From assembly GCA_040954595.2 (NCBI GenBank), contig CM082579.2, positions 14,980,550 through 15,044,549 on the forward strand: a stretch of 64,000 bases of DNA. The letters are read 5' to 3'. Both the position numbers and the translations under genes were made by a program. This stretch comes from Balanoglossus misakiensis. Taxonomy: Eukaryota; Animalia; Hemichordata. Positions 1 through 64,000 of the stretch are shown piece after piece. Positions within the stretch are counted from its first letter, which is position 1; every line of letters starts with the position of its first letter. The notes beneath the pieces were generated by a model. That model was not told where the DNA came from and did no database searches. It saw only the letters and a program-made list of their open reading frames with translations.

Positions 1-127
1 TCTTCTGTCGCGTACGACTTTTTATCCAGAAGGCAATTATTATGTGATTTGATCCCCTAGCACAAAATAAAAGGCAGCCAGGATTACACCAAACCTGTGG
101 ATTGAATTCATTATTCCTTGTTTGGTA

Positions 128-586
128 TTTTTAGCTTGGCTGTCACTTGTGTCAGCCAAGCTGTAGCAGTAGGTTGATAAGTGTCCGTCTGTCGTCCGGC
201 GTCCGTTGTCCGTCGTCCGTCAACTTTCGGTATTTCAATCTTCTTCTCCCTAACTACATGTACGATGGAGCTGAAATTTGGTAGAATGTGTGTTATGGTG
301 CTCCTACCTGATTTTGTTTTATTGGAATTTTGATCGGGTCATGAATATGCAAATTAGTACCTTGGTACTTCCTTTTGATGTTGTTCTTTAGGAATAAATT
401 CTTTCTTTCTTTAGCACAATGAATCAGGCTGAATGTGGATATTAAATACTTGTGATGTCTATGTTTGGTTTTGTTTAATAGAATACAATTGTTATGATTA
501 AAACCTAGGGTATTCATATCATTGCCCAGCTATAGGTTTCACTGTTAAAGTCAGCAGAGCTCTTTTGACCGATAGGTCACTTGTTT
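128..586 (+). mobile_element. Helentron/DINE-1-like non-autonomous element (HINE-like)
   Basis: 5' T-run followed by hairpin agcttggctg..cagccaagct, a GTCY microsatellite (gtccgtctgtcgtccggcgtccg), and a 3' short stem-loop tgacc-gata-ggtca followed by cttgttt. Confidence 0.6.
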
Positions 587-594
587 CTTTAAAG

Positions 595-779
595 GTTGCC
601 AGGGAATTGAAATTCTGCGTAGTTTTGGCACGATTCAGTCACCAGGGTATGATGTTAGCACTTACCCTGATGATGTTATGTGTAGCTGGTTAATCAAGGA
701 ACCAACTGGAAGACCATTAACTCTTATCTTTGATGAGAACTTTGGATTAGAGAGGAACACAGATGTTGATTACATCATT
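595..779 (+). CDS. uninflatable-like CUB/CCP/EGF protein, CUB domain N-half exon
   Basis: aaag| ... |gtgagt splice sites; encodes (G)CQGIEILRSFGTIQSPGYDVSTYPDDVMCSWLIKEPTGRPLTLIFDENFGLERNTDVDYII, containing the CUB motifs G.I.SPGY, YP, C.W.I and DY. Confidence 0.88.
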
Positions 780-946
780 GTGAGTATCAGATATGATCAT
801 GAGTCAGCCATGTTAAAAATATTTGTCATATTAAAAAATTTGTCATATTATTTTGCAGTGATTTTAGTTTGACAATTTTGGCAGACATTACTTCAAACTA
901 TACAACTTTGGAACACAATTTGGAAATTTAATTAATCACATATATA

Positions 947-1152
947 CTGTAAAACGGGATACTTTTGCAACATGAAATTTTCGCGTTATCAAAAGAGGCA
1001 AGTGTTATGCAACAATAACTTTTCACGTTCTTGTATTTCACTGCATCATTATCCCCGAAAAACATTTTTACGCAACTTTTTATTTTCATGTTTTGATGGC
1101 TCTCACGTAGATCGCGAAAATTTATTGTTTGCGAACATTTCCCATTTTACAG
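947..1152. mobile_element. TA-flanked MITE (CTGTAAAA...TTTTACAG family)
   Basis: ta|ctgtaaaacggga ... cccattttacag|ta terminal inverted repeats; related copies at 1199-1393, 1626-1832, 4448-4640 and 22548-22747. Confidence 0.75.
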
Positions 1153-1198
1153 TATGTTGAGTAGCTGTTACAGCAGGAAATGCAACAAGGATTGAATA

Positions 1199-1393
1199 CT
1201 ATAAAATTTTCGTGAACGATAAATTTTCGTAAACTATGTGAGAGCCAAAAAATATGAAAATAAAAAGTCGCTTAAAATGCTTCAGAGATAACAATGCAGT
1301 AAAATATGCCAATGTGAAAATTAATTGTCGCGTAACAGTAGCCACCTTTGATATCGCGAAAATTTCCTGTTGTGAAGATTTCCCGTTTTACGG
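1199..1393. mobile_element. TA-flanked MITE, diverged copy in opposite orientation
   Basis: ends tcccgttttacgg|ta; internal sequence is the reverse-complement homologue of 947-1152. Confidence 0.6.
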
Positions 1394-1432
1394 TATTTAC
1401 AATGCATGCTTAATTTGTCTTTGTTTCTGAAG

Positions 1433-1616
1433 GTATACAATGGTACTGAGAGTGATGATGATGTCATTATTGGTCCATGGAGTGGCAATTCTGATGGAGT
1501 CATTGATGGCACAGTGCCACCACCCGATTGCCGTACAGACATTGGACACTTTTCGGTTGTGTTCAGGAGTAGTAGAACACGACCAGCTAAAGGATTCAGG
1601 GCTTCATTTTCACCAG
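1433..1616 (+). CDS. uninflatable-like protein, CUB domain C-half exon
   Basis: tgaag| ... cag|gtac; phase 0 start matches the previous exon; encodes VYNGTESDDDVIIGPWSGNSDG...FSVVFRSSRTRPAKGFRASFSP (CUB V.F.S...GF.A.F motif). Confidence 0.88.
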
Positions 1617-1625
1617 GTACACATA

Positions 1626-1832
1626 CTGTAAAACACTTTATTTTCACGAGTTGAAATTTTTCGCGACATCGAGAGAGGCCACTGTTTCGCCAGTATTAAT
1701 TTTCGCGTTCTCTTATTTCATTCATTGCATCTTTATCTTCAAAAAAATTACGCAACTTTTTATTTTCACGCTATTTTGGCTCTCGCGTATTTCGCGAAAA
1801 TCTCTTGCTCGCGAAAATAAAGTGTTTTACAG
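1626..1832. mobile_element. TA-flanked MITE, intact copy
   Basis: ta|ctgtaaaacactttattttc ... gaaaataaagtgttttacag|ta, a ~20-bp perfect TIR. Confidence 0.85.
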
Positions 1833-2053
1833 TAACTTACTAACATTTCAGAAAAAGTTGTTACAGAATTCTTAGAAACACACTCTCCCTTTATTCCTTG
1901 TGATTTAGAGTCATTAATTGAAAGGTGCAAATGTTTTTGAATTTTTACGAAACTTCAAAGAGCTGGAAAAACAGAGACAGTAATTTCTTACAATTGCAAT
2001 GCAATTTTGGACCATTGACAGGAATGGCAACACTCTTGTATCACACTCAATAA

Positions 2054-2277
2054 AGTGATGGGGTCGTCGCACTGCGTTTGTTTGTTTATAAACATTGCAA
2101 TTCATCCACAAATCCCTGAAATTAGACAGCCACGACCTACTAGGATCTTCAGTTGCTGTCATGGACAGTCTAGGATACTGTCAGCTGCTTCGTTCATTCT
2201 AAGAATTATCTTATTTGAGGGATTTGTGGATGAATTGTAATGTTTATAAACAAACGCATTGCGACGACCCCTTCACT
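2054..2277. mobile_element. palindromic MITE with TTAA-type flank (Kolobok-like)
   Basis: ~60-bp inverted arms agtgatggggtcgtcgc...catccacaaatccc / gggatttgtggatg...gcgacgaccccttcact, followed by ttaa. Confidence 0.7.
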
Positions 2278-2352
2278 TTAAAACAACTGACATTTATGAG
2301 TTTAAGTATTTGTCTGCATGCATTCTTATCATTGTGATCCTTGTTCTGACAG

Positions 2353-2455
2353 ACTGTCCCGAAATTGTGATTAGTGAGGGCGTGGTGACCAGTACAGAGA
2401 TAGAAGGTATGATGTCTCTGTCTCATTCCAATGCTCGGACGGTTATCCAGTAGTT
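2353..2455 (+). pseudogene. disrupted CCP (sushi) exon of the uif-like gene
   Basis: ctgacag| acceptor in phase 1; reads DCPEIVISEGVVTST, then after a frameshift DRRYDVSVSFQCSDGYPVV; the second half of the domain is replaced by MITE sequence starting at ttaa 2454-2457. Confidence 0.75.
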
Positions 2456-2457
2456 AA

Positions 2458-2645
2458 AGGGGATGTCCGGTCTAGCTGATATCTACATAATTTTGTAGCT
2501 TTGAGGTCACTCTTTCAGGAAAAAAAAACATTTTCGCCGTGTATAAGTCGTACCAGCTATGCAAATATGCCTAGCCTGGTGTCTTGTATCCAAGATAATT
2601 AATGAAAAAAGTGCAGTGATGAGAGAGACTTAATTTGTCTCTTGA
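2458..2645. mobile_element. chimeric Kolobok-like MITE remnants
   Basis: left part aggggatgtccgg...tagctttgaggtca matches the MITE at 6083-6190; right part gtgtcttgtatc..aattaatgaaaaaagtgcag..gagagagact matches the end of the MITE at 34407-34753. Confidence 0.6.
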
Positions 2646-2697
2646 ATCTATTGTTAGCAACAACTTGAATGACACTAATTTGTTGTTTATTTTTTAG

Positions 2698-2877
2698 GAA
2701 TAACATGTGGTGGACCCCCTGAGTGCAGCAATGGAATTCTTACCAATGTTACCAGTACAGTGTATGGTGGCATTGCTTATTATCAATGCATTGAGGGCTA
2801 TCAGTTTATAAATAATGTGTCTTCATTGGAATGCCAAGCAGATGGTGTCTGGGGTCCACTTGTGCCCCAATGCGAGC
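2698..2877 (+). CDS. uninflatable-like protein, CCP/sushi exon (absent from ORF track)
   Basis: ttttag| ... c|gtaagt, 180 nt, phase 1-1; encodes ITCGGPPECSNGILTNVTSTVYGGIAYYQCIEGYQFINNVSSLECQADGVWGPLVPQCE. Confidence 0.92.
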
Positions 2878-2980
2878 GTAAGTTGATATTTTTGAAAACA
2901 ATTAAACTGCCATTGTAGTGCACACTTAGGAGACGGATTTTCAGAAAAATGTTAGTCCTCTGAACCTTTCAGTGCTTTAA

Positions 2981-3280
2981 AGCCACTAGAGCTGCCACTT
3001 TTTGCATTTATTTTCAGATTTTATTTTCCGACGTAGATTGGTACATTGAAATAATTAAGCTTACTGATAGGGATACAAGAACATGTCATCAATGCCTGAT
3101 TGTGGCTGTATGTTGCAATTTAAACGTGCAATGTATTAAACAGGTGCCGTACCCATTTTATTAAAATCAGCCTCCATACAAACAGTATGCAGCTAGCTAT
3201 CGTGGTATGCATCACCATAGATTTGAAAGGTTTTACTGTGGAAAAGAAAAAAATTGTGAAATTTGGCAGCTCTAGAGGCT
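2981..3280. mobile_element. Kolobok-like MITE with TTAA TSD
   Basis: ttaa|agccactagagctgcca ... tggcagctctagaggct|ttaa. Confidence 0.85.
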
Positions 3281-3578
3281 TTAAAGTGTGTGATGAGTCG
3301 TTTTGAAAACAAAGTATAACACAGGGTGTTCACTGTCATGTTTTCATAAAAATCACTGACTCAAGTTGAAATTCTCTCCATAGCGTTATGATGGGGCACT
3401 TTGTGCTGGTTGCTACATTCCACATGGGTGTCTAATTGGGACATTACACACTGAATGTTAAACCAGACACTGGTAACTTGAAAATATGCAGGATTGTGAG
3501 GGTTACTGCATGTCCCTTTAAACCATTTTCCTAGTATTAACACACTTGTAATGTTATCTGTTCATCTTATCCAAACAG

Positions 3579-3761
3579 CTCGCGAGTGTCCACCACCGAA
3601 TGTAGACAACTACTTATCATATGAAATTGTTAATGGTGATTCATTGATTTTTGGAACAACCGTTGCCTACTCATGTCCATCTGGCTACAGTCTGACTGGC
3701 TACACTGTCTCTACATGTGGTGAAGATGGATCATGGATTGGAGATCCAGGATACTGTCAAC
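3579..3761 (+). CDS. uninflatable-like protein, CCP/sushi exon
   Basis: aacag| ... c|gtaagt, 183 nt, phase 1-1; encodes RECPPPNVDNYLSYEIVNGDSLIFGTTVAYSCPSGYSLTGYTVSTCGEDGSWIGDPGYCQ. Confidence 0.92.
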
Positions 3762-4071
3762 GTAAGTCATTTAAGGATGTACATTCAGTAAAATTGAAAA
3801 TATGGTCATTTCTTTTAATTGTTAATTTTTGGATTATCCTATGTATGTATAATGAAAATTTGTGATAAAATATAGGGGTCACCACGCTTGTTTTTGAAAT
3901 ACAGAGTCATGAATTTAGTCGATAATTGAAAAAAAGGAGTCAATGGTATCTGGACTTTTATAGTGGGAACTTGGGGTGAAAATGTTAAAGTTGTGACAGA
4001 ATACAGATACCCAATATATATACCACAATCAAGTCTGCATCCACATAGTGTTTTATTTTTTTTACTTGCAG

Positions 4072-4254
4072 GATTGAACTGCAGTGATATACTCATAACA
4101 GACCCACATCTACAAGCTGTCCCTGATAGTGGACCATATTATATGGGCAGTAACATCACATTCTATTGTAATGCTGGCTATGAATTAAATGGTGCTGATT
4201 ACCTGACTTGTCAATCCGATTTACAGTGGAATAGTGCAATACCATCATGCATTG
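4072..4254 (+). CDS. uninflatable-like protein, CCP/sushi exon
   Basis: ttgcag| ... g|gtaagt, 183 nt, phase 1-1; encodes LNCSDILITDPHLQAVPDSGPYYMGSNITFYCNAGYELNGADYLTCQSDLQWNSAIPSCI. Confidence 0.92.
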
Positions 4255-4731
4255 GTAAGTTCACATCAAGATTGGTCTTCATGTGGTTGTCTGCTTATGA
4301 GGTACCGTAATCGATCACTCCAGTAATTTGACTATTTATCATAAATGTCACCTAAACTACATGCTGATAGGACATACAGTTCATGCCATGCAAATCTATG
4401 GCTGTCAGAAATTTCATGATTTTCGTAATTTTATTTTTCATTGATTACTGTAAAACAGGAAATTTTCGCGACAAAGAAATTTTTTGCGATATCAAAAGCA
4501 GAAACTGTTATGAGACGATTAATTTTCATGTTCTCGTATTTCACTACATTGTTATCACTGAAAATAGTTTTTTACACAAATATGTCTTTTTTTGGGGGCT
4601 CTTGCATAGTTCGCGAAAATTTGTTTGTGAAAATTTCCTGTTGGTCTGGTGGTTCCCAGCTAAACTTGTTGGTCTGAATTTACCAGCGGACCTGTGGGAT
4701 TTTGATCATATCTTGATGAATAACATTTCAG

Positions 4732-4860
4732 ATATCAATGAATGTAGTACATTGGTGGCACGGTGTGGAATCAATCAAGTCTGTGAAAATAGAGATGGTG
4801 ACTATCAGTGTGCATGTTTGGTGGGATTTGAACCAGATGTGAATGGAACAGCATGCAAAG
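4732..4860 (+). CDS. uninflatable-like protein, calcium-binding EGF exon
   Basis: tttcag| ... g|gtgaga, 129 nt, phase 1-1; encodes DINECSTLVARCGINQVCENRDGDYQCACLVGFEPDVNGTACK. Confidence 0.92.
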
Positions 4861-4984
4861 GTGAGACATAAACAAGTCACTTGCAACATAACTTCAAGTC
4901 ACTATTTTCACATTTAACACATTCCGAACTTATTTCAGAATTCCGGATAAATTTTTGGAATGACCTTTTAATCTCAGGTGTCTT

Positions 4985-5335
4985 TTTCTCATAGGATTAC
5001 ATTGATAATTGCTAGAAAACAAACTTCTACTATTGTCATTTTCACGAAATTTTACACATAGCTCAGTCTAGTAAATATAAATTCATTGGTCAAATAAAAT
5101 TGTGTGATTACAATGCTCTATTTTGAGATAAATTTCTTTAAGGTTTTTGTCCATAGACAAACCATTGGTGAACCATGCTGAGTCAGCAGGTTTCTTCTAT
5201 TATCAACTAAATTAATGGCCTTGTATTTCAAAAGCAAGCAAGGTGACGCCTTTATTTTATCACAGATTCATCTTGTACGTACACAAGATAATCCCAAAAT
5301 TCACGATTAAAAGAAATGACAATACTTTCAATTTT
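4985..5335. mobile_element. interspersed repeat family (non-autonomous DNA element fragment)
   Basis: aaaacaaacttctactattgtc..ttcacgaaattttacacatagctcag..catagacaaaccattggtg recurs at about 46190-46540 (same strand) and 55830-56150 (opposite strand). Confidence 0.65.
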
Positions 5336-5381
5336 ACTGAACGTACATTGTTTTAATCCAATCCATGTTCCTTCTTTGTAG

Positions 5382-5567
5382 ATATAAATGAATGTGCTTC
5401 ACATTCTTGTGATCAACTTTGTAAAAACACTGCAGGTGGTTTTCAATGTTCCTGTGAAGAAGGCTATCTCTTATATGCAAATAACGGCACAGGTGGATTC
5501 TATCTGCCACCTGGAGAAACTGGTTTCTCAATGTATGATGTCTACACTTTTAACCAATCATGTGTTC
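5382..5567 (+). CDS. uninflatable-like protein, cbEGF exon with the long uif-type insert
   Basis: ttgtag| ... c|gtaagt, 186 nt; encodes DINECASHSCDQLCKNTAGGFQCSCEEGYLLYANNGTGGFYLPPGETGFSMYDVYTFNQSCV. The GY.LY..NGT.G....E.G....D.Y..N..CV insert is what I recall from the Drosophila uif EGF repeat. Confidence 0.9.
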
Positions 5568-6082
5568 GTAAGTATCATGTTAAACTATAGAGTTAAAGGT
5601 ATATGATCACCCATGGAAAATTAGCTATATATAGTTACCATGGAAAATTGAAATCTAGCCAATCACAGATTTTCATTTGGTGGCACACGTGGAAAACAGG
5701 CGCCACCATATGTTCTTTAGAATGCTCAAATACGCCATTCAGCCATATATGGGAATGTGTATTGAAGGTGACTGTATACTTTTAACCAAGATTTGTCATA
5801 TTATTGACCTTTATACCGCAATGAATTTGCAGCAACAAAAAGTGGACAAAAAGCTGAATTTCATAATTGGATTTCATAATTTTGCCGTAATTCAATAATG
5901 AAATGTGGAGAAAGTCAGCAGACCAACTTTGCACTGTTATTATTTATTTTGGATTTGTTTCCCTCCTGCTAACAAAAGTGTCCTCTCACCTCATGGCATG
6001 AAGATGCATTGAATTCTGAGAAAAAGGGGATTAATACTTGAGTGTATTTACAAAGACAAACAAGCTCACTGGTAGCATTTAA

Positions 6083-6190
6083 AGGGGAAGTCCGGTTCAG
6101 CTACATAATTGGGTAGCTTTGAGGTCATTCATTCAGAAAAAAACATTGTGTAGAAATTATGCATAAATCAGCTGGACAGGACTTCCATTT
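6083..6190. mobile_element. short Kolobok-like MITE
   Basis: ttaa|aggggaagtccggttcagct ... agctggacaggacttccatt|ttaa. Confidence 0.6.
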
Positions 6191-6400
6191 TAATATTTCC
6201 AAGCAAGGCAATTGGTTTACTGCAACAATTACTTTGAAAACACAGTGTAAAACAACAATCATGATATGAATGTTACTTTAATAGATAGTCATACTTATAT
6301 AAGCATGACTGTCTATGTTGGTCTGTAAGTTGTATTTGAAAGAAAAGTTTCATGTACGAATAGTACAAAGATTGACATTTAGTCCACAAAACCTACCATT

Positions 6401-9400
6401 AACATTAACCAGAGCACACAGTAACCAGGCCAGAGTGGCCAGTATCGTGCCCATTAATTTTGAGTGTTTGATGGGGGTCAACCTTTGCGTGAACATTAAC
6501 CAGAGCACACAGTAACCAGGCCGTAGTGGACAGTGTTCTGCCCATTAATTTTGAGTGTTTGGTGGGGTCAACCTTTGCGTCAACATTAACCAGAGCACAC
6601 AGTAACCAGGCCGTAGTGGACAGTGTTCTGCCCATTAATTTTGAGTGTTTGGTGGGGTCAACCTTTGCGTCAACATTAACCAGAGCACACAGTAACCAGG
6701 CCATAGTGGACAGTGTGCTGCCCATTAATTTTGAGTGTTTGGTGGGGTCAACCTTTGCGTCAACATTAACCAGAGCACGCAGTAACCAGGCCGTAGTGGA
6801 CAGTGTTCTGCCCATTAATTTTGAGTGTTTGGTGGGGTCAACCTTTGCGTCAACATTAACCAGAGCACGCAGTAACCAGGCCATAGTGGACAGTGTTCTG
6901 CCCATTAATTTTGAGTGTTTGGTGGGGTCAACCTTTGCGTCAACATTAACTAGGCCAGAGTGGCCAGTATCGTGCCCATTAATTTTTAGTGTTTGGTGGG
7001 GTCAACCTTTGCGTCAACATTAACTAGGCCAGAGTGGCCAGTATCCTGCCCATTAATTTTGAGTGTTTGGTGGGGTCAACCTTTGCGTCAACATTAACTA
7101 GGCCAGAGTGGCCAGTATCGTGCCCATCAATTTTGAGTGTTTGGTGGGGTCAACCTTTGCGTCAACATTAACTAGGCCAGAGTGGCCAGTATCGTGCCCA
7201 TTAATTTTGAGTGTTTGGTGGGGTCAACCTTTGCGTCAACATTAACTAGGCCAGAGTGGCCAGTATCGTGCCCATTAATTTTGAGTGTTTGGTGGGGGTC
7301 AACCTTTGCGTCAACATTAACCAGAGCACACAGTAACCAGGCCGTAGTGGACAGTGTTCTGCCCATTAATTTTGAGTGTTTGGTGGGGTCAACCTTAGCG
7401 TCAACATTAACCAGAGCACACAGTAACCAGGCCATAGTGGACAGTGTGCTGCCCATTAATTTTGAGTGTTTGGTGGGGTCAACCTTTGCGTCAACATTAA
7501 CCAGAGCACACAGTAACCAGGCCATAGTGGACAGTGTGCTGCCCATTAATTTTGAGTGTTTGGTGGGGTCAACCTTTGCGTCAACATTAACCAGAGCACA
7601 CAGTAACCAGGCCATAGTGGACAGTGTTCTGCCCATTAATTTTGAGTGTTTGGTGGGGTCAACCTTTGCGTCAACATTAACCAGAGCACACAGTAACCAG
7701 GCCGTAGTGGACAGTGTTCTGCCCATTAATTTTGAGTGTTTGGTGGGGTCAACCTTTGCGTCAACATTAACCAGAGCACACAGTAACCAGGCCATAGTGG
7801 ACAGTGTGCTGCCCATTAATTTTGAGTGTTTGGTGGGGTCAACCTTTGCGTCAACATTAACCAGAGCACACAGTAACCAGGCCGTAGTGGACAGTGTTCT
7901 GCCCATTAATTTTGAGTGTTTGGTGGGGTCAACCTTTGCGTCAACATTAACCAGAGCACACAGTAACCAGGCCATAGTGGACAGTGTTCTGCCCATTTAT
8001 TTTGAGTGTTTGGTGGGGTCAACCTTTGCGTCAACATTAACCAGAGCACACAGTAACCAGGCCGTAGTGGACAGTGTTCTGCCCATTAATTTTGAGTGTT
8101 TGGTGGGGTCAACCTTTGCGTCAACATTAACCAGAGCACACAGTAACCAGGCCAGAGTGGCCAGTATCGTGCCCATTAATTTTGAGTGTTTGATGGGGGT
8201 CAACCTTTGCGTCAACATTAACCAGAGCACACAGTAACCAGGCCGTAGTGGACAGTGTTCTGCCCATTAATTTTGAGTGTTTGGTGGGGTCAACCTTTGC
8301 GTCAACATTAACCAGAGCACACAGTAACCAGGCCATAGTGGACAGTGTGCTGCCCATTAATTTTGAGTGTTTGGTGGGGTCAACCTTTGCGTCAACATTA
8401 ACCAGAGCACACAGTAACCAGGCCGTAGTGGACAGTGTTCTGCCCATTAATTTTGAGTGTTTGGTGGGGTCAACCTTTGCGTCAACATTAACCAGAGCAT
8501 ACAGTAACCAGGCCGTAGTGGACAGTGTTCTGCCCATTAATTTTGAGGGTTTGGTGGGGTCAACCTTTGCGTCAACATTAACTAGGCCAGAGTGGCCAGT
8601 ATCGTGCCCATTAATTTTGAGTGTTTGGTGGGGTCAACCTTTGCGTCAACATTAACTAGGCCAGAGTGGCCAGTATCGTGCCCATTAATTTTGAGTGTTT
8701 GGTGGGGTCAACCTTTGCGTCAACATTAACTAGGCCAGAGTGGCCAGTATCGTGCCCATTAATTTTGAGTGTTTGGTGGGGTCAACCTTTGCGTCAACAT
8801 TAACTAGGCCAGAGTGGCCAGTATCGTGCCCATTAATTTTGAGTGTTTGGTGGGGTCAACCTTTGCGTCAACATTAACTAGGCCAGAGTGGCCAGTATCG
8901 TGCCCATTAATTTTGAGTGTTTGGTGGGGTCAACCTTTGCGTCAACATTAACTAGGCCAGAGTGGCCAGTATCGTGCCCATTAATTTTGAGTGTTTGGTG
9001 GGGGTCAACCTTTGCGTCAACATTAACCAGAGCACACAGTAACCAGGCCGTAGTGGACAGTGTTCTGCCCATTAATTTTGAGTGTTTGGTGGGGTCAACC
9101 TTTGCGTCAACATTAACCAGAGCACACAGTAACCAGGCCGTAGTGGACAGTGTTCTGGCCATTAATTTTGAGTGTTTGGTGGGGTCAACCTTTGCGTCAA
9201 CATTAACCAGAGCACACAGTAACCAGGCCGTAGTGGACAGTGTTCTGCCCATTAATTTTGAGTGTTTGGTGGGGTCAACCTTTGCGTCAACATTAACCAG
9301 AGCACACAGTAACCAGGCCGTAGTGGACAGTGTTCTGCCCATTAATTTTGAGTGTTTGGTGGGGTCAACCTTTGCGTCAACATTAACCAGAGCACACAGT

Positions 9401-12400
9401 AACCAGGCCGTAGTGGACAGTGTTCTGCCCATTAATTTTGAGTGTTTGGTGGGGTCAACCTTTGCGTCAACATTAACCAGAGCACACAGTAACCAGGCCG
9501 TAGTGGACAGTGTTCTGCCCATTAATTTTGAGTGTTTGGTGGGGTCAACCTTTGCGTCAACATTAACCAGAGCACACAGTAACCAGGCCGTAGTGGACAG
9601 TGTTCTGCCCATTAATTTTGAGTGTTTGGTGGGGTCAACCTTTGCGTCAACATTAACCAGAGCACACAGTAACCAGGCCATAGTGGACAGTGTTCTGCCC
9701 ATTAATTTTGAGTGTTTGGTGGGGTCAACCTTTGCGTCAACATTAACCAGAGCACACAGTAACCAGGCCGTAGTGGACAGTGTTCTGCCCATTAATTTTG
9801 AGTGTTTGGTGGGGTCAACCTTTGCGTCAACATTAACCAGAGCACACAGTAACCAGGCCATAGTGGACAGTGTTCTGCCCATTAATTTTGAGTGTTTGGT
9901 GGGGTCAACCTTTGCGTCAACATTAACCAGAGCACACAGTAACCAGGCCGTAGTGGACAGTGTTCTGCCCATTAATTTTGAGTGTTTGGTGGGGTCAACC
10001 TTTGCGTCAACATTAACCAGAGCACACAGTAACCAGGCCATAGTGGACAGTGTGCTGCCCATTAATTTTGAGTGTTTGGTGGGGTCAACCTTTGCGTCAA
10101 CATTAACCAGAGCACACAGTAACCAGGCCGTAGTGGACAGTGTTCTGGCCATTAATTTTGAGTGTTTGGTGGGGTCAACCTTTGCGTCAACATTAACCAG
10201 AGCACACAGTAACCAGGCCGTAGTGGACAGTGTTCTGGCCATTAATTTTGAGTGTTTGGTGGGGTCAACCTTTGCGTCAACATTAACCAGAGCACACAGT
10301 AACCAGGCCGTAGTGGACAGTGTTCTGCCCATTAATTTTGAGTGTTTGGTGGGGTCAACCTTTGCGTCAACATTAACCAGAGCACACAGTAACCAGGCAG
10401 TAGTGGACATTGTTCTGCCCATTAATTTTGAGTGTTTGGTGGGGTCAACCTTTGCGTCAACATTAACCAGAGCACACAGTAACCAGGCCGTAGTGGACAG
10501 TGTTCTGCCCATTAATTTTGAGTGTTTGGTGGGGTCAACCTTTGCGTCAACATTAACCAGAGCACACAGTAACCAGGCCGTAGTGGACAGTGTTCTGCCC
10601 ATTAATTTTGAGTGTTTGGTGGGGTCAACCTTTGCGTCAACATTAACCAGAGCACACAGTAACCAGGCCGTAGTGGACAGTGTTCTGCCCATTAATTTTG
10701 AGTGTTTGGTGGGGTCAACCTTTGCGTCAACATTAACCAGAGCACACAGTAACCAGGCCATAGTGGACAGTGTTCTGCCCATTAATTTTGAGTGTTTGGT
10801 GGGGTCAACCTTTGCGTCAACATTAACCAGAGCACACAGTAACCAGGCCGTAGTGGACAGTGTTCTGGCCATTAATTTTGAGTGTTTGGTGGGGTCAACC
10901 TTTGCGTCAACATTAACCAGAGCACACAGTAACCAGGCCATAGTGGACAGTGTGCTGCCCATTAATTTTGAGTGTTTGGTGGGGTCAACCTTTGCGTCAA
11001 CATTAACCAGAGCACACAGTAACCAGGCCGTAGTGGACAGTGTTCTGCCCATTAATTTTGAGTGTTTGGTGGGGTCAACCTTTGCGTCAACATTAACCAG
11101 AGCACACAGTAACCAGGCCGTAGTGGACAGTGTTCTGCCCATTAATTTTGAGTGTTTGGTGGGGTCAACCTTTGCGTCAACATTAACCAGAGCACACAGT
11201 AACCAGGCCGTAGTGGACAGTGTTCTGCCCATTAATTTTGAGTGTTTGGTGGGGTCAACCTTTGCGTCAACATTAACCAGAGCACACAGTAACCAGGCCA
11301 TAGTGGACAGTGTTCTGCCCATTAATTTTGAGTGTTTGGTGGGGTCAACCTTTGCGTCAACATTAACCAGAGCACACAGTAACCAGGCCGTAGTGGACAG
11401 TGTTCTGCCCATTAATTTTGAGTGTTTGGTGGGGTCAACCTTTGCGTCAACATTAACCAGAGCACAGAGTAACCAGGCCATAGTGGACAGTGTTCTGCCC
11501 ATTAATTTTGAGTGTTTGGTGGGGTCAACCTTTGCGTCAACATTAACCAGAGCACACAGTAACCAGGCCGTAGTGGACAGTGTTCTGCCCATTAATTTTG
11601 AGTGTTTGGTGGGGTCAACCTTTGCGTCAACATTTACCAGAGCACACAGTAACCAGGCCGTAGTGGACAGTGTTCTGCCCATTAATTTTGAGTGTTTGGT
11701 GGGGTCAACCTTTGCGTCAACATTAACCAGAGCACACAGTAACCAGGCCGTAGTGGACAGTGTTCTGCCCATTAATTTTGAGTGTTTGGTGGGGTCAACC
11801 TTTGCGTCAACATTAACCAGAGCACACAGTAACCAGGCCGTAGTGGACAGTGTTCTGCCCATTAATTTTGAGTGTTTGGTGGGGTCAACCTTTGCGTCAA
11901 CATTAACCAGAGCACACAGTAACCAGGCCGTAGTGGACAGTGTTCTGCCCATTAATTTTGAGTGTTTGGTGGGGTCAACCTTTGCGTCAACATTAACCAG
12001 AGCACACAGTAACCAGGCCGTAGTGGACAGTGTTCTGCCCATTAATTTTGAGTGTTTGGTGGGGTCAACCTTTGCGTCAACATTAACCAGAGCACACAGT
12101 AACCAGGCCATAGTGGACAGTGTTCTGCCCATTAATTTTGAGTGTTTGGTGGGGTCAACCTTTGCGTCAACATTAACCAGAGCACACAGTAACCAGGCCG
12201 TAGTGGACAGTGTTCTGCCCATTAATTTTGAGTGTTTGGTGGGGTCAACCTTTGCGTCAACATTAACCAGAGCACACAGTAACCAGGCCATAGTGGACAG
12301 TGTGCTGCCCATTAATTTTGAGTGTTTGGTGGGGTCAACCTTTGCGTCAACATTAACCAGAGCACAGAGTAACCAGGCCATAGTGGACAGTGTTCTGCCC

Positions 12401-14670
12401 ATTAATTTTGAGTGTTTGGTGGGGTCAACCTTTGCGTCAACATTAACCAGAGCACACAGTAACCAGGCCGTAGTGGACAGTGTTCTGCCCATTAATTTTG
12501 AGTGTTTGGTGGGGTCAACCTTTGCGTCAACATTTACCAGAGCACACAGTAACCAGGCCGTAGTGGACAGTGTTCTGCCCATTAATTTTGAGTGTTTGGT
12601 GGGGTCAACCTTTGCGTCAACATTAACCAGAGCACACAGTAACCAGGCCGTAGTGGACAGTGTTCTGCCCATTAATTTTGAGTGTTTGGTGGGGTCAACC
12701 TTTGCGTCAACATTAACCAGAGCACACAGTAACCAGGCCATAGTGGACAGTGTGCTGCCCATTAATTTTGAGTGTTTGGTGGGGTCAACCTTTGCGTCAA
12801 CATTAACCAGAGCACACAGTAACCAGGCCATAGTGGACAGTGTTCTGCCCATTAATTTTGAGTGTTTGGTGGGGTCAACCTTTGCGTCAACATTAACCAG
12901 AGCACACAGTAACCAGGCCGTAGTGGACAGTGTTCTGCCCATTAATTTTGAGTGTTTGGTGGGGTCAACCTTTGCGTCAACATTAACCAGAGCACACAGT
13001 AACCAGGCCGTAGTGGACAGTGTTCTGCCCATTAATTTTGAGTGTTTGGTGGGGTCAACCTTTGCGTCAACATTAACCAGAGCACACAGTAACCAGGCCA
13101 TAGTGGACAGTGTTCTGCCCATTAATTTTGAGTGTTTGGTGGGGTCAACCTTTGCGTCAACATTAACCAGAGCACACAGTAACCAGGCCGTAGTGGACAG
13201 TGTTCTGCCCATTAATTTTGAGTGTTTGGTGGGGTCAACCTTTGCGTCAACATTAACCAGAGCACACAGTAACCAGGCCATAGTGGACAGTGTGCTGCCC
13301 ATTAATTTTGAGTGTTTGGTGGGGTCAACCTTTGCGTCAACATTAACCAGAGCACAGAGTAACCAGGCCATAGTGAACAGTGTTCTGCCCATTAATTTTG
13401 AGTGTTTGGTGGGGTCAACCTTTGCGTCAACATTAATCAGAGCACACAGTAACCAGGCCGTAGTGGACAGTGTTCTGCCCATTAATTTTGAGTGTTTGGT
13501 GGGGTCAACCTTTGCGTCAACATTAACCAGAGCACACAGTAACCAGGCCATAGTGGACAGTGTTCTGCCCATTAATTTTGAGTGTTTGGTGGGGTCAACC
13601 TTTGCGTCAACATTAACCAGAGCACACAGTAACCAGGCCGTAGTGGACAGTGTTCTTCCCATTAATTTTGAGTGTTTGGTGGGGTCAACCTTTGCGTCAA
13701 CATTAACTAGGCCAGAGTGGCCAGTATCGTGCCCATTAATTTTGAGTGTTTGGTGGGGTCAACCTTTGCGTCAACATTAACTAGGCCAGAGTGGCCAGTA
13801 TCGTGCCCATTATTTTTGAGTGTTTGGTGGGGTCAACCTTTGAGTCAACATTAACTAGGCCAGAGTGGCCAGTATCGTGCCCATTAATTTTGAGTGTTTG
13901 GTGGGGTCAACCTTTGCGTCAACATTAACTAGGCCAGAGTGGCCAGTATCGTGCCCATTAATTTTGAGTGTTTGGTGGGGGTCAACCTTTGCGTCAACAT
14001 TAACCAGAGCACACAGTAACCAGGCCATAGTGGACAGTGTGCTGCCCATTAATTTTGAGTGTTTGGTGGGGTCAACCTTAGCGTCAACATTAACCAGAGC
14101 ACACAGTAACCAGGCCATAGTGGACAGTGTTCTGCCCATTAATTTTGAGTGTTTGGTGGGGTCAACCTTTGCATCAACATTAACCAGAGCACACAGTAAC
14201 CAGGCCATAGTGGACAGTGTTCTGCCCATTAATTTTGAGTGTTTGGTGGGGTCAACCTTTGCATCAACATTAACCAGAGCACACAGTAACCAGGCCGTAG
14301 TGGACAGTGTACTGCCCATTAATTTTGAGTGTTTGGTGGTGTCAACCTTTGCGTCAACATTAACCAGAGCACACAGTAACCAGGCCATAGTGGACAGTAT
14401 GCTGCCCATTGATTTTGAGTGTTTGGTGGGGTCAACCTTTGCGTCAACATTAACTAGGCCAGAGTGGCCAGTATCGTGCCCATTAATTTTGAGTGTTTGG
14501 TGGGGTCAACCTTTGCGTCTACATTAACTAGGCCAGAGTGGCCAGTATGCTGCCTATTAATTTTGAGTGTTTGGTGGGGTCAACCTTTGCGTCAACATTA
14601 AGCAGGCCAGACAGTAACCAGGCCAGAGTGGACAGTATCCTGCCTATTAATTTTGAGTGATTTGTGGGTC
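6401..14670. repeat. tandem satellite, 90-bp unit with interspersed runs of a 74-bp variant (~90 units)
   Basis: unit aacattaaccagagcacacagtaaccaggccgtagtggacagtgttctgcccattaattttgagtgtttggtggggtcaacctttgcgtc; variant aacattaactaggccagagtggccagtatcgtgcccattaat...; highly homogeneous. Confidence 0.98.
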
Positions 14671-15616
14671 AATTTGATCAAATACTGCCTACCGCTGGCG
14701 CTGCATATTTGAAGAAATGTGAAAAGATGGCAAGACAGGTTTGGTAAATGTGGGCCCCCTAACTGAAGCAAAAGCACAAACTTAAAACAAAGATATGAAT
14801 TTGGAAGAGTTTTATTTAATACATATGAAAAATAATGAAGACTTATGCTTCAAAGTAAGTATCGACGGAGTCGAACCGCCAATGCTGCAATGGCATTATA
14901 CCCATAATACTTTTTTGCTTTTTGCATGAATTTCATTATTTTTCATATGCTGTGCAGCTAAAGTGTGGCTAGATGACTAACTGCTGATGTAAAATATCTT
15001 GCATACCAATTTGGAACAATTACCCCAAGTAGTGGTCAAACAGAAACAATGCTTGCATTCAATTTAAAACAAGGTGACAAAAGTGGTTGAAATGAAACAA
15101 TAAGCAAAAACAGTGTTTATCAAACTGAAATAATGTGGTCGAAATGAAACAATGAGCAAAAACAGTGTTTATCAAACTGAAATAATGTGCCAAAATAGCT
15201 CCTGTTGATATTGCACAAAATTAACTGTTGCATTCTACCCTTGAGTTAATTTTTATTTCCAGGCAATTATGTGCTTAATACTAAATATTATCTATGGGTA
15301 CAAACCATCAGTTTCTTAAGTGCAAATCGCAAGAAGCTCCCCCATACAATTTTAGTGTTTTTTTAAATCAAGCAAGATAATTACATACTGTGTGATAAAC
15401 TAACTAACTTTACGCGCCTGGGGACAGTTAAAAACCTCGAGCCAAATATAAAATGAGGAAAAACTGCCCCCTCCCCCGTTGTGAATTTTAAAAGGTTGGG
15501 GCTCAAACTAACCAGAATTGTCTTGCCGACTCCTATTTTTCTGTGTACATTTTGATGTATTGTTGTTACGCGAGATTGAGGATTCGTGTTGATGCGGGAA
15601 TTACGATGACGAAAGC

Positions 15617-15813
15617 AAAAAATCCATCGGCGAATCAAACGGGCACACGGCGAAATTCCATTACACGACGATCCAACTGCGATGAAGAACGCGAACGCGG
15701 GTAACGTTGTAAAAAATCCATCGGCGAATCAAACGGGCACACGGCGAAATTCCATTACATGACGAGCGACCTGCAATGAAGAACGCGAACGCGGGTAACG
15801 CTGCAAAAAATCC
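15617..15813. repeat. 94-bp tandem duplication, CpG-rich
   Basis: aaaaatccatcggcgaatcaaacgggcacacggcgaaattccattaca occurs at 15617 and 15711. Confidence 0.9.
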
Positions 15814-16240
15814 GCAGACAATTATTACACGAATGCATAGCAACAATTATTTTACCCAACCTGACACTAATAAATTACCCAATGATTTTAAATTTCTTAT
15901 TATTACACCCCAACTAATCATTATACCTTTGTAATATTATCACCGTTTATACACATCCCATAATGTTTATACCATCAAGTTAATACCATTTTATTATTAT
16001 TATACCACCAAAACCATGTGTTACCCATTTTTTTTATTATTACACCATTGATGTTAACACCTTTATATATTATACCGGTATTTACCCTCTGTACATGTAC
16101 AGTTTTTATTTACCACGTGGCATTACTCATGTTTTTATAGTATTTTAATTACTTATCATACCCTTGAAACCATAATATTATACCCTTGCAGACAGTTTTA
16201 TTATAGTACCCTTGTGCACAATGTCTTATTAGTCATCATA

Positions 16241-16412
16241 CACCAACCCTTCACCATTTCATTAGATTATACCATTTTTATTAGCCTAACCTGTTTATAC
16301 ACCAACCCTTCACCATTCCGTTAGATTATACCATTTTTTATTACCCTAACATATTCATTCACCAACCCTTTACCATTCCCTCAGATTAAACCATTTTTAT
16401 TAGCCTAACCTA
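16241..16412. repeat. ~59-bp minisatellite, 3 copies
   Basis: caccaacccttcaccatt(t/c)c..tagattataccatttttattagcctaac repeated three times. Confidence 0.85.
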
Positions 16413-16598
16413 TTGACAGCATCCCTCTGGTTTTGATATTGTTATCTGGTGCGGCGTTGTTGTAGATATTGATTAGACTCCCTCCGGCGATGATAATACC
16501 AATGAACCTATTGAAAAAAAAGAATGAATATTATTAATTAGATCAGATCAACAAATCATGGCGTCGTTCATCCCTCTGGTCACAGGAGCATCATCTGG

Positions 16599-17225
16599 CG
16601 TCGTTACAGGTTTAAGTTCATCCCTCCAGTACAGTATAAGGTGGCGGCGTCGTTACAAGTATTAAGTTCATCTCTCCAGTACAGTATTAGGTGGCGGCGT
16701 CGTTACAAGTATTAACTTCATCTCTCCAGTACAGTATTAGGTGGCGGCGTCGTTACAAGTATTAACTTCATCTCTCCAGTACAGTATTAGGTGGCGGCGT
16801 CGTTACAAGTATTAACTTCATCTCTCCAGTACAGTATTAGGTGGCGGCGTCGTTACAAGTATTAACTTCATCTCTCCAGTACAGTATTAGGTGGCGGCGT
16901 CGTTACAAGTATTAACTTCATCTCTCCAGTACAGTATTAGGTGGCGGCGTCGTTACAAGTATTAAGTTCATCTCTCCAGTACAGTATTAGGTGGCGGCGT
17001 CGTTACAAGTATTAACTTCATCACTCCAGTACAGTATTAGGTGGCGGCGTCGTTACAAGTATTAACTTCATCTCTCCAGTACAGTATTAGGTGGCGGCGT
17101 CGTTACAAGTATTAACTTCATCTCTCCAGTACAGTATTAGGTGGCGGCGTCGTTACAAGTTTAAGTTCATACCTCCAGTACAGTATTAGGTGGCGACGTC
17201 GTTACAAATATTACACTCCCTCCAG
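16599..17225. repeat. 50-bp minisatellite, ~12 copies
   Basis: unit cgtcgttacaagtattaacttcatctctccagtacagtattaggtggcgg. Confidence 0.97.
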
Positions 17226-17989
17226 CAGCAGTGTTACCAAAGAACCTAATGTAAAAAAAGAATGAAATTATTTTAATAATCTGATTAGGTCAAGTCATCA
17301 TATTGATAAAGAAAACGACAAGAAGAAATCATTTAAAAATTAACGCTGCCAGCACCATTGGTTGGGCCCAAACGGTTCCCATGGTTACCATGGTATGCCA
17401 AGGCTGTATTCTGCTGTGAATACCAAGATATATGAAAGCTGGTCAAAGGTTACCCCAGGGTCATTGAAAATCGCAAAAAATAGCGTCAAGGACACTGTGG
17501 TCTCATTTAGTGATTACACTAGAAAAAGTCTACACAGGAGTACAGACAGACAGACACACACATAGAGAGGCAATAAAATATGATGCCCCCCCCCCAGCCC
17601 CGAAAACATCTTGATCTTATGTATGCTGGCCTGGTACAATAGACAAACCAGCCAATTAATGAAAATTTTGTACAAATACAGAGCTCAAAGTTGCATTTTA
17701 GTGAGCCCAAAAGCAAATTAACTCAATGTTACGACAAATTTTACTTTTGCCACTCAAAGTTTGCATCGGTGGGGTGGGATGGCAAGTACTCTTCCCTGAT
17801 ACAATAGACAAACCAGCCAATAAATGAAATGAGGTGAAGAATGAAGGTGAATAATGAATAACTTTATTTGATTCCATTATCTAAACAAACACATCCAATT
17901 AACTTCCTACTCAAATTTCAAAGTAATCAGTCATAGGTTTTGTAAATCATCATGAGAAATCACCCTGAAACCAAATCAAATCAAAAATC

Positions 17990-18285
17990 ATATAAGCCTA
18001 GTCGGGCTCTGCGCTCCAGCTCAAGGAACCAGTTGTGTGTACCAAAGTACAGACTCAAAACATATGGTGGATGTGCCTTTTCCCTTGTCGCGCCACAACT
18101 TTGGAATTCTCTGCCATCTGACATTCAACAGGCTTCTAGTCTCAACATTTTCAAACAAAAACTCAAGACATTTCTATTTGTCAAAGCCTACGAACACTGA
18201 TGTTATACTTTCAGCGCCTTTGGAAATAACATTGTTATTGATTCTGGCGCTTTATAAATGTTTGTTTTGATTTGATTTGATTTGA
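17990..18285 (+). mobile_element. 5'-truncated L2-clade LINE, 3' end
   Basis: encodes YKPSRALRSSSRNQLCVPKYRLKTYGGCAFSLVAPQLWNSLPSDIQQASSLNIFKQKLKTFLF; 3' UTR agcgcc..ggcgct stem and (ATTTG)n tail; the host repeat is uninterrupted in its copy at about 19370. Confidence 0.88.
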
Positions 18286-20117
18286 TCCCCCAAAAATATA
18301 CTATTCAATTCATCAAGTTGATTTGAAAAACATACATGCAAATCTTACTTGAGCTACCCCTAACATGACTAACAAATTTTAAAGCAATGGAACAAGCGGT
18401 TTTAGAGAAAAAAAATTAATTAAACAAGGCTGAAATTGCTCCAAAATTATCAATATGCAAATTTTGCAACATTTCAACAAAAGTATTGTAACTCATATCA
18501 CCTACATGAAGCTTCATACTAAAATTTTTTACCACAAATGAGGAAAAAGGCAAAAAATGCATAAAATAGAACATTCAAACTATTAGTTCAAAAAATACAG
18601 GATTGTATGTGGTTGACATAAGGTACTTGCATACCAATTGTTAAATCAATCTGTAAATTATCATGAGAACAAACCCTGAAACCTTCAAATCAAATTTCAA
18701 AGCAGTGGGGGTAAAGGGGGCACAGTACGATATTTTACCCACAACTCTCCATGATTTGTATCATCGAGATTGTCCATTTAATTACTTTCTGTTTTAGATA
18801 CTAACAATGATATGAAGTACATATAACTGTATTAAGATTTATCTAGAAAAAGTATGTTGAGGAATTAGAGTGAAAATTTCAAAATCAAGATTTAAAAGCC
18901 ATAGAAATCAAAGTATTCATTCATGTACGTCAAATGTCACACTTAGGAGGAAAGAAGCAATGACTAACTGAGGTGGCCAGTCTCTGTTGAAAGTTAACAT
19001 GTAAATTTCCATTGTTCTGTCTATAGAAAAAAATCAATATCGTTTTGTTTGATTAAACAAGTGTTTCAAGTGTCCCTGTTTTACTTCAAACTTTTTTGTA
19101 TCGGCTGGCTATGCAATTGCTTATTTTATAAAATTTGTATCTCCTCTTTCAATAATGCATGATTTTGTTTATCATTTGAAATGGTAATTGACAATAAGAT
19201 TCGCCTTTAAAGCATGCTCTCAAAATTTGTATTAGTGGTCTACAATTTTCTCTACACATGTGAACTTTGCCTGGTTTGACCGAGTAATCTCTGGTTGTAC
19301 AAACCAGAGTGATTCATGGGATATTTCACGTACTGTGGGGGGTTCTGAGAAGAGTTTTGACCAACAATGGCAAAAATCATCCGAAAAATAAACTATTCAA
19401 TTCATCAAGTTGATTTGAAAAACATACATGCAAATCTTACTCGGGCTACCCCTAATATGACTAACAAATTTCAAAGCAATGTAACAACCGGTTTAAAACA
19501 AAAATTCAAAAACGGCCGAAATTGCTCCAAAATTATGAATATGCAAATTTTGCAACATTTTAACAAAAGTATGCTAACTCATATCACCTATATGAAGCTT
19601 CATACTAAATTTCAAAGAAGTCGTCTCATCAATTTTAGAAAAGTAGATGTTTTACCAAAAATGAGGAAAAAGGCAAAAAATGCATAAAAATAGAACATTC
19701 AAACTATTCAAAATACAGGACTGTATGTGGTTGACATAAGGTACTTGCATACCAATTGTCAAATCAATCTGACCAGTGGTTTTGACCAATTTCAAATTTT
19801 CCCAGCTAATTTGCATTTATTTAACAATTTCAACTGAATATGGCTGCCAGGTCAAATGACTGATTTGAATTTCAAGGTGCACACTCATTGGCAAGGACAA
19901 CTGTGACAAATTCAAGAAGCATAGGTGTGGCAGGTTTTCAGAGCAAGGTGTAAAAAATATCCAGGGAATGGGGCCCAAGCTCCTAAAAACCCAGCACAAT
20001 ACCAATAGGGACTCATATTACTAACAAAGTGTAAGCCTGTAATAAGTCAAAAGCTGCACATCTTTTTACCACCTCGTGCCAGTACTAAGCAATAAGACTT
20101 TTTATAGAGTTGTTTAA

Positions 20118-20850
20118 GGTGGCACTGCATGAAACCGTCGAGACTTTTTCAGAGGCCTATTTCTCATCAAAGACAAAGTTTAAACCCCCATAAACCATAT
20201 ATATTCTGGAAGCTGAGATTTTGAACTTTTGTTTGAGTTGCAAATATTATTGATCCCCGGAAATGGTGGCGATTTTGGGCGAAAAAAACCATTTTTTGAT
20301 ATTATGTCATGAAATTTAAAATAGGTAAAAAAGTTGACCATGCATCATGCATCTTAATATGTCATTCGAAACTAAAGTACACGTGCAAAAAAACGCTAAT
20401 TTTGTTTTGCGTTATCTGCTTCCATTGAGGAGTAACAGCGTTTGAAAGTTAGATTTTCTGAAAATTTGATCAAATTCACGGTGAGTTGTATTGAATCAGA
20501 GTTTATTCCCGCCAGGGACACTTTATCGACATACAAAACTAGCGTTTTGTTGGATGGGTCATACACAATTCCCTGTCAAAATTTGAGCAAATTCGGCCAA
20601 TGCAGGGCGAAGCTATTTTAGTCCGAAGTTGTCAAAAGCAGCGAAAATGCAAACCGAGAAAAACGGCCATTTGCATTGTTGACACCTATTTGTTAAGCTG
20701 TGAACTCATTCAGAAAAGTGCTATTTGGGGGTGATTGTGCACCATTTCCGCCAAGACGTATTAGTCAGGATGTGGGTGAGTATTAGGCCTACCGATTTAT
20801 GTAAAAAAGTAAAATTTGGCAAAAATCACAACTTTTCATGCAATGCCACC
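20118..20850. mobile_element. Kolobok-like non-autonomous DNA transposon with TTAA TSD
   Basis: ttaa|ggtggcactgcatgaaa ... tttcatgcaatgccacc|ttaa. Confidence 0.85.
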
Positions 20851-22189
20851 TTAATTGTCTCTGCTGATGCCAGAGATTGAAAAAGAATCCTACAAGTTAG
20901 GATTTTCAGAAACAATGATAGCTATTTCCATTACTGTTTGTAAACAAAAATGTGATGTTCACCGCCTTGTTTTCAGAAAAGTATTTACATAAATGTTTTT
21001 CCATAGAGTTAACACAGACATTGGCAGCCATCTTGAATTTCAAAAACTGCAACAATATCTCCAATGCAACAAATCTGCAAATTGTACTATTTGACACCTG
21101 ACTTAGGTCAAGGGGTTTCAGAGATGATGACTACTCTTCAGACTCAGACAAAATAATAATGCAATATTCAGCGGAATTTCAAAAGCATTGACTAAGATCA
21201 CCAAGGGACAATTCATACCAAAGATCAAAACAATTAGACGTACCTATTTTAAAGATCATTATGAAAACTTTACAGATTCGGTTATAATGTAAATAAAAGT
21301 AGATCACCCCTGTGGACATGGCAATCACACATGCATATTCTGACAAGATTTTTTGTTTGTACAAAAAGGCAACTGTCTCCAAAATACAAAATTACAGATT
21401 ATGTCACATACCTCAGGGAGATCAATACTAAATTTCAGAGAAAATTTCCCCCCAAATATGCAAATTTCACCATATTTTGAAGAAACAACTTGTGTCATAC
21501 CTAGAAACCTGCATAGTCAAAGTAATCTACGAGCTTAGCTTTTTTCTTCCAAAAACAGCAAAAAACTTGTTCCAAACTACAAATATGCAGAATTCAACAC
21601 AATTTGAACACACATTACTTCGCCACCCCAAGAAACCTGCACACCAATTTTAAAAGCACTTGCGCCAGTGATTTCAGAAAAGAAAAATGTTGACAGACAT
21701 AGGATGACTGAACATCTATCTACCTGTCAGATAACTTTTGCAGTGCTGAGAGCAGAGCTAGAGATTGGTGATGTCTTTTTACATTTTAAATCATCACACT
21801 TTGCTACTCAAAGCTACTATTCTGCTATGCTTGAGAAATGACTTGGGACCATTTTTGGCAAACAATAGTCACTAATCTTCCTCAGTTTATAGTACAATGT
21901 ACCTACACTGTTTTAGTAATGTACTGAAAATGTTCAGACTATTTCTTGTGTCTGCATATGTCTTTAGTACAGAAGAATAATCTATCCGGTTGTCATTTCT
22001 CTGTTTATTCAGAAATAAACTAGTCTGGGTTGCAACAGTAAACATTTTAAAATATTCATACCATTTCTGAAGGATGTTCAAAACCAATACCTATGTGAAG
22101 CATTATATCAAATTTGCTGGGTAACTGTGGATTTATAACTTTTGCTAATTACAGTGCTAACTCACACTGGATGATTCGACGGTAATTTT

Positions 22190-25100
22190 AGATTCATATG
22201 AAGATTTTTTACCAATAATGTTGAAAAATACAAACAAATGCATCAAAAATAGAAAATCAAAATTAGCTCAAAACATACAGGACTGTATGAGGTAGGCATA
22301 AGGTACTTGCATACCAATTTCCAAATCAATCTGACCAGCAGTTGTTGAATTTTGCGAGTTTTGACCAATTTCACATTTTCCAGCTAATTTGCATATATTT
22401 GGTAATGACATTTTCATGTTAACAAACTCCAATCTACAGCCCAGCCTGCATCTGCACACCAAATATCGAGGTGATATGCACAACGGTTTTGAAGTTTTAG
22501 ATGTGGACGGACATACAGACATACATCCATACAAACAGACAGACATACTGTAAAACACTTTATTTTCGCGAGCAATTAATTTTCGCCAAATACGCGAGAG
22601 CCAAAATAACGTGAAAATAAAAAGTCGCGTAAATTGTTTTTGAAGATAACGATGCAGTGAATGAAATAAGAGAACGCGAAAATTAATACTCGCGAAACAG
22701 TGGCCTCTCTCTCGATATCGCGAAAAATTTAACTCGCGAAAATACAGTACATCCATACATAAATACAGACGCAACTGATTCCATAAGGCCCATGGTACAT
22801 ACCATATGGGACCTAAAAACTGCAGAAGCTACACAAAACATTAATACTGAAAACATGGCAAACAGTTGTTGCTAACAGGGTTTTAAATCTCCCTTATAGA
22901 TATTTTTGAACTCCCAATTTATGATTATTGACTGTTTGATTGATTAGTTGTTGCACAAATGATAGTATTATCAAAGTAAATAATATCTGTGAGAAATTTC
23001 TTTTCATATTTATTTGAATATGGATAGGGTAAGATGGGGGTTAAACAAAACTACATTTGTTCAAAAGTGGCAAAAACACAAATATGCAAAAATCACTATA
23101 ATTGTACACCATCTTACTTAAATCACTACAAGGAACATTCCTGTCAAAGTTCAAAGCAATCTGACAAGCGCTTTCAGACACAGCGAATTTGATAACCATC
23201 TACAAATATATTTTTATTTTTTAAACAATTCTTTTACAACACCTTACTTGGGTTACCCCCCTAGGAATCTGCATTCTGAGCAAAAATTACAAAATTGCTC
23301 AAAATTATAAATATACCAATTTCACAACAATTTGCAATTTGAACAAAAACTATGGCTTTCAGAAAGGAAGATTTTTCTTTACCAATAATGCAGTAAAAGA
23401 CAAAACAATAAAAATAGAAAATTCATAATATTAGCTCAAAACAAAACATACAGGACTGTATGGCATTTATTGACATTTATAAGAATATGGACAGGGTATG
23501 ATAGGGGGGGGGGGAATTATAAATTCCAAGGGGGTCATCAATTTTTTGTCATAGCTTTTTGGGGCCATAGAAAAAATAACCTAAAAAGTAGGAAATCCTA
23601 CGTCCCCCTAAGCTTTCATTCTGGCCAACAACTTTTTATGAAGGCTTCTGCAGTTGTTAAAAACAGATTGCCTGCTATGTTAGACTATCAATCTATAGAG
23701 GGGATGAAAAATGTCCTTTTGTCAAGTGTCTGGATTTTGATAACTTCAACAGGTAAAAATATATTTGTAGATGTTTATCAAATTCGCTATGTCTGAAACA
23801 GTATGCTTGCAAATGTATTAATATAGTCAGATAATATGAATAGTGAAGATAGCAAAACAAACAGGTTTATGCTTATAGCCATAACTTCTATTAGTGATGT
23901 ACATGTTGTACTTAGCAAATAATTGTTATGATCAACTTGGTTTTTATTGCACAAGATCTTTTTATTGCATCCATGTTTCGTTTCATTCTGGATAATAGTC
24001 TGTCTAAATAAGTTAACAGGCTTGATGAGGGTTATTTTAAACAGTGTTCTCAAAAAACCTGCAATGTCATGCCCTATATTTATAAAGTTGAGGAGAGGTT
24101 GTATTCCTAGCAGGATGTTGTAATCATTGGAGGACAAACCCTGCCAGTACCAAAAGTTGCTGGGTGTTATAAATGTTTGAGTAACCCCCCCCCCCCCCTT
24201 CCCCAATTACACAATATATACTAAAACATTTTTACAACATCTTACTCAGTTTACCCTTAGGAATATGCCTACCAAATCAATCTGGCATGCAGTTTTAAAG
24301 AAAAAAAAATGACCAAAAGTGGCAAAAATTGCTCAAAATTAAAATATGCAAATTTTTCAACAATTTGAACAAAACTTTGGTTACTCAGACAACCATTAGA
24401 AGCTTCATACTAAAATTCAAAGAATGAGGCCTATAACTTTAAGAAATGATGATTTCTTTACCAATAATGTGGAATAATACAAAAAATGCATAAAAGATTT
24501 TTGGCATAAAAAATTAAAAATCGATCATATTAGCTCAAAACATACAGGACTGTTTGAGGTAGACATAAGGTACATGCATACTGATTTTCAAATGAATGTG
24601 ACCAGTGGTTGTTGAGTTTGAGTTTTGACCAATTTCACATTTTCCTAGCTAATTTGCATATTTTTGGCAATGACAGCTTCATTTGAACAAACTCCAATCT
24701 TCAGCCTGGCCTGCATCTACACACCAAATATCGAGGTCATATGCCCAGCGGTTTTCAAGTTTGTGATGTGGACGGACATACAGACATACATACATACATC
24801 CACCGATATCATAAGGTCCCATGGTAAAGCAAATGGGACCTTACAAAACTATGATAACTCAGATCACCTATGAAGCTTCATACTAAATTTCAAATAAGTC
24901 AGCTGATCAATTCCAGAAAAGCAGATTTTCTACCGATAATGTGGAAAGAGACAAAAAATACATAAAAAATCGAAAATTCACATTAGCTCACAACATATAG
25001 AACTGTGTGAGGTTAACATAACTTACAGGAATACCAATTTTCAATTTTGAAAGCAATTTGCTCAGTAGTTGTCGAGTTCCCGAGTTTGGACGAATTTGAC

Positions 25101-25340
25101 ACTTTCCCAGCTAATTTGCATATTTTGGCAATGACAACTTCATTTTGACAACTCCCACTTAATGCCCTGCCTGCATCTCCACACTAAATATCAAGGTCAC
25201 ATGCCAGTGGTTTCCAAGTGTTTGATATTGATAGACATACAGACAAACATCCATACAGACATCCATATATACAGGTGCAACTGATCCCATAAGGTCCCAT
25301 GGTATAAATACATATACCTGCACCAAATGGGACCTAATAA
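22190..25340 (-). mobile_element. cluster of Helentron/HINE-like elements with internal tandem repeats
   Basis: repeated modules ending in (ACAG/ACAT)n microsatellite, then cataaggtcccatggta..atgggacctaaaaa hairpin at about 22820, 24840 and 25340; the same family occurs at 18.3-19.8, 29.1-30.0 and 31.2-32.5 kb; boundaries approximate. Confidence 0.6.
22548..22747. mobile_element. TA-flanked MITE nested in a HINE microsatellite
   Basis: cata|ctgtaaaacactttattttcgcgag ... cgcgaaaatacag|tacat; same family as 1626-1832. Confidence 0.8.
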
Positions 25341-26034
25341 TTCTGATAAAATGCCTACATAGTAAGTTTAAAAACCAATTGTACCTTCAACGTCCTTGGA
25401 CAACAATGGCTAATATTACTTGCCAAGGGCGACTAGAATTTTGGGGGCCTGATGCAATTCTGATACATGTACTTCATGATTTAGAGATATTGTGAAAATC
25501 CTGTCAACCGAATTACAGGGAAATCAGATTTTCCATGTAAAATCATATCACCCAAAAATGTCAAGTGTCGAAAATAATTTTGAAACAAAAAGTCTACTCA
25601 AAATCATACCAAAATTTAAATTTTAAAGCAGTACGTTAGGCAAGCAATTTGAGAATGAAGAAACTTACAAAAAAATTATAAATTGAAAATAACTTACAAA
25701 TGCCGTACACAAACTTACAATCACTACCATATTACTGTACAAGTTAAAAGGACATTGTACCAGCAGAGACATTGCGATCGAGCAATCCCCAAGATATACA
25801 TGACATGGTCTAATTACAAATATTGAATATGTAAAATAGGTACACAACACTTCCATTCTTTCAGTACAGTCAGCTGCTTGTTAACAATAGGCATGTAGCT
25901 ATTTCATCAAATTTACAGCCCAAGTCATGCCTATACAATTCTCCCTTAAGCTACCCTAAGTGAGTGATGAAAATCTCATATGGTCGACAATTGATGGCCG
26001 ATTTTTGCCATGTTAAAGAAATGGGAGTTCATAA

Positions 26035-26824
26035 GGCTGCATTCACAAACACCTCTGGAGAGGGGGGGGGGGGGGCAGGAGAATTGAGCGGGGGGGGATT
26101 TGAAAAATTGAAGGTATGTAAGGGGGGATTTGAAATAATTTAGGGACTGAAAGGGGGGACTTGAAAACTTTGACGACTAAATATTTATTTTGAGTCCACA
26201 AAAATGCAGTTTCGCGCCCTTTATTTTACACCCCCTCCCACACCCACCCCCCTCCATTCATCAACACCTTTCAATCATTAACTGGTTTATCTAGTGTCCC
26301 ATGTCAGGGGACTTGCCCCCACCCCATGATAACTTTGAGCGGCGACGGTTAAATTTATCCTCCCCAACATACTGGTAGTTGAGTTAATTTGCTTTTGCGG
26401 GGTTCATAAAAATGCAGCTTTGAGCTCTGTATTTTATAAAATTTTCTTACGTGGGAGGGGGACACCCCTTCCCACACCCACCCCCTTCAATTCCCGGTTT
26501 ACAATGTCTCCCAACACAGAATACAAATACTTAAAAAATAAAAACCATGTTCAGTTTTAATACCCACTGATGAGGGGAAACATCAGTTTCAAAGTCTTTT
26601 CATGGGAGCGCTGTTTTTCTTTTTTACAAGATAGATAAGTGATGTGTTTTGCTCTGTGAAAGAAAATGGGGGGGGGGGATTTTAAAATTTTGGCAGTTCA
26701 GAAGGGGGTGGGGGATTTGAAAATATTTCGGGTTGTGTACAGGGGGGGGGGGCATGTGAAAATTAGCAGTAAAAAAATTGAATTCTCCCCCCCCCCCCAT
26801 CCAGAGGTGTTTGTGAATGGAGCC
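26035..26824. mobile_element. PIF/Harbinger-type MITE with TAA TSD
   Basis: taa|ggctgcattcacaaacacctctgg ... ccagaggtgtttgtgaatggagcc|taa; empty site gggagttcataagctaaa is present in the paralogous copy at about 33331-33348. Confidence 0.92.
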
Positions 26825-27258
26825 TAAGCTAAAGCTAAAGTGATAATGGGTCATAACAGACAAAATAACAAAATGTGAAAAACATTTAATGAGTTTAATA
26901 TGCTAACTACGGAGACAGACATGTTTGACCAAAGCATGAAATACACAAAATGTATCATTTCTTCCACCTCTTACTACAGTGGGTTGTAGACTTTTCGCCC
27001 AGAATGCAATGTGATTTGACCCCCTAGCGCAAAGTGAAAACCTATTTAAGGCAGCCAGAATTTTCTGCATAGTATGACGGAAACATTTGTAAAGTCATGG
27101 CTAGCGTGGGCTGGTAAGTTTATATGGGGCTCTCCATGATAACCAGTTGTGGCTTAATACCACCACCATAATTTTGAAAGGGCGACTTCACTATTTGATG
27201 GGAAAAAGTAGCCTTTACAAACAAGCTATGGAGCATGTATACAGCAAGTTGTGCTTAC

Positions 27259-27331
27259 CGGAAAGCGGTCTTGGATCAGGCCTGGGTATTCTCTTCCTCC
27301 TCCGGCATACGTTGAAATGCTGTGTTTAAGA
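27259..27331 (-). other. candidate micro-exon type A, copy 1 (73 nt)
   Basis: minus strand tttgattcacag|tcttaaacac...ctttccg|gtaagcac; splice sites conserved in the copy at 33996-34068. Confidence 0.6.
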
Positions 27332-28508
27332 CTGTGAATCAAATATATGCTTATCAATTAGTAACCAATCAACCTTGCTTTAGAATTATTTGGGCCATAC
27401 TAATTAGTGAAAATATGCAAAACATGGTATAATATAGGGTCAGACTGTGCTGCGATAATGTACGTGGAATACGAATCAGAGAAATCTGTAACAGCGATCT
27501 TGAAACTCCATTTACATCAGTACTGCAGTAAAGTGGTCCACATGGGTATACCTCAAACATGGCAGTTAGGTGACAAGTGAAACTGACATCATATCTGTAA
27601 ACGACAGGTGTACACACACTTTGACATCTACGTAACACTGTACAATGATTTCTTAATGTTTGTTGTGAAAATGAAACTTACATTTGATCCACCTCACTTT
27701 TCATACAACTGGTTAGCGCAAGAATGTAAATTGTTGGCAATTATAAAACATTTATTTTACTATAGAAAAGTAAGCCTTTACATTTAAACTTTGAATATCA
27801 GTATACTAAAATGTTTCAAACGTGGCTGTCAGTATATCTCATGGCATGGTGGCAGAAGTACATGTTGTTACCAGGGAAGACACATTGAACATAGACAAGC
27901 GCACTAGTCGCTTGGTGATTTTTCATCTAGATTCTCAAAACTTTCTGTGCATTTGGTAGCTTTGAGCAAGTTTCTGGTACTGAGCTGAGTTTCGAATTTG
28001 GAACTGGGCTGCTTTGGCTTTGATTACCATGGGCCAATATGATCTTATGCACACATTTTTGAAAAAAACTCCAGCCTGTTTGTGTCGTGATCTATATTTT
28101 TCTTTGTGGCCTAAGGTATTGTTTTATTTCACTATAAACAACATTACTTTCCTTCATGTGTCTATATATAATAATAGATCTCTTAGCCAGTTTGATGAAG
28201 CATAGTGTTGGACTAGCACACTTTCAGCCAAAATTACGGTATCTCCCCGTGTATTGGTATGGGAGTAATTTCTAGCTATATGGTTAAGGAAATGCATCCA
28301 AATTTAATTTATGCTTCACATGAAGATTTGAACTTGACCATTTAATTCATGTCATCACGATCATATCACAGGCAACCGAGGCTAGAATTCGAAGGAAAAA
28401 AGTATTGATAACTGGAAGGTGTAAATTAGTTCGTAGACATACATTGTTTCCTATTGTTTCGGTTGTGCCACGCCCGATAGAAGCAAATATACAGCAAGTC
28501 ATGCTTAC

Positions 28509-28583
28509 CATTGAGCGGTCTTAAACTCGCCCCCGACGAGGAAGAGAATCCCGAGTTGAAATGCAGACAATTTCAGGCAGCAT
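28509..28583 (-). other. candidate micro-exon type B, copy 1 (75 nt)
   Basis: minus strand tttgattcacag|atgctgcc...ctcaatg|gtaagcat; conserved at 34996-35070. Confidence 0.6.
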
Positions 28584-30799
28584 CTGTGAATCAAATAGAT
28601 ATAGAAGTTAGTAACCAGTCATAGTAGCTCTAAGTTGGGTGTAAAAGTCTAAGTTGGGTGTACTAACTCTCCTTGTTAACAGTAACTTTCAAAGAAACTG
28701 AGCAATTGGTTAAAAAGATTTGCTATCCAAAAACAAAGAAATTTACAACAAACTACCTAAATATTGACAACCAGAATTTAATCAAAGTTGCACATACATG
28801 TACATGTGTTATGAAATTGTTAACTAACTTCCAAAGCAATCAGGAACCAGATATTAACTGAATATGCTCACGTGCAGTACTGTGATTGGTTGACAGAATA
28901 ACAAGATTAGAAAAACCAGTTTTAAACCATTTTGGTTTATAGTGTATATGGTGTAAGGGTTGTGTGTTGCACCATTGTGAAATGTAAACATGTTTGTGGA
29001 ATTGTTGCCTTGTCAATTTTTGTAAGGGGTTATGAGTCATGTACCCCATCCTGAACTGCATAAAAATAATAAGTCTATGGAATTCTAAAACTCTTTGATC
29101 AAAAATGGCAAGAAATATACCAAAAAGTATGAATATTTCACCAGATTTCAACAAATCTGATTTCTGTTCATGCCTAAGAACCTCTTTAACAAGTTTCAAT
29201 AAGGTAGACATTTTGGCAAACAACAGGAAATTCAGACAAATCTGACTGATATCACATATATGAATTCCCATTCAAAGTTTCCAACCAATTGGACTTGTGG
29301 TATTACCGAAGACTATTTGGCCAAACCCTGCAGAAATTCCCAAAAAATACAATTATGCAAATTTCATTACAATTTGATCATATCTGACTGAGATCACCCC
29401 TAGAAACCCAAATACAAAGTATCAAAACAATTGCACCTACATTTCACAGGATTGGATTTTTTGGCAAAAACAGGAAATATTGCCCAAAAATGCATTTTTG
29501 CAAATTTCACCACCGTTTGCACAAATGTGATTCAGGTAAGCCCTATGAACCTCCATACCAAGTTTCCAATCAATTGGACATGTAATTTCAGAGAAAAATT
29601 TGTTTTAACAAAACTGCAGAAAATTCCCCCAAAAATTCATAAAAAATAGGAAACGCCAGATACTGACTCCACCTGAACAAAATCATACGAGGTCTTCCCA
29701 AAGTACTTGCACACCAATGCACGCCAATTTTTAACTTAATCTGATCCACTGTTATTAAGTTTTTCAATTTTGACTATTTGAACATTTTTCCAGTTAATAC
29801 CAGTATGCATTTTTTCGCAATAACAATTTCTATGTACACACTAAATATCAGTAGTTTCAAGTTTTTGATGTTGATGGACATACACATACATACATCAATA
29901 CATTAAGACGAAACTGATCCATTCACAAAATACATAATTCTGTATGAGGCACACATACAGACGTACATAGCCGACGGACACCAACTTATGCTATAAGCTG
30001 ACATTTATATACATGTTAGCCAAAAACCAAAATCAACCTCAAAATAGACATTAAAATATATTGCACCACCATGAGAAGACAAATTCATTTTTTGACAAAT
30101 TTTCTGGGGCGTCATTGATATAGCATGGCATATTGTCAAAGTACGTAGGCTCTGTGATAAGATTCCATACACACAAAATGGTAACCTTGGAAGTCCAGCT
30201 GACGTAGTTATGCAATGGCGTCTCGTGTATTCCGTCGCCAAAAAATCATCGTAAACTAATTGATAGTCGGGGTCACAATTCAAGACGACTTTCTCTAAAT
30301 TCTTTATGAATGGATTAAATCGAAATCGAAATGTTGACGTATGACGTACGGAATGAGATCTGAACAGACATTCAATGTTATCATTCTCGCTCGATCACAT
30401 ATTGGGTAGGCCATCTAGCAATCGCTATATAGTATTGGCGATAACAGACTGTCTATAAACACACAAAACGGATTTTACTGTTGAGTGTGATCAACCGCCA
30501 TGTTATTTTTCTCTGAACAATAGACAAATAGAAAGCCTGGTGACATTTTGAGATTGACTGCGTGAGGACCACAATATGCGTGAATCATTTACGGTTTGTC
30601 TTGATGAATGGGTCACGTCATAGTCATAACGCGGATTCGGCTGCACGCCAACTATCCGCCATATTGTCTCCACTAACTTACTCGTAAGTAGTTTCAAACT
30701 TCATTTGAAAAGAGTATTCGTCTGACGGTCCTGTAGATTAACAATTTACGCTCTATGAAGCAACTAAACAACGTTAGCTTCCTTGTGGATTCACGTAGG

Positions 30800-31180
30800 G
30801 AAGTTATTCGTAACGACGGGTACAGCGTCTGAGCATGGACAGAACCACGGCAATATCGCCAGGAATGTCTCATTTCACAGCGCCCTCAAACAGTCGATCT
30901 CCTCAAACTATCGTTTCCACTGGTCATATATGCAGCATTAACGAAAGCTCTCATAGACAACCATGTAATAGAAAAATTAAAACTTTAATAACTTCATTAA
31001 TATCAAAGTCACACCCACCAAAACCTTTCCAGTTCTTGCCATATGATATCTGAACCTGTGTACTAAATTTGGTTGAAATCGGTTCAGCGGTTCTTGAGAT
31101 ATCGGGTATACAGACAGACACACACATACACAGACATCGCTAAACTATAAGCTCACGTGATTTTCAGGTGAGCTAAAAAT
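30800..31180 (-). mobile_element. HINE/DINE-1-like element
   Basis: (CAGA/CACA)n microsatellite followed by the agctcacgtgattttcaggtgagctaaaaa terminal hairpin; left boundary approximate. Confidence 0.55.
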
Positions 31181-33995
31181 TGGGTTACCCCTAGGAATAT
31201 TCCTACCATATTTCAAAGCCATCAAAAAAGCAGTTTCAAAGAAAAACCACATTTGTTCAAAAGTGGCAAAAACACAAATATGCAAACATCTCTATAATTG
31301 TACACCATCTTACTTCAATCACTACAAGGAACATTCCTGCCAAAATTCAAAGCAATCTGACAAGGGTTTGAACGGTTTAACAGAAAACAGTTTTTGACAA
31401 AGATTGCAAAAAATATCCCCAATAACACAAGCACGCAGTTTTAACCATTTTTATGACATGTTCCTTGGGTTACCCCTGGGAATCTGCCTACCAAATTGCA
31501 AAGCATTCTGACCATAATTGGCAAAATTGCTCAAAATTATAAATATGCCTATTTTACAACAATCTGAACAAAAAATATGGTAACTCGGACCACCCATAGG
31601 AAGCTTCATACTAAATTTCGAAGGAGTCGGACTATCGCTTTCAGAAGTGAAGATTTTTTTTTACCAATAATGTGGAAAAAGACAAAAAAAATTAATAAAC
31701 ATTAGAAAATTCATAATATTAGCTCACAACATACAGGACTGTATGGGGTTCATTGACATACCAATCTGACCAGTGGTTGTCAAGTTTCTGACTTTTGACC
31801 AATTTCACATTTACACAGGTAATATTTTGGCAATGACAATTTCATTTGAACAAAATCCCATCTACAGCCCCGCCTGCATCTACACACTAAATATGGAAGT
31901 GATATGCCCAGCGGTTTTCATCCATTCACTCATACATACAAATGCAACTGATTCCATAAGGTCCCAATCGTATATATGTACATAAACCAAATGGGACCTA
32001 AAAATTGCTCCAAAATTATAAATACGCAATTTTTGGCAACAATTTAAACAAAACTATGGTTGGTAACTCAGATCACCTATGAAGCTTCATAATAAATTTC
32101 AAACAAGTCAGCTGATCAATTCCAGAAAAGTAGGTTTTTACCGACAATGTGGAAAGAGACAAAAAAAATGCTTAAAAATAGAAAATTCACATTATTAGCT
32201 CACAACATGTAGAATTGTGAGAGGATACCATAAGGTACATGCATACCAATTATCAATTTTGAAAGCAATTTGCCCAGTAGTTGTTGAGTTCCCAAGTTTT
32301 GACGAATTTGACACTTTCCCAGCTAATTTGCATATTTTGGCAATGACAACTTCACTTAGACAAACTCCCATCTACTGCCCCGTCTGCACATTAAATATCA
32401 AGGTGAAATGCCAGTAGTTTCCAAATGTTTGATGTTGATGGACATACAAACATCCATACATACAGGTGCAACTGATCCCGTAAGGTACCATGGTATAAAT
32501 ACATATACCAAATGGGACCTAATAATTCTGATAAAATGCGTACAGACGTACATACATACAAGTCAGCAATAAGGAGACGGGATAGTGGGCTGGCACTGAG
32601 TGTCTATTTCTATTGCAAATTATAAACATGCAGCAAGTGTAAAAACCACATGTACCTTCAACGTCCTTGGACAACACATTTTTGTAACTTTCCCAGATCA
32701 ATGGCTAATATTACTTGCCAAAGGCGACTAGAATTTTGGGGGCCTGATGCAAGTCTGATACATGTACTTCATGATTTAGAGATATGATGAAAATCCTGTC
32801 AACCGAATTACAGGGAAATCAGATTTTCCATGTAAAATCATATCACCCAAAAGTGTCAAAAATAATTTTGAAACAAAAAGTCTACTCAAAATCATACCAA
32901 AATTTAAATGTTAATGCAGTACGTTAGGCAAGCAATTTGAGAATGAAGAAACTTACAAAATAATTTATAAATTGTAAATAATTTACAAATGCCGCACACA
33001 AACTTACAATTACTACCATATTACTGAACATGTTAAAAGGACATTGTACCAGCAGAGACATTGTGATCGAGCAATCCCCAAGATATACATGACATGGTCT
33101 AATTACAAATATTGAATATGTAAAATATGTACACAACACTTCCAGTCTTACAGTACAGTCAGCTGCTTGTGAACAATAGTCATGTAGCTATTTCATCAAA
33201 TTTACAGCCCAAGTCTTGCCTATACAATTCTCCCTACTTTAAACACGTTTTAAGCTACCCTAAATGAGTGATGAAAATCTCATACGGTCGATAATTTCAA
33301 GATGGCCGATTTTTGCCATGTTAAAGAAATGGGAGTTCATAAGCTAAAATGATGATGGGTCATTCTTGAACTTTTTAACAGAAAAAATAGCAAAAGTGAA
33401 AAAAAGTTTAATATGCTAACTACCGAGACAGAAATGTTTGACCGAAGGAAGTCATGAAATACAGTAAACATATCATTTCTTCTATCTCTTACTACAGTTG
33501 GTTATGGACTTTCCGCCCAGAATGCAATGAGATTTGACACCTAGCGCAAAGTGAAAAACCTATTTAAGGCAGCCAGAATTTTCTGCATAGTATGACGGAA
33601 ACATTTGTAAAGTCATGGCTAGCATGGGTTGGCAGGTTTATGGGACCCGCTCAGGTTCCCTCGAATAACACATAATGCATGATTGGTGACTGATTATTGT
33701 TTATTTGTTGATTTTGTCACATTTTCAGAAAAATCCCTATCAATCAGTCATATTTGTTTGGCCTTGCTATACAGCGCAATATGAATCTTGTTGACTGAAA
33801 TTGTTGAGGATAGTGGTACATAAAGGTTACCAATTGGAAAATATTAAAATGATTATTAGTGGTGTCCAACTCTTCATGATAACCAGTTGTGGCTTGCCAC
33901 CACCATAATTTTAAAAGGGTGACTTCACTATTTGATGGGAAAAGGTAGCATTTACAAACAAGCTATGGAGCATGTATACAGCAAGGTGTGCTTAC

Positions 33996-34068
33996 CGGAA
34001 AGCGGTCTTGGATCAGGCCTAGGTATTCTCTTCCTCCTCCGGCATACGTTGAAATGCTGTGTTTAAGA
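33996..34068 (-). other. candidate micro-exon type A, copy 2
   Basis: one substitution relative to 27259-27331; cacag| and |gtaagc intact. Confidence 0.6.
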
Positions 34069-34406
34069 CTGTGAATCAAATATATGCAAATATTAATTAG
34101 TAACCAATCAACCTTGCTTTAGAATTATGTGGGCCATACAAATTAGTGAAAATATGCAAAACATGGTATAATATAGGGTCAGAAAAAATTTCCAGCCTGT
34201 TTGTGTCATGATTTACATTTTTCTTTCTGGCCTAAAGTATTGTTTTATTTCACTCTAAACAACATTACTTTCCTTCATGCGTCTAATATAATAACAGATC
34301 TCTTAGCCAGTTTGATTAAGCATAGTGTTGGACTAGCACACGTTCAGCCAAAGTTAAAGTATCTCCCTGTGTATTGATATGGGAGTAATTTTAGCTATAT
34401 GGTTAA

Positions 34407-34753
34407 AGGGACAAAGTCTCTCTGTCGCTGTCCTTTTTCCATTAATTATGTTTGATACAAGACACTGTTTATGTCAATGTACATTTGGATATATAGTGAA
34501 TAAATGATCAACCACACAAAACTTCCATCCCGCTTGTATGATATGAGAGTAAAAACTCGCCCAAAATGAATAAATGGTAAAGAACGATTATTCATTTTGG
34601 CGAGTATTTTTACTCTCGTGTCTACAAGTGGGACGGAAGTTGTGTGTGGCTGAACGTTCATTCACTATATATCTACATGTAGAATAACAAACGGTGTCTT
34701 GTATCAAATATAATTAATGGAAAAAAGGGCAGCGAGAGAGAGACTTTGTCCCT
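34407..34753. mobile_element. Kolobok-like MITE with TTAA TSD
   Basis: ttaa|agggacaaagtctctct ... agagagactttgtccct|ttaa; empty site atatggttaaggaaatgc in the paralogue at about 28278-28296; family copies at about 55500-55820 and 56457-56747. Confidence 0.92.
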
Positions 34754-34995
34754 TTAAGGAAATGCATCCACATTTATTTTATGCTCCACGTGAAGATTTG
34801 AACTTGTGAGTTGTCCATCTAATTCATGACATCACGATCATATCACAAGCAATCGAGGCCAGAATTCGAAGGGGAAAAAACAGGTACATTGTATTGAAAG
34901 CTGGAATATGTAAATTAGTTCGTAGACATACATTTCTTCCTATTGTTTCGGTTGCAACACCCGATAAAAGCAAATATAAAGCAAGTCATGCTTAC

Positions 34996-35070
34996 CATTG
35001 AGCGGTCTTAAACTCGCCCCGGACAAGGAAGAGAATCCCGAGTTGAAACGCAGACAGTTTCAGGCAGCAT
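34996..35070 (-). other. candidate micro-exon type B, copy 2
   Basis: paralogue of 28509-28583; cacag| and |gtaagc intact. Confidence 0.6.
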
Positions 35071-35272
35071 CTGTGAATCAAATAGACATAGAAGTTAGTA
35101 ACCAGTCATAGAAGCTCTGCGTGGCAGGGCTGCGTGTTAACGGCTATACCATAGCTCCCACTGGTAGCTTATAACAGTCTCAATGGTGCCAAAAATCTCC
35201 CCAACAACAAAACCAACCCTGGTCAGTTTATTCGCTATCGCTTTGCCTTAAAAGTTATACTGTAGTGTGCTC

Positions 35273-35689
35273 CCACAGGGGGCTCCTTCCTCCGCGATTT
35301 TATTGTTTGTTTGTTGTTGTTGATTGGCATAATAAACAAATACATATTTCTTTATTAATAAATATGGTTTGTTGACATGTAAGTGTTAGGGTATATTCAA
35401 CAGTTAGGGTTACTGTTGGCATTTTTTTCGATCCACGGCCCCGGGCATCACTAAGCCACAGGGGGTGGGGGGGGGGGGGGTTTGGGGGGGTGATGCCGGC
35501 CATGGATCGAAAAAATGCCAACACTAATTCTAACCGTTGAATATACCATAACCTGTCAAATATACCCTAATAACCTAACCCTTACATGTCAACAAACCAT
35601 ATTTATTAATAAAGAAATATGTATTTGTTTATTATGCCAATCAACAACAACAAACAAACAATAAAATCGCCTAGGGAGAGCCCCCTGTG
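35273..35689. mobile_element. foldback/palindromic non-autonomous element
   Basis: ~90-bp near-perfect inverted arms (35294-35383 / 35581-35670), inner arms tgttggcatttttttcgatcca / tggatcgaaaaaatgccaaca, outer arms ccacagggggct / agccccctgtgg, G-run spacer. Confidence 0.8.
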
Positions 35690-35943
35690 GTGTTACGGTA
35701 CCACCTGCTCCACAATAACAAAGCTGACTCGAGCCAACGAACGACGTACAATTTACTCGCACGGTGTAATATAACGCACAAATTCCATGCGACTGTGAGT
35801 TTACTGTTTGGTGCTGTAACGCTTCCCAAAGTCAGAATTTCGATGTTGGGGGGACCCTCTCGCCCTACCACGACCAGTTTTTGCGAGAAGGAGTGTACAT
35901 GTACTTGTAAAATAACATTAAATGCCATGCTTACCAGAGAAAC

Positions 35944-35993
35944 GACATCATCAAGCATGGAGGCGACCGGGACCTCCATGCTTGATGAACGTC
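35944..35993 (-). other. perfect hairpin next to a candidate splice donor (possible small-RNA precursor)
   Basis: tcatcaagcatggagg (35948-35963), 9-nt loop, cctccatgcttgatga (35973-35988); minus-strand donor ctg|gtaagcat at 35935/35934. Confidence 0.45.
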
Positions 35994-38256
35994 AAAGCTG
36001 CAATGATTTTTCAAATGCAATGGTCAGCGGTACGAGAACGAGGCACCAGCTGTGCGTCAATTATGCAACTTACTTACTACTCAATCAGAATCCTGCTTCA
36101 ACATGACGTAACACTAATTAGTCAAAGAATGCAATGCAACGTATGTGTGCGGGTGGAGAATGCGCCTCACGTCAATGCAGACACACCAGACACACACACT
36201 GAAATGCAAATTGAGGAATTATGTCACGGTGTTCTTTGGAAGTGCGAATGAATAAAATATTTCGTTTTCTTCAGTGTTTTTGTACTACAAAAAAAATTGC
36301 TAAAAAACGACTAGCAAGCGCTTATGCAATGAAATACAAATAAATATAATTATCGCCAATTGGAAATGGAACGTCAATCCGCATTTGTCAAAAAATAACA
36401 GAAAAGACAAAGGAGCTGAGACGTCCTAAAATAAAAGGAATGACCTCTCTGTTCTGACCTGTATGAGGAAGCCCTATTGTAATACGCAATATGTAGGATC
36501 ATGCTACCATCCGCCATTCTGATTGGACGAGAGATCAATCCATCGATACGAAAGTACTCAATAGAGCACTGCTAAAACTGGCCCCTGAACTAATAGCATG
36601 CAACAGGGAAAACGTGACTAAATAAAAAAAAATATAGCTGATAAATTTACGGACGGCCGGTTTATTTTTTAACTGCTCTATTGGAACTGTTGTCACTGTC
36701 ATGCACGATGCATGTCTTGTCATTGCGCACTCGTGTTAACATTCATCAGAGCGCCTTTCGATCAATTCGTAACGTTTACATTAGACTCGAGTTCATTTTC
36801 GTTATGAAAATGACATTGATATACACAAAGTCGATTACTGATATAAAATAATAGCAATAACCCTAACCATAGATTAGGCTATAGCATTCCGGTATTTTTT
36901 TCAATATCACTCAGGAAGGATTCTATAACAGTCTGTTTTGTATCGGGATGTATAATTTAATATCCATACTACAAAACAAATATCAGCGGTAACTCAGAAA
37001 ATATTGTTGAAAATTTGTTCTCTGTAGGCCTAACCATGGTAAGATAATGCAATGCCGGTAAGTATTTTGGAAGTCAAGGTTGCATTGTATTGTCTGGTGT
37101 TCAAATAATCACAAACATCCCGGAAGACTAAATTCTTTCTGTCAAAACCACTTCTGCAACGACAAGAACTTTCAGGGCAGGCAAAACCATGGCATGAAGA
37201 CGATATGAAGTCGATGAGTTAATGTTATGTTGAACCCGGCCACTTTACGTATCTTAACTATTCACACATTGACCATTCTATAATTCTCTCCCTTTTAATG
37301 TCTTCTTTGTGGTTTGTTTGTAAAAATGTTGCCTGTGTTGAAACTTGACTACTTGTCACTTTTGCCTACCAAGAATAATATGACCAAAAGGGGTGGCATG
37401 AAATTCTAGACTGTAACAAAACTCGATTTCATGACCCAAAGTTTGATTTTATGTGTTTTTGGTTTGGACGTGGCAAAGACATGTAAATTCCGACCACCTA
37501 TACACCATCCATACATGTATGAATCGACATCATTTATTGCACGAGAGACTTCAAGCAAGCATTCCATCATCGCAAAAGGACAAAGAGAGAGCGACTTTGT
37601 CTCTTTAAATTAATTTAGCAAGTTCAAAGTGAATGCCCACATGAAAACCTTTACTCAGCAATTTTTTTTGTAATTAATAAAACTAGGTTTGGTATGTTTT
37701 TGCGCTTGTTTTATTTTCCTTTTGTCTATAAATAGTCGTATATTTTAAAACAGCTAAAATGAGTCAAATGGGGCATTTTTCCATCCCACCTCATCCTAGC
37801 TAAGAGCTTCAGTGCCGGTCACCTCCACAAAATTAATTTACCACGAACAAATTGAAATACAGCCAATCGGAAAAAGTGCGCCACCACATGGTCATTTGAA
37901 GACTTTTATGCTCTCTTCTGGCCGTAAACGCATGTGATCTGGAATAAATCGAACATCGATCGTGTTTTATTTATTTTCACCACCAGCGAAAATCTACGAC
38001 GGCCCAACCGCAGATTATTGCTGCTCCATACAACAACCGGCTTAAACTGTTCTGTGCATGTGTTTTGTGTTCTGGTGGCGTTTGCGGGTCTGAGACGTCA
38101 TTTGTAGAAGGCCCTATTCGTTTTCTACCAATAACTTTTACCAACCATGCTAGAACTATTTCGTTTTCTTTGACGACGCTTGACACTTTTCTTGCTTTGT
38201 TGTTAGTACATGTAGTTTGTTTGTTCGTTACGTCTGTTACTGGGGTTCTTCACTTG

Positions 38257-41200
38257 TAGTCTGGTTACACTATGAGATAGGTGCCGTTAATCAGAATTTT
38301 TGGTAAGGAAGGTTTGAGAAGTCCATTCTATGTAAAAAATGGTGCTCATTCCAAAAAAGTCAGTCTTATTAACCCCACTCAAGACAAAATTGCCATTTTG
38401 GCCATTTTTAACCCCAAAATGGTCTTTTTTTAGAAAACACTAAAAACACATTGTTTTCGTCACATTCTGAGATCTGATAACATATGATATGCTTATTCTA
38501 TGTAAAATTTGGTGAATATTACGAAAAAAGTAGTTCGATTGACCCAAAACAACAGAAAATTGCCTTTTTGACCAATTTTTGCCCCAAAAACGTCATTTTT
38601 AGAAAAAAAATAAAACACACGGTTTTCTTCATAATGATTGATCTGGTGATATATGGAAAGTCAATTCTATGTTAAAAGTGGTGACTTTAAAAAATAAAGC
38701 AGTCTTTTTGACCTCAATCAATACAAAAATGCCATTTTTGGCCACTTTTTGTGGTCAAAAAAGGTCATTTTTACAAAAAAAACTAAAAATAAATTGTGTT
38801 TATCATATTCAGAGATCATTGGATATATGAAATGTCCATTCTATGTAAAAAATGGTGCTGATTCCAGAAATAGCAGTCTTATTGACCCTACTCAAGAAAA
38901 AATGCCATTTTTGCCACTTTTTGCCCCAAAACGTCATTTTCAGAAAACACACAAAATTTATATATTTTCTTCACTTTCGGAGATCTGATAATGTATTATA
39001 TGCCCACCTTATGTAAAATCTGGTGATTATTCGAAAAAAGCAGATTTATTGACCCAACCTAATGCAAAAATGCCCTTTTGGAAAGTTTTTGCCCCAAAAG
39101 GCCATTTTTAGAAAAAAATTTAAAAACAAACTTTTCTTCATAAAGCTCAGAGATCATGTGATATATGAAATGTTCATCCTATGTAAAAAATGGTGCTGAT
39201 TCCAGAAATAGCAGTCTTATTGATCCTACTCAAGAAAAAATGCCATTTTGCCACTTTTTGCCCCCAAAACGTCATTTTCAGAAAACACTCAAAATTTATA
39301 TATTTTCTTCACTTTCGGAGATCTGATAATGAATTATATGCCCACTGTATGTGAAAAATCTCCAAAAAAGCAGTTTTATTGATGCCACTCAAGATAAAAG
39401 TGCCTTTTTGGCAAGTTTTTGCTCAAAAAGTGTCATTTCTAGAAAATACGAAAATTATGCCATTTTCTTCCCATTGGTGATCAAATGATAAATAAAAGTA
39501 CTAAAAAACCCACTCTTACTGACCCCACTGAGGGAAAAAAATATCATTTTGGCCTCTTTGCTCAAAAAGGTAACTGTTAGAAAAAATAAATACAAACTTA
39601 TTCCTTTATATTCAGAGCCCTTGTGATGTATGTAAATTCGTTTTTTTTTTGTGTGTGTGTGCAAAAAATATGCTGATACCAGCACAACGGTCTTATTGAG
39701 ACACCCCGCTCAGTACAAAATTGCCATTTAGCCATCTTTTGGTCAACAATAGGCATTTTCAGAAAACAAATATAATTGATGTTTTTGCCTTTTGTGTTCT
39801 GATGTTGTATATGCATATTTAAAACGCCATAACCATATAATGTCAATTAAATTGATGATATTGAAAGACAGGGTTGCCACAATTTGGCAAATTTAGCCCA
39901 AAACTGAACTTAACAATAAGATGATCCATGTATACGCACTGTCTACTATAAGTCGATTATGCGTGGTGTGGAATATTTAGGTTCAGATATGCCAGCTCGG
40001 GAGAGAGTGTTGAAATTTATTCTCTTCAATCTGAATACAAAATCAGAAATTTTATTATAATTTATATCATGATACCTCCGTCATACTGATTGGACAGGAG
40101 TGCAACGATGCTAGAATACTCAATAGAGCACTGCTAAAACTGGCCCCTGAACTAGCACGCAGCAGGAAAAATGTGGGTTTAAACTAAATAAACATAAAAC
40201 CCTTGACGTTTTAATTTGGAACTGCTGTATGGGAATATTTGGGCAATGTGCAATGCCTTTCTTTTGTCATCTGTATCATGTTTAGAGCTTGGTCCCGGGC
40301 GGCGTGTTTACATTCATTGACGCGAGTTTTGTTCCATTCGTAACTTCTTTTCCTCTCGACGCTGTTTCATCATCATTATGAGTTCAACTTGGGCTAACTT
40401 TGCAAAAACTCCAAATACAAACATTTTTTCGGTACAAAATGGCTAAAATGATAATTTTTTCTTGAGTAGACCTATTTTTGGCTACAAATAGCAAAAAAGG
40501 CAATTTTGACAACCAGAGTGCCGTTTTTGGAATAGTCACCAAATTTTACACAGAATGGACTTTTCATACATGATCAGATCTCTGAATATGAAGAAAACAA
40601 TTTGTCTTTAGTTTGTTTGTTTTTAATGAACATTTTTGACCAAAAAAGTGGCCGAAATTACAAATTTCAATTGAATAGGGTAAGTAAGACTTCCGTTTTT
40701 GGAACAGTAACCACGTTTCAATATAGAATGGGCTTTTATTTATAATAAGATCACCGAAAGTGAAGAAAAGAGAATGCTTATTAATATATTCTTAAAAATA
40801 ACAATTTTGTGCAAAACTTAGCCAAAAAGGTGATTTCATCATGGTTGAGGTAATTAAGACTGCATTTCTGGAATCAACACCTATTTTACAATAAATGTAC
40901 TTTTCACACATCATAGAATCTCCAAATAAGAATCAAACAGTTTGTTTATAATGATTTTCGAAAAGTGGCTTTTTGGGCAAAAACTTGTCAAAAAAGCACT
41001 GTTTTCTTGAGTGGCGCTAGTAATTTTTTTTTGAATTTTTTCACATAGAGTGGGTACATAATACATCATCATCTCCGAAAGTGAAGAAAATATAAAAGTT
41101 TTGGGTGTTTTCTAGAAATGACACTTTTTGGGCAAAAACTTGCCAAAGGGCACTTTTATCTTGGGTGGCATCAATAAAACTGCTTTTTTGGAAATTTTTC

Positions 41201-42328
41201 ACATAAAGTGGGCATATAATACATTATCAGATCTCCGAAAGTGAAGAAAATATATAAATTTTGAGTGTTTTCTGAAAATGACGTTTTTGGGGCAAAAAGT
41301 GGCAAAAATGGCATTTTTTCTTGAGTAGGATCAATAAGACTGCTATTTCTGGAATTAGCACCATTTTTTACATAGTTTGAACACTTCATATATCACATGA
41401 TCTCTGAGCTTTATGAAGAAAAGTTTGTTTTTAATTTTTTTTTCTAAAAACGGCCTTTTTGGGTAATAACTTTCCAAAAGGGCATTTTTGCATTAGGTTG
41501 GGTCAATAAATCTGCTTTTTTGGAAAAATCACCAAGTTTTACATAGGATGGGCATATAAGTGAAGAAAATATATAAATTTTGAGTGTTTTCTAAAAATGA
41601 CGTTTTGGGGCAAAAAGTGGCAAAAATGGCATTTTTTTCTTGAGTAGGGTCAATAAGACTGCTATTTCTGAAATCAGCACCGTTTTTTACATAGAATGGA
41701 CACTTCATATATCCAATGATCTCTGAATATGAAAAACACAATTTATTTTTAGTTTTTTTGTAAAAATGACCTTTTTTGACCTCAAAAAGTGGCCAAAAAT
41801 GGCATTTTTGTATTGATTGAGGTCAAAAAGACTGCTTTTTTTTAAAGTCACCACTTTTAACATAGAATTGACTTTCCATATATCACCAGATCAACTATTA
41901 TGAAGAAAACCGTGTTTTTTATTTTTTTTTCTAAAAATGACGTTTTTTTGGCAAAAAATGGTCAAAAAGGCAATTTTCTGTTGTTTTGGGTCAATCGAAC
42001 TATTTTTTTCGTAATATTCACCAAATTTTACATAGAATAGGCATATCATATGTCATCAGATCTTAGAATGTGACGAAAACAGTGTGTTTTTAGTGTTTTC
42101 TAAAAAAACACCATTTTTGGGTTAAAAATGGCCAAAATGGCAATTTTGTCTTGAGTGGGGTCAATAAGACCATTTTTTACATAGAATGGACCTCTCAAAC
42201 CTTCCTTACCAAAAATTCTGATTAACGGCATCTAGCTCCTGGAGTAGGTCCCCTGCCCCATTCCCACTGCCATCGGCGCTACGCTCAAGGGCGCAGCCAG
42301 CGGTGGGAATGGGGCAGGGAACAGACTA
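38257..42328. mobile_element. Academ(H)-like non-autonomous element with 9-bp TSD (host of the foldback)
   Basis: cttcacttg|tagtctg ... cagacta|cttcacttg; internal GC hairpin ccctgccccattcccac / gtgggaatggggcaggg. Confidence 0.75.
38274..42238. mobile_element. ~4-kb foldback DNA transposon with >1-kb TIRs built from A/T-tract subrepeats (GAG...CTC ends, Sola-like)
   Basis: gagataggtgccgttaatcagaatttttggtaaggaagg / ccttccttaccaaaaattctgattaacggcatctagctc; arms about 38274-39450 and 41100-42238 are reverse complements; no transposase ORF. Confidence 0.85.
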
Positions 42329-42432
42329 CTTCACTTGTGGAATAAAGTGCTCATTTCTTGTGTATCTGCATTTTGTCGATGTTATCGCTCCTCTGGCAGA
42401 GAAGCCAGGGTGCTAGCTGTTGGCTTTAATAA

Positions 42433-42685
42433 GGGACTGTTCAGAATTTACTTCCAGGGGGCGGAGAATTTTCAGAGGGGGGGGGGACCACCCATTTTCT
42501 CCAAGACAAATTAGGGGAGACTAGACATAAAAGTCACAATAGGGGGACCATGGAAAATCCCCAGGAAATTTAAGGGGGGACCACATATTTCCTCCACAAT
42601 TTACTAGGGGAGACCATGGGAAAAAATCACCAGGAAAATCAAAAATCCTCCATCCCCAACTTGGAAGTAAAATCTGAACAGTCCT
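42433..42685. mobile_element. Harbinger-type MITE
   Basis: taa|gggactgttcagaatttacttcca ... tggaagtaaaatctgaacagtcct|tca, G-run rich interior. Confidence 0.7.
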
Positions 42686-44443
42686 TCATGGTTGTTTGTT
42701 TGTTTGTTTGCCTGTTTGTTTATTCGTATCTTTGTTTGTTTGTGTATTCTATCTCATTTAATATGATGCTTCTGTCACATTTGGCATTTACTGTCGCATA
42801 AACAATGACCGAACCGACTCGACTGCGTTTGGATGCACGATGGACTTAAGAGTGAATCCATCGGTGTTTACCGGCCAAAACAAAACCGTTTGATTTCTTT
42901 AACACTGTTGCAACAAGTGAGACCCTAGTACATGTAGTATATAAATCAGAAGTCCGGTGCATGTTTGCCAGTGACACCTACCACAAAATGGTATCGCCCA
43001 AATAATGTTGGGCGCGCCCGTGGAAGTTATAAGCCCGGCGCTTTTTCCTCATGATTAATAAAACAGTTAACACAACATTGGAAATTCAGCCAATTTGTCC
43101 CTGTTTTGTAGAAATAGTGCGAGCTATACATGGCGAAAAGTTTTTCAAAAAATAGATCAAAATGGGAATTCAAATTAGTGAATATTATTGGCACTTACAG
43201 AGTTTTAATTCAAAATAGAGGATTCATTCCAATGAATATGCAAGTCAAGAAGTCACATAGGGATCATGAAAATGACCTATTGATCATGTCATGATGATTA
43301 TGTACAAGAGAGAAGTAAAAAACTGGTTATTGCTTGAATTTCATGTTTCTTTTTAATCAGATGTAGTCAACAGTCTTTCAACAAGTCTATAACATGATTT
43401 TGAAATGATTTTCAAAAGTACACAATTCCATATGAAAATGTTACTTTAAGATTTGTAAATTTTTCTGTATATTTGAGTTCACGTGCATAGGCTGACTCAA
43501 ACATTCTTTGCATCAACATTTACCGTCCTTTCAAAAATCTTGCCTGTAGTCCAGGTTTTACATTTGCACTTAATAGCATTATAACACCATCATGTCATCC
43601 ACATGTTACCCTCACAGCCAGTCACTGTGTGTATATTGTGATTCATGAAGTACATGTAGTGCTACATATTTTTGTGGAGATGAGACACACACACACATAG
43701 CAACCGATAGACAGACTGCTTGATAATATGCTCTGACTGATCCCTAAAGCTGAAACTTGTATGTGTTTGTACATACAACACAAAGGAACTAAAAATAGGG
43801 CATTCACATAGGGACCATTGAAAGTTTTCTGAAACATCTCAACTCAAACATTGACATAAAAAATACTTTGTGAACAATTAAAGTCTTCCTGGAACGTTTC
43901 AGATTTGAGACGGTTTTGCCAGCCAGACCTGATCCGGTGTAATGATTAACACCTCTTCGCAACCCATTGTCTATGGGGCCGAGCCTCGCAGTGCCTATAC
44001 ATAAACTTTGTGTGTGTGGACACAAACGACTCAAAGGATTAATGCTCTGTGTTTACCATAGGCAAATAGTGTCTCAAATTTTTCCCTGCCTGAACCTGGT
44101 ATCTGAAATGTTTCTCATTTTACCCAGTGTAAACATGGTGAAAGACAAAATGTCCTATACCTGTATAACATAGATCATAAATTTATAATACCAGGGTTTA
44201 CTTGGTCTGATTGAAGCTCTGTAATTGGTTGAAGCAAGGGTTTTTATTACATATGTACCGTCGATTACTTGCACCGAGCGCGCGCGTAACATCGGTATTT
44301 GCACTCAGTGCAATACCAAAAACATTATGCTATACCTGTATGCAAATGAGTGGCCTGTTCACGAAACAAGCAATATCATTCCGCGGTCTCATTTCTTTCA
44401 TTTTCGGTCTTTTTTTCAAAATGGGATGAACATATGTAATAAA

Positions 44444-44636
44444 ACAGAACCCCATGGCTCAATCGTGCAAGCACGGCGTACCGGTAGTATTTGCACTCGT
44501 GCTGGCGGTGTATTCTTGCTGCCCCCCGCACGAGCGACAGCGAGTGCGGGGGACGGGCGCAAGAATACACCGCCAGACACTCGATGCAAATACTACCGTT
44601 ACGCCGTGCTTGCACGATCGAGCCATGGGGTTCTGT
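44444..44636. repeat. ~190-bp near-perfect GC-rich palindrome, probably the core of a non-autonomous DNA element
   Basis: acagaaccccatggctcaatcgtgcaagcacggcgta...tattcttgc / gcaagaata...tacgccgtgcttgcacgatcgagccatggggttctgt. Confidence 0.85.
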
Positions 44637-45346
44637 CATAACATTCTCTACTAGAAGACCTGAACAGTAAATAACTGAAATAAAATACACAAAAGAGAAT
44701 GCATCTGAATAGAACACAATTTATTAACTTGGATTGGTCATGGGCATCAGGGCGCTCTACTTAAGAAATTCTAGAACATGTTTGTACAAGTGGCATTTTC
44801 ATGAGCAGTGAGCAACGAGGCCTTTCTGGCATGTAATACTTAAAATCCAAACATCAGATTTTTTATCACACAAAATCATATTATATACAATGACATTATA
44901 AATGGTGTGCGCTTATATTTGGTTACGGATTTAAAACCTCTTTGAGGAAAATTTTGCAGAGAGGTCTTGTATCTACAACCAAATAACCACTATGTTCATA
45001 TCATTCAGATTGCTCAGTACTATCAGCGAGTTCACCAGTGGTTTCCAGAAATCTATAGGCTAAACATATGCCATTTTCATTGTGCCTCCCCCCATCTATT
45101 TCAATACAATAAATAATGGCTGGCTTGATTTTTCACCAGGACTTTTCAACAATAGTTTTTGTTAAGATATAGACAACATTCCAGATGTGTATGAAAACTC
45201 GAGGAAAATAATAACATTTGACCTGTCATCAGTTGTGAATTAATTAAATATTTTCATAAACAACACATTATAATCAAATTTAAACTCGTATGTAATGAAT
45301 AATCGTCTCAACATAAGAGCTGCTAAGGCTAGACTCAACAGCACTA

Positions 45347-45835
45347 TCAACACGAAAGAATTACTATTTTCTTGCTGACGTATCTGGCGATTATTCTGAT
45401 TTGATAGTGTGTCGTTTCTTCTTCTGGGTTGCTCATACCCTTGCTGGCTGACATTTCTTTGTCGTATGTTTGTCTCTGTGGTAGCATTGTCATTGGCATT
45501 TCTCTGGGGGTGTTTTCTGTGTTGGCAGTTGCAGGTTCTGGTGCTAGGGGAGTGTTGACATCTGCCTGGGGTGTTGCATCGGCTGGCGGTTGAACGGTGT
45601 TGTCGTTGTTCGATGCCGCATCTCTGTGTCGTGGCGGCTGTCCGGCTCCTGCAAACGCAGCGTACTGAGACACGAATGGGTTCGGGTATGACATCTGCTG
45701 GAAGTGTTGCTGGTATGCTGCGGCTGGATAGGGTGGGGGTTGTTGGTTCGCAGAAGCTACAGGCTGGGGTGTGTTTGTGCTTGTGCTTGTTGTGGCAGTA
45801 TCAGCAGAGGTTGCTATGCTTTTCTTTGTCTCTTC
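45347..45835 (-). CDS. probable terminal coding exon, Pro/Ala/Thr/Gln-rich tail with a PPPY motif; gene unidentified
   Basis: strong acceptor ttctttttatcctccacag|, then 162 open codons: EETKKSIATSADTATTSTSTNTPQPVASANQQPPPYPAAAYQQHFQQMSYPNPFVSQYAAFAGAGQPP...SC*; GC content higher than the flanks. Confidence 0.6.
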   Translation of the reverse strand, partial: EETKKSIATSADTATTSTSTNTPQPVASANQQPPPYPAAAYQQHFQQMSYPNPFVSQYAAFAGAGQPPRHRDAASNNDNTVQPPADATPQADVNTPLAPEPATANTENTPREMPMTMLPQRQTYDKEMSASKGMSNPEEETTHYQIRIIARYVSKKIVILSC

Positions 45836-48169
45836 CTGTGGAGGATAAAAAGAACACAGTGTTTTTGCAAAGGTCGGGGAACACTGGTAATGGATTTGGG
45901 AACCCCGTTAATATTCCTATAACCTCCTAATATAACCACATTGATACACCCAGGGGAACCCCGGTAAAATGACTGGGGAACTCTGGTAGACTGCCTGACC
46001 ACTGTGACATTGGCCTTGTTCTGTTGTTTTAATTCGGAGTGACTGGGGTACTCCGGTAGATTTTATCTAGGTACCGCCCTTAACAAAAACACTAGAACAG
46101 AATCACAATTTGGAAGGCATGAGAGGCAAATACCATTTAAGGATGTACACGCACAACATAAACTGATAAACAGTGCATGTGTGTCTGTTCCTGAAAGGAT
46201 TACATCGATAATTGCCAGAAAACAAACTTCTACTATTGTCTTTTTCACGAAATTTTACACATAGCTCAGACAAGTAAACGTAAATTCCTTGGTCAAAAAA
46301 AATTATGTGGTCACCAAGCTCTATTATGAGATAAATTGCGTTAAAATCTTCGCCCATAGACAAACCATTGGTGAAAAATGCTGAGACAGCAAATTTCTTC
46401 TATTATCAACTAAATTCATGGCTCTGTATTTTTTTTAAAAAGGGCAATGACCCCTACAATTTTTAACGGATTCTCATTATACATACACAGCATAATCCAA
46501 AAATCCACAATTAAAAGAATGACAATACTTTCAACGTGTATAATACCAGCATACACCTGTTTCAAGTCCAGTGTCCTAATACACCATCATCATGAATTGG
46601 AACTCAAAGCAAGGCCAATGAGCAAACCCAGATTGACAACTCATTACACCAGCAAAGTGGTTTCTTTATGGAAGTGGTGGTACCAATAAATACTTTATTA
46701 AAGGTAAGAATTTCTTATTGTAGCAGTATTTTCATTTCCATTCATGTTTTAAAGGCCTTTTTTGTAGATTCTGAGTTTCTATGCCAGACAAAGTATGATT
46801 ATTTTTCCACTAATGCAGCCTGAATTAAAGTCAACATTTTTCACCATAGGTCTTTCTATGTTATTTTTCTATAGGCATGGACACATTTAAGTTTATCTCA
46901 AAACTGAGCACAGTGGTGAGCCTACAACTTATATGAATCACTCAATTTAATTTCATTTGGATGAGTTATGAGTGAAACTTCTTAAAATTACAATAGTAGA
47001 AAAGGGTTTTCTATCAATTCTTAATGTTATCCTATGGGAAGAAACACATTCCATGAGCTCATACATGTAGTGTGTGCCCATTCTTAACCCTTTCAGTATT
47101 ATATGAATCAGATATAGAAGCTTGTTCAACGTCCCGTTGCGGCCAAGCCAATCAGATTGCACGTTATGTCAATCAAAACTGAAGGATACCTAAAGTTCTC
47201 TATAAGGCACCGTCTGATTGGTTTACTAGAGTTTTCAACGGGAGCTTCTATGGGAGTTGGTCAGATGTAGTGTGAGGCGACAGTATAAGAATACCGTACT
47301 GCGAAGTAAAAGACGTCGCCGTACCCTACATCTGATTTTAATCAGATTGTATGCACACATAAGCTGGTTTAGAATACTGATAAACCCTGATGAAACAATC
47401 TCAGTAAAATATATACAGATGAGAATGAGAATGCAGTTAAAGTTAAATATACATTCGTTGTATCTTTTGGCTTTATTTCCAGTATTTTTGTTCTATGTAG
47501 CAAATGCGATTTCATGTTCTACTCCACACAGATTGTTACTTGTCAGCACAGAATGTATGTGTATAATGGCCATTGTCATTGTTGACAATAATTCATGGAT
47601 TCTAGTCTGGACTTAAATTCCAATTTGGCACAATAACAATGCTGACCATACACATATATGTTTCATCATGTTTCGGGAATTTGCACAAGAAACTGCTAAA
47701 CAAAGATACTGAAAACATAGGAAAAAGGTAAAGGTAATGGAGCTTTAATTACAATTCACACTGTATACAAAATCCATGTAAAAATTCAAAATACTGGATT
47801 TGTCAGCTTCAACTGATATGGGGGTCACACAAGAAATTGCTAAAACGTCTCAGATCAAATACTGGCATAAATTATTATTGGTGAATGGTTTAAGTGGTCC
47901 TGAATCTTCTCAGATTTGAGACACGTCTCTTACCAGGTTCACACAGGGTAAAATTTGAGACACTATTAGTCTATGGTAAACACAGAGCGTTAATACTTTG
48001 GGGGGGGGGGTTAGCTGGGCAGACCCGCCCTCCTTTATTTTTTGCCACCCTGCTATCTTACGCGCCGCCCTGCTTTCTTTTCATTCCCGCCTTGGTAAAT
48101 ATTTATTGTTTCTGGTGCACGCTCCCGCATGCGGCTGGCATTTGAGAGAATGATATTTATTCAGTTTAG

Positions 48170-49261
48170 GGATGTTTTGTCGCCTTTGTACAAAACACAA
48201 GCAGAAGGCCAAGTGCGGAGGGACTTGGGTTACAACATCTCCATGTACATGTACCACCCTTCGCGAAGACAAACTCAAGCAGCATGAAGAGACGATTATC
48301 GACCGGGCGGCAATGCAGCTTGACGCCGAGGCAGCAGTTATCGAGAACAGCAGCGGTCTTGTGGCTGCATTTGACAAGGTCATCACCTTTGAGACGCAAG
48401 CCTTCATGCATCGGCGTCCTACGATGCATGTATTTTCTCATGCACAGAGAATTGCCGCACACCACCAACTTCATCCATGTTTTGGAATTGGCAAAGTCCC
48501 TCGGGTGTTCATTCCTTGGTACTCTCAGCAGTGATGACCACAACTATAATGGTTTATTGCATTGGTAAGTAGGTCTACTGATTTTTGTGCAGATCTAAAT
48601 TGTAGGCAATGTAGTAACATTTATTTAAACCTGGTTGTTTTCAAGAAAGGATCACTGTTTAAGCAATAGTGTTACACTCAATAAATAATAATTACTGTAC
48701 AAATTACTGTGAATTTTGATAAGTTTAATCTGAAGAGTAATTTTCATTTATTTCATTTTTCAGGCAAAGTCATCCGTGATGAGATTTTAGAGAAGATGAA
48801 AGGAAGTAACTTCTATTCACTGTTAATAGATGAAAACAACTGATGTGGCTGTATTGAAGCAATTAATCATCTATTCCAAGTACACCTTGAAGTCTGGGAA
48901 GTCAGTTGTGTCTTTCCTTGGAGTTAAAGAAGTAAGTGGAAAGTTTTTCAATTTTTAAGTCTACACTGAATTAAAAACATACGATTAAACATGTTTTTGA
49001 GTGACCTCATTTAATTGATTTTGCTGACTAGTTATTTCAGGTGAGACAAACATTGAGTTGTACATTGCATGTGTTAACATCAAGGTTTTATTTTCACTGT
49101 TTTAGGTTGGTGATGGCAGAGCAGACACCATTGCACAGTCAGTGAAAGAGTTTTCTTCAGAGAATGGTATTGTCTTAAGAGATCGTCTGTCTGCTTTGGG
49201 CAGTGATGGTGCTCCTGTTATGCTAGGACAGAAAGGAGGGGTGGCTACCAAACTAAAAGAA
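48170..49261 (+). pseudogene. intron-containing hAT transposase (ZNF862-like), frameshifted and truncated
   Basis: exon 48170-48564 (MFCRLCTKH..W..C..L..HE zinc finger; frameshift, then LRCMYFLMHRELPHTTNF); exon 48764-48931 (FYSLLIDE/TTDVAVLKQLIIY with +1 frameshift); exon 49106-49261 (ADTIA..LGSDGAPVMLGQKGGVATKLKE); all with AG/GT sites; possible left terminus cagagcg at 47983. Confidence 0.88.
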
Positions 49262-50070
49262 GTGAGTGAAATTTTGAGTTGTGAAGACATTGTGATTTTG
49301 TAAGTTTTTAGTTGGTGTCTTTATATCGTGACAATAATAATAGTAATAATTAAAGCTGCAAGCAGCATTGAAGGGGCCCAAGCATAGAGATAATAACCAT
49401 TAGACTCCATTCAGGGTTGTACCATTCAATTGCGTAGGCTGTATTTGCTCTGGATGTGGAGATATGGGGAAGTAGGCAACCACCCGAAATGGATGTCCTA
49501 CAAGTACAAACACAACAACCACAAGTGAACTTCTACGTTATGTAAGGACTTCAGTTAAGTACTTCAAAGGTCAGCTGAGGGTACCCAAAAATTGGGCCAA
49601 AAATTTGGATTCCTATTTGGTTCATATTCAAGACAACGGAAAATTCTCGCCCTTTGGGTTTTTAAAATTAGGTATGGCCATAATAATGAGTTACGCAAGT
49701 AAGTTACAGGTGGCCCTAGGAATTTAGCATTTCATGACGGTCCTACCCTACCCCTCCAAACACGTGGCTATATATGATGTGCATGCTAACATATGGAAAG
49801 CAGGTCAATGGACACCTGAGGTCATTCAAAAATTTGACAGAAAAATTTCATTCCTGTTTATGTCTTGTGCAACAAATCCTACATTTGCAGCCCTTTCACT
49901 TTGCCTAAAATTAGGTATGCACGTAATACATGAATCAAGCAGGTGTCAAAGGTATCCCCCTGTATTTGGCATTTCATGATAGTTTCATCCCTCCAAATAC
50001 CAAAGCTGCACCTGTACAACGGGATGAGATATGGCACTGTATGACAGAGGTCATCCAAATCACCTTATAC

Positions 50071-50950
50071 ATCAATCAATCAATCAATCAGAGAAATTTG
50101 TATAGCGCCAGTATCTATAACAAGTGTCATACTCAAAGGCGCTTGTGCTCATTGGCCCACACCATATGCTCTTGCGAAATAATGCGTCTTCAGTCTTTTC
50201 TTAAAGATACTCAAACTTGGAGCTTGACGAATGTTCCACAGTTTCGTTGCAGCATGAGAGAATGCTCGGCTACCGTATGAAGAACGTTTGTACATTGTAG
50301 TGCATAAAAGGCTCTTATTAGCTGAACGAAGCCTGCGACCAGGAGAATATGTCCGAATGAGATCGCGGATATAGTTCGGAGCGAAATTTTTTAAGGCTTT
50401 GTATGTGAGCAGATTTATTTTATACTCTATCCTGTGGCGAACTGGTAACCAATGAAGAAGTTGAAGAACTGGCGTTATATGGGCAGACTTCCTGGACCGA
50501 GTTATGATTCTTGCAGCTGTATTTTGTGTGCGTTGTAGAAGGTTCAGACTGCGTTCTGGTATACCATACAGTAATGCATTACCATAGTCGAGTTTCGCTG
50601 CCAAAATAGCATGAATCACTGTTTGACATGTTGCTTTGTTAAGAAATTTCCTGATTTGTCCGACACGGCGAAAGTGGTAATATATTGATTGACAAGTTTT
50701 ATTGATGTGATCTTTATACATGTGCGTATTGTCAAATATTACACCAATATTGCGAGCTGATTTAACGACGGGAACAGAGCTTGAACCAATGCTAATCTTG
50801 TCAATAGCATCAGCAGAGTGATGAAATTGTGAACGAATAAGTAGAATCTCAGTTTTTGGAGTCGTTGAGTTGAAGCTTGTTTTGGGTCATCCAGTCCTTA
50901 AGATCACGGATACAGGCCTCAATGGACATTTGGGCAAAAACCAACTGACA
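50071..50950 (-). mobile_element. 5'-truncated L2-clade LINE (ORF2 C-terminus)
   Basis: encodes KLDYGNALLYG..LQRTQNTAARII..HITPVLQLLHWLPVRHRIEYKI..RLRS..GSRAFSHAATKLWN..FKKRLKTHYF; 3' stem agcgcc/ggcgct and (TTGA)n tail. Confidence 0.93.
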
Positions 50951-51630
50951 CTTACATTCGTCCCTGTGGAACAAAAACCACACCTATCGCCCTGTTGGTT
51001 AGTGTCTAATTAAATGTACAAAATCAATGACTTAGGCAGGTGCAACAGACGACCCCGCCTTTGGTATATCATTATGGTCCCATCCGTATATGCCCCCCCC
51101 CCCCTCCCAAGCCAAAGCTGCATGCATCTGCTGTGGATGCTCACTAAGCAAAAGTAGGTGAAAGGTCACATAAGGTCGCCCACAACTTGACGGGAAAATT
51201 GGACTTCATATTGATCCATGTGCAACAAATAGCACGCTACCACCCCTTTCATTGACCCCACAATTACGCATGCACATAATTATTGAGTTATGCAGGTGTC
51301 ACAGGTGACACCCGAATCGGGTGTATTATTTTAGTCCCATACAGCTGCATGTAGCTGCGTGCCGTTACGGGCGACCTGATAACCCACACGGCCACCTGCG
51401 GGCCGACTCCCATACTGAACGTCCAGTTGCAACATCACGACTGAAGTAGGAACTTTTGAACGGCAACGAAGCCTGATCTCTGATTATTGCTGGTACCATA
51501 CTCCTGTCGTGCAAGAAAATCACTGGTCTGCTGACGTATTTCAGCCAATTTCCCAAACTACTATCCACTACATGTGACTACAATGCTAATGAAACCTCCC
51601 ACAACATTAGCGACTTAGGGTCAAAGTCCA

Positions 51631-54166
51631 CTGTTTTAAATTTTTTCATCGGTTTTACTTTAAAGGATGCCCACAAATTGCAACAGTAAATATTACTACA
51701 ATATGCCAAAAATAAAACTTTCTTCACATCTTGACTAAAATGTTGAAAATGTCTCAATAGCATGTTTGCTCTAACACAAAATGCTCTTCTCTGTCGTTCA
51801 ATATCTTCATTATCACAACCCTCACAAGATATAACATGGCCCAGATAGGTGTGTACAGGTACAAACTTTAAAGTGATGTCATTAAGTTTAACCGAAGGAA
51901 TTCTTTGAACGCTCATATTCTTCCCATTAAAAAGCATGCACACAGTTTTACTAGAATTATAAATTATATCATAATCATTGCCATAAATTTCACAAATTCT
52001 AAGAAGACGGTGTAGACCCTTAATACTTGGACTGAGTAGAGTCATGTCGTCAGCGTAACCTAAAGTGTTAGCGCTGACACCACACATGGTACAGCCAACT
52101 TTGGCTTTACAGAGTGCATTGATAAGATCATCAATGTAGACATTAAAAAGATAGGGAGAGAGTACTCCCCCTTGTCTTACACCGTTAGAAACAGAAAACA
52201 ACTCTGAGGTTTCATTACCCCACAACACAGTAAACAATTGATTTCTGTACCATTAAAGGTCACATGTCATGCTTTGGAAAGTTTTCATTTTTCCACGTCA
52301 AAAGCTCACCTAGGGTACCTGTCTATGCATTGCCTATTGTGTCGGTTCCGAAAAATGTGCACGAATGCCGGAATTTGCCACCTTTTTTCATGCCTGTGAT
52401 CGGGGAGCCACTTCGCACTCGAGCCAGGCGAAGGTATTTGCATATGGACAAACAAGTACACTATGTCGTAGTGTACCATTCTGTTTACAGTAAAGTGTAA
52501 TTATCGGTCCATGAGTAATTAAGTCCACAGACAAAGATAAGCTATATAAACAGTGTTCAAAGCAAAGGAAGCCCTTGCCTCACATTGCAGGCAGAGGATT
52601 TACAAAGGTGTGAAAGACTATTTGTCCACATCAAGATAAGTCTTCGGCTTAACTTCGAAAAGCCCAAAAAAATCGACTGAGTTGGGTTAGGGGTACACGC
52701 CCACCCGCCACTTTTACTTGCTTGTTATCTAAGCACAAGGGGCAAAACGCATTGCAAGATAGTAACATACGTTAACTTCAAGACCCAAATAGTGATTTTA
52801 CGCGTGGTTGTATAGGGCATGGCGTGGGACCTTTAATATAAAATTCGTACAGCATACAAGGGAACATTCCTGTCGATGAGCTTGTTAACCAGTTTAAAGT
52901 GATTAACTCTGTCAAAAGCTTTTGAAGCATCCAGAAAACAAGTAAACACTGGTCTTCCATTGCTGGTGTAGTAGCTAATGATTTCTTTAAATGCAAATAA
53001 ACACAGGTCAGTTGAATGTTCTCGCTTGAAACCAAATTGTAAATAATGAGAGGTAAGAAACTCCTCACAACGAGAAAGTAAAATAGGCTCAAAAACTTTA
53101 GAGAAAACAGTTGCTAGTGCTATCGGCCGGTAGTTACTGGCATCACTACAAAGCTTAGTTTTATCCTTAATTGGAACTAAAATAACGTTGATAGCCTCAG
53201 TTTGCAGGTAACCATGAACAATCAAGTCAAAATGGGTAAAATAGAGGAGTCTGAGAATTTGAGGTGCTCAGCTGAAATATTGTCAATGCCAGCTGTCTTA
53301 TCGTCAGGTAACTTATGTATAGCAGAAATTACTTCTTCTTCAGAAACATACATATCAGAAGAAAATTTAACATACTTCATTTTCTCCTCGATGTCATTTT
53401 TACCAGTCTGAGCCTGGACAGAATTCAAAATATCACTGAAATGCTTGTGCCACATAATTGCAATTTCACTCTCACCAGTCGCTCCACCTACAGTGTCAGA
53501 AAGCGGCATTTTTCTGCTAGTTTGCTTTCTGACTTCCTTCCAGAAGTCGTTCTGTTTGTGGCAGCGTAAATTGTCAGCCATCTTGTCAGCCCTATTTTGA
53601 TTCTCAATCTTTTTACAAGCACGTAAAGCATACTTAAAACGAGGTCTGGAAGATTTCATGGTTTCAAAAAGCGGGCCTTGTTAAGGTTTACCCCCATTAA
53701 CCCATAATAAAAACATGGAACGGGCATAGTCGTGACTTTCTTTTACAAAATCGTTCCAGCCAGGCACAACATGAACTTTCTGGTGAAACTTACGCCTAAT
53801 GGTATCTTTTGCAGCACAATTCAATGCGTCCACAACACTACTATAACAAATATCAATTGCCTGTAAATGCGAAGGGTATGTACAGTTCACATTAGTGCAG
53901 AATAACTCTTCGGATAAATTAATCTTATCAACCTTGGCTTTGGTACAACGGGTGTAGGCGGATATATTCTGCTGTGACAATTTTTTCCAATCAACTCGAA
54001 AATTACATTGCTTGAAGGAACTACTGCTGAAGCATTCATCAGCAGAAGTGTTGAAATGAACCTCTATTGAAACAGGAATATGGTCGGAGTCAACAACATT
54101 GCAAAGACTCGAAATTGAAAGAACATTGCTATAAAAAATTTTAGTGGTAACACAGTGGTCAATCCA
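51631..54166 (-). mobile_element. non-LTR retrotransposon ORF2 fragment (RTE-X-like), decayed
   Basis: end of the endonuclease (WIDH..SDHIP), PGWND linker, RT motifs NYRPIAL, QFGFK, FLDASKAFDRVNH, GVRQGGVLSP, YADD and YLG; in-frame stops at 53681 and 53222; clade assignment tentative. Confidence 0.9.
52257..52832. mobile_element. Kolobok-like MITE inserted in the RT coding region
   Basis: ttaa|aggtcacatgtcatgc ... gcatggcgtgggacct|ttaa; removing it rejoins RILY to WYRNQLFTVLWG. Confidence 0.9.
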
Positions 54167-55499
54167 AACTCAGCGTAATTCAATAAAACGCCCTAACACA
54201 GCCTGAACTCCGATAATGTGTTGTCCCAAAATTCATTCCGTGGAAAATAATCACTGGTCTGTTTACGTATTTCAGCCGATTTTCCAAGGACTACTGCAAC
54301 TCGCCAGAAGTGAGTAGCCTGCTAATGAGATCTCCACAACATTACGTAATGACGGTCAAAGTCCGATGCCCCAGTGTCCGTCCTCAGCCCACCAAAAAAT
54401 GCGAAAAAATATTACAAAAATCTTCTTCTCAAAATCGACGTGGCCTAGGACCTTGAAATTTGGCACAGGGGATTTTGGCCACATGGTCTACAAAAATCGC
54501 GAAAAGAATGTACATGCCCCCATTAACGTGCAAATTAGGTCAATTTGAAAATTTCGCTCGATTATAGCCACAAAGTCACGTGACTAATTACAAATTCAAA
54601 GGGCAGGTGCACCAGTACTCATGGGCCCCAACCACCGTGCCAAATTTGGAGGCGCACCTGCCGGAATTTCAGAGAAAAACGGGCGCAAAAAAACGACTCA
54701 AGAAGAAAGAAGACAAACTCCAGCAATAACAGAAGGGGACCAAGCGCCTGAGGGCTCTTGGTCCCCTAAATATGGGACTAAACTTGACAGATACCCGGAA
54801 TATTTTCCTATTTAGGATACCTGGTTGCATTTCCACCTAAAGGCGTCCTATTGGCGTGGAAATTTTATAACTTGAAATCGTTTGACTGGGTGATAGGTAT
54901 TAATATCTTATGATGTTATAAAACACTTGGCTCGCCGAAGGTAAGGACCGATTATAGCGTCAGTCGTGTCATAAAATATATATGAACGTCATGGGTCAAT
55001 AAACTTGATGGTCCAATAAAATTTAATGGTTCGTAAAACTATTGTGTCCAATGTCTGCAGAGTATACTGGCTGCAACATGTGTATGAGTCAGGATTAACG
55101 GCTGTAGCCATCAACCCAAAAGGTGAACGTCCTATTCTCACTAACTTAAATAGGTTTTGCGACCTAGTTGAGTGATAAAAACCTTATGATAAAGTCGACA
55201 CAATTTCAAGATGACGATGTGCAAATGAGAGTTCATAAGCTAAAGTAAAGTTCAATGAATTCTATACAAAGTTCAAAAAAGATTTTTTACTAAAGGAAGA
55301 CATGAACAAACTGATATCGTCTCTTCATATTCGTACATGTCCAACTGTTGTGATTTGACCCCCCCCCCCCCATGGTACATGAACCTATTACTTAGTACAC
55401 ACTTAAACAATTGGCATTTGAAGTGCCTTGCTTGACAGTGTTTAATGCGGTGGTCAGCCGCGTTTATCTCTCGCCACTTCATGCATCATGTCGCCTTAA

Positions 55500-55820
55500 A
55501 GGGACAAACTCTCTCTCTCGTCGCCCTTTTCTATTAATTATGTTTGATACAAGACACCGTTTATATTAATGGGCATGTGTATATGTAGTGAATGAACGTT
55601 CAACCACACACAACTTCCATCCTGCTTGTATGATATGAGAGTAAAAACTCGCCCAAAATGAATTAATGGTAGAGACCGATTTTTCAGTTTTGCGAGTTTT
55701 CGCTCTCGTGTCTACATGCGGGATAGAAGGTGTGTGCGGTTGAACGTTGCATCACTATATATCCACATTTACATTAATATAAACGGTGTTTTGTATCAAA
55801 CATGGAAAAGGGCAGCGAGT
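55500..55820. mobile_element. Kolobok-like MITE (family of 34407-34753)
   Basis: ttaa|agggacaaactctctctctcg...; interior matches 34407-34753; right end truncated. Confidence 0.75.
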
Positions 55821-56456
55821 TAAGGATGTACGATCAGTAAAATTGAAAGCATTGTCATTTCTTTTAATCGTGAATTTTCGTTTCTGATTTGTATGTATAA
55901 TGAAAATCCATTTTGGGTCACTGCACTTGTTTTCGACTTTAAACAAGGCCGTGAATTTAGTCGACAATTGAAGAAAACTGCTAACGGTCAGCATTTTCTA
56001 CCAATGGTTTGTCTATGGATACAATATTGAACAAAGTTTATCTCAAAATAGAGCGTGATGAATTTATTTTGATTTGTCGGAGCTATGTGTAAAATTTCAT
56101 GAAAATGACAATAGTAGAAGTGAGTTTTCTAACTATTCTCCATGTACTCCTATGGGAAGAGACACAGGCGCACAGTTTACCAGTTGACGACCTCTAAAGA
56201 GGAAACGGGGGGGGGGGGATGATGAAAGGTTTAAGACTTACAGATCACAACTTAAAGAGCCATTCAGAAAGAGGCTTAGAGTGGAGTATCAAATCGGACG
56301 ATACCACTGACTGGTGGAGGAAGACAAAATAAGCAAACTGAGTAGATGAGTGCTCAGATTTCTTCAGAGGACCAAACGTTTCAAAGAATTATACGTGACA
56401 ATCCATGCCTGGTCCGTCAGTAGATATAAACAGAACATTGTGGCTGTATTCATTAA

Positions 56457-56747
56457 AGGGACCAAGTCTCTCTCTCGCTGCCCTTTTTCCATTAATTATG
56501 TTTGATACAAGACTGCGTTTATATTATTCTACATGTGGATATAGTGAATCAACGTTCAACCATACACACCTTCCACCCCGCTTGTATAGACACGAGAGTT
56601 TTAAAAAGTAGCCAAAATGAATAAACGGTCTCTACCATTTATTCATTTCGGGCGAGTTTTTACTCTCGTATCATACAAGCCGGATGGAAGTTGTGTGTGG
56701 TTGAACGTTCATTCACTAACATAAACGGTGTCTTGTATCATGTCCCT
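56457..56747. mobile_element. Kolobok-like MITE (family of 34407-34753)
   Basis: ttaa|agggaccaagtctctctctcg ... tgtccct|ttaa. Confidence 0.78.
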
Positions 56748-57527
56748 TTAACACTTTTGAAGCATTTTACTAATGCTAACATGACTAGACCAATTGAATG
56801 ATGTTACATTGCAGGTTATCAACTCAGAGGGGCGTCTTGTTATAAAGCGGTACCTGACAAACAATCAGCTGGCAACGCTGAAAATACCTGTCAGTCGTAA
56901 GTATGAAAGTATACATCATTTGAGTAGAATTTTACGGGAGTTCCTAACAAGGCTTGGACATGTCACGCACAAATACAAAGGGCGCGTATAAAGACAGACA
57001 AAACCTCGCTCAGTGTGAGGTGTTCAGCGATTGCATCTGATAAGTCGAAAATGCTTGATCACGTGTCATGTTCAGTTGGGAAATTGGATATGTCTCAGGC
57101 CAAAAAAACTAATATGTGCTATTCCGATTACATGGTTTTCAAAAATATTGTAGGTAGAAAGGGACATTTTTTTATTTTTCAATTTTTTTTATATCTTTGG
57201 CCGTCGTAGTGTAGAAGAATGACATCATAGTTCTTGCGTGATTCTCGCAATTTTCATGAATTGTTTTATATTTGACATCGTTATTTTTACTTCCGGTTTG
57301 CGAAGATCTAAACTGTTTTGGGTCGGCGGGCTAAAATTAGGGTAGTTCGGGTAATCGTTATGACATTGGGAGCTACGGCTGCAAAGCCATGTGTCTCGTG
57401 CGAAAAGGGCCCTTAACCTTTTGCAATATTTAACAGCAAACAACAGACAGTTTTGAGAATAAAAGGTTTCCGTCGTGTCTGACTTTCATATCGCATTAAT
57501 AGCATATCCCTAATTTTAAAGAAATTA

Positions 57528-57765
57528 GGAGAGACAGAGTGAAACAGGCAGAGTGGCAGACAGACACAAGCAGACAGACAGAGCAACATTCATCAGTAGA
57601 GACACTCACCGGTCGCTCGCTCGCTCGCTCACTCTCTCTCTCAGAGAGAGGGGGCAGACAGTCAGACAGACAGACGTTGACAGACAGTCAGTAAGTCAGT
57701 CAGCCAGTTAATCAGTCAGTCAGACGTCAAAGACACAGTGACACAAACACAGCGAGGGAGACAAA
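57528..57765. repeat. compound microsatellite (CAGA)n/(TCGC)n/(CT)n/(CAGT)n
   Basis: visible simple repeats. Confidence 0.8.
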
Positions 57766-59059
57766 AGGACCTTTCATGCTTAAACCCCTGTTCTTCTGTT
57801 ACAAACTTTGAAAACCGTTCGTTTTCAGACTGCAGATTGCTCGAATAACGCGGCACACTGCCGAAACAATAAAACAAATACTAGTGGGAGCTCATAAAAT
57901 AAAATCGCTCAACCATTCCGTCGTCCTGAGTGACCTCAGCCACATTAATTCCGACGTCTTTTTAGGGTCATGAAAAAAGTCACAAATAAGGTATTTCCCC
58001 TAGGTCCACCTGAAGCAAAAAGTTTTCGTTTCGACTCCATCATTCCGAATAGTAAGAAAGCAACAAAATTGAAAAGACAGATGTAAAATGCAATCTCTCT
58101 CACGTGGTAACGTTTGTAACTATGGCAATCACGGTACGTGTTCAGTACACAGACAGGGAGAAAAGTTTCCCCATGCAATACATGTGTTCAGTAAGGTTTG
58201 ACCTTGGTTTTACTTTGTACCATGATCGCCGCTTTCTAAGCATGGATGAACGACGGCGGTCAGACCCAATCGAACCCTTTCATGTCAGATGACCACGGTA
58301 TCTCCAGTGTGAGATGACATTTGACAAACCATTTGATTTCGACAAAATCTTCGCGTCGTCAACGCGTCGCATACCAGTCGCATATCGGTATTTACCCAAT
58401 CATAAAAGTTGGAAATTCGGGAGACTCGATCTGCAACCAAGTTGAGAGTAAATTTTGACGTTTGACTATTGGCAAGTAAACAGGTTACACAATGACTTGT
58501 CGGTTTTTCCTCCGTCATGGTCGTTCTTGACCCAAGTGTCCTTCCTTGACATTTAGACACACCTTGCGGTATGACCTTGGTGGTCATGTGCAATTAGTTT
58601 TCTTGTATAAGACGCTTTTCATGCCGGGGTAGACGACTTGTGCGTGGATCATCAACATTTCAGTGATATTTCAACGCAAAGTTTTAGCAATATTGAGAAA
58701 ACAGGTAGTGAGGTGTCAAATGCATATCAATGTACGAAAATTAGGTCAAGCCACCCGACAGCAACCGCTTTAACACAGTGTCGGACGTTGCACGGAATGT
58801 GAAACGTTACACTGCTTCGGCCGTTCACATGCACCTGGGCGTGGTTTTGATTGATGGTCAAACGCCCCCACTTACTTTGGGCGTTTTCAATGGTAAATGT
58901 GTCGTATTGATCGAAACCTTGCCGTAAACACATTTTTTTGCTGAATCAACATTCAGAGTTCAGCCGTCTAGTTAACGAAGTATTGAAATAAGCCACTTGT
59001 TCATCATTTTTTGTCTGTCAAACGTGTTTATTCGGACAGGGACAGGCCGCCAATGAGTT

Positions 59060-62000
59060 GAAAAAAAAACGGGTGAAAATCATCAAAAAATGACACATTT
59101 TCGTCGACTTTGCAAAATCTCAAAATTTCGTCGATTTTTGAAAAAAATCATGGGGGAAAATCATGAAAAAATGACAAATTTTCCTCTTTGCAAAATCTCA
59201 AAATTTCGTCGATTTTTAAAAAAAGACCTGGGTGAAAATCATCAAAAAATGACAAATTTTCGTCTTTGCAAAATCTCACAATTTCGTCGATTTTTGAAAA
59301 AAATCATAGGTGAAAATCATCAAAAAATGACAAATTTTCGACTTTGCAAAATCTCAAAATTTCGTCAATTTTTGAAAAAATCATGGGTGAAAATCATCAA
59401 AAAATGACAAATTTTCGTCTTTGCAAAATCTCAACATTTCGTCCATTTTAAAAAAAAAAACGGGTGAAAATCATCAAAAAATGACACATTTTCGTCGACT
59501 TTGCAAAATCTCAAAATTTCGTCGATTTTTGAAAAAAAATCATGGGTGAAAATCATCAAAAAATGACAAATTTTCGTCTTTGCAAAATCTCAAAATTTCG
59601 TCCATTTTAAAAAAAAAACGGGGGAAAATCATCAAAAAATGACAAATTTTCGACTTTGCAAAATCTCAAAATTTCGTCGATTTTTGAAAAAAATCATGGG
59701 TGAAAATCATCAAAAAATGACAAATTTTCGACTTTGCAAAATCTCAAAATTTCGTCGATTTTTGAAAAAAATCATGGGGGAAAATCATGAAAAAATTACA
59801 AATTTTGAAAAAAAAAACTGGTGAAAATCATCAAAAAATGACACATTTACGACTTTGCAAAATCTCAAAATTTCGTCGATTTTTGAAAAAAATTCATGGG
59901 TGAAAATCATCAAAAAATGACAAATTTTCGTCTTTGCAAAATCTCAAAATTTCATCCATTTTTGAAAAAAAATCATGGGTAAAAATCATCAAAAATGACA
60001 AATTTTTGTCTTTGCAAAATCTCAAGTTTTCGTCGATTTTTGAAAAAAAATCATGGTTGAAAATCATCAAAAAATGACAAAATTTTCGACTTTGTAAAAT
60101 CACAAAATTTCGTCAATTTTTGAAAAAAATCATGGGGGAAAATCATGAAAAAATGACAAATTTTCCTCTTTGCAAAATCTCAAAATTTCGTCGATTTTTG
60201 AAAAAAAATCATGGGTGAAAATCATCAAAAAATGACAAATTTTCGTCTTTGCAAAATCTCAAAATTTCGTCCATTTTTGAAAAAAAATCATGGGTAAAAA
60301 TCATCAAAAATGACAAATTTTCGTCTTTGCAAAATCTCAAATTTTCGTCGATTTTTGAAAAAAAATCATGGTTGAAAATCATCAAAAAATGACAAAATTT
60401 TCGACTTTGTAAAATCACAAAATTTCGTCGATTTTGAAACAAATCATAGGTTCGTCGATTTTTTAAAAAAAAACATGTGTGAAAATCATCAAAAAATGAC
60501 AAATTTTGAAAAAAAAACGGGTGAAAATCATCAAAAAATGACACATTTTCGTCGACTTTGCAAAATCTCAAAATTTCGTCGATTTTTGAAAAAAATCATG
60601 GGGGAAAATCATGAAAAAATGACAAATTTTCCTCTTTGCAAAATCTCAAAATTTCGTCGATTTTTAAAAAAAGACCTGGGTGAAAATCATCAAAAAATGA
60701 CAAATTTTCGTCTTTGCAAAATCTCACAATTTCGTCGATTTTTGAAAAAAATCATAGGTGAAAATCATCAAAAAATGACAAATTTTCGACTTTGCAAAAT
60801 CTCAAAATTTCGTCAATTTTTGAAAAAATCATGGGTGAAAATCATCAAAAAATGACAAATTTTCGTCTTTGCAAAATCTCAACATTTCGTCCATTTAAAA
60901 AAAAAAAACGGGGGAAAATCATCAAAAAATGACAAATTTTCGACTTTGCAAAATCTCAAAATTTCGTCGATTTTTGAAAAAAATCATGGGTGAAAATCAT
61001 CAAAAAATGACAAATTTTCGACTTTGCAAAATCTCAAAATTTCGTCAATTTTTGAAAAAATCATGGGTGAAAATCATCAAAAAATGACAAATTTTGAAAA
61101 AAAAACGGGTGAAAATCATCAAAAAATGACACATTTTCGTCGACTTTGCAAAATCTCAAAATTTCGTCGATTTTTGAAAAAAATCATGGGTGAAAATCAT
61201 CAAAAAATGACAAATTTTCGTCTTTGCAAAATCTCAAAATTTCGTCCATTTTAAAAAAAAAAACGGGGGAAAATCATCAAAAAATGACAAATTTTCGACT
61301 TTGCAAAATCTCAAAATTTCGTCGATTTTTGAAAAAAATCATGGGTGAAAATCATCAAAAAATGACAAATTTTCGACTTTGTAAAATCACAAAATTTCGT
61401 CGATTTTGAAACAAATCATAGGTTCGTCGATTTTTTAAAAAAAAACATGTGTGAAAATCATCAAAAAATGACAAATTTTGAAAAAAAAACGGGTGAAAAT
61501 CATCAAAAAATGACACATTTTCGTCGACTTTGCAAAATCTCAAAATTTCGTCGATTTTTGAAAAAAATCATGGGGGAAAATCATGAAAAAATGACAAATT
61601 TTCCTCTTTGCAAAATCTCAAAATTTCGTCGATTTTTAAAAAAAGACCTGGGTGAAAATCATCAAAAAATGACAAATTTTCGTCTTTGCAAAATCTCACA
61701 ATTTCGTCGATTTTTGAAAAAAATCATAGGTGAAAATCATCAAAAAATGACAAATTTTCGACTTTGCAAAATCTCAAAATTTCGTCAATTTTTGAAAAAA
61801 TCATGGGTGAAAATCATCAAAAAATGACAAATTTTCGTCTTTGCAAAATCTCAACATTTCGTCCATTTTAAAAAAAAAAACGGGGGAAAATCATCAAAAA
61901 ATGACAAATTTTCGACTTTGCAAAATCTCAAAATTTCGTCGATTTTTGAAAAAAATCATGGGTGAAAATCATCAAAAAATGACAAATTTTCGACTTTGCA

Positions 62001-64000
62001 AAATCTCAAAATTTCGTCAATTTTTGAAAAAATCATGGGTGAAAATCATCAAAAAATGACAAATTTTGAAAAAAAAACGGGTGAAAATCATCAAAAAATG
62101 ACACATTTTCGTCGACTTTGCAAAATCTCAAAATTTCGTCGATTTTTGAAAAAAATCGTGGGTGAAAATCATCAAAAAATGACAAATTTTCGTCTTTGCA
62201 AAATCTCAAAATTTCGTCCATTTTAAAAAAAAAACGGGGGAAAATCATCAAAAAATGACAAATTTTCGACTTTGCAAAATCTCAAAATTTCGTCGATTTT
62301 TGAAAAAAATCATGGGTGAAAATCATCAAAAAATGACAAATTTTCGACTTTGCAAAATCTCAAAATTTCGTCGATTTTTGAAAAAAATCATGGGGGAAAA
62401 TCATGAAAAAATTACAAATTTTGAAAAAAAAAACTGGTGAAAATCATCAAAAAATGACACATTTACGACTTTGCAAAATCTCAAAATTTCGTCGATTTTT
62501 GAAAAAAATTCATGGGTGAAAATCATCAAAAAATGACAAATTTTCGTCTTTGCAAAATCTCAAAATTTCGTCCATTTTTGAAAAAAAATCATGGGTAAAA
62601 ATCATCAAAAATGACAAATTTTTGTCTTTGCAAAATCTCAAGTTTTCGTCGATTTTTGAAAAAAAATCATGGTTGAAAATCATCAAAAAATGACAAAATT
62701 TTCGACTTTGTAAAATCACAAAATTTCGTCAATTTTTGAAAAAAATCATGGGGGAAAATCATGAAAAAATGACAAATTTTCCTCTTTGCAAAATCTCAAA
62801 ATTTCGTCGATTTTTGAAAAAAAATCATGGGTGAAAATCATCAAAAAATGACAAATTTTCGTCTTTGCAAAATCTCAAAATTTCGTCCATTTTTGAAAAA
62901 AAATCATGGGTAAAAATCATCAAAAATGACAAATTTTCGTCTTTGCAAAATCTCAAATTTTCGTCGATTTTTGAAAAAAAATCATGGTTGAAAATCATCA
63001 AAAAATGACAAAATTTTCGACTTCGTAAAATCACAAAATTTCGTCGATTTTGAAACAAATCATAGGTTCGTCGATTTTTTAAAAAAAAACGTGTGAAAAT
63101 CATCAAAAAATGACAAATTTTGAAAAAAAAACAGGTGAAAATCATCAAAAAATGACACATTTTCGTCGACTTTGCAAAATCTCAAAATTTCGTCGATTTT
63201 TGAAAAAAATCATGGGGGAAAATCATGAAAAAATGACAAATTTTCCTCTGCAAAATCTCAAAATTTCGTCGATTTTTAAAAAAAGACATGGGTGAAAATC
63301 ATCAAAAAATAACAAATTTTCGACTTTGCAAAATCTCAAAATTTCGTCCATTTTTGAAAAAAAATCATGGGTAAAAATCATCAAAAAATGACAAATTTTC
63401 GTCTTTGCAAAATCTCACAATTTCGTAGATTTTTGAAAAAAATCATGTGTGAAAATCATCAAAAAATGACAAATTTTCGACTTTGCAAAATCTCAAAATT
63501 TCGTCAATTTTTGAAAAAATCATGGGTGAAAATCATCAAAAAATGACAAATTTTCGTCTTTGCAAAATCTCAAAATTTCGTCCATTTTGAAAAATAATAT
63601 GGGTGAAAATCATCAAAAAATGACAAATTTTTGACTGCAAAATCTCAAAATTTCGTAGATTTCTGAAAAAAATCATGTGTGAAAATCATCAAAAAATGAC
63701 AAATTTTCGACTTTGCAAAATCTCAAAATTTCGTCAATTTTTAAAAAAAAATCATGGGTGAAAATCATCAAAAAATGACAAATTTTCGTCTTTGCAAAAT
63801 CTCAAAATTTCGTCGGTTTTTGAAAAATAATATGGGTGAAAATCATCAAAAAATGACAAATTTTTGACTGCAAAATCTCAAAATTTCGTCGATTTTAGAA
63901 AAAAATTATGGGTGAAAATCATCAAAAAATGACAAATTTTCGACTTTGCAAAATCTCAAAATTTCGTCGGTTTTGAAAAAAATCATGGGTTCGTCGATTT
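59060..64000. repeat. ~78-bp A/T-tract satellite with higher-order structure, running off the window end
   Basis: unit gggtgaaaatcatcaaaaaatgacaaattttcgactttgcaaaatctcaaaatttcgtcgatttttgaaaaaaatcat; variant blocks recur at offsets of 972 and 2616 bp. Confidence 0.98.

What the first reader, a model, noticed from the sequence alone, without database searches (positions are those of the whole stretch)
27259..35070. Paired micro-exons with mutually complementary cores: a hairpin RNA that would be assembled by splicing
Seen: four 73/75-nt minus-strand segments, in transcript order B(34996-35070), A(33996-34068), B(28509-28583), A(27259-27331). Each is bounded by tttgattcacag| and |gtaagc. A and B are old paralogues that share gcatttcaac and aagaccgct, but the segment between those anchors is inverted: A reads CCGGAGGAGGAAGAGAAUACCC and B reads GGGAUUCUCUUCCU(C/U)GUC(C)GG. 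These pair over about 20 bp with one bulge and one mismatch. A differs by only 1 nt between the duplicated copies, and no convincing long ORF runs through the exons. Inference: a spliced non-coding (or UTR) transcript in which intron removal brings two arms about 1 kb apart into a ~20-bp stem with a ~45-nt loop across the junction. It could act as a splicing-dependent small-RNA precursor or structural switch, present twice through tandem duplication.
Basis: partly seen in the sequence, partly recalled or inferred. Interest (0 to 1): 0.78.

Follow-up and report, generated by a model that had tools for sequence, protein, structure and literature searches.

The report
Micro-inversion makes two exons complementary
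Two related, exon-like pieces in an animal genome are complementary to each other, most likely because a roughly 30-base stretch flipped in one of them after duplication; the RNA hairpin they are predicted to form would not need splicing and is likely a by-product, though it could be raw material for a new small-RNA gene.

Summary
The four segments, their splice signals, their paralogy and the B:A complementarity are real. The pairing is larger than reported: it runs along most of both exons and includes a perfect 9-bp stem at the junction. One mutation explains it. B's core lies between near-perfect 9-bp inverted repeats (52 of 20,000 shuffles match that), and flipping back A positions 21-50 makes A colinear with B (109 of 156 columns): the signature of an inverted-repeat micro-inversion. 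The core duplex is predicted equally in unspliced RNA, so 'assembled by splicing' is not supported. All tests for selection are weak (p 0.07-0.25). B+A also has an open 49-codon frame (chance 28%). No RNA of this species could be obtained, so splicing and small-RNA output are untested. Verdict: likely a by-product in a small exon family; about 0.2 that it is a working intron-split hairpin RNA.

The parts
34996..35070 (-). B1: 75-nt exon-like unit; core at exon positions 32-52 (35019-35039)
   Evidence: pairing list
35039..35047 (-). left arm (B24-32) of the 9-bp inverted repeat flanking B1's 22-nt spacer
   Evidence: 8 of 9 complementary to the right arm; 52 of 20,000 shuffles as good
35008..35016 (-). 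right arm (B55-63) of that inverted repeat; also B's side of the 9-bp junction stem (B58-66)
33996..34068 (-). A1: 73-nt exon-like paralogue of B; inverted segment at exon positions 21-50 (34019-34048)
34069..34995 (-). 927-nt putative intron B1-A1, carrying a multi-copy palindromic element at about 34403-34757
   Evidence: matches at 55.5-56.7 kb; contig depth 47-69
28509..28583 (-). B2: second copy of B (4 differences); same inverted-repeat arms at 28552-28560 and 28521-28529
27259..27331 (-). A2: second copy of A (1 difference); inverted segment 27282-27311
27332..28508 (-). 1177-nt putative intron B2-A2
35935..36049 (-).
   Evidence: acceptor vs A1 0 of 2000 shuffles, vs A2 1, vs B1 6; donor vs B1 6 of 2000, vs A1 97
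35948..35988 (.). perfect 16-bp stem with 9-nt loop inside C, about 21 bp with wobble and one bulge
   Evidence: only perfect stem of 14 bp or more with loop up to 30 nt in 64 kb; z -6.05, 0 of 200 shuffles
36201..37000 (.). CpG-rich stretch upstream of C: candidate promoter (inferred)
   Evidence: CpG observed/expected 1.0-1.4
30201..31000 (.). CpG-rich stretch upstream of B2: candidate promoter of the second copy (inferred)
   Evidence: CpG observed/expected 1.3-1.45
30682..30704 (-). ATG-to-donor stretch whose phase fits the open frame of B2+A2 (coding rival only)
35757..35788 (-). ATG-to-donor stretch (weak donor) whose phase fits the open frame of B1+A1 (coding rival only)
   Evidence: not detectably related to the 30682-30704 stretch (733 of 1000 shuffles as good)
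25361..28631 (-). extent of the second duplicated unit (partner of 32632-35118), 4-9% substitutions in flanks

Best explanation
B and A are paralogous exon-like units whose complementarity was likely made by one micro-inversion after duplication, and the duplex they are predicted to form is likely a by-product that would not depend on splicing. Steps: (1) an exon with its splice signals was duplicated in tandem to give C, B and A (shown by sequence). (2) B carries a 22-nt spacer between near-perfect 9-bp inverted repeats (shown). (3) In the A lineage the spacer flipped, by template switching or microhomology repair at those repeats (inferred; flipping it back restores colinearity, shown). (4) Because arm-spacer-arm with a flipped spacer equals the reverse complement of the original, B and A pair end to end: core with core, B's right arm with A's left arm (the junction stem), B's left end with A's right end (shown in folding). 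(5) The B-A pair was duplicated again recently (shown). The units are probably still spliced exons of a small lineage-specific transcript, non-coding or with only short frames (inferred), in which the duplex can form before or after splicing and has no demonstrated job.
For: Inverted repeat hugging the core: 8 of 9, 52 of 20,000 shuffles. Re-inversion of A21-50 lifts the alignment score from 84 to 128 (109 of 156 columns) and from 72 to 114 (107 of 158). Size and flanks fit described micro-inversions of 17-33 nt, all flanked by inverted repeats (PMC8755829, abstract and section 6). C's first 12 nt match B at 7 and A at 2, so B looks ancestral. Core no better conserved between A and B than other homologous sequence: 18 of 21 vs 77-80 of 111, p 0.10 and 0.15. 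Exons vs flanks between the recent copies: 5 of 148 vs 29 of 422, p 0.085; vs 98 of 1597, p 0.11. Duplex predicted in unspliced RNA. 49 nt between the arms is at the extreme for deuterostome miRNAs (PMC12553114, Figure 1 legend). All 9 splice-signal positions are kept between A and B, in favour of real exons.
Against: Every selection test leans the same way, towards conservation of the duplex, though none is significant: 3 of 4 variants in paired core positions keep a pair (p 0.07). The third paralogue C holds an unrelated perfect 16-bp stem, the only one in the window, and the five exons cover 0.8% of non-satellite sequence: hard to call chance. The inversion is not clean (5 extra bases at one end, decayed arms in A). 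The repeat test was made after seeing the sequence. Spliced RNA stabilises the junction stem (0.97 vs 0.54-0.61). Only two recent copies and one extra haplotype were available, so power is low. Splicing itself is untested.
Confidence: 0.53

Rival explanations
1. A working hairpin-RNA gene: a transcript C-B-A whose exons supply two 20-bp stems, one inside C and one split over B and A, cut by Dicer (with or without Drosha) into small RNAs. The inversion created the split stem and selection kept it; splicing shortens the loop from about 1 kb to 49 nt.
For: Two independent 20-bp stems in one exon family; 3 of 4 core variants keep pairing; 20 pairs in the core and pairing along most of both exons; template switching is a described source of new miRNA hairpins (10.1101/2023.04.19.537475, passages); intron-split miRNAs exist in plants (PMC11706861, passages).
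Against: No test of constraint is significant; the lower stem is broken into short helices and the inter-arm stretch is 49 nt; C's stem is about 21 bp, short of the 35 bp preferred for primary miRNAs (passage); no Rfam family at gathering score, and no match over the exons at E up to 5; no complementary target elsewhere in the window at up to 6 mismatches.
Confidence: 0.2
2. Exons of a small protein gene: an ATG-bearing first exon, B as a symmetric phase-2 exon with a hydrophobic, signal-peptide-like stretch, then A or another exon. The complementarity is still the inversion's by-product.
For: One frame is open through B+A in both copies; B is a multiple of three; 3 of B's 4 copy differences are synonymous; an ATG with a phase-compatible donor lies upstream of each copy; peak 11-residue hydropathy 2.1; C and B have the first anchor 12 nt apart, in the same frame.
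Against: An open frame arises in 28% of 5000 shuffles; synonymous 3 of 5 p 0.14, 3 of 6 with the extra allele p 0.22; one B codon takes three different amino acids among three alleles; A is read out of register with B and has a stop in the homologous frame, as has C; C spliced to B makes a stop at the junction; A spliced to B2 ends within 20 codons; in-frame ATGs were found for 11 of 25 donor-like sites, so they are common; the two first-exon candidates are unrelated.
Confidence: 0.14
3. The duplex acts in the pre-mRNA as a splicing control: B pairs with A across the intron, covering A's 3' splice site and holding it about 9 nt from B's donor, so that B and A are included or skipped together.
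For: In unspliced RNA the 9-bp stem covers the last G of A's acceptor and A1-8 with probability 0.54-0.61; the core duplex is predicted at about 1.0.
Against: The same geometry follows from the inversion without selection; equilibrium folding of a 1-kb pre-mRNA ignores co-transcriptional splicing; no isoform data.
Confidence: 0.06
4. Untranscribed relics: decayed exons or fragments of a low-copy mobile element that are no longer spliced.
For: Exons are not significantly better conserved than flanks; no terminal exon could be fixed; the region is dense with repeats.
Against: AG, GT and the donor context are intact in all five units despite about 30% divergence between types; CpG-rich stretches lie upstream of both copies; only 10 contigs of a DNA run lie on 27120-28700 at 80% identity, and the exon variants listed match the two copies plus one allele.
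Confidence: 0.07

Closest known systems
Inverted-repeat-flanked micro-inversions (human-chimpanzee set, PMC8755829; abstract and section 6 read)
   Same: Inverted stretch of 22-30 nt, inner edges of a near-perfect repeat of 8 nt or more at the boundaries.
   Different: Seen here between paralogues 1 kb apart in one putative transcript, so both orientations coexist and can pair; older, with an unclean end.
Template-switch-born miRNA hairpins (10.1101/2023.04.19.537475; abstract and passages read)
   Same: One replication event yields a stem or flips a loop; C's perfect stem fits this.
   Different: Those stems are contiguous, mostly intronic and 30-55 nt long; B:A is split over two exon-like units; no expression data here.
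Intron-split plant miRNAs: miR444 family and miRtop14 (PMC11706861; passages read)
   Same: 5' and 3' arms would lie in different exons with an intron between.
   Different: Plant, with small-RNA and target evidence and conservation across a family; here an animal, untested, with no conservation data, and the duplex is predicted without splicing.
'Inc-miRs', intron-interrupted miRNA genes (Zhang, Maniar, Fire 2011; only the reference entry seen; paper not held)
   Same: Concept of an animal miRNA hairpin interrupted by an intron.
   Different: Recalled, not checked: that work rests mainly on engineered introns in C. elegans. A natural case arising by exon duplication and inversion would be new.
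Drosophila hairpin RNAs (hpRNAs) (PMC10317233; passages read)
   Same: Young, lineage-specific, often spliced and tandemly duplicated fold-back transcripts.
   Different: hpRNAs typically match a target gene and need Dcr-2; the stems here are only about 20 bp and no target is seen in the window.

Membership tests
Inverted-repeat-flanked micro-inversion | Segment that aligns only as reverse complement inside otherwise colinear sequence | tested here: met
   score 128 vs 84 and 114 vs 72 after re-inverting A21-50
Inverted-repeat-flanked micro-inversion | Perfect or near-perfect inverted repeats at the boundaries | tested here: met
   8 of 9 in B, 52 of 20,000 shuffles; decayed in A
Inverted-repeat-flanked micro-inversion | Direction fixed by an outgroup | tested here: inconclusive
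   C's 5' end sides with B (7 vs 2 of 12), but C's interior does not align with the core
Animal miRNA (MirGeneDB criteria as quoted in PMC12539619) | Imperfect hairpin with at least 16 paired nucleotides in the stem | tested here: met
   B:A core 20 pairs in copy 1, 19 in copy 2; C about 21 pairs; both are predictions
Animal miRNA (MirGeneDB criteria) | Reads from both arms, 5' homogeneity, 2-nt offsets | not testable with these tools
   no RNA run of this organism obtained
Animal miRNA | Canonical geometry: 30-35-bp stem, short loop | tested here: not met
   B:A has a fragmented lower stem and 49 nt between arms; C has about 21 bp; compare PMC12553114 abstract start and Figure 1 legend
Known RNA family (Rfam 15) | Match at gathering score | tested here: not met
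   0 matches; 10 weak matches, none over the five exons; spliced forms could not be searched
Intron-split miRNA (miR444, miRtop14 type) | Intron between the arms removed in the primary transcript | not testable with these tools
   splice signals present; no reads
Intron-split miRNA (miR444, miRtop14 type) | Conservation of both arms across species | not testable with these tools
   no relative's genome held; pattern scans found nothing
Drosophila-type hpRNA | Long duplex with complementarity to a target gene | tested here: inconclusive
   no target within the window; rest of genome not searchable
Protein-coding exons | Open frame under purifying selection, with homologues | tested here: inconclusive
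   frame open but at chance level; searches empty but the control exon also missed its own protein
High-copy transposon fragment | Many genomic copies | tested here: not met
   10 contigs on the stretch at 80%; contig depth 3-6 over exons vs 47-69 over the intronic element (depth is only a rough guide)

The most novel reading that the evidence does not exclude
A natural intron-split hairpin-RNA gene in an animal, born by exon duplication plus a micro-inversion: one exon family supplies a contiguous stem (C) and a stem split over two exons (B, A), and splicing sets how much small RNA the split stem yields. It would show a one-step route from a duplicated exon to a splicing-gated small RNA.
Probability: 0.18. 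Interest if true: 0.75.

Novelty: new member of a known kind. Interest (0 to 1): 0.36.

Why it matters
As it most likely stands it is a clear example of how duplication plus a repeat-flanked micro-inversion makes two exons complementary without selection, a warning for scans that read complementarity as function. If small RNAs come off the B:A stem, it would be a natural animal counterpart of the plant intron-split miRNAs (none turned up in searches of a library that lacks most subscription papers) with its mutational origin still readable in the DNA.

Tried and rejected
RNA evidence: the run search listed no RNA holder. No whole genome is held. Exact-pattern scans: 0 in metagenome contigs for two patterns, 0 in viral contigs for C's hairpin. 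Protein searches: Pfam 0 for the four exon peptides; A2's frame 0 at 77-2000 and 23-76 residues; B2's frame 0 among 1.84 billion representatives; Atlas no usable hit. These blanks carry little weight: a certainly coding EGF exon of this window returned only one distant protein. Homology of C's stem to the A or B core: not significant (379 and 1553 of 2000 shuffles). Homology of A to the exon-like pieces at 17.2 and 16.5 kb: not significant (344 and 1081 of 2000). A multiple alignment without re-inversion misaligns the interiors. The junction-stem probabilities printed used a wrong offset and were recomputed. The shuffle value for the junction stem (25 of 20,000) was rejected as independent support because the stem derives from B's own inverted repeat. 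No terminal exon could be fixed. Earlier findings: nothing near or alike. PMC6097652 (splice-site-overlapping miRNAs) was seen as a search listing; a term search in it returned nothing. No supplements were read; miRNA catalogues of hemichordates in supplements or databases could hold these arms unseen.
Full report
What was checked. The four segments are at the stated coordinates on the minus strand, 75, 73, 75 and 73 nt long. The 12-nt acceptor word occurs four times in the window, at these places only, and a 7-nt donor word occurs five times: after these four and once at 35934. B differs at 4 of 75 positions between copies and A at 1 of 73. The pairs belong to a duplication of 32632-35118 and 25361-28631. 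The window is from an animal: it holds a spliced sushi/EGF gene. Earlier notes on this genome call it an acorn worm; I did not test that.

The complementarity is real and larger than reported. Spliced B+A folds at -50.0 and -48.0 kcal/mol (1 and 3 of 300 shuffles as stable), while each exon alone is unremarkable. Besides the 20-pair core (B32-52 with A27-48), B58-66 pairs perfectly with the junction base and A1-8, and B10-30 pairs loosely with A50-71. The arms are 49 nt apart.

One event explains all of it. B's core is a 22-nt spacer between two 9-nt arms that are complementary at 8 of 9 positions (52 of 20,000 shuffles; a test made after seeing the sequence). Flipping back A21-50 makes A colinear with B from the branch point to 30 nt past the donor: 109 of 156 columns, score 128 against 84 without the flip. 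Micro-inversions of 17-33 nt between human and chimpanzee are all flanked by such repeats (PMC8755829, abstract and section 6). An arm-spacer-arm unit with a flipped spacer is the reverse complement of the original, so the core duplex, the junction stem and the lower stem all follow from duplication plus inversion. The flip is not clean: five extra bases lie at one end and A's arms have decayed. That the flip happened in A is inferred from B's intact arms and from C's 5' end (7 vs 2 of 12).

Splicing is not needed for the core. In equilibrium folding of unspliced B-intron-A, seven sampled core pairs have probabilities 0.98-1.0 in copy 1 and 0.97-1.0 (one terminal pair 0.52) in copy 2, like the spliced forms. 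Splicing raises only the junction stem, from 0.54-0.61 to 0.97. Folding a 1-kb RNA at equilibrium is a rough model, and a short loop would still matter for Dicer-type processing.

Selection is not shown, but not excluded. Exons vs flanks between the recent copies: 5 of 148 vs 29 of 422 (p 0.085) or 98 of 1597 (p 0.11); A alone p 0.25, B alone p 0.21. Core vs other homologous sequence between A and B: 18 of 21 vs 77-80 of 111 (p 0.10, 0.15). A DNA run that holds the stretch, which may be the window's own source, shows one more allele at B50 and the same base in both A copies. Of four variants at paired core positions three keep a pair through G.U wobble (expected 0.28 each; p 0.07). All lean towards constraint; none is significant; they share data.

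A third paralogue. A profile of the four units gave a weak hit at 36089-36041. It marks a 115-nt unit C (35935-36049) whose acceptor and donor are related to those of A and B (0-6 of 2000 shuffles for four comparisons, 97 for the fifth). C holds a perfect 16-bp stem, the only perfect stem of 14 bp or more with a loop up to 30 nt in the window (z -6.05), unrelated in sequence to the B:A core. The five units cover 0.8% of non-satellite sequence. This coincidence is the main reason to keep a hairpin-RNA gene at about 0.2. It could also mean that this repeat-bearing exon is prone to template switching, which makes perfect stems in one step (10.1101/2023.04.19.537475, passages). CpG-rich stretches lie upstream of C and of B2, so a C-B1-A1 transcript and a second one for B2-A2 are plausible (inference).

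Against a canonical miRNA: the lower stem is fragmented, C's stem is about 21 bp where 35 is preferred (passage), and only one of 13,788 deuterostome miRNA homologues has a loop above 50 nt (PMC12553114, Figure 1 legend). The 16-pair criterion is met; the three read-based criteria (PMC12539619, passage) could not be tested. Rfam gave nothing over the exons.

The coding rival. But an open frame arises in 28% of shuffles, the synonymous excess is not significant, such ATGs occur at 11 of 25 donor-like sites, and A and C have stops in the frame homologous to B's. Protein searches were empty but uninformative, since a control exon missed its own protein.

Not high-copy debris. Ten contigs of the DNA run lie on 27120-28700 at 80% identity; 8 pieces were shown and fit the two copies. 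Contig depth over the exons was 3-6 against 47-69 over the intronic palindromic element (depth is only a rough guide).

What could not be done. No RNA holder was listed; the two RNA runs laid do not contain this organism; no genome or relative is held. Splicing, expression, processing and cross-species conservation are untested.

Comparison and verdict. By origin this is a new member of a known kind, the repeat-flanked micro-inversion. By possible function it resembles plant intron-split miRNAs, reported only for miR444 and miRtop14 (PMC11706861, passages), and young Drosophila hpRNAs (PMC10317233, passages), but it cannot be filed with either. Four searches showed no natural animal case; the 'inc-miR' paper was seen only as a reference. 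Best reading: by-product in a small exon family, 0.53; working hairpin RNA 0.20; small protein 0.14; relic 0.07; splicing control 0.06. Interest 0.36.

Noticed in passing
window 17170-17245 and 16408-16507, minus strand: Two related exon-like pieces behind near-identical pyrimidine-rich acceptors (0 of 2000 shuffles), each with a short open frame; the first runs into a 50-bp tandem array (16597-17213) made from its own sequence. Atlas gave only sub-0.9 leads for the second.
   Followed up: partly
window 1430-5567, plus strand: Exons of a gene with sushi and calcium-binding EGF domains; its continuation past the satellite was not traced.
   Followed up: partly
window 6401-14672: 8.3-kb satellite of 90-bp units interrupted at intervals by runs of a 74-bp derivative; two frames stay open for over 1600 codons.
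   Followed up: no
window 45350-45835, minus strand: Probable last exon of an upstream gene, rich in Pro, Gln, Ala and Thr; no Pfam match.
   Followed up: partly
window 38321-42178: Large inverted-repeat element built of 160-170-bp subrepeats.
   Followed up: no
window 48154-48534, plus strand: Frame with a Cys/His pattern recalled as the zinc finger of hAT-type transposase relics (label recalled, not tested).
   Followed up: no
window 50149-54169, minus strand: Broken reverse-transcriptase-like frames, apparently two LINE relics (label recalled, not tested).
   Followed up: no
window 34403-34757 and 35273-35690: Two palindromic elements inserted in the first copy only, one in the B1-A1 intron and one between C and B1; Rfam's weak miRNA matches fall on them.
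   Followed up: partly
first 27 nt after the donors of B and A: A 4-5-bp stem could cover the donor in both types; positions that differ between types fall mostly in its loop.
   Followed up: no
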